Part shown: one piece after another, positions 1-64,000 of the stretch
Numbering within the stretch: the stretch's first letter is position 1
How the letters are laid out: each line of letters starts with the position of its first letter
Source of the DNA: Takakia lepidozioides
Taxonomy: Eukaryota; Plantae; Bryophyta
Assembly (NCBI GenBank): GCA_030704615.1
Contig: CM060733.1
Location: 15,810,001 to 15,874,000 of the forward strand
Reading direction: 5' to 3'
DNA length: 64,000 nt
Program-made: the position numbers and the translations under genes
The notes under the pieces: generated by a model
The model's input: only the letters and a program-made list of their open reading frames with translations
Database searches by the model: none
What the model was told of the DNA's origin: nothing

Positions 1-83
1 CCCTCATCCTCTGAGCTCTGTGGTGCATCAGTTCTACTATGCCTCTCAAAAATCTCGTCCTCTTGGGGGACTGTACACCTCAC

Positions 84-620
84 CTACTGGGAATCTTTTG
101 CATCTTCTCCCCCACTTTCCTCAGCTGAATCCAAGACAAATCTACGAGCCTGACGGGCTCTAATAGCTGCTGCCTCCTCCCTCATCTTCATTTTCTTGAG
201 GCTTGCCTCGTCTAAAATCTGTTGTACACGACTAGGTTCGGAACACCTCCTAATGGACACCGAAGCAAGCCGGGCAACATAAGTATGAAGGATGTAGTCC
301 CTTTCTGGACTAGGCATGAAATCCCCCCTGGCAAAAAAATGCACGTTCGTCCTGCCCATGAACTGCGGTGTAGACGTCCCTCCTACAGTACTTGGCATCC
401 TACAGTAAGAACAAATCCACTTGAAGAATGTCAATACCAGTAGAAGCGAAAACGGTCTTTCAATGAAATAAAAGAGCGAGGGGAGGTGCCTCACAAAATC
501 AGGAGGCAACTTACAATGCGACCACTCACTCGTAAACCATTTTCGGCACCATTTTCCTAGGTTGGGCCCGGAAATGGCTAAGTCCCAGAACTGACTGGGC
601 GCGGAACTAGAAAATGGCAC
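84..620 (-). pseudogene. Second gene of the MULE-like element (unknown function), prematurely stopped in this copy
   Basis: Near-identical to ORF 45305-46060 of copy 2 but stops after ...DSQ, where copy 2 continues into an acidic tail. Confidence 0.5.
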
Positions 621-1586
621 CGAATTTCCGGTTGCGGTTCCAGCACACCTAGGGACTTAGCCATTTTCGGGGCCTTGAACTAGAAAAATGGCGCCATTTT
701 TCCAGTTCGGGGCCGAAAATGGCTAAGTCCCAGATCTGACTGGGCCCAGAACTGGAAAAATGGCGCCGAATTTCCGATTTTGGTGCCAGTCAGATCTGGG
801 ACTTAGCCATTTTCGGCCCCGAACAAGAAAAATGGCGTTTTTTTTTTTTTTTTTTTTTTTTTTTCGGCGCCATTTTTCCAGTTCGGGGCCGAAAATGGCT
901 AAGTCCCAGATCTGACTGGGTCCGGAACTAAAAAAATGGCGCCGAATTTCCGATTTTGCTGCCAGCCACCCTAAGGACTTAGCCATTTTCGGCCCCGAAC
1001 TGGAAAAATGGCGCCATTTTTCCAGTTCGGGGCCAAAAATGGCTAAGTCCCAGATCTGACAGGGCGCGGAACTGGAAAAATGCGCCGAATTTCCGGTTGC
1101 GGTTCTAGCCACCTTAGGGACTTAGCCATTTTCGGGGCCTTAAACTGGAAAATGGCGCCATTTTTCCATTTCGGGGCCGAAAATGGCTTAGTCCCAGATC
1201 TGATACGGCGCGGAACAGGAAAAATGGTGCCGAATTTCCAGTTGCGGTTCCAGCCACCGTAGGGACTTAGCCATTTTCGGGGCCCTGAACTGGAAAAATG
1301 ACGTCATTTTTCCATTTCGAGGCCGAAATGACTAAGTCAGATCTGACTGGGCCCAGAACTGGAAAAAATGGCGGCGAATTTCCGATTTTGGTGCCAGTCA
1401 GATCTGGGACTTAGCCGTTTTCGGCCCCCAAATGGAAAAATGGCGTTGTTTTTTTTTTTTTTTTTAAAAAAAAATTATTATATTTGTTTTGTTTTTTCGG
1501 AGCCATTTTTCCAGTTCGGGGCCGAAAATGGCTAAGTCCCAAATCTGACTGGCACCAAACTCGGAAATTCGCCGCCATTTTTCCAG
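540..1586. repeat. Array of alternating inverted units forming ~76-bp palindromes centred on GGCGCC
   Basis: For example 975-1050, GGACTTAGCCATTTTCGGCCCCGAACTGGAAAAATGGCGCCATTTTTCCAGTTCGGGGCCAAAAATGGCTAAGTCC, is self-complementary with one mismatch. Confidence 0.9.
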
Positions 1587-2480
1587 TCATGCAGGTAATT
1601 CGAAGAGCGGATGGATGGAAATCCGGCGCCGGATTTCCATCCGCAGGTTAGTCGGTGCGCAAAATTTCCGCCATGCAGGTAATTCGAAGAGCGGATGGAT
1701 GGAAATCCGGCGCCGGATTTCCATCCTCCAGGTAAGTCGGCGCTGCAAATTTCTGTCATGCAGGTTACTTGTGAGCGGATGGAAGGAAATCCGGCGCATG
1801 ATTTCCATCCGCCAGGTACAAAACTTCCGTCATGCAGGTAATTCGGAGTGCGGATGGATGGAAATCCGGCGACGGATTTCCATCCTCCAGGTAAGTCGGC
1901 GCGCAAAATATCCGTCATGCAGGTAATTCGAAGAGCGGATGGATGGAAATCCGGCGCCGGATTTCCATCCGCCAGCTAAGTCGGCGCGCAAAATTTCCGT
2001 CATGCTCGAAGAGCGGATGGATGGAAATCTGGCGCCGGATTTCCATCCGCCAGGTAGGTCGGCGCGCAAAATTTCCATCATGCAGGTAATTCGGAGCGCG
2101 GATGGATGGCAATCCGGCGCCGGATTTCCATCCTCCAGGTAAGTCGGCACTGCAAATTTCCGTCATGCAGGTAATTCGAAGAGCGGATGGATGGAAATCC
2201 GGCGCCGAATTTCCATCCTGTAGATAACTCGGAGCGCCGAATTTCCGTCAGGCAGGTAATTCGAAGGGCGGATGGATGGAAATCCGGCGCCGAATTTCCA
2301 TCCTGCAGGTAACTCGGAGCGCCGAATTTCCGTCATGCAGGTAATTCGGAGAGCAGATGGATGGAAATCCGGTGCCGAATTTCCATCCTGCAAGTAATTT
2401 GGAGCCCGGATGGACGGAAATCCGGCGCCGAATTTCCATCCGCCAGGTAAGTCGAAACGCCGAATTACCATCCTGCAAGT
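1587..2480. repeat. Tandem array, ~85-bp unit, about 10 copies, each with the palindrome GATGGAAATCCGGCGCCGGATTTCCATC
   Basis: The unit start (consensus CATGCAGG) recurs at 1588, 1672, 1757, 1831, 1916, 2001, 2079, 2164, 2249 and 2334. Confidence 0.9.
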
Positions 2481-2589
2481 AATTCTGAGCGTGGCCGCTA
2501 GGTTTTTGGTCTAAAAAGACACTAAACCTTTAGTTTTTTGGCTGAAGTCCACTTTTAGACACGTTTTTCAGGGAATTCTCGACTGCTAG

Positions 2590-3720
2590 GGGGAAATCCG
2601 AACGGCCCCGGACGGAAATTCGGCGTCGTTTTTCCATCCTGGGAGGTTTTTATGTCGGCCTGTTTTCAGCCAGACCCCCTGACACGACTTCCTTTGGGGG
2701 GGCCCGGATGGAAATTCGGCGCCGAATTTCCATTCGGGGGATGCTTTCTGTCGGACAGGTGCCGGCCTCTCCGCCCGAAGCGACTTCATCCGGGCGTCCT
2801 TTGTTGGAAATTCGGTGCCGAATTTCCGTCCAGGGGTTGTAATTTGACGGCCAGGTGCCGCCCTCCCCCCCCGAGCCGACTGCATCCGAACAGCCCCGGA
2901 TGGAAATTCGGCGCCGTTTTTCCATCTGGGGAGGTTTTTATGTCGGCCACTTTTCGGCCTGAGCCCCCGACAAGACTTCCTTTGTGGGGGCCCGGATGGA
3001 AATTCGGCGCCGAATTTCCATCCGGGAGATGCTCTCTGTCGGACAGGTGTCGGCCTCTCCGCCCCAGGCGACTTCATCCGGGCGTCCCCTGTTGGATATT
3101 CGGTGCCGAATTTCCGTCCGGGGGTTGTAATTTGACGGCCAGGTGCCGACCTCTCCCCCAGAGCCGACTGCATCCGAACGGCCCCGGATGGAAATTCAGC
3201 GCTGTTTTTCCATTCGGGGAGGTTTTTATGTCGGCCAGTTTTCGGCCTAACCCCCCGACAGGACTTCCTTTGGGGGGGCCCGGACGGAAATTCGACGCCG
3301 AATTTCCATCCGGGGGATGCTCTCTGTCGGACAGGTGCCGGCCTCTCCGCCCGAGGCGACTTCATCCGGGCGTCCCCTGTTGGATATTCGGTGCCAATTT
3401 TCCGTCCGGGGGTTGTAATGTGACGGCCAGGTGCCGGCCTCTCCCCCGGGCCGACTGCATCCAAACGGCCCCGGATGAAAATTCGGTGCCGTTTTTCCAT
3501 CCGGGGAGGTTTTTATGTCGGCCAGTTTTCGGCCTGACCCCCCGACATGACTTCCTTTGGGGTCCCGGATGGAAATTCGGCTTTGAATTTCCATCCGGGG
3601 GATGTTCTCTGTCGGACAGGTGCCGGCCTCTCTGCCCCAGGCGACTTCATCCGTGCGGCCCCGGTTGGATATTCGGTGCCGAATTTCCATTCGGGGGGTA
3701 GTAATGTGACGGCACGGTGC
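2590..3720. repeat. Tandem array, 288-bp unit, about 4 copies, each with three GGAAATTCGGCGCCGAATTTCC-type palindromes
   Basis: AGGTTTTTATGTCGGCC recurs at 2644, 2932, 3220 and 3507. Confidence 0.9.
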
Positions 3721-3877
3721 CGGCTTCTCCCCTTCAGCCGACATCATCCGGACGGCCCCCCCCCTTTCTGACTGCATACCGTTGGCAAGTATTGCGCAAA
3801 GACCAGGGGCCACATTCCGGAGACAAGGTTCATTAACACTCTGACTGTGGGATTTTGAGATAGTTGGCTCCCTGGAT

Positions 3878-5739
3878 TTGGATCAGGCTTCGTCGTTCGG
3901 ACAAATCGGCACCGCATTCCTTCCCATTGCTGCATCCCCCTTCTACCAGGGAGCTTGCCCGCACGCCATCCTGGAGAGATCTTGTGGATTCCATTTTCTG
4001 CAGAGTCTTTCGCAGTACACAACCAGGCTCGTGGCGCCAGATTTCAGAGAGAAGCTCCGTTCCATGTGTCTTGCGTGGAAGCGCGCTCCCACCTTGGATG
4101 ATGCAGAGACACAGTTTGCATGTATACGGGCTTGGTGGACATCGTCAGGTGCTGTAAGGAAATCAGACGAGGGAGCAATGGTCAGTTGGCTAGCATGGTG
4201 GCATTATCGTTTCCTCCAGTTCGGCGACTATATGCGGGAGGTGAGTTGCACGAATTCGCGTCTCGTTGAATATTATTCTTGGCATTATTTGTAACTTGCT
4301 TGTAACCTCAACATGTGCTTGTGCAGAAAATGTGTCTCGACTCCGACACCGACATGCCCACGACAAACATGGCCGAATCAGTGCACTCTTCCTGGCGTGC
4401 CTCCTCTGCGGGCATCTGGTGGACATCCTCACTGCCACAACGGAGGACATTGTGAGGTCAACTATGCAGCAAAGCAGGTAACGAGTTCTTGAAAGGGAAA
4501 CAGTGGGGCTTGGGGCCGGACAGGCAGGAAATGCTGATGCGGACTACCTCCAAATCGAAGAATCCTTGGAAGTGGGCGGCAGCCTTGCGAGAGGGCCTTC
4601 AGGACACGCCATTGCTTCGAAGAGGCCAACATTTGGAAGGAGATGTTCATACCCGTCCAGTGAGACGAAGACTTGACGAGGCACCTGGCGGAGAAGAGGA
4701 TTCATGGCGAGCTGACAAGAATATTCGCACGCTCCCTCGTGGTCTTGTGATGTTGCCCGAGGAGGTCTCGTCGAGCACCGCAAGTCCTGCACGTTCAAGA
4801 TCGCCATCTCCTTTGAGCAGGGCGCGTGCCCGGCAACATAACGAGCCATCTGTAGTAAAGCAATACAACATTCCCATTGTGGAGACAAGAGTGTCGGAGT
4901 CACAGTGGAGAATTGCGAGGACATTGTCGGCATTTTGAGGGAAGTGCTGTGCCATCCGGGTGGATACGAGAGCACGCTGTGGTGAGATGATTCGGAGGAA
5001 CCCACACGGTGTTGTACCTGCACCTTGTTTCAGCGGCAGATTTTTGACTCTCACATTTGCTCACGCCACAACGTAGACATTTTGGTTCTGTAGGCACGAC
5101 ATAATGACCTGTGTATTTGGCAAGCCCAAGTACGAGATTCAGGGAATGCTGGAGCCTCCGGGCGTCTGGCCTGTTGCACCGGGTTGCAGCCTCTCTCAGA
5201 ATGAGGCGGATGCTCTATCTGCAGCAGGATTTCGAATGGTGCAACGCACAGACGTCCCGGCCCACGCATTTCCGGTTCCTCAGACCCAGCCATTGCAGAC
5301 TGCTCAGTCCAGTAGAGACGGATTAGACAATTCTGGACATCCCACAATGCGATTCGGAAGAGTGAAGAGACGACACCCTCCCAACAAGTTGAATGAGACT
5401 CGGATTGCCAATGCTCTTGGGATGGCTTGCACTATTCAGAGCTCCGTGGACATACCTCCACCCGGCCTTGGGCGTGTTTATCGGATGGCAACGGCCGGCT
5501 CTGCTGTACGCGACGATGTATACACAATTACGATTGGAGTGGAGCCGACTTGCAATTGTACGGACTTCTCGTTGATGGAAGCAAAGAAGGGTTCAAAGTA
5601 TTATCCGTGCAAGCATCTGTATTACATTTACCTGAAGAGGTTGAGGATGAACGTGACTATTGATGACTTTATTCATGCACCGGCCTTGAGCGTGAACGAG
5701 CTGCACAAACTCCTCCTTAGGGATTCCAGAAATCATTGA
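3878..5739 (+). pseudogene. Degraded MULE-type DDE transposase, C-terminal half, with SWIM zinc finger
   Basis: CxxH motif ERSCGFHFLQSL (3983-3994). An in-frame GT-AG intron at 4241-4326 leads to PTTNMAESVHSSW (third catalytic Glu region). SWIM CNCTD...CKH at 5551-5616. Stops and frameshifts are present. Confidence 0.75.
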
Positions 5740-6446
5740 TGGGGCAAAGGGAATCCTCCATATGGATATTTTCAATTGCATTTTCATGTATCAGACTTTT
5801 TTTTTGCAGTGTAATGAAATGCACCCCAAAACTCCTGGAATGAGGCAATATTCCATTCAAACTGAGATCCAACAGTAGTTGTGGGGCCATTTCTGGAAAA
5901 ATGGCGCCGAATTTCTCTATTTTGGGCCGAAAACTGGCTAAGTCCCAACATGCACTGGTACCCGTGTTTGGAAAAATGGCGCCGAATTTCCAGTTACATG
6001 GCCCAGAACTGCCCAACATCTGTGCAATCCCCGGCACCATGTACCGAAATTCGGCGCCACATTTCCAAATTTTGGGCTTACACACCTGTCATGAGGGGAC
6101 CTATAGCCGCGGAATTCGGCACCATTTTTCGCCAGAGAGACCTATTACCGCGAAATACATCGCGGTTTTTTCCGGTTACGGACCCTATTACCGCGAAATT
6201 CGGCGCCATTTTTGCACATATCGCTGGGAATTGGCATGAGCGTAAGACGAAATATGATGAGCACAACTCTCAAAACTACAATTTTCCCTTCAAGGTGCCG
6301 AATAATATATTTGTTTTTTCTGACACATTGCATTAAATTAATGTTTTATAATGTTTTTTATTTTCGAAATTTGTACTTCTGCTCATGAAAACCGATTGTC
6401 TTGCTACTCCGCTCATGCCGCTCATGCTCATGAAATAGCTAACCTC

Positions 6447-8003
6447 TCCAGTTGCATCTCCCATGTAGAGGCCCAAGTGTCCAGTGTCATCTAAGCCCAA
6501 GTGCAATCTCCTACGTATCCAAGGGTGTCTCCCATGTGCATCTCCTATCTCCTATGTATCCAAGTTCGTCTCCCATGTCAAGGCCCCATTTTTTTTTTTC
6601 ATGAATTTATTGAGTAGTAATTATCCAATCATTATTGATATATCTCCCGTCTCTAGGGTAGCCTGTGCCATTGGCCCAAGTGTCCAATGTCATCTAAGTC
6701 CAAATGCATTTTTGTCCACATAGCCTGCATCCAAATTTGAGCCGGAGACCTTTCCCTTGATACCTCTCCTGTCGAGGCTCCAACCATTGTCCCAAGAATG
6801 CCCACTTTGCTATTTTCATGAATTTCCAACGACCCAAAGTACTTGAAATTCCACATCTCCCACACCGCAGGTCCAAAAATCGTGAGACCAAGCCTGTGCA
6901 CCCCTCCTCGTTGAGGGCTTTCCAACGGTACCAAGCACCAGGGCTGGGCCCCCGCGGTTTGGGACATCTCAACGCTACAAAACAAAACAAAACAAACAAA
7001 CGAGCTTCCTTCATATATTGACTAGGGTAGCCTGTGCCGTTGGCCCAAGCGTCCAGTGTCATCTAAGTCATCTAATCTCCTAATGTCATGGGCCCATGTG
7101 TGAAGAATTGAAATCTAAGCCCAAGTGCAATCTCCTATGTATCCAAGTGCTTCTCCCATGTGGAGGCCCAAGTGCGACCTCCAGTGTCCAATGTCATCTA
7201 AATCCAAGTGCAATCCCAAAGCCCGCTTTGCTATTTTTGCAATATCCATGTCGAGGCTTCATATATTGAAATATCCACTATGCTAATTTCCGCCAATTTC
7301 CAGCGACCAAAAGTACTTGAAATTCCATATCTCCCACTTGAGGGGCCAATCATTGCTCCAAGAAAGTCCAGGAAAGCCCACTTTGCTATTTTTTGCGAAT
7401 TTCGAGTGGCCAAAAGTACTTGAAATTCCGTATCTCCTAGGGTTCCCTGTGCCGTTGGCCCAAGTGTCCAGTGTCATCTAAGTCCAAGTGCAATCCCTAT
7501 GTATCAAATCTCCTATGCCGAGGCCCAAATGCAACCTCTAGGGTAGCCTTTGCCGTTGGCCCAAGTGTCCAATGTCATCTAAGTAAGTTTTTTTCCATAG
7601 AGCCTACGACCGGAGATATTTCCCTTGATATCTCTCCCGTCGAGGCTCCAACCATTGTCCAAGGAATGCCCACTTTGCCATTTTGCTTTTTTTTTTGTGA
7701 ATTTCCAGCGACCAAAAGTACTTGAAATCCCAAATCTCCCATGTGAAGGGCCAATCACTGCTCCATGAAAGCCCACTTTGCTATTTTCTCGAATTTCCAG
7801 CAACCAAAAGTACTCAGAATTCCACATCTCCCACACCGCGGGTCCAAAAATCATGAGACCAAGCCGGTGCACCCCTCCTCATCGAGGGCTTTCCAACGGC
7901 ACCAAGCACCGGAGCTGGGGCCCCGCGGTTTGGGAGATCTCAACGACGCTACAAACAAAACAAACAAAACAAAACAAAACAAACATCTTGCTTCATATAT
8001 TGA
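6447..8003 (-). mobile_element. Non-autonomous Helitron-like elements in head-to-tail array
   Basis: Minus-strand 5' end A|TCAATATATGAAG at 8003 and again at 7021. The 3' ends with hairpin GCC-AAC-GGC plus CTAG lie at 7538, 7437, 7022 and 6653. A CTAG|TC junction is at 7020-7025. Confidence 0.7.
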
Positions 8004-8449
8004 TATCTAAAAATTCATAGTCATTAAATGAGTAGTTAAAACAACTGTGTGGGACAAGGTTCTCTAAAGGTGCAGCATACTGACTAGCAAACCTCAGTGA
8101 CTCAAAACTCAATGATAGAATGGAAAACTCAAGGTTTCAATGAACATCAAAAGTGGACTCTATTGCTCGTCATGTTTGGTTTTGAACAATATCGACCACA
8201 TTTAATCATCTTCCTACCTCTCATACATGATATGCTTCAACCTTCTCAGTGATCTAGGAAGAAGATATTTATCATTTGTGAAACTTAACAAAGACAAGCA
8301 AATCCATGCAGTTGTCATTGATGAAATAAAATGGTACTTATCACGTCCGCAGAAAGCTCAAATATATATTTTAAATTACATGAATTTAAAATATAATTGT
8401 GGAGTCGCTAGTGAAGTTGTTGAAATCACTTACAATTCTAACAATTTAT

Positions 8450-10087
8450 ACAGGGTTCTACAGCGAAGGGATCAAACAACTTCGTCTCGCAGCGTCTTGA
8501 TGGAGATTATTGAATGCCTACCAAATGACCAAGGCTGTTGCTCTACTCACAAACCCTGGATTGACATGAAGCTTCCCACCTCGGGGTTCTACGCAAGTCG
8601 TCATATATCTGCAGGCACGCCCGAACAGAAGCCCTCACTCAGACCCTACAGGGACCTTCTCAATATGTTGAAGTTAGCATCTGCAGCAGCTGCCCACTTG
8701 TCAAAAACAAGAAGTCCACCAATGAAGTCGTATCTAAACCACCCCACGATTCCACAATGGTAACTGAGGAAGGTATGGAGTGATTCAAGCCCCAACTATT
8801 CCACTTTGAATGATTCAGGGGCAATACCACCAGGGAACATGACAACGCTTCCGTTTACAAATCAGCAGTGTGTAGAGTACCGACTGTCCAACGCATAGTC
8901 CTAAGGTCTCAGAAGCAAGGCACCCGTCAATTCCACTCCAGAGAAACACCCCTTATGGATCGTCGTCCATAGTACTCTTGCTTATGAACGTTGAACTGGA
9001 AGGTGTCTCTTTAGTAACAACGCAGGTATACCCGCTATGCCTTCTTTGCTATATTCTGTCCCCAACGGAGAACAGCCCGCCACCGACTCTGGAGTGTTAC
9101 GTTTCACTGACTCCGCAGCCCCTCTGTCTGCAATCCCCCCCCCCCAGCTGGGTCACTCACGGCCAAGACACCAGAATTGCAGCCCCTGGTGATAACCGCT
9201 TTATCAACCTTACCAATGTGTCACTGCACCAGGCAACATTTACAGATTATGCGCACGCAACAGAAGCCACCACAACTGGGATCCTCAACGTGCCCTATCC
9301 CGAGAGCTCCTCGAAGACCGATACCTGCCAGGGATCCCTGTTTTGGAACTCTACTCGGATTTTTACCGCTAAGCAGATGCTGGGGGATAAGTCTTTTTGG
9401 CTCAACACCCATCCCAACGATTTTCATTTCATGATGGCCACATTTGGCTCTAGGGCTTTCCTGAGAGCTAATCTCCCTCATGGTCACTCTCCCCATCAAT
9501 ACCTCTGATTCACAACCATGGATGCTGGTTTAAGGGAAGAGTCCAGCAGGACTGTCACTACTACTCTTGATGCAGCATGGGTAGGTTCGTGCCCAAAACC
9601 TACACTTCGCTGGTTGGGTTTAAATGTGCACACATTTGCCAAGGGAGGCTCCTGGCGTAGTGGTTCTGGGCAGACTTACACGAGGGCAACCCTGGCTGAT
9701 TCAATGGCCTGCAGTATTGGCAACGATTGTGACTCCGAATTATGCCTGACAATTAAATTATCTACCCCTTACTCATTGGCTTCAGCAACATGAGGTTACA
9801 CACATCTGAAGACACTTGTTGTATACGAGTACACCGCTGAAACCCCCACGGCTAGGAGTCACAATGAGACCAGTCCCCCGAGCTCTTTAAAGGTAGATAC
9901 TCAGCAAGGGCCCGAGTTTTGTGACACAACCTGGATACCCACCGCTGGCCAGGGGCTATGGGAGAAGTCTTTTTGGCATTCCCCCCAGCCTAAAGATCCT
10001 CAACACAGTCTGGCCTCATGCGGCGTTGGGACAGCCATGCGAGCAACTCTCCCCTGTGGTCACCCTCTCCCTCAAGACCTCAGTTAT
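8450..10087 (+). pseudogene. Degraded gene of unknown family with an internally duplicated ~192-aa domain
   Basis: ORFs 8978-9508 and 9518-9793 and their continuation share one frame broken by single stops. An ungapped 64-aa repeat (KSFW..P.D...RA.LP.GH) starts at 9314 and 9890, with many synonymous differences. Confidence 0.5.
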
Positions 10088-12260
10088 AGCGACCTTTCAG
10101 AGAGTGATAAGTGAATCTTTTCATGAGTATCTGGATGATTTCATGCACGTGTTTTTGGATGATTTCAGTGTGTACAGCTCTAAGAGTGAGCACTTGCATA
10201 AATTGGAGTTATGTTTGGCCAGATGCAGGATGAGAGGTCTGGGCCTGAATCCAGAGAAGTGTACTTTCTGTGTGAACTCAGGGGTGCTTCTGGGACACAT
10301 TGTGTGTAAGAAGGGACTCCTTGTGGATCCCAGGAAGACAGAGTCCATTAAAGCATCTCCACCCCCAGTGAATGTTAAAAGTCTACGAAGATTCCTTGGG
10401 CAAACCAGTTATTACAGAAGATTTGTCAAAAGGTATGCACAAATAGCAGCACCATTGAGCAAGCTTCTGAAGAAAGATGCAGTGTTTGCCTGGACAGCTG
10501 AATGTCAACATGCGTTTGAGGAACTTACACTGTCAGTAACAACTACACCTGTGCTGATTAACCCCCACTGGCATGTAGTAGTATTTCATGTTCACTGCGA
10601 TGCATCAGGAGAAGCGTTGGGTGCGGTGTTAGCCCAGAATGTTACAGGGAATATAGATTCACCTGTGTACTATGCTAGCCGGTTGATGAACAGTGCTGAG
10701 AGGAACTATAGCACAACGGAAAGAGAAGCATTGGCAATGATTTATGCAGTCAAGAAATTCAGGCATTACCTATTGGGAAGAAAGTTTATGTTTTATGTGG
10801 ATCACTAGGCTCTGATATATCTGGTGAACAAACCTTTGATAAGTGGAAGGATAGCGAGGTGGTTAATAATCTTGCATGAGTTTGAGTTCGAGGTTATTTA
10901 CAAGCCTGGCCGTTTGCATCTTGTGGCAGATCATTTGTCACGACTAACAACAGGAGAGGCCGCCACAGGAGTGGACGATCAGTTACCTGATGCGAGTTTA
11001 TTTATAATGGAGGTGCAAGGAAGTGCAGATGAATGGTTAGATTGGCAGTGGCCAATCAGATACTACCTTGCTCATGGTCAGTGCCACCTAGTTATGGTAA
11101 GGAGCAGAGGAAGAGAATTGCTATCAAAGCTTTACCTTATACTATGGTAGGAAGCAGAATGTATAAGTTAGGACCTGATGGAGTACTAAAACGATGCTTG
11201 TACCACCATGAAGTAAATAAAGTCGGATGAAGTTCATAAAGGAGTGGCTGGAGGTCATTTTGGAGAAGAGACTACCAGTAGAAGATACTACTCGCAGGAT
11301 ACTGGTGGCCTACTTTGTTCAAAGATGTACATGAGTATTGTCAGAAGTGTGATGAATGTCAGAGGCTAGGACCTTTGCAGAGATCTGGAAGGATGGCCTT
11401 GCATCCTACAATGCCTATGGAACCATTTCAGAAATGGGGGGACTAGACTTTGTTGGACCAATTAATCCACCATCCAAGAATACACGAAACAGGTACATAA
11501 TTACAGCCACTGATTATACTACAAAGTGGGTGGAAGCTAAAGCTTTGAGGGACAACACAGCCAAGTCCACAGCAAGGTTCCTGTACGAGAACATACTTAA
11601 CGATTTGGCTGTCCCTTAGAATTTATCAGTGATCAAGGAAGTCACTTCATGAATGAGACCATTGAGTTGTTGACTAAAGAGTTTATGATTGTGCATAGAA
11701 AGAGTACAACATATTACCCGCAGGGTAATGGGCAGGCAGAGGCTACCAACAAATATTATGTACTATCTTGGCTAAGATAGTCAATGCAAACAGAACGGAT
11801 TGGGATACAAAGCTGCTGACAGCTTTATGGTCATACAGGACTTCATATAAAGTCACCACTAAGTATACACCATTCCAATTAGTTTATGGTATGGAAGCCT
11901 TACTTCCAGTGGAATTCCTGTTACCATGAGAACGGAGTGGGGAAAAAGAATGGATTGCAAGACTCCATCAAGGTCAGGAAACATGAATTATACCATGTGG
12001 AAGAAGTACGTGCTGATGCAGCTGATAATATGACCAGAATTCAGATGAAGCGAAAGGAACAGTTTGATGAAGGCAAGTTAAAGACTTTTAAGACGGGGGA
12101 TTTGGTTCTATGGTTGCAGAAGAAAGGAAAGATTCAAGCTTCTAAGCTTAAATCACCGTGGAAAGGACCTTATGTCATACAAAAGATGTATGATAACAAC
12201 ACCGCTATGTTACAAACCATTAACAAAGAAATGCTGGGGAAGAGTCAAAAATAAGTTGAA
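10088..12260 (+). pseudogene. pol (RT C-terminal part, RNase H, integrase), frameshifted
   Basis: ATFQR, FLDDFSV, CDASG, NYSTTEREAL, GGHFG...YWWPTL...CDECQR, LDFVGP, SDQGSHF, YYPQGNGQAE and WKGPY motifs. Confidence 0.92.
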
Positions 12261-12409
12261 GGGTTACAGTGGTATCCATGACAAACCCCTGCAGCATGAT
12301 TTGCATATAGAACGCAAGAACAGTCACGGGCTGCACCAGTGTTACGAACGGAGTATGGAACACTTGTTGCTAGGCCCAGCATATACGACCAGGGTGGACA
12401 AAACAAACG

Positions 12410-12650
12410 GGACACAGCCAACCACAGCCCATCACGTGACACAAGCCAACCACAGCCCATCACGACGTGACACAGCCAACCACAGCCCCAGCAAGGCGAA
12501 ACACAGCCTATCACAGCCCAGCACGGCGCAACACAGCCTATAACAACCTACCACAGCGTGTCACAGCCTATCACAGCTTACCACAGTGCATCACAGCCTA
12601 TCACAGGGTAACACAGTATGACACAGCCTGTCACAGCTCAACACAGCCTA
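12410..12650 (+). repeat. (CACAGCC)-type minisatellite between pol and the extra ORF
   Basis: Degenerate CACAGCC/CACAGCCTAT repeats. The same motif occurs in both LTRs. Confidence 0.8.
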
Positions 12651-12841
12651 CTAAAGTTACACCATCCATAGAATCAGTGGCAAGTGGACACATAATAACT
12701 TCAGGAAAATGGATGACGGAAGAGGAAACGGAAATTACTTTAAAAATAGACACGTGGAGGTCAGGGCGCGACACACAGCAGACAATGAAGTGCAAGAACA
12801 GGTGTCAAAAAGAAAGAAGACAAGAACGGCCGTGAAAAGGG

Positions 12842-15800
12842 ATGAAAGGCGGGCCCATTAATGAATACGGAAAAAGGGAAACGGAACGAACGGCAAGTAC
12901 AGAAAAGCCGAATTCATGTCGCATGTGTGATCCTAGTGGACTATCCAACAGGGAAAGTCCACTAAAGAAGATAAAAGTTAAAATCCAGTCACAGCAGATA
13001 CAGCCAATAGAAAACCAGAGAAATGATCAAGAAAATGGAGGGAAATTGAGCGCAAGAGGCGGCGTCGTTCTGAGTAACGGGCGTCTCGACAGGACAGGCC
13101 ATAAATGCTATAACTTGGAAACTATGGAGGAACTAACAGACTATACGCTCGCAATATTACTTACGCAGTGGCATAGACACGACGGGACAGAGCAGAGCTT
13201 TTCTCTTGAACAATGCTTGCAAGCCCCGCATGCTTACAAGAAATTATCCATAGCTTTCTGCGGCAACCATACGTTTATGCTTTGTGCACTACAGGCATTC
13301 CTGCAGTTGTTACAGCCAAAGCAGTTCTGTGAGTCTAAAATGAAGAGAGTGAGAGGAATGGAGGAAATCAGGGTGAAGAGCACCACAATTCTGCAGAAAC
13401 AAACGATGGCTACCCCACAGGCGATAAAGATACTGGAGGAGCTGAGATTGGAAGGATTGCAAAGCCTGGATTGGACACTACACCATAGACAGTACATGTT
13501 ACAATTTTTGCAGAACTTTGAGCCAAGGACAGGAACAACAACGGTGAAGGGAGTTGAATTAATGATTACTCCCCTATACCTCCAGCAATTGTTTCGATTG
13601 CCAGCAGGTCAGGTGCATGTGGGGGAACACAGGGCAAGACTGCAAATAGGGGACTTATTCCAAGAAGGGAGTTTCTTTAAAACTCAGGGTTATGCTTGTA
13701 CCAAAGCTGTGTACCCAGGGTTAAAAGAGATAGGCCAGGTATTGAACGTTCTGTTTGCCCTGAAACAGAACCAACAATATTTGAGCAGATCCTTCACAGA
13801 GGAAATACTCAAAGGCCTGAAGGGACAAGAGGTACAATGGGCGGACATAATGTACAACGCACTAGTAGAGGAGATGAAAAGATTACAAGGTACTACCGCA
13901 AAGTCTCCTATCATAGTGTCTGGCCCAATCATTGCTCAAATAATCCTTAATTCTGGCATACTGAATGCACAAGAAAGGAAGGAAATGGGAGTGTTTGAGC
14001 CAGAAACAACTGCAATGGAAGAGCAAGGCTCTTCATACAGTGAGGGTGGACTAGCAGCACAACCCGAGACTAAGAGGCAGAGAAGGGGAAAGACTGTAGT
14101 GGCGGATCCACTGGCTTCACGGATTCCGCATGATAATGTTTCCCAAGCTCATGGCCAGGAAGGGGCACAGCAGCACAGACAAATGCTATTACTGGAAGCA
14201 GGACCTTCAGAGAGGGAGCAGGAAGTTACTTCTGCATCACAGCCAACACAGCCACTTGAACGACTTGTCACAAGGTCACAAGTTATCCATGCAGCTCAAC
14301 CCGAAATAATTGATTTGGAAAGTGAAGGGATAGATATTCCAACTACAGAACAAATAGTGGCAGAAATAGAGAAAGGGGACATTCTCTATGAATGTTCTGG
14401 TCTGGTCAAGGAGACAGAAATTCCAGAGGTGCAACAGTTGCCCAAGGGAAATCCTGAGGTGCATATAATACACACACATGTGTCGGAGGTACCACAGGCG
14501 GAAGGTCATGGCACTGTAGCACCGGTGATAGATGAAGTAGTTCAGGAAGAAAATCCGGTGGGACAATGGCCTGAATGGTTAGTGAGACATCATACTGTTG
14601 AAGATCAGGAGGAACAGCAGCAACCTCACCATGATGACCCTCAACAGGCAATGCTGATGAGTTCCATAGGCAGGACACTTAATTTGTTGGGGACTTATGT
14701 CAAATCCCATGTTCCAATTACCCAATTGACAGCCTTGAAAGAGGAACTCAGGAAGGAGTTTGAGGCTCGACTTGCCACTGAGTGTGCAAACAAGGTCGAT
14801 GAAGAGGTCACTCTCAAGATGAAGCAGGACTTGGGCAATACAGAAATAGCTTTGCAGTTGGCCAAGCAACAATTGATTGAGGCAGGCCGCACAAGACCAG
14901 TTGCACGAAGCACATAAGCAACAGCTATACCAAATGCAGGTGCAGCATGAAAGCAAGTTGCAAGAACTGAATGCACTACATACGGAGTTGCAGACAGTGC
15001 ATAACAGGATGACGATACAATGTGCTACATTTACAACTATGCTTGACCAATCAACAAAAAAAATAAACAGTCAAGCGGAAAAATGTACGAAGGCAGAGGA
15101 AGAGAATGTTGAGCAAATGAAGCTCATTGTCGATATGAAGAATACAATCTGTCGCAATAAAAATACTTTCAAGCAATACAGGCAGATGGAAGCTGATCAA
15201 GAGAAACACATCGTGGAGTTGCAACAAATCATCGTGGCCAATAGAAATGAAATCGCGGTCAGTAACAAGGCTTCGAAGGAAGCCAATAATCTACTTGCTG
15301 CCTATGCGCAATTGGTTGAGCCACAGGCGAAGCGCATGGAGGCTTTACAACAGCAGTTGGAATTGTACAAGCTAAGAGAGGAGCAAACTCTCAGGGGAAC
15401 CACAAGCAGCTTGGTGGATAATAGCCTTATGCAGGTCTGGTTAGCACAAGGGCCAGTAGAGGGCAAAAGCCCACGGAAGCTCACCCAAAGCGAGATGAAT
15501 GAGCTCAGGCTGCAGGTGCAGAACATTGCCACAACTACTATAGACAATGTCTATAGTAGGATAGCAGAGTTACAAGAGGATGTAGACGGACTCCAGACTC
15601 AAGTAGAAGACCTCACTTCAAACATCGACCAAAGAGTCTATATCCCTCAGGACCAGCTAATGGCTTCTTATTTACAAGCCAGAACTTTGGCTTTTCAGTC
15701 TTCACAGGAGGTGCAGGAGATGCCAATGATACAGGAGCCAGTACCACCACCACCACAACAGGTCAGTGTACCAGTAGCTGAACCTGTGGTTACTACAACC

Positions 15801-16876
15801 ACACCACAGCCACCACAGTCGAAGGTATGGGGCAATGCCGCTTTTAACCCACCTAAAACTCCAGCTGCAAGGGAGTACAGCAGGGCTATGCTTATGCCCT
15901 TCAACCAAATTCCCATCATGTTGGATTTGGCTTGGAAAGAATTTAGTCCTCCGCAGTCATTCGCACATTACTACCAAATCATGCGTATTTGGCTGCCAGT
16001 GGCAACTAGGACTAAAGTTCTTCCAAACAATCGACATATTGAAGATCATCACTTTGCACAATACTGGCACGAGGCAGGTACCATGTTGAGGGAATTGGTT
16101 GCTTTCCAGGTTGTACATGGACTCATTTATACCAAGACCAAGGAGATAGCAAGTATTGTCATGGGGTGCGGGCTATACTACGCTGCTTGTTTTCTGGTAC
16201 GTTACCACATTGAGCAACAAAAGATGCAAACATGCTTTCAAAGTTACTCCAGTGGAGATCATTGGGTATTACCTTCGGTGCCACCTCATATGTACCTATA
16301 TGACCCAAAAGTTATGATGCAGAAGGAATTCGTTCATGGTTTCAAGCAGCCTGCAACCATTTGTCAACACAGAAATTCGGACTTGATGACATTTTCTATA
16401 AGGGACATGTGGCATGGAAGTACTTGCACGCTGCACCAGTAATTGGTACCCCACTCATCTGGACAGACAAGGAGCTCAGTGCCTACACCAATTTTGCTGT
16501 TCAGCGGTTACACCAAGTTGTAAAATACAAACTTCCAGACATGGTAGGACAGCATTGTATGCCCCAGATGATTCCACAAAAAGTTCGAAAATTAAAACAC
16601 CTGAGAGGCGATGAGGATTCTGATACAACTGTTTCTTCACAGAATTCTTTTGACATGGGAGAAGACTATGCAATTCAGATGGAAGAGAAGAAACAAAGGG
16701 GATCTCCTATGCCGGAAAGATTACCTCTGCCTCCAGAAGGCCTCACTTATCCAGGTAGTGATCAACCATCTCCATCAACCAGAGACAGACCTCGGGCTCG
16801 TACACACAGTCCACCACGAAACTCTCAACGTCAACAAGGTGCTCACTCACAAAGGTTTGCTACTCGAAAACAGTAA
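12842..16876 (+). pseudogene. Retrotransposon extra ORF (plant mobile domain/Transposase_32-like region, long coiled coil, conserved C-terminal domain) with two frameshifts
   Basis: ORFs 12842-14917, 14877-16442 and 16361-16876. Homologous pieces at 57718-58584 and 48448-49439 read through both frameshift points. The true start is uncertain (about 13340-13406). Confidence 0.75.
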
Positions 16877-16914
16877 ACCGTGAGGACACGGCTTTTTGAG
16901 GGGGGAAGGGGTAA

Positions 16915-17948
16915 TGTTAGAGGACTGTAGGGGACTTAGACACTTATACGGGATCTGTAGGGTACCCTTAATTTTTGCACAGACTGAGACCAACAGGAGC
17001 CTTAGGGGTGACAGCAGCGCACTGTAGAGGGGGGTTACACAGTCAACACAGCCCGTCACAGTCGTCACAGCCCACACAGCCAACACAGCCCGTCACAGTC
17101 GTCACAGCCCACACAGCCAACACAGCCCGTCACAGTCGTCATAGCCCACACAGTCGACACAGCCCACACAGCCGACACAGCCGACACAGTCGTCACAGCA
17201 GACACAGCCCACACAGCCGTCACAGTCGTCACAGCAGACACAGCCTACACAGCCAGTCACAGCCCGGCACAGCCACACAGCCAGTCACAGCCCGACACAG
17301 CCAAACACAGCCAGTCACCGCTTGACACAGCTGTCACGATAATAGGGAACGACTGTGGGGAACAACACCTGTGAAGGGAACATGTTAGTTCACAGACGAC
17401 GGTTAGAGAGGGAAACGGTTAGAACCGCGGATAGGAGGATAAAGGGAGAAACGGGGAATGAAGGAGGATGATCATTATTCGGAGGAGGACTTCTTAGTCA
17501 GTGGGAGCGGAGATCAGAGGAAAAAGCTGGAGAGCACGGTGAAGGAGGAAAGAGGATTAGTAGATGTTTGTTATATGCAAAGCGGTAGTGATATTGTAGA
17601 GCAGATTAGAGACATAATGGCTTCGGCCTGATACCTGATAAATCATAATCTAATACTTACACGATACAATCACACTGTGTAGAGAGATCTGAGTGAAGCT
17701 GTGGATTGAATGGATGAGTGAAGAAAACCGATAGATTGATGAAGCAAACTAATACTTAATTATCAATGGTAAGGTAGCTAAGATGAATGCGAAAAGGGAA
17801 ACAAATAGGAAACACCCCCATGATACACTAGCTGTAGGTCATGACTGATTGTTCTGCGCGGGCTGAGTACTTAGAGATTTCCAACTCTTCTATCTTGGAG
17901 TTTCCGCCTCGGATAGCGAAGGGATGGGTGAGTAAAAGCCGCGCGACA
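16915..17948 (+). repeat. 3' LTR (1034 bp) preceded by a polypurine tract
   Basis: PPT GAGGGGGGAAGGGG at 16898-16911. Ends TGTTAG...GCGCGACA. Homologous to the LTR at 54160-55024. Confidence 0.85.
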
Positions 17949-18699
17949 CCTGCCGCTCACTGCTCTAAGTCCCAGCCCTCTGTTCACGGCTACCGGGATG
18001 GCAACTTTTTAAAAAATTTAACTTTTTGCAAACCCTATAGGCAACTTTTGCAATTTTTTTAAAACCTTTTGCACTCTGCAACAAGTTTTAAAGGTACCAT
18101 GTACTAGCTGTACCCAGTTTCCATTTTACAATGTTGAATGATTCATATTTATGTCCCTACACTCATATGGCCGCACTTAGTTTGACTCCCTTCAATCATA
18201 ATTGTTAAGCTTGCATTGCATTTGGTTTACATTGCAAAGTGTGACGGCCACCTCTTCGTCTTTCCGTGGGCAGATTTCCGAAGTTCATGATTTATTCCGT
18301 TTGCAGTGGAGTACTAACTAAACCCATACACCACAATGTGGAAAGTATAAAATTCCGGTGAAAGTATAGTCAAACTTTTTACTACTTACTTATCCACATT
18401 AATATATAAATAATAAATATGTTGCAGATGCAAGTGCCATGGTTTAAATGGTTGTGTCTGTCAGTTGATTTAGGTAGTCAAAGTCTCTCGCCATTATGGC
18501 CCTGAAATAGTGAAACTATTTCACTATCGTGTACTATGTTGAATGTTTTAATATTATATATGTTTTACTATGGAATGGTCGGGAAAAAAAATGACAACAG
18601 TAAAAAAAAATCGTCAAATTGACAGGTTGAAAAAACCGAGGTGTGTTGTAGTGTACAATGGTATGAACACTTGTCTGTTTTTCAAATCTGTCACAGGTA

Positions 18700-19294
18700 C
18701 ACAAACCACTTAAAGTTTTTCATATATCACCAAAGAAGTGGTACCAATCACTATTGTGTAAGCAACCACTCATGCGCGACCACTAGAATTGTGGTTCCAA
18801 TTAGTGCAGTGTCTTTCACCACCCACTCTCACTGTCAAAGTGGTGCAAATCAATAAGGTGTCTTTAACCACTCAAAGATCAACCTGCACTGTCCCCGTCC
18901 ACGTGGAATATTATATTATATTAATTAAAATAGATTTTCAAATCATAAATCATAAATAAAATTTGAATTAATACACGTGGAGTAGCAAGTGGTTTCGACC
19001 ACTTCCCATCACTGAGGTGTCTATAACCACTCACAATCTACCACTGCACCCATCCACGTGGAATATAATATATATTAATTAAAATATATTACCAAATAAA
19101 AAATAAAAAATAAAAACAAATTATTACACGTGGAATATTGAGTGGTTCAAACCACTTCCAACCATTGTCTGTGATGCCACCGTGGCATTTCATCGGGATT
19201 AACCACTGGCAAGTGGTTATTAGTGGTTTATTGGGTGGAAAAAGATAGTAGTGGTTAAAAGGCCAGTGGTTATTCCGCGTTTTTCTGTGAAGTG
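18700..19294. mobile_element. Possible end of a non-autonomous CACTA-like element
   Basis: Dense ACCACT/AGTGGT subterminal motifs, a ~155-bp duplication with four CACGTGG, and an end ...TTTTTCTGTGAAGTG. No partner end was found. Confidence 0.35.
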
Positions 19295-19296
19295 CA

Positions 19297-20150
19297 ACCA
19301 CATCATGTTTGTGTGCGTTGGCAATGCTTGTGCAAGCCTGGCAGCCCTGGAAAGGAAAAAACGTGGGTCCAGATTCAGTAGTAGCAGCACAATTTATAAA
19401 ATCAAGCACTGCTCATAAAGGTACCTTCTTCAAAACATTTCACCCTGTTTTCCCCTCTTATCGAAATTGTCCTTAAATTTTCATGTTGATTTCTGCAAGT
19501 TACTGGTTGAGTGAACCTTTGATAGTTTGCAATGCGTGTGCAAGACTGACAGCTCTGGAGAAGGGCAAAGAGGTCCATGACGACATTGTCAGAGTTGCAA
19601 TTGTACCACATGTCATTCTGAACAATACCCTCGTGGACATGTATGAAGGGAACAATATGGCTGAACGAGATGTGGTGTCATGGAACTCGATGCTTGCAGG
19701 GTATGCACAACAGGGGCACTGGATGGAGGCTTTGGCATCAGATGTTGTGCTTGGCACACTATGTAAACCCAGTAAGACCAGGGAGAAGTTGAGCAGCTCA
19801 GTCTCAACCCTTTCCTAGTGCCAACAAACTCTGATATGGATTCACGCCAAGAAAGGTCTGGAAGCTGGAAAGCATGTGCACACTCACAAGCATCGCAGGG
19901 TATGCACAGCAGAGACGTGGAATGGTGGATTTGGAGACCTATGATCAAATTATGGGGGAAGGGGTGAAGCCCAACCACATCATGTTTTTGTGTGATTGCA
20001 ATGTTTGTGCAAGCCTGACAGCCCTAGAAAAGGTCAAAAGAGGTCTATGGTGACATTGTCAAAACTGGAATTGTACCAGATGTCATTCTGAACTCTGCCC
20101 TGGTGGACATGTATGCCCAATGTGGGTACATTGAGGATGCAAAACAACGA
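19297..20150 (+). pseudogene. Fragmented PLS-class PPR gene
   Basis: ACARLTALEKGKEVH, LNNTLVDMY, ERDVVSWNSMLAGYAQQG and LVDMYAQCG motifs, interrupted and scrambled. Confidence 0.8.
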
Positions 20151-20710
20151 ACTTATGTGTACTCTGTTTATGTACTGGGTGTGGCAGGGAGGCTTTGGAG
20201 ATTGTGAATGGGTGATGCCTGGTAGGTGAACCTCATGTGTATTCTGATGCCCGTGCCAGTCTTTGAGCACTGAAAAAGAGCAGATGGATCTGTATGTATT
20301 TGTAAGCCTATACGTTCTGATGTGATGTTCTCTGGTTTTATGACAGGAACAAAACAATTGTGAGCAGGAAGTGAAGGGCCATCTCCTATTGGAATTCCTT
20401 AAAATCAGCATAGCTGGGTCTGAATCAAACATCAATGGACTAGGCCTTTCGTCTTCACTAGGTGTTGCTGCTAAACAAATAACCGATTGTGAGAGGGTCC
20501 CTAATCGAATGATGCTTCCAGGTACAGGTGAAGCAGAGGAATACAACATACTATTACATCGCACTTTGAACCTAACTTCCCAGCAAAACGGTGTAGCATC
20601 AACCTCGGTCTGAGAGAGAAAGCCATAGTTCTATAGATCAACGTGATTAATTTTGAAGTTGCACTCTTAGGGTTTAATTCTCCTAAAAAACCCACCAATA
20701 TATTCTTTCA

Positions 20711-20754
<44 letters not shown>

Positions 20755-20772
20755 CCATACATACAAACAACC

Positions 20773-21506
20773 ATGTCAACATCGGAAATAGACGACACAA
20801 TAGACACTGTAACGGACCAACAAATCCAAGAAATAACCCACCAAGACATGACAAACGTGATATACGACAGTTTCACGTCCAATGACCATCATGCCCTAAA
20901 GGTGGGAACACATGGAAGCGTCTGCCCTATAGTATATACTTCCACAGAGCCTTGTGGAACGTCCCTTCAGACCGTGAAGAAATAACAATCTTCATAGGTA
21001 TTGCAAAGTTCCCGTACCTTGGCAAAACCGGGAATTACAGATTCGTGACTTTTGCCGAAGAACTAAAAGACGCAAAATTCACAATATTGATAGAAGACAG
21101 TCATTTCATGTTCGACTACGCAAATACAATAACAGAATGGTTCGATAATTGGAGGAGGAGAGGCGAGGACATGAGGTGGATGGGTGGAAACAACATGAGC
21201 TTCACGAAAAAGCTCCTAAAAAATAACGCAAACAACTCTGGCTCGACGTCTGGTAACAACAAACGTCAAAAAACAAACAACGACGAGATGTACAATACAA
21301 TAGAAGTCCTTAACAAAAATGGCCAAAAAATGGATGGAGAATCAGTACGTTCAGCGGATCTCGTTGCAGTCAAGTGTAATATCCGATATTGGATGAATTT
21401 CCATCACAAGAAACACGGGCTTTCATTCCAATTAAAAAGGGTCAAACTGTTGGCCAAAGCATAAAAGGAGACAGAGTCGAACGACAACAAAAGCATAGCT
21501 TGGTAG
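20773..21506 (+). pseudogene. Disrupted gene resembling T7 gp2.5-type OB-fold ssDNA-binding protein
   Basis: ORFs 20773-20985 and 20952-21464 join by one frameshift. The C-terminal VLNKNGQKMDGESV...VAVKCNIRYW...GLSFQLKRVKLL pattern matches gp2.5-like SSBs by eye. Read-through of the TAA gives the tail KETESNDNKSIAW. Confidence 0.5.
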
Positions 21507-22275
21507 AGCTTAAATTAGACACATCTAAACGTTCCATGTAAGGGCCATCATATTTTATAAAGACCGTCCTCCTTGATCTCCTCTTCAAAAAGTCTACATT
21601 TTGTCCCAATGCATGCTCACAACGGATAATAAAAAAATAGTGATTTATCATAGTCCAAATCTACTTGTTGTACCAAAACGACCCATGGAAAACCCCTCCA
21701 ACTCCCCTCCCCTCCCAATCGGAACTGCGTGACCGATATTTTGGCACGCTGCATTATCCGTACTCTCTCTCATGATCCTTGAGTATGGCCCATCCGTCCG
21801 GACGTCCTTCTCAGAAGTCGTCGCTAGTAGTGCGGAGCAACGCGCGAACCCCTGGTATGATACTAGCACATGCTTAATATGATACTGTCATTCAACAACC
21901 AAGTTGTAGACAACCAAGTTGTAATGGGCACGTACCACCGTGGAATTTGTGGGTTCAATCCACCCTTGGTCTCACAAAGTGTCCACCTTTCTAGGTGAAG
22001 GCAGTAACCCTTGGGGGGTGAAGAGACACCATAATTTATGCTTCCTTCTAGAGGCGTCAAATATTAAATATTATAAATATTGTTATTGGTACTGTCAGTC
22101 TTTTCCTCACAGAAAACTGCATAGCACTTTATCACATAACACCCCAAACATCGCTCAATGGTTAGTAGATCCACGAAGGAACTTAGTGGCTGTGATTCGG
22201 TTGATCTATTCAGTAAACTTGGGATTATGGAAGGAGCCACAAGCAAGGAAATGGCTGCAGTCAAGGCCCTCTTCG

Positions 22276-22935
22276 CTACATGCATCTCTTTGCAATTGTT
22301 AAGAGCAGCCCCTTTTTTAGACATGGGAAGAAGGTGTCGACGGTGACTTCCTCATTGGGGTCTACAAGTGACCATTGTACGCGTCTAACCAGTTGATCCA
22401 GATACACCAACATCTCCGACCGCGCCAACTCATAGCCAAGGCAGCTGTGTATACCTCCTCCAAATGGTATAAACATGTACGGAGGAGGTCCCATACCTTC
22501 GAATCGGGAGGGGTCAAAGTTGCGTGGTTCAGGAAAGTACTCTGGGTCCATGTTGGAGCGATGTGCTGAAGACAACACCTGCGACATAGTGACACAACAT
22601 ACCTATGATTAAGAAGCAGACCGTGCGAGTTACTGTGATATCCGACAATGCTGATTGATTTGGAAGAGTTAGTGACCACTTGAACTGATAAGGTTAAGTG
22701 GTTTTGATCGATGAAGCCCATGAGAAAAAAGTGCTTGGACCGTTGGAGCCCAATATTGAATAGGGACAATGTGAGAATTAGATGCTAGTGGGTGGATCTG
22801 AGCACCTTCCACCCCTTGGGAATTGTAAAGCCATCGAATTCAAAATCGGTAATAACCTCCCGAAAGAGGATTGGCACCACTGGTACTCTGCGCATACTTT
22901 CTTGGATAACGCACCATGTATACTTCATCTGCCTC
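22276..22935 (-). pseudogene. Cytochrome P450, CYP85 clan (CYP716/718-like); only the last two exons were found
   Basis: MKYTW..QESMR (ExxR) and IPKGWK, then phase-0 intron 22579-22805, then FDPSRF and the heme motif FGGGIHSCLG with a normal stop. No upstream exons were recognised. Confidence 0.85.
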
Positions 22936-24035
22936 GTTTTGTGGGCTTTCGAAGCTTTGCTTCCGTGGGCTCGACATGACAAGAGGGAGAGGGAAACATG
23001 GGAGATTTTGTGAGAAACCAGCTACGGCGAGATACTATCGCTCCTCACTGAGACGATCTCAGAGAGCCAAAATGGGCTCTTTTGCTCGCCGAGCTGATCT
23101 TCCTACTTGTTTTTCACGGGGTGCAAGCTTTCGGGCTTTTGGGACACCTTCTCTTTGGAATATGCTCAACTTGGGGCATGCATATGAGGTAAGGTGCTTC
23201 TCTGAGAGCCTCTGATGTTCCATCTCGTTCATAGAAAAGATGGAAATCAACAGAATCGACAACCACAAAGTTTTGTGGTGGTTTCTATTGGACAGCCCAT
23301 CTCTTGAACCCATTTGTAATTCACAACAACACAACGGGCTTCAAATGACATGTCTACCCGACAATAATTCGCATAAGTCGAGTAGCAGTCGAATCAGCAG
23401 TGAAAAGTGACCTTTTCTAGACATACTGCGATGTATAAAAGTGTCGAACTCGTGTTGAGGAAGGGTTGAGGACCAGCAACGTCACTAAACTTAAGGCACC
23501 TACAAGGTTGATATTATGAATGGCTTGCAGATACAAATAGGACAGTTGGTAATTTCTTGTTGTATGTACGCGGATAGAATTGGATGTCCAGTCTAGTTTG
23601 GTTTATAAGCCACTTGGGAAAGCAGACATAACATTCGTATTATTGCTATGGCTATAGTTATGTTCCGGTCCCCCTGTGCTGTAATAAGCATATAGGCCTG
23701 CATAATTTGATTTCTTAGAAGTAAAGAATGTGGAGTAGTTCAAGAAGACTATTCAAAAGAGCTGCTGTCACAGGAACGCTTTAAGTTCCCAGTTCATTAA
23801 GTTCAGTTGATTTGATTACATGTTTTTGTGTTGTTGGAAGTGGGTGCGAGCACTCAATTGCACAGTCCAGACGCGAAGATGGTGACACATCGTGCACGAT
23901 GACTACTCTTGTATGTTTGTTTCCTTTTTGTGCCCCTCTCTCGTGCTGTAGCTACTGACGTCGAGGTAAGTTGAATGAGTACATTTGGCTAAATGGAGGT
24001 TGATGACTGCACACTGCACACTCCAGCTTCAAGTC

Positions 24036-24116
24036 GGTATTGGGGACCAGCCTCTCATAAGAGCTCGTATGAGAGGCTGGTCCCCAATACCTCTCATACG
24101 AGCCTCTCATACGAGC
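24036..24116. repeat. 56-bp palindrome followed by two 13-bp direct repeats of its arm
   Basis: GGTATTGGGGACCAGCCTCTCATA-AGAGCTCG-TATGAGAGGCTGGTCCCCAATACC, then CTCTCATACGAGC twice. Confidence 0.9.
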
Positions 24117-24565
24117 TGACCATGTTGACAAGGTGTCTTTGAAAATTGTGACATTTTAACAAATGCATGGTGTAGCCCTGCCCTTCAATCATCTCACAGT
24201 AAGGTTCCTATTCCAAATAAGGGTCCTATCAATCCATCTAGAAACAATCATCCAGCAACATTGGTCCCTTAAAAGCTGGTCCGTAACAAACAAGTAGGGA
24301 GAAACCATTGCGTATTCTCTGCATGTCAAATGATTCACGTATGAAAATTATACTAAGTACTCCAATCCCAATACTACCTATGAATATACTAATCCAAACC
24401 CAATACTACAATTACGTATTATTTACGTACGAAAATACTACTCCAAACCCAATATTACTTGCAGTCCCACACTTCCAAGAATTCAAACCCAGTGTCGTGG
24501 GGAAAGAACGGCAAAGTCGTATTTGGGAACTCAAGTTCTATCCGAAGAGAATGAAGTCGAGGAGT

Positions 24566-26158
24566 CTACCGTTCATGCCTCTGTGCATGTCCATTGCATG
24601 CAGTCTTAACACCCAAGTTAGGGTTGTGATATCCACTGCGGAGCGCAGCCAGGGCAAAAGCAGTTGTCGTGATCTCGTTCCCGAACCAGCTTTTGGGGTC
24701 GTTGTAGGAATAGAAGGGACAAACATCCCATGACCCATCCACGTTTTGCAACCGTGCCAGCTGCTTCCGATCGCTGGTGTTCCTGATGCCGCACAACTCG
24801 CAAGCTAACAGTCTCATTGCTAGGGCAAGAGCGCTCCCTGGCATTCCAACATGCTCGCTCACCCGCTGCCCCAGTAGTTCCAGAAAGCCTGCCTTTTGAA
24901 AGTGCTCCTTGAACTTGTGGGCAAGGCGAGCAAGTTGACACAAAAAGGTCTCTGGCAGGGGATAGTATATACTCCCCCGCAAATATGCTCTGCTCTCGAG
25001 CAAGTTGTACAGAAACTGTTCGGTCTTCTTCACAGGTGCGGGTCGGCCTGCTAGGTGAAATAGATAGCAGGTGTTGACCTGACTGACCAAATCTATCCTT
25101 GGACGCAAGGGGTCGAAGTACACCTGGAAAATGCCGTCCTCGGTCCTCATTTCTAGCATCTTGTCCAATACGGCGTTGATTTGTTTCATGTCCACTTTCG
25201 AGAACTTGTACAAGGCAATTAGCGCCACTGCGGTTGTGTCGAGATCATCTGGGTAAGCTTTGTGGGTGGCCGCGTGGGTATTTACATCTCTTTGGACCAC
25301 CCTTTCCTCTGGAGGGAAAAAGTTAAATGTCCCGGTTGCTGGAGCTGTATGCATGGGAAGGAAGTCTGGGTCCTCTAGCAGTTCCGCCATCACAAAGTGG
25401 TCGAAGTGGACTGGGACTCGAAGGCCGTCGGACGTAAGAGAGGGACATCTATCAACTGATCCTCTCCTCCGCAACAAATAATTAGCAGCGGTTAACAGCC
25501 TCTCTTCATCAGTGCGAAGATGGTACAATACGAGGTTGACCGTCACCTTGACGTCTTCCGATCCGACAAGAACACCAGTGAAGCCCAAGGACTCAGCAGC
25601 AACCACATTCTGTAGTGTGTCGTCAATGAAAATGGTTTCCGTTGCTTTGCAACCCGTCTCGCGCAAAACGTGCTGGAAATAACCGAAGTTGGGTTTGCGA
25701 ATCCCAACGGCAGCGGAATAGAACACTCTATCAAACTTCTGGAAAAGATCTGGGAATCTCGCGAGGAGGTAGTCGTAGTCTTCTCTAGCAGCATTAGTCA
25801 TGCAGAAGAGTTTGAGCTTGCCCGAAGAACCTAGAGCATCTACCAGTTGGAGAATTGCAGTAACAGGACGGAGAGAGCCTCTCGCTCTGTCGACGAATGT
25901 TTGAACATCTTCTGCATTGAAACCGTTGTCGAGGGACACCCTGTGCAAGGTTTCCGCCCAGGACAGCTTGCCCTCAATATATTGGAACCAAACATGGCTG
26001 CGCAGTATACGCTTGAATCGAACGGGGTGCAGCGGCGTGCCATGACTGTCGTCTAAGTTGGGCATCAGCAGAACTCCGCCGATGTCGAAGCAGACACTTT
26101 TGAATGGACCGTTGCTGCAGCTGAGAAATGGGAAAAGCTCGGTATTCAGACTGCCCAT
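24566..26158 (-). CDS. Intronless bifunctional HAD-like phosphatase / class II terpene cyclase (drimane-type sesquiterpene synthase family), 530 aa
   Basis: N-terminal HAD motifs FDIGGV, TN, RKP and IDDTLQNV. C-terminal YPDDLDTT (25232-25249), FDPLRPRID, YYP.PE and the QW motif QNVDGSW (24728-24748). The ORF is uninterrupted. Confidence 0.88.
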   Translation of the reverse strand: MGSLNTELFPFLSCSNGPFKSVCFDIGGVLLMPNLDDSHGTPLHPVRFKRILRSHVWFQYIEGKLSWAETLHRVSLDNGFNAEDVQTFVDRARGSLRPVTAILQLVDALGSSGKLKLFCMTNAAREDYDYLLARFPDLFQKFDRVFYSAAVGIRKPNFGYFQHVLRETGCKATETIFIDDTLQNVVAAESLGFTGVLVGSEDVKVTVNLVLYHLRTDEERLLTAANYLLRRRGSVDRCPSLTSDGLRVPVHFDHFVMAELLEDPDFLPMHTAPATGTFNFFPPEERVVQRDVNTHAATHKAYPDDLDTTAVALIALYKFSKVDMKQINAVLDKMLEMRTEDGIFQVYFDPLRPRIDLVSQVNTCYLFHLAGRPAPVKKTEQFLYNLLESRAYLRGSIYYPLPETFLCQLARLAHKFKEHFQKAGFLELLGQRVSEHVGMPGSALALAMRLLACELCGIRNTSDRKQLARLQNVDGSWDVCPFYSYNDPKSWFGNEITTTAFALAALRSGYHNPNLGVKTACNGHAQRHER

Positions 26159-26414
26159 GCTTCAAGGAGGCCACGGCCGTGCGATCGAGGGGGTCCGACC
26201 TCCTGCTGAGTTGATCTTCAACTAGTGTACCATGACTGTCGTCTAAGTTGGGCACCAGCAGAACTCCGCCGATGTCGAAGCAGACACTTTTGAATGGACC
26301 GTTGCTGCAGCTGAGAAATAGGAAAAGCTCGGTATTCAGACTGCCCATGCCCATTCAAGGAGGCCACGGCCGTGCGATCGAGGGTCCGACCTCCTGCTGA
26401 GTTGATCTTCAACT
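26041..26414. repeat. 190-bp tandem duplication of the leader and first ~40 codons of the terpene cyclase gene
   Basis: 26041-26224 and 26231-26414 are nearly identical. Confidence 0.92.
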
Positions 26415-26420
26415 ACCTAG

Positions 26421-26428
26421 TTTATATA
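26421..26428 (-). promoter_or_regulatory. Candidate TATA box of the terpene cyclase gene
   Basis: TATATAAA on the minus strand, about 70 bp upstream of the first ATG (26354). Confidence 0.5.
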
Positions 26429-27031
26429 AGGTTCGAAGCAGGGCGGTTACCCGGTTGAGCGGCCGGGTCCGGTTCTAGGGAACGGGTAGTGCAGTGTGCA
26501 TCAACCCCTTGGTGGGCCCCTTGCTTCGTCGTGGCAATACCCTGCTTTGTCAGACTGTGGCACATAATACTCTAGGAACATGGCCTGCATCATTTGGGTG
26601 AAGATTTATTTGTGCCGAGTTGCACGCGTATGGAGCAGCATTCTTTACAGTGTAATCGGTCACAAGATCCACATGCCTACTCTTAATCCTAAACTACTAC
26701 CTGGGGGGTAGTTTCACTTTTACCAAACATTGACCCCTGTGTAGAAAAATGGTCTTAGATAATCTATGATATATTAAAATATCCACATTGGCATCGTGGG
26801 TTGGTGTTATCAACTATTTTTAGCAATATCCCAACACTAGGTGTGCAGGGACCTTTAATGAGGTGGTGGGCCACCCCAAAACATTCTACAGCAAATCAAA
26901 TGATTGAGTATTTCAAGTTTTATAGCGCACGCGGCAGCACTGACACACTCTATGTATCAGGATTCAGGAGTTGCTCCCAGCAAACTCTCGAGTCTTTGGG
27001 GACACCTTTAAAGCGATAATCATCGCTAGGC

Positions 27032-27070
27032 CTAGTATCAGAAAACGCCCGCGTGCCCCGGCCGGCACGC
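27032..27070 (-). mobile_element. Helitron-like 3' terminus
   Basis: Perfect 7-bp GC hairpin GCGTGCC/GGCACGC (27051-27070), 15 nt before ...TGATACTAG. The following base is G rather than the canonical T. Confidence 0.4.
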
Positions 27071-27668
27071 CTACGTGGCCCGCTGCCACGCCCCGAGTGT
27101 GGCGCCTCAAGTCCGCCCGGTCAACGTGGCACTGGTAGGGAGAAGCTCAGTGTCCATTTTTGACAGTTTAAAAGCGTCCCCCTTCAGTGCCGCCATCTCC
27201 CGCCCCTTTTGGTGCAACTGCTCTTGGAGCCCGGCAAGCTTTTCCTCCACCTCTCGCCTTGCCCTCCTCTTGGCACGGGCAGCCTGCTAAATTTTCTTTT
27301 TGGTTGGAGGCTGGAAGGTCGACAACACAGAAATTCAATTACAAAGTGACCGTTAACCCCTAAATGCTCAATAGGCCCGGAACGGGCCTTTTCAGGGGTT
27401 TAACAATTCACAACTTTTCCAGATTTTTGTAAAAACCACCACCATAAATCGTTCCAGCATGAAGCGCAATGGAACTGCCAGCACGTGCTTAATGGGCCAA
27501 ATCCACCAGTTTTTCCTGTTGGATGGAGGATGTCTCCCGTCTCCACCTTGAAGTGCTCAAAAATGAGATGAAACAAAATTCATCCCATCAGTAAAAATTT
27601 GAAGACACTAAAAACAATTTTTTTTCTTACCTCCAATTTGGCCTCTGCAGGCATAGGTGGGTCGTTTA

Positions 27669-29899
27669 TGTACGGTCACGTTTATGAAAATTAATTCTGT
27701 GCACATCAGCTGGTAGCTCAGCTGGTAAGTGCACAGTGTGTCGTCGTGGTGGTTTGGGGTTCAAAACCCGCTGCCCTGCCTGGTGTGTGGATTGTTCGTG
27801 ACCGGTTGTAAAGCTAAAAGTCCCGACGCAAGGATATGCTCTTATCCTCCGCGGGTTAAGTCATGCACAGGGGATTGTAAGCTATAGAACCTTGCCAAGC
27901 TGACAGGGGAGGGTCTATTGCAGAGCACATACACAATCTAAGCCAATCGTTGCATGCAACAGAGTATCAAAACAGTTTCATCCAGAGTCCCTCACACATC
28001 CACTGCACCAGCTTGAACACCAAAAACATCTTGCCTAAGCCTGATGATCTCTTCATTTAAATAATCCGGAGAGGCTAATCTGGAGATCCAGATGCAGCAC
28101 TCTTATTGGACATGCAGATTACAAGATCTCACATCAGCCAGCTCAGTTTCCAGGTTGGCTTATCTCGCGACTGTTAGCGTAGGACAATCATATAACCAAA
28201 GATAGTCCCTATCACCATGAATGTCCAACAACCCCATGCTTTTCATCCAAGCGACTCACTGGAGAGCATATGCACCGCCATAGAATCTGGAGCTCTACGT
28301 ATGTAAAGCTTGCCCCCGCTAGGAAAGCGAGCTCCCACGAGCTAACTGAAATACCGAACTACCAAAGCTAAGCAAGTCACACCATGCCTAATACTAGCAT
28401 CCGACATTCGCGTGGGGTTTTCAAGGCTTTGAGAGGCAAGTGGTCAATCTCAACAGTAAAATAACAACCATGCAAATACGGACGGAAGTGCTTTACACCA
28501 AATATAACTGCTAGGCCTTCCTTATCAGTAATGCTATAATTTCCTTCATGGTTATCAAGTCTTCTAGATGCATAAGCAACAACATGCTCACGACCATCCT
28601 TCTTCTGGCTTAGGATGGCTAAAACAGCTAGCTCACTAGCATCAGTCTGCAACAGAAAGGGAATGGAGAAATCAGGAAATATGAGTATAGGAGCAGAAGT
28701 CAATGCTATCTTCAGTCTCAAAGGCCAATGCCTCAGCTTGACCCCATTGGAATTTGACATCTTTGCAAAGCAAGTAAACCAAGGGACCAGCCAGCTTAGC
28801 AAAATGAAAGATGAACCTTCTATAGTAGGATGCAAGGCCCAAGAATGCTCTTACACAATGCTTATCCTTCGGGATAGGAAAATCCCAGACTGCCTGGACT
28901 TTGGTTAAGTCAGGTTTAATGCCATCCCCACAAAGAATGTGTCCCAAAAAGCGCAACTCCAACATACAGAAATCACATTTCTTTGCCTTAACTTTAAGTC
29001 CAGCACTTCGTAACCTGCTCATCACTCTTTGCAGGTCCAAAAGGTGAGATGCAAAGGTGCTGGAATAAATATTAATGTCAGGCACGGTAACCGTCTCTAG
29101 TACACAACACCCATCATTTTTCCACGGTTCAATCCTAGCATAGCAAGGCCTGCAGTTGCAATGTAATTTCTACATTCCCACCTTAAATTAACGAGGACCA
29201 CGTCCATCAGTCGTTGGAATGTAGCAGTGGCATTAGAAAGGCCAAACATCATGGTTTCGTACTGAACAAACTGTACCTGCAGGTGAATGCAGTCTTTTCT
29301 TTGGAGTCCTCTATCAATGGAACTTGCCAGAAACCAGAGGCTAAATCAAGGGAAGAAAATATAGTTGCTCCATTAAGTTGGTCTAGGGTCTCGTTGATAC
29401 GTGGCAGGGGATAGACATCATTTTTAATCATGGCATTCAACCTTCAAAAATCCACACAGAAGTATGTGGTACCATCTTTCTTGCCCACAAGCACAATGGG
29501 ACTAGCCCAGGGGGAAACAGAATGCTTTATCACTCCGGAATCCAACATCTTCCTAATTTCTTCTTGAATAACTGCTCTTTCACGGACAGACTCTCTGTAA
29601 GCATATTGTTTGACTGGTTTTCCTTCAGTAATAATTTCATGCTTAAATATGTCTGTGCAGCCCAGATCATGTGAACCTTTGCTAAATATGTCCAAGTTTC
29701 TTTTGAGCAGTAGATGTAATTTGAGCTTGATGGGAATCAGTCAGTTCACCCACCTTTATCTCAGCCAATACCTGTTGAAAGTGAGCTTCTTGCTCAGTAG
29801 TGAGGCTGGGATTTGTTGGGGTTGCAGCTAAAATGGTCATAGCAATCAGACCATCCAGAGGATCATCTTCCAGACCAATATCTCATAGATGTAAAGTTG
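27669..29899 (-). mobile_element. Degraded Ty3/Gypsy element of a second lineage (RT-RNaseH; integrase deleted; probable 3' LTR at 27669-28307)
   Basis: SPWASPIVLV, YPLPRINETLD, LDLASGFWQV, LQTDAS and YASRRL...NYSIT motifs. The YxDD region is replaced by ~85 bp of filler. PPT-like AGCGGGGGCAAG precedes T(T)TAC...GTACA ends. Confidence 0.8.
27706..27780 (+). other. tRNA-derived Pol III promoter-like segment (A box + B box)
   Basis: TAGCTCAGCTGG at 27714 and GGTTCAAAACC at 27758, with tRNA-like 44-nt spacing. No proper acceptor or anticodon stems. Confidence 0.55.
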
Positions 29900-30344
29900 T
29901 ACTACTACATTTAGGGGGGGTTAGCGACGTCGGGACCCCGAGCGTGCCAGACGCGAAGACCCTCCTGCGACTGCTGCGCCGCGTAGGTGCCCGGCCCAGA
30001 AATTGCGACATCGGCGCGTCGCCACCGCGCCGCTCCAGTGACGCTTCCAACTTGCGATTCTGCTATGTCGCTGCAGTTGGGGCATGACCCGCTAGCAAGC
30101 TGGGGGTTGCGACGCCCGGGCGTCGCACGTACCCTCTGCGACGCTCCCGCAAGGCTGCGACTCCCGAGAATTGCAACAACACCCCCTCACACTTAGGCGC
30201 GTGGGGATGGCTGAGCCAACTCGCGCTAGGGTTTGCGACGTCCCGACATCGCAGAAATGCCACAATGGTGACGTTGCGATTCCCCTTAGTCGCAGGCCTG
30301 CTGGGGCGTCGCAAGTGCTCTCTTGCTTGGGGGTCTAGGATTGG

Positions 30345-30727
30345 GGATTGCTGCTACGTAATAATTTTTTTTTTGCTGTGTTTTGTTCTGTGAATTCAAC
30401 CCTTGCACCACTACATCCGTGCAAATTATTGGACCATATGCTTAATGACAGCGTTTGCAATGCGTGTGCAAATTTTGGGAGTGAACAAAAATCATTTGGA
30501 CTGAAAACCATATTTTCTTCCCTCATTTGCACTCCGAAGTTGAGTTCTTTTCAACTTCATGCACTCTCCATAGAGAGTTCCGCAATAGTGAGTGAAGGAA
30601 ACTCTTTGTTTTATTTTTTATTTTTGTTTGGTCCAATTTTTTCCGTGGATGTAGTGGTCTGGGGTTAGCATTCACAGAACAAAATAGAGCTAAAACAAAA
30701 ATCATTGCGTAGGAAAAATCCGCAATC
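30345..30727. repeat. Diverged inverted repeat (~95-bp arms) inside the CACTA element
   Basis: TTTTGTTCTGTGAA...ACCACTACATCC near 30380-30420 is mirrored at 30645-30690. Confidence 0.7.
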
Positions 30728-31442
30728 ATAGATATTGTAATTGCAGGGGGTTGCGAGCCAGGGGTCGCCTTGCGACGGTATTGTGACGGAATTGCAATGC
30801 CCCAACAGGTCTGCGACGGCGGGGAATCGCAATATTGCCTTTTATGTGTCTTTGCAAAGGTCATGGCAGAGGCCAAGCTGAATGGATCCATTGTTGCAAA
30901 TCTTTTTAGTCCTCCTTCTGTGCTACAATATAATAGGTCTATCTTGCATGTGGGAGACCGTGATCAACCCGGGCGCCCTTATTGTTAAAGACAAAGGGCA
31001 AGAAGAGGGGGTGGGGACACTAGGAAAGGAAAAGGGAATGGCCATGGGATTAGAGGGTTGAGTGTAGATTGATTTGGCAATGGCTTTGGCAACATTATTG
31101 TCTTTCACACCAATTTCGAAGATTCTTTTTGTTGCATCGAGATCATGGTAGCCAAATCGATTGAAGGGTTTCCAGGGGTAAGTCTTGGTCAGCACTTGTA
31201 GAACAAGAACCATGTCTTCCAACATTCTTGCCCTCGTACAAAAACTCAACAATCCTAGAGTCACTTTTCGAGTCACAACTTCACTAAAATCATTCCTAGA
31301 TCGCCACACCTACAAAGGATTTTTTTCATGGATTTTTCATTAATCAATCATAGAAATAAGCTACATGCATGTACATGTACAATCAATCGAAGGGATGGGT
31401 ACAGTTATGTGCGAGAATTATTATGTAGCTTTGATTACGTGT

Positions 31443-34400
31443 CTAATCGACTTGAACATCATCATCCAGAGCTTCTTCGTCCTCATCAAGCTGCAAGTCT
31501 TCTTGCTCATCAGAGTCATTGTCATAAATGGCCTGGTCACCAAAAGGCACATCTGAATCATCTTCCAACTTAGTTTCAATGACCATGTCTTCATCTTCTT
31601 CTCCAACATCCGCATCTGATGGAGCCTCACATGACCAGTCTCTTCCTCCTCCGCATTTGCCTCGCCCCATGTAGATCCCGACCATGATAGATACGTCTTC
31701 CTCTTGGTTGAGCATGCACAACCACCTTCCAATTTTCTGATCCAGAGAAGAAAACTTGCTCCATGTCTGAAGGCCATGAAAAAGGCTCATCGGAGGGACG
31801 ATGAGTAGACTCGAGCCTATTTGTATTGACGCGCATGAAACCACACTCGTCTTCCACTATTGTTGCGGATGGCCGCACAAGATGTGGCTGGAACCACCTT
31901 GCCTTGAAGATAAGAAGCTGGTGCCTTGTATACTGAAGTTGGAGTATGCTCTCAAGCTCTCCAAAGTAGTTGAGTGTGCTCATGGTAGGTCGTGTATCTC
32001 CCCTGCCCCACCCGGAGTCTTGCCAATATGAGGCACACAAGCCAGAATCAAACGTTGTTTTGCGCTTCATGTCAAGAGCACGAATGCGGAAATAACGACC
32101 ATGAACCCAAACCGCTGTGTATGAGGTCGTAAATTGAGAGGGGCCCCTTGCAATGTCTTCCACCAAATCTGAAACCACTCACCTTTCGCAATGCTATCCT
32201 CTACTTCAGTCCGAAGCCAATGGCGGAATGAACTTAGAGGCTGCAATTCCATGGGCAATTCTTGTGAAGGCACATTCCTACGCCGGCCCCTTGCTCGCGG
32301 AGCGCGTGTAGTCGCCCTTGCATGGTTCTGCCTCCACGCAACCGTCTCCTCCTGTCGTTGCTGAACAAGGTTATTGTATCTTGCCTCCCACTCATGTATG
32401 GATGGGGTGTTCTTCAGTATGAACTCATGCACTTGGTAAATCACCATGATGGGTAGTTTTACCCTCTTTGAATTTTTGGGGCAAAACGATATCATTGGTT
32501 CGTACATCCTCGTCTTCCTTCTACATCGGAGGGGCTTCCTTATCCACCCTTGCCAAGTACTCCATGCGGTAGAACATAGCCTCTTGCAATGTATACCCCT
32601 CCGTCATGCTACCCTCCGGGTGTGCCATTTGTCTTACATGTGCTTTCAAAGTCTTCATGTATCGCTCAAGGTAGTACATCCACCGAGAATGAACGGGGCC
32701 GGCAATCGAAGCCTCTTCCACTAAGTGCACTACCAAGTGCACTTGGATGTCAAAGAAGGAGGGAGGAAGGTGCATCTCCAACATACACATGACCACCGCC
32801 GCCTCCTTCTTCATGCGTGGAAAGTCCGTTTCCTCCAGCTCTTTGGAGCAAATCCACCGGAACAATGCTCCCAATCTATAGACTGTCTCGCGAACCTCGG
32901 GAGTCAATGTCCCATGTACTGCAATGGACAAGATGTCTTGCAATAGATTGTGGTAGTCATGAGACTTCAAACCATGGACCCCGTCTTCGTTGAACTTCAT
33001 ACGGAGGGATGACCCATAACCAGTTGGTGTTCGGACAGCTCCTATGGTGGCTATCACTTTCTTGTATTCCTCTTTTGTCCATTGCCAAGGTGCACGCCTA
33101 TACTTCCACCGTACAACACCCTTTGGGTCCACACCATTTTTCTTCGGTCCATAGATGGGGCATGTGACCCTGCTCCTCAAGTTCCTTTCTAACACCAAGA
33201 GAATCTCCTTTTGCAGCCACTCCCTTCTTTGCCGGCGTGCCATGAAGAACACGAAAAAAGGACAAGCAAACATTCTTCTCAATATGCATGGGATCTAGAA
33301 GATGACGAATCTTCAGGTCCTACACATATCCCCACCCACAAATTCTTACACGTCTATTTTGTCGTGAAAGTGACAATGGAAATCATACAAAACATGCAAT
33401 ATCACATGCATGCATAACAATATTGATGGTGTTTTTGTGGAATATGTACCGCCCAATATGACAACTTGTAGAAGATTGAAAGCCGTTTCATGCCGGGCAC
33501 CTCCACTTCACTGGACCCCTCCGGATGGGCCTCCTTCCATCGGTCTTCCCAAAAGTGCCTGGATGGTGTCACAGGTGGGGGACATAACTCCACTTTGCCA
33601 TCAAACAAGTGTTTGTCTCTTCTTCTCCAATGATGGCTCAAAGGAAGAAACTTGCGGTAGTGGGGATACATCATCTTGTGAAGATTGCTGGAGCTTTGTG
33701 CATCAAGTTCATTCCCACAATGCAGGCATGCGTGGTACCCTTTAGTGCTCAACCCCGAGCTAACAGTAAGTCCTGTAGACATTCCGCCACATTAGGAAAG
33801 ACAAAAAGTTTCTATGTGCATCTACCCCACTACGTTGCAGAATACTGTCGCCGCTACTTCAATCAATCCCAATCCTCATCAATATCCCTTGATAGGTAAA
33901 TGTACGCGGGTTTCTCATGGGGAACATAATATACCTGGATAATCATGCATTGTCCAAAGCAAGATGTCTTTCATCTGAAAAGATTGTCCGGCCATAGGGT
34001 CAAGTGAAGCATCCAATGCCGGGACCCCCCTCCATAGCTCCTTCAATTCATCAACTAGAGGTCGCAAGTACGTGTCCATGTCTTTCACTTGTTTTTTCCC
34101 TATGAGACATTCACACCATTAATTGTTTCAATGCTCCACCATGCTAATTATACTTCATAATGAATGACACATCTTACTACATGATTACGTCACTCATCAA
34201 TCTTTCATCGGAATTGCGCCAAAGAGAAGAAGATTAATGTAAAATCCAAAGTAATAATAAGCATGAAATGAGAACACTCACCCAGTACAATGGCAGCCAA
34301 CATGATATGGCATTTTTTTTTATTGAAAGATACAGAGGGATATTGTAATTCACCATGGTCACCGGCCAAGTGGAATGACTACATGACTGGACAGAGAATG

Positions 34401-35760
34401 GATTGACCCCATCCGAGGAGAAGCCGAGGCGGACATGTCGTGGGTCCTCCAAGAGAAAAGGCCACATCTCTTCAGTATGCCTCCATGCTTGTGAATCTTG
34501 TGGCCCGCACACCTTTCCCGGGGGGCTCCGATGCGAGGCGTGCCATCTCATCAGTTCTGCCAATGAGGGGCTTCGGTAGTGTGTCTGCAGTCACAGGATG
34601 ATTGATGTCGGCCCCATATCATAATCAGTGTCATTCATATCTCTAAGTAAAACCTTACGTCTTGTAGCGGTTGCAAAAAGGTAGAATGCAATATACAAGT
34701 GTATTGTGGCGCGGGTATACCTTGCGCGAGGCTTTCTTCCCTTGAACATCATCCCGATATCGGTCTTTGTTGCACTTTGGACACTTGGTGAGTTTCGCAT
34801 CCTCTCCGTAGTACAGGGTTTTATCACATGGACATGCATGAAAAATCTTATAGCCCATCCCCACAGCATCCAAGGCTGCTCTTGCCTCTTCTCTTGATCG
34901 TGGCATTCTCGGCTTCAAATGTGGGGCAAGGATGTAGTCCGCAATAGTCCGCATTATGGCGGACATACCCACATTGCTTATGCCAAACCGGATTTGCAAA
35001 TTCAGCAACAACAATATGGTTGAAAGTCTACTCACTTTGGCCCCTTCGTATAAGGGAGTTTTGGCTTCTTTTTCCATGTCATTCAAAGAGTGTGTGTCCT
35101 CATCTACCATCTGATGCATTAAGAGGTCTTCCATTGCTGCCACATCCTCATGCATAATTCCATTGTCATTGTTGTCCTCATCATCGGAGACTGCCATTTC
35201 AGACGGGGTCGGGTCCCTTTGATACGCACCCCCCTCCGAAGGAACAAAATCGCGGTTCATGACAAGATCATGAACTTCATGAATTAACATCGTGGGGTTG
35301 TGGCCGGCATCCTAAGATGCCAAAAACAACCATGTCATTATCAGTTTCCATACATGGCGTTGTTCATTATCATACAGGATAAAACCCAAAGTACACATTA
35401 TACACACGAGGAGAATACATACCTTGCTTCACCACATGAAGGAGACACTATATAATTCAAAATACCCAAATTCACATATAACGTCCACCCAAACTCCCTT
35501 GAATATAACATGAAAAACTGCATCCAAATACACATCAATGCCTATGTATATATATACACGGTGGAGGAAGCCACCTCAATGTACAAAATGTCTGTAAGGA
35601 TGGATCAAGGACCCACGGCCGTGTGTCTGCAATAATTGCCACACCCGGTGGGTGTACCTCGGCCCAAAATAGGGGAACAAATCCACAGAATCCTCTCCTC
35701 CTCCCAAAACTACATCCTCCATAAAAAAAAATCCGCGACCCATACTAGGGTCCATTGCCT
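31443..35760 (-). pseudogene. CACTA TnpD-type transposase (Transposase_21, DUF4218, DUF4216 regions), with introns and frameshifts
   Basis: TPLYEG, HACP..CPKC, LMRWHA, SDGVNPF, DPMHIEKNV, GLKSHDYH, FFDIQVHL, RWMY..ERYM and YFGELE..FKARWF motifs. Confidence 0.9.
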
Positions 35761-35763
35761 CCA

Positions 35764-37122
35764 TCACGCAATACATGCGACCCCAAAAAAGAAAGGGCTC
35801 ACCCTTGGAATCGGAATTGGACAAGGCACAAGACATTGGTAGAAATGGGGTTGGACTCCCATCGTGAATAGCTCCCTAGCACCACGATGACGTATGGTGT
35901 TGTCATCAGGCCGGCGAAGGCGCGGACCAATCGTGCGAAACAACTTCGGTCCACCTCTCCTAGGGGGCGGCGCCCGTCCATCACTTCGGGGGCCATTCTC
36001 CCGGAGTGGGAACCTAGTGATCCATCGGTCCCAGTCATACATAGTCCCCAAAGGTGGTGGGATCCATCCGGGCTCTGCCGGAGGACCCGGATACGGACTC
36101 GGTGGCGGCTGTGGTCTCGGCAATGGAGGGGAAGGGACACGTAGGTTGGTATGAGGGATCTCGCGTGGAGGTAGTACTGGCCGAGATGGCCGAGATGGCG
36201 ATGGTGATGAGGAAAGAACATGTACAATAGGAGGAACGAACGATGTGGATGATGGTGATGATGGGGGTGCCGATGTCGAGGATGTCGAACTCGGACTCGG
36301 TGGCGGCTGTGGTCTCGGCAATGGAGGGGAAGGGACACGTAGCCGGTCGGTATGAGGGACCTCGAATGGCAATGGTGATGAGGAAAGACCATCTACAATA
36401 GGAGGAACGGACGATGCGGATGATGGTGATGATGGGGGTGCCGATGTCGAGGATGACGAATGATGTGCGTAGGTGACAAGCGCCTAGCCCGGTGCCCAAA
36501 AATAGAAAAACATGCATCGTACCCCGCTACCTCACAAACTGCATCTACGTCATGTTGCGAGAAAAAAATGTTCACATCCGGAACGGGGTGGGGCTCGTAA
36601 GAAGGAAGAAACCCGCATCGGTATGCCTCTTCAGCAAAAAAATTGCGAGCTTGGACATCAAGACGGGGCTGCAAGATGCATGATATGAAATGCATCAATA
36701 CTCAATTCACAAACGCGAGGTTTCATTAGATATAGTACTTTTAATTGAGGAGTACGTGAGAAGATATATGGACGACTTATCTTTGCTGCATCAGCAATCT
36801 CGTACTTGGCGTAATATTTTTGCACAACATGGGGTCGCCGCATCATCGGTGTGGTCCTCCCAACTGGTAGTCGTGCCCAACACCAATTGCACCAACACTC
36901 AAACTTGGGGAGGCGGTCCCGACGGGGTCTCCCCGGGGCTCGTGCCTCTGGACTTGGCGGCCTACGACCTCGGGGTGGTGGCCGTGGGGGCAAAGTTGTG
37001 CGGACATGGCGATGCCGCCTAACTCGTAGACGAGGCGAACGTGTTGTCTCGCCCTCAGCAGGTGGTTGTGGCACAGCCGGCAACGAATCCTCAAGCGTGA
37101 CACGTCGATAAACACGCGGCAT
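35764..37122 (-). other. Pro/Arg-rich ORF segments with internal duplications upstream of the CACTA transposase
   Basis: Duplicated RVPSPPLPRPQPPP blocks. Probably 5' exons or an accessory gene of the element. Confidence 0.35.
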
Positions 37123-37774
37123 GACCTAGCACGAGAGAGAGGTAGAGTACCGTATTGTGACCCACTGTAAACTCCGGAGGAGTTACACTCCCAACCCTTG
37201 GAAAAGCTTGAAAAAAAAAAACCCTACAAACGTAAAGCCATATGTCCTCACCCCACAAAAAAACAAAACCCTAAAAACAAAACTATATTGCAGCTAATCC
37301 TAAACTAACTATATTATAACTAACCCTAAACTAAACTATGAAACTAAACCCTAAACTAAACTATGTAACCCTTAAAACCCTAAGAGCCAAAGACCCAAAA
37401 ACCCAAATGATCCTTGCAAAACCCCATAACCCAAAAAACCAAAAAAATAAAATAAAAAATGAGAGGCCTCTTCAACTCACCTTTGCGCCAGATCTGCGAC
37501 TCCCGTGCGACGTCCCCCTGAGGCAGTGACGCCCGTGCGATTCCCCAACGTCGCAGCGGATCCTCCTCCTGCCAAGGTGGCCGCCCTTCTCTCCCCTTCT
37601 CTCTCCCCTTCGCGAAGGCGCCTGATCGCCGCCGAGGTTTTCCGGTGGGGTCTCCACACTGGCGCGCCGCGGCTGCACCGACCGCCTCTCACTCCCCCTC
37701 TCAATCTCTCTATCTGATCTCTCTCTCCCTCACCCTCCTCCTCTCACTTTTCCTCCCTCCCCTCCCTCCATCCC

Positions 37775-38150
37775 CACTAGAAGAGAAACTGGCTTTTTCC
37801 ACGGCTTTTTCCACACTTTTTTCTGTGGAATCAGCCGCAGTCCACACCTGCCGTGGGTGTAAGAAACGACTAGTGCTTTCGGACACCCCGTGGACGGCCT
37901 GGCTCTCGGGTGGCCCTGTGGAAAAGTCCACGGGTGGCTTTTTCCACGGGAGGCTTTTTCCGTGGGTGGCTTTTTTCACGGGGTGCATGGTGACATGGCC
38001 GATGGCATAGCTGACATGGCAGAGGGTGAAAAAGGCCAGTGTGGCATGTTTCACGACGGATTTCACACCTTGAACAAGCCACTATGCGACACATGTCATA
38101 TTTCACACCTTCGACAAGTCACTATGCAACACGTGTTCGTTCCTGTGTGG
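37775..38150 (+). mobile_element. End fragment of another CACTA-like element
   Basis: Starts CACTAGAAGAGAAAC, followed by TTTTTCCACGG/CCGTGG subterminal repeats. Confidence 0.45.
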
Positions 38151-38400
38151 TGGTACGCATTAATTAATTATTAATTGATTTCCAATATTAAGTTTGAATA
38201 TCAATGGATTTAATTAATTTATTATTATTATTATTATTATTATTATAGGAAAAATGGACAGTGGCCTTGATGAGAACATTATTAAATAACAAAATATTGA
38301 AATTCTGTTTTTAAAAATTATATTTATTCGCTCAGATACCAAAACACACCCTTTGCAGGGAATGAGAGTTTGTCTTAGTGTATATGCTGAGTTGCGTCTC

Positions 38401-38978
38401 CCACTCTCTGTAATCTAATAGACATTCACCTTTTTCCCTCGGTTGTCCCACCCTTAACTGGGGTCAGAAAAGCATTCATTCCACGGCTTCTCCTCATCTC
38501 TGTTACATGTTTCTGGATACTTTTCTATTGTCACTTTGGCAAGTATCATGTCAAAATCACTCCAAACTATGTACCATCTACCTATGCAGGTTTCTTGTAG
38601 CTATCCTTCCACAGGGAATCATAAGTAATGTGGAGCTTGAAATCTGGCCCTCTTGGATGACACTCTATCCCTGCTCCTTCAGCTATCCATGCCTCTGCAC
38701 AGATCATGCATACATCCTTGCATTGTTGTTAGCAGCTGACAATGGCAACCTAGATTTGTTCCAGCAAACACCCAACTCAACTTATCACACTAGTTCCTAT
38801 TCTCAATTGCATCTACCACTCTGTAATCCAAAGGCATTTACCTTCCAAGACGGTTGTCCCACCATTGACTGGGGTCAGAAAAGTATTCATTCCACAGCTT
38901 CTGCTCTTTGTTACCTATTTCTGGATACTTTCCTATTGTCACTTTGGCAGTATCATGTCAAAGTCACTCCAAACTATC
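38401..38978. repeat. Diverged direct duplication of ~165 bp
   Basis: 38401-38570 versus 38816-38978. Confidence 0.75.
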
Positions 38979-39179
38979 AAAGGTTCACTCAACCAGCTAA
39001 CTTGCAGAATTCTTAAAACATGAAAATTTAGGGCGATTCTGATAAGAGGGGAAAATAGAGTGAAATGTGTTGAAGAAGGTGCCTTGATTAGCATTGCCTG
39101 ATTTTATCAATTGTGCCGCTGCTGCTGCGGCTTCCAGTTGACCATCTACCCATGCAGGTTTCTTGGAGCTATTTTTCCA

Positions 39180-39930
39180 CAGGGAATCACCCCTTCCCGC
39201 ATCATTGCTCATAGGTCTCCAAAGCCTCCATCCGCGCCCTTGTTGTGCATATCCTGCAATCATCGCACTCCACGGACACCACATCTCGTTTAGCCATACT
39301 GTCGAACACTTCCTTTGCATCCTCGATGCACCCACATTTGGCATACATGTAGTTGCTCATAGGTCTCCAAAGCATTCCTACCACACCCATGTTAAATCCT
39401 GCCAACATTATATTCAAACGTGATCAAAGTTCGTTGAGGCATTCCGTTGAACACTCGGTGTGCATTCATGATGCTCCTACACTTAACATACATGTTCACA
39501 AGGGTGTTGAGGAGAAAAACACTTGGCGTGAATCCACTTTGGATAATGTGAGTGTGCACCTGCTTTCCAGCTTCCAGACTCTTCAATTTGATGCACTTAA
39601 GCAAGAGACAGACATACATATCTGAATCTGCTGAAATGCTCCTTGGTTTAAAGGTTGTAAAGCCTCTTTCAGTCTGCCTGCCTCACAAAGCATCTTCACA
39701 TGCCCAGAAGAGCCAGAAGAGGCATTATGGACTCCCTCTCTTGATCCTCTTTTAGAAGCTGTGGTCATGGTTGAGGTGCCTGATTTAAATCAGGGCTGCC
39801 AGGCCTGCAATGCACACAAACATGATGTGGCCGGGCTGAACCCCTTCCCCCATCATTTGCTCATAGGTCTCCAAAGCCTCCATCCCACGTCCCTGTTGTG
39901 CATACCCTGCAAGCATCGCACTCCACGACA
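39180..39930 (-). pseudogene. Fragmented PLS-class PPR gene
   Basis: MLCEAGRLKEAL, LEAGKQVHTHIIQSG, LNTLVNMYVKC and MYAKCGCIEDAKEVFDSMAKRDVVS motifs. Confidence 0.8.
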
Positions 39931-40929
39931 CCCATGAAATGGTAGGCACATTTCATACGACAGTTAAGAGAACACATGTGTAACCGTGACAATAGCATCC
40001 ACCTACTATTCAGGCCTTAATACTCATTGACCGCACCCAAGGGGAGAACATCATGTGTCCCACCCGAGGAGAGAACCTCAGCCAGGATGGATTAACGGCC
40101 CTACTTTGTTTTTTTGCTCTTGAGCTCTCCCGGGCGCAACTACCCCCGCGCGCCGGAGCGTTTTCCGGCGGCGGTGATGCAACACTAACGCGCCACGGCG
40201 TTCAAACCCGCACGCGCCCTCTCTCTCACTCTCCCTCTTGCCCTAATCCTCTCCCTCACTGTCTCTCTCCCTCTTCTATGTCGTTTTGTTTTTTTTTGCT
40301 GTTTGAGCGAGTTGGGAGCGCGCCCCCGTGACCTGCTGGTGGAGCGCCAGCCGAACGCCAGCGCCGTGGGGGGACCGCCAGCGTGAAGGAGCTACCGCGT
40401 GAGGGAGCTGCCCTCCCTCTCCTTCTCTCTCTCTCATTCTCCCTCTTAGCTCTCACTCTCCCTCTCGCCCTTATCTCTCTCCCTCATTCTCTCCCTCGCT
40501 CTCTCTCTCCCTCTTCTCCATTTTTTTTTTTTTTTGTTGTTGTTTGAGCGAGGGAGTGTGCCCACGCGACCTGGTGGCGGAGCGCCAGCGTGAAGGAGCT
40601 GCTGCGTGAGGCGCCCAACTGCAGGTAAGCAGCCATGCATTAATGATCTTCATAGTGAGAGTTTGGGTTCCACGGAGTAGACAGTGGAATCCCCACGGAT
40701 CTCATAGTATATAGGACAATAGAAGAAGTGTTCTTCAGTTTCAATTTCATGGAGAGAGAGGGAGAGAGAGAAGATATACATGTCATGTCAAGACATGGAC
40801 AAGACCACTAAGGTCATTGTCATTGAAAGACAAAGCAGCCCTTTACAGGGCACCATCTAACAACCACTTCCATGTTTACCATCTCATTTGAATATCCCAT
40901 TACATTTCAGGGTATCTGAAAAAACAGGG

Positions 40930-42050
40930 TGGGAGGGTGGGATTCTTGGTCAATCATATTATGAAAGCACCATAGTTTGACATACAATGATCACCACCAT
41001 ACTTGCCAATTGTAACATCATTTCAAAAACCAGATTGCAGGTCTGGAGATAAATCTCGAGAGCCAAGCACATAGTACTTTAAATTGCAATTGAAACAGCA
41101 AGCCATACATGTCTTAAGCATTTGCCTGTTGACATAATGATTCCTCATTTTTTGTTGACATGGGTCAAGCCTTACATAATCCAGTTCTTGAGCCATTCAT
41201 CTTCCTAAAAAGGCATCCTGTGTTGGCTTGAAACCGATCTACTAGTGCCAAGACACATGCAAGATTCATAAAGTAGAAACGGGGCTGAGTTTTATCAGGC
41301 ATATGCAGGCCTGGATTGGTATTCCGGGGCCTCATAAATAGCTCTGCCAGGGTAAAAAATAAATAACTCAGAATTCCAGGTCAATCATATCATGAAAGCA
41401 CCATGGTTTAATAAAAAATTCCCCTATACTTGCAGATTGTACCTTCATTTCAAAAACCAGATTGCAGGTCTGGAGATAATCTCCAGAACCAAAGCCCTTC
41501 AAGCAACAACAGTGTCTTTCTTGCTTAGTTTTATCTAAGTAAGAATATCTCTACACCTAGCAAGGTGTATCATGACCAGGTTTAGGCCATGAAAAAATAT
41601 TTAAAACTGTCATGCTAGGCTACTTGTTGGACCATAAAGGTTACTGTTTTAGAATCCAGTTTTTGAATAAGTCGCCTTCCTAAAAAAACAGCCAGCCTGA
41701 AGGTATCATAGCATTGCAAATGAATGAGCAAGCATTACATGCAATGACATGGCTTATTTGAGTCTTTGTAAGGAGCTGCAGGTCTGGAATGGAATCCAGG
41801 ACTTCATGATCAAAACTCTGCCAGGGTAGAAGGTAAGAAGCACACAACACCTACCAGCAAGCAGGTCTTGAAAATCAAAATTATGATGGGGCCAGGTCTG
41901 AAGATGCTTCAGTGCCAAGTCATAGGCAAGACTTCTAACAACACAAAACACAGGGCTGAGTACCCTCAAGCAGATATGGGCCTGGAGTGGAATTCTAGGG
42001 CCTCATAAAAAGCTCTACCAGTTAAAGAAAGGAACTCAGAAACCCCTGTC
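40930..42050. repeat. Degenerate repeat region (~430-bp period)
   Basis: TTTCAAAAACCAGATTGCAGGTCTGGAGATA near 41020 and 41450, and recurring CTCTGCCAGGGTA. Confidence 0.55.
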
Positions 42051-42356
42051 CCCTATCATGCAATGAAATCACGGTGATATGAGAGCCTTGAAGAATGTTT
42101 GTTATCAAACAAGGTCTATCTTCTGATCCATCAAAGCTAGGCCATGATGTTTCATTTCAGAGCCTAGTTTCTATGCAGCCAGAGTTATAGCTGCAGCCCT
42201 ATACCTTTGTTGAAAACAGCCAGAGCCTTCAGTAGAGATTTTGTTTTCTATGAAGTCCCTTGTGTGTCTTAACTCCAAAACATGTAGAAGTGGTCATCAA
42301 GAACCAAAAACAAGGGTAAGGAGTAAGAAGTCGATCCTCATTAGAGCAGACTTGAA

Positions 42357-45300
42357 GAGGTTACCTATTTCACGAGCATGAGCGGCATGAGCGGCATGAG
42401 CGGAGTAACAAGACAATCGGTTTTCATGAGCAGAAGTACAGATTTCGAAAATAAAAAACATTATAAAACATTAATTTAATGCAATGTGTAAAAAAAAACA
42501 AATATATTATTCGACACCTTGAAGGGAAAATTGTAGTTTTGAGAGTTGTGCTCATGATATTTCGTCTTCCGCTCATGCCAATTCCCAGCGACATGTGCAA
42601 AAATGGCGCCGAATTTCGAGGTAATAGGGTCCGTAACCGGAAAAATCCGCGACGTATTTCGCGGTAATAGGTCTCTCTGGCGAAAAATGGTGCCGAATTC
42701 CGCGGCTATCGGTCCCCTCATGACAGATGTGTAAGCCCAAAATTTGGAAATGTGGCGTCGAATTTTGGTACATGGTGTGCCGGGGATTGCACAGATGTTG
42801 GGCAGTTCTGGGTCATGTAACTGGAAATTCGGCGCCATTTTTCCAGACACATCCAGACCAGTGCATGTTGGGACTCAGCTAGTTTTCGGCCCAAAATAGA
42901 GAAATTCGGCGCCATTTTTCCAGAAATGGCCCCACAACTGCTTCTGTTGGATCTCAGTTTGAATGGAATATTGCCTCATTCCAGGAGTTTTGGGGTGCAT
43001 TTCATTACACTGCAAAAAAAAGTCTGATACATGAAAATGCAATTGAAAATATCCATATGGAGGATTCCCTTTGCCCCATCAATGATTTCTGGAATCCCTA
43101 AGGAGGAGTTTGTGCAGCTCGTTCACGCTCAACGCATCGGCTGTTGGCCTCTTCGAAGCAATGGCGTGTCCCGAAGGCCCTCTCGCAAGGCCGCCCGAGG
43201 AGGGAACTCAAAGAAGATATTACCGTCGACGTCTGCGGGAAGGCATGTAACCGATTTAATTGCGAACTTGCTGTAGTCCAGCCCGGCCAGCTCCGAGCGG
43301 TGTCCCTCCATGTGAAGCCCTCGCAGAATTTCAAGAATGGATCGAACTGCGGTGCTCGTGCTGGGAATATGACTCCCTCGTCCACTGACGTCCATTGAGG
43401 ACTTGCCTGATCTCCAGGACGATCTCGGAACTTCCATGACCTCGTCTGAGTCGGACAGGTTGTGAACAACCCGGTTCTTGCTCGTCTTCATTGATGGGTT
43501 TGGCTCTGGATTTACTTCGTTGCGGACTTCTCTCTTTGAGGTACCCACACTCTGATTCGCGGATTGTTTCGTGGAAGGCGCCAGGATAGAAGGTGCATTT
43601 GGCGGGCATATGAAGTCCCCAACAGCCCTGTATATGACGCTATCCGATGGTGGAACTCGTCATTCCCTGCCATCGCCGAAATCATCGTGGAGGTCAACAA
43701 TACTCTCGACAACAACGCCGTTTGAGTCCTTCTTTTCCTCCTCCAAAAAAACCGACCCCGGTTTCAGGTGGTATCGAACGCACAGATATTTCTCCATCAC
43801 ACGGCATATGTCCCTCTGCACGGAAATGAAGCTCTATGCTCGTGAGGAGGGCAGTACACTGTAGCGCTCGGGTTTCCGCCATGGGAGATGTGCACACAAG
43901 ACAGCCAGGATGGCGTGCGGGCAAGCTCCCTGGTAGAAGGGGGATGCAGCGATGGGAAGGAATGCGGTGCCTATTTGTCCATGCGACAAAGCCTGATCCA
44001 AATCCAGGGAGCCAACTATCTCAAAAATCCACAATCAGAGTGTTAATGAACCTTGTCTCCGGAATGCGGCCCCTAGTCTTTGCGCAATAACTGCCAACGG
44101 TATGCAGTCAGAAAGTGGGGGGCCGTCCGGATGATGTCGGCTGAAGGGGAGAAGCCGGCACCGGGCCGTCACATTACTACCCCCGGATGGAAATTCGGCA
44201 CCGAATATCCAACAGGGGCCGCCGGTTGAAGTCGCCTCGGGCAGAGAGGTCGGCACCTGTCCGACAGAGAACATCCCCCGGATGGAAATTCAGAGCCGAA
44301 TTTCCATCCGGGCCCCCCAAAGGAAGTCCTGTCGGGGGGTCAGGCCGAAAACTGGCCGACATAAAAACCTCCCCGGATGGAAAAACGGCACCGAATTTTC
44401 ATCCGGGGCCGTTCGGATGTAGTCGGCCCGGGGGGAGAGGCCGGCACCTGGCCGTCACATTACAACCCCCGGACGGAAAATTGGCACCGAATATCCAACA
44501 GGGGACGCCCGGATGAAGTCACCTCGGGCGGAGAGGCCGGCACCTGTCCGACAGAGAGCATCCCCCAGATGGAAATTCGGCGCCGAATTTCCGTCCGGTC
44601 CCCCCCAAAGGAAGTCTTGTCGGGGGGTCAGGCCGAAAACTGGCCGACATAAAAACCTCCCCGAATGGAAAAAACAGCGCCGAATTTCCATCCGGGGCCG
44701 TTCGGATGCAGTCGGCTCGGGGGGAGAGGTCGGCACCTGGCCGTCACATTACAACCCTCGGACGGAAAATTTGGCACCAAATATCCAACAGGGGACGCCG
44801 GATGAAGTCGCTCGGGCGGAGAGACCGGCACCTGTCCGACAGAGAGCATCTCCCGGATGGAAATTCGGCGCCGAATTTCCATCTGGGCCCCCACAAAAGA
44901 AGTCTTGTCGGGGGGTCAGGCCGAAAAATGGCCGACATAAAAACCTCCCCGGATGGAAAAACGGCGCCGAATTTCCATCCGGGGCTGTTCGGATGCAGTC
45001 GGCTCGGGGGGAGAGGGCGGCACCTGGCCGTCAAATTACAACCCCCGGACGGAAATTCGGCACCGAATTTCCAACAGAGGACGCCCGGATGAAGTCGCTT
45101 CGGGCGGAGAGGCCGGCACCTGTCCGACAAAGAGCATCCCCCGAATGGAAATTCGGCGCCGAATTTCCATTTTTCCAGTTCGGGGCCGAAAATGGCTAAG
45201 TCCCTGATCTGACTGGCACCAAAATCGGAAATTCGGCGCCATTTTTCCAGTTCCGGGCCCAGTCAGATCTGGGACTTAGCCATTTTCGGCCCCGAAATGG

Positions 45301-46281
45301 AAAAATGGCGCCATTTTTCCAGTTCAAGGCCCCGAAAATGGCTAAGTCCCTAGGGTGGCTGGAACCGCAACCGGAAATTCGGCGCCATTTTTCTAGTTCC
45401 GCGCCCAGTCAGTTCTGGGACTTAGCCATTTTCGGGCCCAACCTAGGAAAATGGTGCAGAAAATGGTTTACGAGTGAGTGGTCGCATTGTAAGTTGCCTC
45501 CTGATTTTGTGAGGCACCTCCCCTCGCTCTTTCATTTCATTGAAAGACCGTTTCTGCTTCTGCTGGTATTGACATTCTTCAAGTGGATTTGTTCTTACTG
45601 TAGGATGCCAAGTACTGTAGGAGGGGCGTCTACACCGCAGTTAATGGGCAGGACGAACGTGCATTTTTTTGCCAGGGGGGATTTCATGCCTAGTCCAGAA
45701 AGGGACGACATCCTTCCTACTTATGTTGCCCGGCTTGCTTCGGTGTCCATTAGGAGGTGTTCCGAACCTAGTCGTGTACAACAGATTTTAGACGAGGCAA
45801 GCCTCAAGAAAATGAAGATGAGGGAGGAGGCAGCAGCTATTAGAGCCCGTCAGGCTCGTAGATTTGTCTTGGATTCAGCCGAGGAAAGTGGGGGAGAAGA
45901 TGCAGAAGATTCCCAGGAGGTGAGGTGGACAGTCCCCCAAGAGGACGGGATTTTTGAGAGGCATAGTGGAACTGGTGCATCACAGAGCTCGGAGGATGAG
46001 GGGGATGAGGGGGATGAGGAAGAAGGTGGGGCAAGTTCCTCGGAGGGTGTAGGAGAGTAGTGCCCATTCCGGCTATGACAGTTAGAACACACTTGTATAG
46101 ACGTGGCTTGCCACAAAATTTGCAATAAAATGTTGCATTTCAAGTCCACTGGTGCCACATTCCAACTTCACATGACCCTATTTTCGTGCCTCCTAACCCT
46201 ATTTCCGTGGACACACAATGGTCTGCTCATGCTTTTTTTTTTTCCGCTCATGCTCATGCCGCTCATGAAATAGCAGCCCCC
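42357..46281 (-). mobile_element. MULE-like element, copy 2 (3925 bp, both termini present)
   Basis: Imperfect TIRs GAGGTTACCTATTTCA / TGAAATAGCAGCCCCC. Target duplication GACTTGAA at 42349-42356 and 46282-46289 (9 bp if the next G is counted). It carries the 288-bp and short palindrome arrays. Confidence 0.88.
45452..46060 (+). CDS. Putative accessory gene of the MULE-like element (acidic C-terminus), divergent from the transposase
   Basis: Open frame to 46060. A candidate GTGAGT...CTGTAG intron at 45474-45603 joins MVQKMVYE in frame to MPSTVGG...; the same signals are present in copy 1. Confidence 0.45.
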   Translation, partial: WCRKWFTSEWSHCKLPPDFVRHLPSLFHFIERPFLLLLVLTFFKWICSYCRMPSTVGGASTPQLMGRTNVHFFARGDFMPSPERDDILPTYVARLASVSIRRCSEPSRVQQILDEASLKKMKMREEAAAIRARQARRFVLDSAEESGGEDAEDSQEVRWTVPQEDGIFERHSGTGASQSSEDEGDEGDEEEGGASSSEGVGE

Positions 46282-47262
46282 GACTTGAAGCCGTTTTGAT
46301 GCAGCAAGGTGGCAGATTTGAAATAGCAACTGGCATCAGCAGCTTCAGGCGGTAGCAGCAATCCCTTATGCAAGAATCAGACTCTGCAAGCTTCAAGAAT
46401 TCAAGACAAGTGAAGACCCTCACCTGTGCCCGTCCCAAAAACCACCACATAGCGATGTGTGTTAGTGAGGATGCAGCAGGTGAGTGACAGGTCTTCACAG
46501 TTGCTATCCATGTCAGTGTTGAATTCTAAAGCATATACAGATCACAATTCAACCAAGGGTAAACTCAAAAAACCTTGAGTGTTTGTGGTATGCCCTGCGC
46601 CATGGCGTCCAACAGATCGTCTCCAACAGAACGCAATCAAAGTAGAAGCGTTTACAGATAGAGAATGGCTCATACAAAAAGAGAGCAACATGTGATCTGT
46701 AGATAACGAGGAGTAAAAGCGCCGCTGCAAAATAAAGAACCATGAGTTTCTGAGCAAAGCGATCATCGCTTTGTCGTCTACCAGAGAGGAATCTGCCCAA
46801 CCGCCAATGCGCATCCCAAGAGCCAGCCATCACGAGTACCATGTAGCAGTAGGAGAGCAGGTTTACACGGCGCATCATCAAGGTTCACTGAAGCACGAGT
46901 TCACTGCTGTGAAATGTGTCGGTCTGCTTAGGGCACAACTTCCCGATTTCTAATCCAGGCACATTTTATCAAGAGAAGCACTTTGTCAATGGATGACATC
47001 CAATAAAAAGGTATCTTTTAGGGTTATGGTATAGGCTTAGGTTTAATAACTGCCATCATTTATGATGGTAGTTTTATTATCTCTTGGATTTTAAAATATG
47101 TAACCATTATTCATGTAGTTCATCCAGTTTAGATGAAAGAAATAGATGGTAAACCAAGCTTTCTGTACATTAAGTTTCATCATCCTATAATAATATCATC
47201 CAGATTTGGATGAAAAACTAAATAACCTCAAAAGGTTAAGGCCAGATGAAATCCAAAGAGTT

Positions 47263-48440
47263 ATAGAGGGAGAGGGAGAGAGAGACAGAGAAATGAGGAA
47301 AAAAAAAAAAAATTTTGGGGGGGGGGGGAGTGACTGAGCAGCTGCTACTCAGATGCCGATGCTGCTCAGTCACTCCCCCCCCCCACCTTCTTTTTTAGTT
47401 TTTTTTTCCCTCCTCACTCCCTCTTTCTCCCTCTCTCCCTCTCTCTCCACATCTTCATGGGACTGAGGGAGAGATGAGGGAAAAGAGAGCTATTGCTCAG
47501 TCACTCCCCCCCTCTCCACCTGTTTTTTTTTTTGTTTTTTCCGTCATCACTCCCTCTCTCCCTCTCTCTCCACATCCTGATGGGACAGAGGGAGAGATGC
47601 GGGAAAAGAGGGAGAGAGAGGGACAGAAGGAGAGAGGAACTGTTGAGGGGGGAAAAACAAAAACAAAAGGTGGGGCGGTGGGGGAGTGACTGAGCAGCAG
47701 CAGCTGCTCAGTCACTCTCCACCCCCCCCCACCTTTTTTTTTTTTTTTTTTTCCCCCTCAACAGTCTCTCTCTCTCTCCACATCTTCATGGGACAGAGGG
47801 AGAGATGAGGGAAAAGAGGGAGAGAAAGGGACAGAGGCAGAGAGGGACAGATGGACAGAGGGAGATGAAAAAAAAAAAAAATGGTGGGGGGGGGGGAATG
47901 ATTGAGCAGCTGTTCCCTCTCTCTCCCTCTCTCCCTCTCTTTCCACATCGTGATGGGACACAGGGAGAGCGAGGGAGAGAGGCAGCGAGGGAGAGAGAGG
48001 GACTGTTGAGGGGGGGGGGGAAAAAAAAAAAAAAAAAGGTGCGGGGGGCAGCTGCTCCAGTCACTTCCCCACCCCCCCACCGTTTTTTTTTTTTTTTTCC
48101 CCTCAACAGTCCCTCTCTCTCCACATCCTGATGGGACAGAGGGAGACAGAGGGACAGAGGGAAAGAGAGGGAGAGAGGGAGAGAGTGGGAGAGATGAGGG
48201 AAGAAAAATAAAAAAGAAGGTTGGTGGGGATGAGTGACTCATCAGCTGCTGCTGCTTAGTCACTCCCCCCCCCACACCTTTTCGTTTTTTGTTTGTGGAA
48301 TGGTGGGGGGGTGCTGAAAGCAGCTTGCTGCTGCTAGTCTTAGCCCCCTTCCCCCCCCCGACCTTTCATTTTTTGGTTTTTGGCAATGGTGGGGGGCGCT
48401 GACTCAGTCCCCCCCACCTTTTTTTCTTTTATTTTTGGAA
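47263..48440. repeat. Foldback region of alternating GA-rich and CT-rich arms with GAGTGACTGAGCAG/CTGCTCAGTCACTC hairpins
   Basis: For example a hairpin at 47684-47717, with mirrored poly-G/poly-C and poly-A/poly-T tracts. Confidence 0.8.
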
Positions 48441-49825
48441 TGGTGGGAGGTGTTTTAATGGTCGAACTCTAATTGGAATCCGCTCGGGCATACAATGTGT
48501 TCCCACCATGTCTGGAAGTTTAAACCGTACAACTTGCTGTAAGGTCTTAATGGCAAAATTGGTGAACACCCTGAACTCCTTGTCCGTATAGGTGAGTGGT
48601 GTGCCAATGACTTGGGAACAGTGCAAGTATTTCCATGCCTCATGTCCTTTAAAGAAAATATTGTCAGGGCCAAATTTCTGTGTTGACAAATTGTTCCAGG
48701 CCGAATGAAACCATGAACGAATTTGTGAATCCTTTTGCATCATAACTTTTGCCTCATATAGGTACATATGAGGTGGCACTGAAGGTAAGACCCAATGATC
48801 CCCACTAGAATAACTCAGAAAACGCGATTGCATCTTCTGCTGCTCAATGTGATAACGCGCCAGAAAACAAGCAGCATAGTATAACCCGCAGCCCATGACA
48901 ATACTTGCTACCTCCTTGGTCTTGGTATAAATGAATCCATGTACAACTTGGAAGGCAATTAATTCCTTCAACATGGTACTTGCCTCATGCCAGTATCTCG
49001 CAAAGTGATGATCCTCAATGGGTCGATTGTTCGGAAGAACCTTAGTCTTAGTTGCCACTGGCAGCCAAATGCGCATGATCTGGTAGTAATGTGCCAACGA
49101 CTGTGGAGGACTAAATTCCTTCCAAGCCAAATCCAACACAATTGGAATTTGGTTGAAGGGCATAATCATAGCCCGACTGTACTCCCGTGCAGCATGAGTT
49201 TTAGGTGGGTTAAAAGCAGCATCCCCCCATACCTCAGGCTGTGGCGGCTGTGGTGTGGCTGTAGTAACAACAGGGTCAGCTACTGGCATAGTCACTTGTT
49301 GTGGTATTGGTAGCACTGGCTCTTGTACCACTGGCATCTCCTGCACCCCTTGCGAAGAAGACTGAAAAACTAAAGTTCTGGCTTGTAAGTAAGAAGCCAT
49401 CAGCTGCTTCTCAGGTACAAAGGCTCTCTTGTCAATATTACCATCCTCGGTTCCTCTTCAATTCCCACATTCAGTTCCCTCACCTGCTCATCAGCTGTGA
49501 TTGTCCAACCAGTCACCACTTCATCCTGTAAACTCACAGTGGCTGGTTCTTCTAAGATTTCCATTTCTCCTTCTCTTTCTTCATAGAAATGTGATGGGTA
49601 ACTGCTGGTTTCCTCTTCAATTGGTGTTGCTAACACTACACCACAGCAGATACCTCTTAAACAACTTAGGCCTTCCAGCCGCATCTCTGCAACCTGCTCC
49701 CACTCTGGGTGTGCAGCGAACAGGGTAGCTTCCTGCTCCTCATCCAGTCCTCCCCTCCAGTCATACTCTCTGACCCCTCGAGGTCTTCTTGTAGCAGGTA
49801 ATCTACTAGATTTCTTAGTGGTAAT

Positions 49826-52800
49826 CTTCTTCTGCCACTTGCACTTGATTATAACCACTGAAGCCATCCATGAATGAGTACATCTCATGGCCTGCCACAG
49901 TGTCCAATACCGCTTCTGTGAATGGTAAAGGAAAAGGATCTTTCTTCGTGCAAGCATTCAACTTCTTATAATTCACACAAACTCTCAGTTTACCATTTTT
50001 CTTGGGAACTATCACAATGGGTGACAACCACGTTGTATACTCTATCGGGTATATAAACTTAGCCTCAGTCAACTTCTTGATCTCTTCTCCAACCTTCTGT
50101 GCATAGTTGGGATTCATTCTGTACCTTGCCTGCTTGATTGGTACTGACCCTGGTTCCAGTTCAATCTTATGCTGACAGATCTCAGGTGGTATCCCTTTTA
50201 GATCCTCGTAGCTCCAAGCAAATACATCTCTGTATTTGATAAACAAACTCTTAGCTTCTTCAAAGAATTCTGGCTCCAAATCAGCTCCTACCTTCACCAT
50301 CCTCGGTTCCTCTTCAGTTCCCACATTCACTTCCCTCACTTGCTCATCAGCTGTGATTGTCCAACCAGTCACCACTTCATCCTGTAAACTCACAGTGGTT
50401 GGTTCCTCTAGGATTTCCATTTCTCCTTCTCTTTCTTCATAGAAATGTGATGGGTAACTGCTGGTTTCCTCTTCAATTGGTATTGCTGACACTACACCAC
50501 AGCAGATACCTCTTAAACAACTTAGGCTTTCCAGCCGTATCTCTGCAACCTGCTCCCACTCTGGGTGTGCAGCGAACAGGGTAGCTTCCTGCTCCTCATC
50601 CAGTCCTCCCCTCCAGTCATACTCTCTGACCCCTCAAGGTCTTCTCGTAGCAGGTAATCTACTAGATTTCTTAGTGGTAATTTGTATCTCGTGCATCCCA
50701 TTATGCACAGTTAGTAACTGAGAATTCCAGTCATGGAATACCCTGGCATGTTTCAGCCACGGACGTCCCAATAATAAGGAGTAAGCCTCCATGACTTCAT
50801 CCATCTTCAACACAGTTACTGTGATCATGAAGATAATCTTCTGTATCTATATCTTAACTCCTCTTATCAATCCCAATGGCTGTACACTTCTTTGATCTGC
50901 CATTGTTACTGTAAATGGGGCTGGTTTCATGTTACTTAGACCAAGCTTCTTCCTTAATTGGTCTGTCATGATATTTACTCCAGAACCTCCATCTATCAGT
51001 ACATTAGTTAGTTCTGTGCTTCCAATTCTCAATTGGATTACTGGCATAGAATCATCAAAGTCCATGACTGTTTCTCGCCCTTCCGGCTTCACATTATAAC
51101 TGGTCACCTTGCTGTTCAGGTCTGTGTTTTCTGTCACATGGGCAATTTGATTGATTGCTTGATACAGCCTGGGTCTACAATAAGGTGCCACAGCCAATAG
51201 CTGTCCAATGGTAATCTCTGCTTTGGTCTGACATATTACTTCAGCCAAAGTCCCTTCATTACTTTGCATGTCTGCAGCTTCTTTCTTCCTTTCATTCTCA
51301 CTCACTTCTTCTTCTCTATCAGAATCAGAGGAATCTGCCATAGGAATATCAGTACTCTTCTGCATTTCCCTTATGGTATCTGCCACTTCCTTGTGCAGTT
51401 CCTTCTCATCTCTCCAAGCCTCATCATCTTCAGGCACATCACTGCCATCTTCATTATCATCATCTTCCTCAACTACTGGAGGTATTAGTTTGGCTTTGCT
51501 TCTTGTTACTATCATTGTACTTACCTCTGGTACAACACATGGCCTAACCATGTGAGCTGCCACCACTGGGCCCTCATTCACAGGAGCTCTCATCTCATTC
51601 TGGTGTCTAATCCAGAATGAACAGGCTGCCTTGCGATGTCCTGGCTGATTACAATAGTAACACAGTTCTTCACCATTGGGTCCTCGCCCTTGGTCTGCTC
51701 TTGGATTATTTCTGTAATCATGATTCCCTGGCTGGTAATTCCCCCTTGGATTACCCTGATAGTTGCCTCTGGAATTTCCTTGGTAATTCCCTCTTGAATT
51801 ACCTCTCCCTTCTATGCCATTGTTATAACCACCAGGCCTACCATAGTGGTCCTGATCATTGTTTCTTCTTGGCTGGGGCTCCACTTGATGCACCCTTACT
51901 TGCCTAGGTTCTCTAGCAGCTGTCCTTCTGTTGTAGTAACAATTCTCAGTAGAATGGTTATCCATCGTACAGATGGTACATTGTTTCTCCTTCATGTGGC
52001 ATTCAGTGGTGGTATGGCCTTCATTCTGGCACTTTGCACACCAAACACCCTTCCTCCAATGTGTTGCAGCCTCTGTGGCATACTTCTTCAAGATTTCTTC
52101 TAATCTTTTCTCATAGTTATCCCTCTTCAACTTCTCTTTCCTCTTACTCTTCCTTTTCAGCTCTTGCTCTTCTTCCTCATCTGACTCATCCTTAGAGTCC
52201 TCATCATCCCTTTTCTCTCTCCTGAGCATTCCCAATTGCTCAATTCTGTTTGCTGTTTCAAATGCCTCCTCCACTGTATTATGGGGTAACATATCCACTT
52301 TCTTTTGCAACTCTGGTCTTAGTCCACTCACAAACCAAGTTTTCTGTAACCCTGGTGCTGGTACAGCAGCCAGCTTTTTCATCATCAATTCCATCTTTTC
52401 CATATACTCCTCAACAGTTTCATGCTTCTTTTGCTTTAACTGTTGTAAACTTCCATATACTTCATCCTCAGTTTTACTTGTCTTGAACCTGTTTCGGAAT
52501 GTTGTATTCAAGCCATTCCAGGTTAGGAAATGATTATCGGGGAATCTTGCATACCATTCACTTGCTTTCTTGATAAGTGAACAAGGAAACAATCTCATCT
52601 TGGCATCATCGCCATGTTCACTATACACATGTGCTCAAATTGGCTAATGTGTACATCGGGATCCATTTTTCCTGAATATATTGGAAAAGGTGGTTTTGCC
52701 CGTGTTGGTTGTAATGCCATCTGTGGCCCTACCTTCTGCCCACTGACAGATGCTGGCACCCTTGCTGGTGCTGGTCCTTGAGGACCTGTTGTAGTTGTGG

Positions 52801-53380
52801 TGGATCTTCCACCCAGTGGTGGCCCCTGAGCACTCCCTGTTACTGGCCCCACGATATTCACAGTATTCCTAGCTCCAGTTGCACTACTTCCCACACTCCA
52901 TGTCCCCCCAGAGCCAGATCCAGGCAGCCCGCCTGATCCCCCTGAGCCGACACCTTTGTTGGCCTGTGATCCAAGTGCTCCACTTGATCCGGGTCCAACG
53001 GGTTGGGATGTCCTGGTTGTAGTCTCAACCTCAGCTGTTGGGTCTACTTCTTCATACTCTTCCTCTTCCAATTTCTTCTCTCTATTTTCATCCTCCAAGT
53101 TCTGCCCTTGGGTTTCTTCTTCACTCATGTAACTCAACTGCAATGGTGTTGGAGAGTCTGAACTCTCCGTTGGCTCTGCCACATCCCCTTCTCCTTCTTC
53201 ACCTTCCGTTTCAGAAACTGGAGTTCCTGCTTTTGGTGTTCCATGCCAACTCTTATCAAAGATTTCTGTCAAATCTTTTATCCAGGGATGTACCTCATAT
53301 CTTTCACCTCGTGGTTGATCTTCTTCCCGTACCAATTCCCTTAATCTTTCTTGCAAAGAAAATGAAGGAGTGGCATCCAA
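49826..53380 (-). pseudogene. gag-protease-RT (N-terminal part), frameshifted
   Basis: ORFs 52595-53380, 50847-52628, 50634-50828 and 49815-50492. Confidence 0.9.
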
Positions 53381-54139
53381 CTCTAGTTCTTCCGGTATGG
53401 GTGATGTACTCTCTGATCTTAATGGTGTGAGAGGTCCAGATGATTCCCTTATGTCTATTCCTCTCTCCCAAAGATATGGATAATTAGCTTTCAGATAACT
53501 TTATCTTTTTGCTGAATATCTCTGGAGTCTAGCTTATCTTTCATCACTCATGTCCCATGTCTTTCATTTCTTTAATGTGGCAGTAACCAAAACTCTCTTT
53601 TGTAGTATCTCTCGTATATGCCTGGGTTTCTTTCAAGCTTCAATGCACCCTTGGCTATACTAGAAGTCTCCGTTACCATATAACCATATGGTAAACAAGT
53701 CTGGAAAGCTGTTCTTGGTGTGAGTTTGATCCACAGAATATCCTTTGGAATCCAATTCTTTACCAGTACAAGCTCTTCATGCATATGAGTATAAACATTC
53801 AACTTCCTTTCCTCCCAGCCTTCAAACTCTACTCGCTTAATGGATAGCAATGCTATCACATAAACCAGTGTTGGTAACCAACGTGCTCTTCCTCTACATG
53901 CCACCTGATAAATCTTTATCACTCCTTTCTCCAGACCCCACTCAGGGTCAGCATCATGCACTCTCTTAAGAATGTTTTCTTTACAACCGTCTAGCAATTC
54001 CAAAAACCTCTGAAAGAATCGTTTGGACAATCTTTCCTTCTCAGTTTCACAGGGAATTTGATTCACATCAAATTCTTTAATTCTCCAACCACCATGATCC
54101 CACCAGATGCCTGTCACATCTGGTTGTTCCAGACTTAGT

Positions 54140-54157
54140 CCCCCAGTATGGTCGCCA
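54140..54157 (-). other. Primer-binding site, tRNA-Arg-like
   Basis: TGGCGACCATACTGGGGG, 2 nt after the terminal CA of the LTR. Confidence 0.7.
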
Positions 54158-54159
54158 AA

Positions 54160-55024
54160 TGTCGAGCGGCTTTTACTCACCCATCCCTTCGCTATCCGAG
54201 GTGGGAACTCCAAGATAGAAGAGTTGGAAATCTCTAAGCACTCAGCCCGCTCAGAACAATCAGTCATGACCTACAGCTAGTGTATCATGGGGGTGTTTCC
54301 TATTTGTACTCCTTCCCGCATTCATGTTAGCGAGTTACCTTACTGTCTACAATTAAGTATCAGATTGCTTCAGAAATCTATCAGGTTCCATCCATTCATT
54401 CCACAGCTTCACTCAGGTCTCTCTACACAGTGTGAGTATGAAGTATGTATCAGATTAATATCTATCAAGTATCAGGCTGAAGCCATGGTGTCTCTAATCT
54501 ACTCTACATTACAATCCTACACGCTCTTCGCTTTTTCTACCTATAAGCTGTTCTAACCGCTTTCCTAACTAACCGTCATCCCTGTAGTACACGTTCTTTT
54601 TTTAGATGTCGTTCCCCCACCATCGTTCCCTGCCAATGATAACTGTCCCCCAGCTGTGCCGAGCTGTGATTGGCTGTATCAGGATGTGGCGGGCTGTGAC
54701 TGGCTGCGTCGGGCTGTGTAGGGCTGTGCGAAACTGTGGCGGCTGTATCGGGCTGTGACTGGCTGTGTTGGGCTGTGTTGGCTGTGTTGGCTGTGACTGG
54801 TTGTGTTGGACTGTGACGGGCTGTGTTGGCTGTGCGAAGCTGTGACGACTGTGGTGACTGTGTCGGCTGTGTTGGACTGTGATGGACTGTGTCGGGCTGT
54901 GTATCTCCCCCCCTAAAGCCTGTTGTTGTCACCCCTAATGCTCTGTTGGTCTCAGTCTGTGTAAAAATTAAGGGTACCCCACAGATCCCGTAAAAGTGTC
55001 TAAGTCCCACGCAGCCCTCTAACA
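54160..55024 (-). repeat. 5' LTR (865 bp)
   Basis: TGTTAGAG...GCTCGACA with an internal CACAGCC minisatellite. Homologous to 16915-17948. Confidence 0.88.
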
Positions 55025-56110
55025 CACCTACATGAGAAGAGTCTTCCTCGTCACTGCAACCTCTTGCCCCTCCTGCATTGGAACCTCCTGCATCTTTAGG
55101 ATGGGCACCCTTCACAAATGCAAGCCCCATTACTCTCGTCAAATCTGTGATAGCTCTAACCATGTTGTTTTGAGTGCGGTTTACTTTTTGTCTTTCATTT
55201 TGAAGTAGTCAAACTGCGTGTATAGAAGAAACTCTCGTGCCTTCGTGCGTTTCTCTTCAATGACCAAACTCGTCTGGTGTATGCGATCAACAGATTCTGC
55301 TAGCAGTTTATTGTCTTTCTCCCCACCTCCATCTGCACCAAGCAAGAGGCCTGGAAACACAGGTGTAAAACAAAAATCATCATCTATGCACAGGGACATG
55401 GCCTGTCAGTGGTATGAATTGGAGATGTTGCCCGAGATTGACGAGGCACATCAGTCGTGCATCTATGAGGGATGAACGCATGTTCGGTTATGGGGGTCAC
55501 AAACGGTGGTACAGATGTAGGAATGGAGGGAGGAAAGATGGCGAGTACTTGCCAATTACCTTGCAATCCCTGGTCTATGTCAGAATTAGGATTCATCGTA
55601 TCCATCCTTGGTGGAGAATTCAGATCCTGGGTCGTTTGTTCTGTTGAAAGTGCATCGTCAGAATGACCGATAAGATTGTAAATTGTATCGCCGTCGAGCA
55701 TGTAATCTCGTGCATGTGGGGGACTGAAAATTGGTCTAGCGCCCATAAATGCATCAATAAGCTCGTACATCTCTTTGTTGAAATGTCTGGGTAGGCTCAA
55801 CACAATCTTGTCATGTGGACTCATATCCCAGTACTCCTCGTTTGAGCCTGTGCCATTCATGTAGTCCAAGATCCGTTTGAAGTCACCATAGATGGCTCCC
55901 CATTTATCTTTGCATGCAGGCCCATTCCTTGTGTAGGTAGAGTTGCCCTCGTCCATGACAACTGCATCAATTTTCTTCCACTTGGTGACAGCTGATTCAA
56001 ATTGATCTCTCGGATCCGCCCTTTCAATGGATGCCATATGTTCATTCATTTTGGCTTTGATCAGAGACATCACTTCGGTGTGTTCCCAATTGGGTTGGCG
56101 AGGCCCTCTT
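55025..56110 (-). pseudogene. Myb/SANT-like (trihelix) gene of PIF/Harbinger type, frameshifted and cut by the LTR element
   Basis: PNW..E..LI, KWKKI, RNGPACKDKW, EYWDM and LPRHFNKEMY motifs. Confidence 0.7.
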
Positions 56111-56959
56111 GGTTCTCACTTCCAAAGTTGAATATGATGATACAACAACTTGTTTGCTTTTCTTGCCTCTTCCCCCAGGCCGTGGTGCTCTGCCACCTCT
56201 AGAAGGCCCAAATGCTTGTTTCACTTCTTTGTCTTGAGTCGACTCTTCACCTTGACGCACCGCACCCTCATTCACACCATACAAGGTGTCATTGATCTTA
56301 GCACCAAAGACTGACATGGTGACTGTACAAAGCACTGAGAAAAAAGAGAACTAGAAGGACTTGAGAAACCAATCTGCTTAGGATCTGTTCTGCGTTGGGA
56401 GTCGTGTGAAATGGGAGCGTTGTGAACTGAGAGCTTTGTCTCTGAAGTATGAGAGATCGATGATGCAGATGCAACTGATATCTTCATTTGAATATTGAAG
56501 CGGGGAATATGGATCGGGGGCGGGGTCATGTTTCAAAATGGTGCTAACGTAACATCGAGTTATGTGATCGGTTTTTCCAGCGTTTAGCTACCATCAAGCT
56601 TTCCATTGAAAACTGTGGTCGTGGTATCTTCTGGGTGGTAACTACCACAAGAACAAATATCACGATAACACTGGCAGCCACGTCGGATGCCAGGTCAGAT
56701 CAAATGTTGCATAACATTTTATATGTGAACATGTAGGTTTTCTACCATCGCTTACCACCATCGTAACTCTGAGATGCCACCAGGTCTGCAGGGACCTTCA
56801 TATACTTAGTGCTGATACAGGCCAATGATCGGATCAGGTCTCTTAAAGGGTCTGCAACTGTTGGAAATTGGCCTCGCAGACTAGACCAGTGTTGCGCGGA
56901 GATTTGATTTCACCTCAGACCCCTAGAGGGTCCCAACTTCGATATATATACATGTGGAT

Positions 56960-59450
56960 CTGCTAGAGGTCAAAAATTAAATATCCACCTCCATTAGGAA
57001 CCGCGGGATATGAAGAGATGGGATAACCGGATCCGGTTGAGAACCGGAACCTTGCCTTTTTTTTGGTATTTGTTTTGATTCGGAACTAGTGGCCCAAAAG
57101 ATGCACGTTATGAACCTGTTACTTTTAGATCCGACATTTAGAACCAGAGGTTATAATCCGGTTAATAGTTTATTATCATAATCCAGATAACAACCTATAA
57201 TAACCTTTACTATAACTTTAACACATTATAATTTTAAATTTGGATTATTTTTAATTTAATTAAAATATACGTGTACTTGTTTGATAACCGGATACTGAAG
57301 CGTCGCAGGCCATCGACATTTAAACTCCATTTGTCCATAACCGCATAGCTTTATTTGTTGTCAACCAGCACGATATTAAAAACGAAAAAGCTCCAAAACC
57401 CCTAAACCGGAGGATGTGAATACAAAGTTGAAGTTAAACATCCGGCGTAACCAGCTGATATCAGAAAATTCAAGTAACCATGCAATACTGGACGAGACAC
57501 GAGACTCATTAGCAGGTTCAGGAGCATAGCTTTGGATTCGGGATGAAGCAATCTTGTCCAACGAGGGTTGGACGCCAACCTACCTTCTGCATCCAATGCA
57601 AATACAAAAACAGGAAACCACGGTTGGACTCCGAGATTATAAAGTTTGATCTTGGGCCAATGGTGAAATCTCTCTCAAATGTTGTATGGCAAAATAAACC
57701 ATGCAAATGTTTTCCAATGAAGTCAGGTCCTCCACCTGAGTCTGCAGGCCATCTACATCTTCCTGTAGCTCTGCTATCCTACTTAAAACATTGTCTATAG
57801 TAGTTGTGGCAATGTTCTGCACCTGCAGTCTGAGCTCATTCATCTCGCCTTGGGTGAGCTTTCGTGGTGCTTTGCCTTCCACCGATCCTTGTGCTAACCA
57901 GACTTGCATAAGGTGGTTATCCACAAAATTGCGTGTGGCACCCCTGAGAGTTTGCTCCTCTGTGAACCTGTACACATCTATCTGCTGCTGTAAAGCCTCC
58001 ATGCGCTTCGCATGAGGTTCAACCAAACTCGCATAGGCAGCAGCCAGATTATTGGCTTCCTTCCGAGCCTTGTTAGCGACAGAGAGTTCATTTCTATTGG
58101 CCATGACCGTTTGTTGCAATTCCAGGATGTACCTCTCTTGGTCAGCTTCAACCTGCCTGTATTGCTTGAAAGTATTCTCGTTGCGACAGATTGTATTCTT
58201 CATATCAATAATGAGTTTCGCCTGCTCGAGATTATCGACCTGTGCCTTCACACATCTTTCCGCTTGGTTGTTAACTTCTAATGTAATTTGCTCAAGCGTA
58301 GTTGTGAGTGTAGCACATTGTATGGCCATCTTCTTATGTACTGTTTGCAACTCCGTATGTAATGCATTGACTTCTTGCAAGTTGCTCTCATGTTTCACCT
58401 GCATTTGGTATAGCTGTTGCTTATGTGCTTCGTGCAACTTGTCTTGCGCGAGGCCTGCTTCAATCAAATGTTCCTTGGCCAATTGCAAAGCAGCTTTTGT
58501 ACTTTCTAACTCTTGCTGTATCTTGAGAGTGACCTCCTCATCGACCTTGTTTGCACACTCAGTGGCAAGTCGAGCCTCAAACTCAATTGGGCAGTTCTCC
58601 GGGCGGGGGGCGGGGGGTGTCGGGGCCGAAAAATAAAAATAAAAATAAAATTGCCCCCCCCCCCCCCCCCCGAGAACTGAGTGCGTCAACGCCTTCATGA
58701 TCATGATTTCAGGATGATAATCGACGACATTGATGACAATGTTGTGCGGCTCCGGATTTTGACCCCGGGTACCCGGCGGGTTAGGGTCAGCGTTTTTTTT
58801 ATTGGCAATTTTTCGCCATTTGGCCGCCTGAAAATCCCCTTGGCGAATGAAACAAAAAGAAAAACAGGTCCGAATAAGGCAATTTTCGCCAAAAACTAGG
58901 GGTCTCAAAAATGTCCTCACCTGTGGACCCATCTGACGGGCCAGGTGAGGAGTGGGTTTAGGATTGTGGGGCCTCCCCCGCTTCCCTAGGAGATGCTCGT
59001 CGTCGGTCTTGCGAGAACTATACACCTCATTTGTACCAATTAGCCTATGGTTTTTCACATATAAAAAGTTTAATTCGTCCTATGGCTTTCAACTATTTCT
59101 GTACTTCACCTTCTATTGCTCATCAACATCCATTTGATTCACAAAAAATTGCAAAGGTGGAAATACACGTAGCCTACCAATTCGAGGAAAATTACCTAGA
59201 GTGGGCCACTTGCACTACCCTACACCCAATATATATAGCCACTCCTACCCCTTTTCAAAATCCCTAAAAAAAACCTTGGTTAGGGTCCGGGTTACCTATC
59301 CGGATCCAGACCCGTGCCATCACCAAAAACTCGGACCCTGACCCAGGTTCATTTTTAGAATGAACCTGGAACCGGACCCAGACCCGCCAGCTAGGTCTAG
59401 AACCCGTTAAACCTGCTACTCGCTGGCCGGAGTTGATATAGCCATCTTCC
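56960..59450 (-). mobile_element. Highly degraded hAT-like element, interrupted by a retrotransposon fragment
   Basis: ACCGGA/GACCC subterminal repeats at both ends, and weak dimerisation-domain-like peptides near 57500-57690. Confidence 0.3.
57718..58584 (-). pseudogene. Displaced fragment of the Gypsy extra ORF (coiled-coil part)
   Basis: EFEARLATEC...VEDLTS, matching about 14756-15619. Confidence 0.9.
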
Positions 59451-61779
59451 CTAGTTCACTAGTTGACTTTCTAGAGAGTTCTATTTTCTAAATAGTTCTA
59501 CTATTGTTGGTGGGTTGAAAAGCAACTCACTAGTGGGTGTGGCTGCTGCAGGAGTATACTTATAGGAACAATGACCAGAGAAGGTTGGGACTTGGTGAGA
59601 GTGGGGCCAGGTGGGATCGCGGCTTGGAGCTCGTCTTCAAGGTAGAGCGCTTGGGGCTGGTGGAGGGTGGGACCAGCGTGAAGTGCTTGGGGTTGACGAA
59701 GTAGGGCTGGGGGAATTGGGTCGATCGTTGTGCTTATAAAGGGGACTCAATATTGCCGTGTTTGCCGTATATTGCCATGTTTGCCGTGTTTGGAAGTTTT
59801 GCTATGTTCACCTCTTCTTCCAAAATATACGTTTCCACGGTAATAGGACCCCCTCTAAACCCTGTCCTTGGTTATAGGACTTGCTTCTCCCTCCTCTAAA
59901 CCCTGGGCTCACGCTTAGAGGGCAAAGCGTGAGCCGAGCTCCTGGGCTCACGCGCCTAGGCTCACGCTGTAGCTACGTCCTAATCCAATGCATGCACTAT
60001 GATTTGCTGACAACATCCCCAACCTTAGAGGTACCTACCATGTTGTTGTTGTATAATATATAGATGCAACCTCCTCACTTGACAACGATACTCCCCCATT
60101 TTTACAATGAATCTCACAATCCTTATATGGGATGCGGTGAATTCCCAAAATTGGCCCAAAATCCAACACAACCATGATATTATTAATATCCAAATGCATG
60201 TAATTTTCCAACATGGAACCATATGCCAGTGGGACTTACAAAACATCATGTGCAACTCGAACAGTGGTTCCTGACTCTATTGTCGGCATGTCATGGTGCA
60301 CTCTCAAAACTATTGGATGGGATATATTTCAGCTGTTGCAAGTTGTCATGGTCACATACAAGCTCAGTCGTGGGAATATCCACATCCCAGAAGACGATGG
60401 ATTTTTATTGTCAGTTTGAGGGGGAATATCTTTCAATAACCAATGATGTACAAACTTGCATTTGTCCTTGGCTATTTATTATGCCTTGGACCTAATGTGA
60501 GGGAGAATGAATTCTGTTATTTTCAACTACTCCTTCTTGTTTACATCTTTATTCAAATCAAGAGTTTGAGAAGGAGTTTGTCTCCTCCCCCAAGATCGTT
60601 GGCTGCCTCATAGGTGTTGTTATTGGCCGATCGTAAGTTGAGTTTCAGAACAGAACAACCTGCTGAAGCATAGTGGTTCTGGTTCATGGTGGACCGACTT
60701 TCCTCTTGACTCGGAATTCCATACTGCACTAGGGACTGAATCGTGGGTTGAAACTAAAGCAACCATTTCCTTAGAGCTTTTTGATTTGTTCTCTACTTTG
60801 CAGCTTGTTTGATGATTCCCTTTGGACCTCATGATTCAGCCAAATTTTCTCTCTAAGTAAACAGTTCAATGCAACAAAAAAGCCATCAAACTCTCCTTCA
60901 CATTTTCACTCTTCTCACTGAAGTATACTAACACATTGTCTTCTAAACAAATATCTGAAGTTGTAGGATTTTGGGTTGGCATGCTATAGCTTAAACTTAC
61001 ACTTGGGTTTTGGCAAAAACAACAAATGCTTGGTATTCAAGCAAGTCTTGGCACACCTTAGTGTTTGATCTTTAATAGCCCCGATCCCAATAGCCCAAGC
61101 CATTACAATTGTGTGATCCCTTGAGGGAATTTTACGGCCTCCAAGTTCTTTGCTTTCAAATCCAAAATGAAAGCAATCTGCCTCACTAGCTCTACTCCAC
61201 TTATACTACTTCAAAAACTTAAAGGCTAGGAGTGAGATACAAATGCAAAACCTAAATACAGTAGCTAGATGATGCAAGTTACAGCCAAGTGTAACTATAG
61301 AAATGCAATCCACATGCAATTAGAAAACAATGTACTAAAATTGGTAATGCTCATTATAAGAAATGTAAATGACTCACAACACTAAGATAATGTAGGTCAC
61401 ATAAACCCTTAAAATCCTTGAACCAAAATCAAACAAAGGAAGGAAAACCTAAAGCTAGAGAGTTAGAGAGACAAAAACACATGCAACGGAATAAATACCT
61501 CAAGTGTGAAGCAATGGAGTTAGAAGAGGCGTGGGAAGGTGGTGGGGCTCGAGGCCTAAGTGAGTGGAAAGAAGACACTGCACATGTATGTGAAGGCTTC
61601 ATGAGCACATGCATAGCTTGGAGGCGCAATATCGAGCAGTTGATGTTGATGTTGATGTTGATGGAATCAGGCCCAGTCCTCAACCGGGAGATGATAAATA
61701 GACGATACAGTGAAATGCTCCAATAAACTTTATAAAATCTGGGAAATGACAATAAATTCATTTTTAAAATATTTGTTAA

Positions 61780-62605
61780 CCCTTAAGTTCCCAAGCCTTT
61801 TTTTGACAATTTAACAATTTTGGGTACCCAGCTGCAGTAAATTGCCCCTAGAAACCTACCGAAAATCATCCAGAGATTCTAGCCTTATAGCAATGGGCCC
61901 AGCTCATTTATGCATGACATACCAAAAAAGGAGCCAAGTCCACCGTGGAAATTGTGAGATTATAGCGTTGGCCCGGACCTCAAATATCAGGTCCCAAAGA
62001 AAAAGTGAGAAAGAAATTGGTTTGACCAAATCAAAGCCTATCTTTATCCAATTTTGCTTGCCCCAAGACCCACCATTTCCAAATCGAAAGTGGAGTGGAT
62101 ATGACCCCACTAAATTGCAGGTCCAACTGATTTTTTCACCTATGCTTGCTATTCATGCAATTACATGGGGGTTGAAATCTCAAAATTGACAAGAGAAAAT
62201 GTGCCTCCAAATGAAGTACTTTTTTTTTCTACAATTTTTTTAAAAGCCAATGGTGGATGTGTGTATGTAATGCTCACACACCACAAGGTGAAGTGTTTTT
62301 TCCAAAATTGCTAATTTTATGCCAAAAATGGCCTTTGGAGTGCAATCTGTTTTGGGCTTGTTTACCTGTCACGTCAGCGGTCAACAAGCCCTTTTCAGGC
62401 CCCAAAACGTAAATGAGAGATCTAAGATATTTTTTTGTAGGTCGAAGCTTTTGTTTTTTTTTAATTTTGTTTTTTGCATCATACTCGAGACAAATCCCTT
62501 GTCATTAAAGCTTCAGGAGTGGGCCCCATTAGATTAGATCTGCAAAAATTAGGTCAAACTGCAAATTCAAAGTGACCCGATTCAGGTCGCTTGGGAACTT
62601 AAGGG
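61780..62605. mobile_element. Non-autonomous piggyBac-type element (826 bp)
   Basis: Perfect 17-bp TIRs CCCTTAAGTTCCCAAGC / GCTTGGGAACTTAAGGG, flanked by TTAA at 61776-61779 and 62606-62609. Confidence 0.82.
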
Positions 62606-64000
62606 TTAAGTTCAGCTTTGATGAAAGATTTTTTAAAAAAAAATTAAAAGGGAAATACCCGGGAGCGACTGCTCACAAATCAGGCCCCTTAATTATAGTG
62701 AGAGGAAAAAATAACCTCTTTCATCTCGCCATGAGGCGTTAGGGACACCGCCCAAGGGAAGGGGGAGAAGATTACACCACATCCACCAAACGCCTTACTA
62801 GTTTTGTGAATTTGGAAATTCCTTTCTATGTGAAGTGGTGAACTCAATTGTTCTCTTGGACAACAGTACAAATTGCAAGATATAAACTGTCAAAGCATCA
62901 TAATCGCTTCTTAGATGGGCATTCTAGATATTATTGTTGACAGTGAGAATCAGGCAAGCTTTTGGAGCTGCCATAATGGCATTTCCCACCTATAGATACG
63001 AGAGCAAACCTTCAATCTGCAGCTTCAACTCACTCTCAACTCTAGCTTCCACCGTTGGCGTCTGGGCCTACACCGCCCCCACCTCCCCAGTACATCCGGG
63101 AAGTAATCGGGTTGGATATGTTTTCTACCTCCTTCAATCTGTCTCCGAGTTCATCCACCTCAGCAAGTTGGTTGTAACTAGTGTTGGACTGGTGTTGAGG
63201 GTCTACCCGGTTATTAACCCGGGTAACAACCTGGATATAAGCTAACCTAGCTACCAGAAGGTTCTTGACAATTACATGCAGAACAGGCCCGGCGGTTAGG
63301 GCTTGCGAGAGTGATCGGCAAGAACCTTACCCGCCTCAGCTTCCGGCGAGAGGACCCGTGTTGTTACCCGTGTTTATGGTTATGTTGCAGCTTCTGATAT
63401 GAGCTTCTTGGTATCAATATGGGAGGGGATATTGTAGCAGCTACGACATATATGGTAGGATTAGCATTGCTCCGTACTGTGGACTTGAAGCTAGGCATTG
63501 AAGATAGGCAACAACATGCTGAGCTTCCTGGTGATCTGCAGATTGGCTCTTCAAGTAATTTACAAAAGTGACAAGTTTCTGCGCTTCAAGTTTTTTTTTT
63601 TTTTTCTAAGTTTTAAAAGTCAAAGTATTGATAACCGTTGTTGATATTTTGCAAGAATATTTTCGAGGACCTTTGTTGATATCAGACCTTCGTTTTTTCA
63701 TGAAGTGCAATTGTTGATACCAGCCTGGTACCAGAATTTAAAAAATAAACATTATTTAACGACCTACCAGAACACAAAAACAAAATTTCTTCCTACCAAG
63801 AACCTACTGGTATAAGCAAAACCTGATACCAATCCAACACTGGTTGTAATGTTGTGACTCGAGAGTGAGATGCTTAGGAACTTGGAGATAACCCAGCCTA
63901 GAACACAAGCAGCCGATTTGTAGGATGACACAACTTTGTGTAGGGTCTAGAAGAGCTGACCACACAGAAAAGCTTGCATGCAGTAATGCTACAACTATGA

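Follow-up and report, generated by a model that had tools for sequence, protein, structure and literature searches.

Within the window, the 64,000-nt stretch of Takakia lepidozioides DNA analysed here, a predicted terpene cyclase gene with an intact reading frame is followed on the same strand by the remains of a cytochrome P450 gene. In the direction of transcription, the locus holds the following features (positions are those of the window):

26421-26430, minus strand: TATA-like element of putative function (cttatataaa), upstream of the first repeat copy only
26227-26415, minus strand: upstream copy of a tandem duplication (5'UTR and first ~42 codons), with ATGs at 26354 and 26348
26037-26224, minus strand: downstream copy of this duplication, containing the true start codon at 26158
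25974-26354, minus strand: out-of-frame upstream ORF of 126 codons, made by the duplication and overlapping the true start by 185 nt
24566-26158, minus strand: HAD-class II cyclase ORF, 530 aa, intact and intronless
25559-26101, minus strand: HAD phosphatase domain (~residues 20-200; Pfam and PDB alignment); within it, by alignment, motifs I (D25-I-G27, a DXG form as in AsDMS), II (T121/N122), III (K155) and IV (D179-D180), with residue roles from PMC12232559 and PMC12365925
24635-25450, minus strand: class II cyclase beta domain (~residues 237-508)
25232-25246, minus strand: DxDTT motif (D305-L-D307-T-T), from PDB alignment and family comparison
24233-24565, minus strand: 3'UTR-equivalent of the cyclase; paralogue homology (RNA and DNA contigs) stops at 24233
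23496-24268, no strand assigned: multi-copy repeat between cyclase and P450 remnant, including a 28-nt palindrome (24036-24091); from summed contig depth, with loose ends at 24266/24268
22803-22934, minus strand: penultimate P450 exon, the first to survive, 44 codons, with the K-helix ExxR as ESMR
22576-22802, minus strand: P450 intron of 227 nt (GT..AG); paralogue contigs of the RNA-like runs X5 and X6 show the spliced joint, whereas the DNA runs lack it
22276-22575, minus strand: last P450 exon, 99 codons plus stop, with the PERF and FGGGIHSCLG haem motifs

The cyclase frame opens at the ATG at 26158, which an in-frame TGA precedes by 6 nt, and its intact, intronless 530-aa extent agrees with what the first-pass annotation had described. 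The gene has no introns: its alignments with solved enzymes and with three Riccia loci are colinear, and a 1978-nt RNA-like paralogue contig spans 24233-26199 with small indels and no splice joint. [quoted passage not shown] Against the PDB, phmmer returned one full-length alignment to AstC, the drim-8-ene-11-yl diphosphate synthase of Aspergillus oryzae (22TZ, PMC13244436; residues 17-508, E 2.2e-59, the best sequence match), followed by drimenol synthase (9MHS/9M7D; residues 19-506, E 7e-51 and 3e-50). An AF2 model of the protein (pLDDT 91.5, pTM 0.90) found chains of AsDMS, the Aquimarina spongiae drimenol synthase (PDB 9MHS, 9MLO, 9M7D-F; PMC12232559, PMC12365925, PMC9128629), as all ten of its best structural matches (~520 columns, E 1e-29 to 1e-32), and thereafter HAD phosphatases and the beta domains of squalene-hopene cyclases. 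PF28380 (AstC-like_C) is precomputed on every close relative. Members of the family (PF00702/PF13419 plus PF28380) join an N-terminal HAD Rossmann domain to a C-terminal alpha6-alpha6 class II beta domain in a single polypeptide, and the window protein shows this arrangement. Judged by sequence and predicted structure, the protein is thus a HAD-like class II terpene cyclase (HAD-TC-beta) of the AstC/DrtB/AsDMS type, and the PDB alignments and conserved residues bear out the architecture first proposed for it.

This copy looks as though it encodes a fully competent bifunctional enzyme. HAD motifs I-IV are intact and the same in kind as those of AsDMS (D33-L-G35, S128/N129, K161, D185-D186), and the AsDMS residues that mutagenesis showed to be essential for cyclisation or dephosphorylation (D43, G45, N139, K171, D195, D196, Y373, R378, Y426, D331, D333 and Y427) are all identical here. 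Across 45 family members D307 is the one column that never varies; its counterparts are the general acids of AsDMS (D323, numbered D333 in PMC12365925) and AstC (D273), and the activating pair of this DxDT(T) motif is present as N362 and Y399, which align with AstC N324/Y361, Y399 being AsDMS Y427. With Y347, R352, R354 and Y398 the beta domain also keeps the basic and tyrosine residues of metal-independent diphosphate anchoring. In a wider comparison, 33 of the 34 columns conserved in at least 85% of 67 members are retained; the exception, R436H, lies at a position that the three structural papers on the family do not discuss. AsDMS R415 (R425 in the other numbering) is Ile397 in the window protein, a substitution that is probably harmless, since R425A raised AsDMS activity.

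By homology, farnesyl diphosphate (FPP) would be protonated at its terminal double bond by D307, which N362 and Y399 activate, and the beta domain would fold it into a bicyclic diphosphate of drimane type, gripped by Y347, R352, R354 and Y398. The HAD domain would then strip the phosphates, using D25 as nucleophile, D25, the G27 carbonyl and D180 as Mg2+ ligands, and T121, N122 and K155. Since all four HAD motifs are kept, release of an alcohol is predicted, as for DrtB, AsDMS and AacA, and drimenol, albicanol, drim-8-en-11-ol or a similar drimane alcohol may be the end product. FPP as substrate and a drimane as product are proposed by analogy with the characterised relatives, all of which take FPP and yield drimane skeletons. 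Residues H447 and Y448, which steer the product in AstC and AacA, correspond to S484 and Y485; the equivalent of Y448 is Ala in AsDMS. A finer product prediction from these selectivity residues was dropped, since the drimenol synthase AsDMS has Ala and drimenol/drim-8-ene enzymes have Tyr.

Compared with known systems, the window protein shares with AsDMS the domain order (HAD, then TC-beta), a similar length (530 versus 526 aa), the DDLDTT sequence and a HAD motif I of the unusual DXG type, yet the two are only ~26-27% identical, fall into separate clades and differ in that the window protein has a plant host. The bacterial clusters also differ in their partner genes, which are an FPP synthase and an AraC regulator rather than P450s. 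With AstC it has in common the acid/base pair (D271xD273T), the two activators and a basic residue at K314 (R352 here), but in AstC, where motif I reads E-L-K, the HAD nucleophile is gone and there is no phosphatase activity, whereas the window protein keeps its four HAD motifs. It thereby belongs with the bifunctional, phosphatase-active subgroup (AsDMS, DrtB, AacA), outside which AstC and the fern relatives fall; the motif table covered 18 family members, and motif comparison indicated that the phosphatase site is still live in liverwort-type members and lost in those of ferns. The drt cluster of Aspergillus calidoustus (PMC8596746) unites the cyclase DrtB, the P450 DrtD, the acyl-transferring hydrolase DrtE and others to form drimane esters, whereas the window locus has no complete gene of this kind besides the cyclase. 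The seed-plant drimenol synthases VoTPS3 and PhDS, canonical class I terpene synthases, share the predicted substrate of the window cyclase and an expected drimane alcohol product, but have an unrelated fold and chemistry, with a class I alpha domain, a DDxxD motif and diphosphate ionisation.

The closest relatives of the cyclase come from Riccia, where they lie on chromosomes of Mb scale, and from the genomes of the ferns Adiantum and Ceratopteris. The phylogeny with fungal, bacterial and fern cyclases that had been suggested at the outset gave, as an unrooted tree, three clean clades: plants, with liverwort and fern subclades (UFBoot/SH-aLRT 100/99), bacteria (100/98) and fungi (100/100). 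P0011, P0014 and P0015 come from ~2-kb Logan contigs of SRA runs, and one of these, P0014, a putative plant member, branches deepest in the "plant" clade. Word-indexed searches with the whole protein and with a seven-sequence plant profile gave the identical 10 matches, probably owing to common HAD words that fill the candidate list; restricting the search to residues 235-510 added Ceratopteris and further fungi. The first-pass annotation had called the cyclase horizontally acquired. An architecture otherwise described only in bacteria and fungi, together with an intronless gene, would fit recent transfer from such a donor or microbial contamination of the assembly, but we regard both as extremely improbable: fungal and bacterial sequences reach at best 26-33% identity, the plant sequences form a clade of their own, kin of the gene sit on chromosome-scale plant assemblies, several paralogues occur in the same DNA sample, and the gene is surrounded by plant retrotransposons, with Ty3 and CACTA-like elements in the flanks that match the transposon-rich setting noted before, and adjoins a spliced plant P450 fragment. 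As the plant sequences branch deeply and apart from bacteria and fungi, any transfer was ancient and the gene is no recent arrival. Of the earlier claim there may thus remain an ancient transfer, for which the unrooted tree with its three clean clades names no donor; midpoint rooting, which joined plants to bacteria in a quick tree and to fungi in a careful one, allowed no conclusion.

The P450 side is a dead 3' stump of 143 codons in two exons, which confirms both the exons annotated at first, 1632 nt beyond the cyclase stop on the shared strand with the intron established from spliced paralogue contigs, and the suspicion of a 5'-truncated gene at a decayed or partial locus. A spliced 2425-nt paralogue mRNA contig is 92-95% identical to it, but the 924 nt of this mRNA that lie 5' of the penultimate exon have no match anywhere in 22935-26500, and inspection of the stop-to-stop frames in 22900-24300 revealed nothing P450-like. 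Paralogue homology on this side ends at 22934 and 22212. Pfam recognises the last exon as p450 (E 4e-18, profile positions 362-448 of 462). Searched alone, this exon has CYP120, taxadiene 5-alpha-hydroxylase (CYP725A) and CYP90B1 as its best PDB matches and a "beta-amyrin 28-oxidase-like" cluster as its nearest in the Atlas (0.98), in keeping, for the last exon, with the CYP85-clan/CYP716-like type assigned before. Since this is a plant type, the P450 would have been recruited independently of the fungal enzymes.

Because the P450 is a stump, no cyclase-P450 pathway can run from the window locus, which does not hold at least two intact, co-expressed pathway genes; the transcripts seen come from paralogues. 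The first proposal of a small working cluster is thus not supported, given the stump, a compromised cyclase start and locus-matching RNA limited to 40 nt. In the DNA runs, exact contigs are accompanied by several paralogue contigs (90-99% identical) over both genes, and the enzyme family is multi-copy in this genome. The search for paralogues beside P450s proposed earlier therefore succeeded for the paralogues; it did not extend the linkage to these relatives, as no P450 lies within 10 kb of the cyclase at three Riccia loci or in Adiantum. Its absence there and its degradation here are evidence of a young and unstable linkage. We consider that the locus is probably a decaying, incomplete copy, made by segmental duplication, of a bryophyte cluster that is specific to this lineage and has a HAD-like class II terpene cyclase at its centre; the gene order of that cluster and the direction of duplication are inferred.

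A less likely reading is that the cyclase works on its own as a drimane alcohol synthase with normal expression, for which the P450 stump and the changes at its 5' end are irrelevant or tolerated through leaky scanning or a start site in the second copy. Its frame without any decay, the good context of its AUG (A at -3, G at +4), the retention of every catalytic residue and the solitary cyclase genes of Riccia and ferns speak for this. Against it stands a 190-bp tandem duplication at the 5' end, missed in the first-pass annotation and recent, with copies 98-100% identical in the assembled sequence. It sets two upstream AUGs and the 126-codon out-of-frame ORF ahead of the real start, for which reason this copy is probably poorly translated; reinitiation is ruled out since the upstream frame ends 185 nt past the true start, and the sole TATA-like element sits upstream of the first copy. 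The two RNA-like runs (X5 and X6), which are small, come from other samples, are RNA by our guess and were available as contigs with rare variants dropped, contain paralogue transcripts only (92-96% identical), and match the window copy exactly, or at 99% or more, over no more than a trivial 40-nt piece. A 633-nt X6 contig, 96.5% identical over 25584-26211, favours the stand-alone reading and could be an allele of the locus without the duplication. Together, these contigs are weak evidence on the expression of the window cyclase, which, given its undecayed frame, may still be a working stand-alone gene.

Delivery of the cyclase and P450 fragment by transposon gene capture (CACTA-, Pack- or Helitron-type), instead of plain segmental duplication, seems more doubtful still. 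In its favour, the locus lies between inverted blocks (1-6427 and 42385-46002) that are 96-97% identical, with a DUF4218 transposase-associated ORF at 32521-33282. The multi-copy repeat lies directly against the 3' end of the cyclase, and a P450 present as a fragment only is typical of capture. However, no element termini or target-site duplications were found bracketing 22212-26430, the inverted blocks extend past the window and may be two copies of another element, and the cyclase brought along its promoter region and an entire ORF. A 22-nt inverted pair at 23098/24281 was considered as transposon ends and rejected as weak and mismatched to the paralogue breakpoints. Partial segmental duplication remains our preferred account.

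Liverworts and some ferns are classic sources of drimanes as defence compounds, yet to our knowledge non-seed plants have so far yielded no described enzyme that forms them. Drimenol is known from liverworts such as Bazzania, Diplophyllum, Frullania and Targionia. Structural and evolutionary papers of 2025-2026 assign the HAD-beta didomain route to bacteria and fungi alone and class I synthases to plants, and a search of the full-text literature to 2026 outside subscription journals brought up none that treats HAD-like cyclases of plants; the fern reports mentioned at first could not be traced there, fern homologues existing only as database entries.

As a cluster, the window locus is without interest in itself; its value lies in the gene, the copy number of the family, the instability of the P450 linkage and the phosphatase contrast, and the intact, intronless cyclase offers an easily cloned test gene. 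Beyond the locus, we give even weight for and against the broader idea that liverworts and ferns share old, vertically inherited HAD-like class II cyclase-phosphatases that make their drimanes (drimenol, albicanol and polygodial types) in place of class I synthases, and that in this bryophyte the family expanded and a CYP716-like P450 was recruited into a cluster that is being copied and degraded around the genome. A plant clade of HAD-beta cyclases would change the picture of a family confined to bacteria and fungi, and would add one more "microbial-type" terpene enzyme family to the bryophytes.

The 530-aa protein encoded in this stretch is a full-length HAD-like class II terpene cyclase, and it lies beside the last two exons of a CYP716-like P450. 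The first-pass annotation had read this pair as a candidate drimane cluster of a horizontally acquired cyclase and a P450, possibly a decayed copy. The features concerned are the following (window positions):

22276-22575, minus strand: last P450 exon; motifs PERF and haem-Cys, and a Pfam p450 match at E 4e-18 that covers 362-448 of the 462 profile positions
22803-22934, minus strand: P450 exon with the K-helix ExxR
23496-24268: multi-copy repeat adjoining the cyclase 3' end
24566-26158, minus strand: cyclase ORF of 530 codons, with an ATG start and an in-frame TGA six bases 5' of the ATG
26227-26415 and 26037-26224, minus strand: tandem copies in the assembled sequence, 98-100% identical, period 190-193, each spanning the 5'UTR plus the first ~42 codons
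26421-26430, minus strand: the sole TATA-like element, preceding the upstream repeat copy

The observation of an intact HAD plus class II cyclase ORF was confirmed by the reading frame itself, by a Pfam HAD hydrolase domain (residues 20-192) and by full-length alignments to solved proteins, while NCBIfam matches were confined to generic HAD-IA. In a search of all PDB sequences, the protein aligned in one piece with the Aspergillus oryzae drim-8-ene-11-yl diphosphate synthase AstC (22tz; residues 17-508, E 2.2e-59) and the Aquimarina spongiae drimenol synthase AsDMS (9mhs, residues 19-506, E 6.8e-51; 9m7d, E 3.1e-50). The AlphaFold2 model, based on an alignment of 45 sequences, was confident (pLDDT 91.5, pTM 0.90). 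Its ten top PDB structure matches were AsDMS chains (~520 columns), followed by HAD phosphatases (YihX, N-domain of soluble epoxide hydrolase) and squalene-hopene cyclase beta domains. The whole-chain TM-score was low (~0.5), which may be accounted for by the inter-domain orientation, reported to vary even among solved HAD-like cyclases (AstC paper, PMC13244436).

Catalytic residues were mapped using the PDB-match alignments, 18 family members aligned with MAFFT, and published roles (PMC12232559, PMC12365925, PMC13244436). The DxDTT motif reads D305-L-D307-T-T, and D307, the sole invariant column in 45 aligned sequences, aligns with the general acid (D323/D333 in AsDMS, D273 in AstC). Both the acid-activating N362 and Y399 and the diphosphate-binding Y347, R352, R354 and Y398 are retained. 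HAD motif I is D25-I-G27, accompanied by T121/N122, K155 and D179-D180; it shares the unusual DXG form of AsDMS (D33-L-G35), and the AsDMS residues whose mutation abolished either activity are all identical in the window protein. Among the 34 columns with 85% or more conservation across 67 family members, the window protein deviates at one (R436H), a position given no role in the three papers; characterised-type members deviate at 0 to 5 of these columns. AstC, in contrast, has lost its nucleophile and is phosphatase-dead (PMC13244436), whereas the window protein keeps D25 and the remaining HAD motifs. With this site kept, the enzyme should act like AsDMS or the phosphatase-active family members DrtB and AacA, cyclising FPP and then dephosphorylating the cyclised product. 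On sequence grounds its predicted product is of the drimane type, the exact isomer being beyond prediction. Of the earlier proposal, the enzyme itself is upheld as a genuine plant HAD-like cyclase that is probably competent, but not its place in a working cluster here.

That cluster falls with the P450. Contigs of two probably-RNA sequencing runs connect 22575 directly with 22803 and leave out the 227 nt in between, which have GT..AG ends on the minus strand; the DNA runs (the probable source sample) show no such joint. With only 92-95% identity to the window, these spliced contigs stem from a paralogue. One of them (2425 nt) includes 924 nt 5' of the 22934 boundary, which have no match anywhere in 22935-26500, and no P450-like reading frame was found in 22900-24300. 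What remains in the window is therefore a 3' stump of 143 codons; the suspected 5' truncation is borne out, and a working cyclase-P450 cluster at this locus is not. The closest PDB sequences to the last exon, searched alone, were CYP120, taxadiene 5-alpha-hydroxylase and CYP90B1, and its closest Atlas cluster was 'beta-amyrin 28-oxidase-like', in agreement with the CYP85-clan/CYP716-like call as a lead. The linkage was likewise missing from relatives: neither annotation nor tblastn placed a P450 closer than 10 kb to a Riccia or Adiantum cyclase gene, and the pairing is therefore specific to the lineage of the window genome.

Several lines of evidence concern the copy status of the locus. The DNA runs yielded exact contigs besides several at 90-99% identity across both genes, some of the latter with frame-breaking indels close to the cyclase C-terminus. 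RNA-like cyclase contigs measured 1978 nt (24233-26199, 92% identical, without a splice joint) and 633 nt (96.5% identical); save for a 40-nt piece, no RNA-like contig was at least 99% identical to the window copy. Paralogue homology ends at 24233, 22934 and 22212. A partial duplicate in the course of decay is the best reading of this locus. Between both genes, the multi-copy repeat holds a near-perfect 28+28 nt palindrome without spacer (24036-24091). A 55-nt piece (23134-23188) recurs in both probably-RNA runs, in the middle of separate contigs of 468 and 372 nt and between unrelated flanks; it may be the exon-sized remainder of a different transcribed gene or of a repeat.

The tandem duplication at the cyclase 5' end was missing from the first-pass annotation. 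Paralogue transcripts stop close to the first base of the repeat unit, which therefore begins near the normal transcription start. A transcript from the TATA-like promoter would first reach AUGs at 26354 and 26348. These begin a 126-codon frame that is not in phase with the cyclase and ends at 25974, 185 nt beyond the true AUG; the real cyclase start would then be accessible via leaky scanning alone.

The rest of the window is transposon DNA (fragments of Ty3 RT, RNase H and gag, plus a DUF4218 ORF). Large inverted blocks (1-6427 and 42385-46002; 96-97% identical, ~36 kb apart) bracket the locus, a setting that keeps a transposon-mediated origin of the window copy possible but unproven. Tandem arrays with periods of 96, 85 and ~145 bp (2580-3700, 1575-2476, 545-1453; mirrored at 44214-45464) fill the blocks, and the left block extends past the window edge. 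The DUF4218 ORF (transposase-associated, CACTA-type) occupies 32521-33282 on the minus strand (E 1.5e-32). A repeated element at 12842-16442 (plus strand) has inverted partial copies at 48448-49358 and 57718-58584 (79-87% between copies). Neither its long ORFs of 691 and 521 aa nor a 170-aa ORF at 20952-21464 had a Pfam match; the region 20630-21866 (plus strand) lies only ~400 bp from the P450 stump.

The nearest named proteins come from three Riccia sorocarpa genes (49-51% identity), colinear without introns and on 32-52 Mb chromosomes; as the cyclase's closest relatives they favour a liverwort as the source plant. Metagenome and Logan fragments reach up to 63-71%, the fern genes of Adiantum nelumboides and Ceratopteris richardii 41-42% in the cyclase domain, and fungal and bacterial members 25-33%. 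The suggested phylogeny (IQ-TREE, 45 rows, LG+C20+F+G4 PMSF, unrooted) resolved three groups, labelled by their named members only and each set apart by a single branch in all 200 bootstrap trees: plant-like (UFBoot/SH-aLRT 100/99), bacterial (100/98; Aquimarina, Streptomyces) and fungal (100/100). Within the plant group, a bryophyte subclade (100/99) is sister to a fern subclade (100/100), mirroring plant phylogeny. Contamination and recent transfer were both rejected, on the plant-like placement and the low fungal and bacterial identity. The proposed horizontal acquisition is left without a demonstrable recent transfer. With three clades and no root, no donor can be named, and the origin may lie either in ancient acquisition or in ancient inheritance with losses.

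The Riccia genes (L001:10043-11551, L002:10046-11509, L003:10055-11545) are intronless and align colinearly with the window protein across ~500 residues. Deposited models span 447-560 aa, two of them (P0008, P0009) without a conserved C-terminal block, and are probably mis-modelled intronless genes. The bryophyte members (window protein, P0001, P0002) keep all four HAD motifs. Fern-subclade proteins P0011, P0015 and P0016 have degenerate ones (motif I E/D-P-x-G; motif IV D-C, D-S or D-A), and P0015 lacks the motif III K; judging by these motifs, the fern enzymes may, like AstC, no longer act as phosphatases. P0014 (511 aa; from an SRR33208275 contig, L005), a full-length homologue in which the HAD and DxDTT motifs are intact, branches below the bryophyte and fern split and could represent a further plant lineage or a group resembling the donor.

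HAD-like cyclases have been described in bacteria and fungi, and the plant drimenol route is given as class I enzymes, in papers up to 2026 (PMC13244436; 10.1101/2025.09.20.677545; PMC12365925); no plant member was found in the full-text literature searched up to that year. Drimenol itself is recorded in the liverworts Bazzania, Diplophyllum, Frullania and Targionia (PMC11397239). The presence of the HAD-like cyclase family in plants is of high interest. The window copy is of moderate interest, its value lying mainly in a clean ORF for assay and in evidence of cluster turnover.
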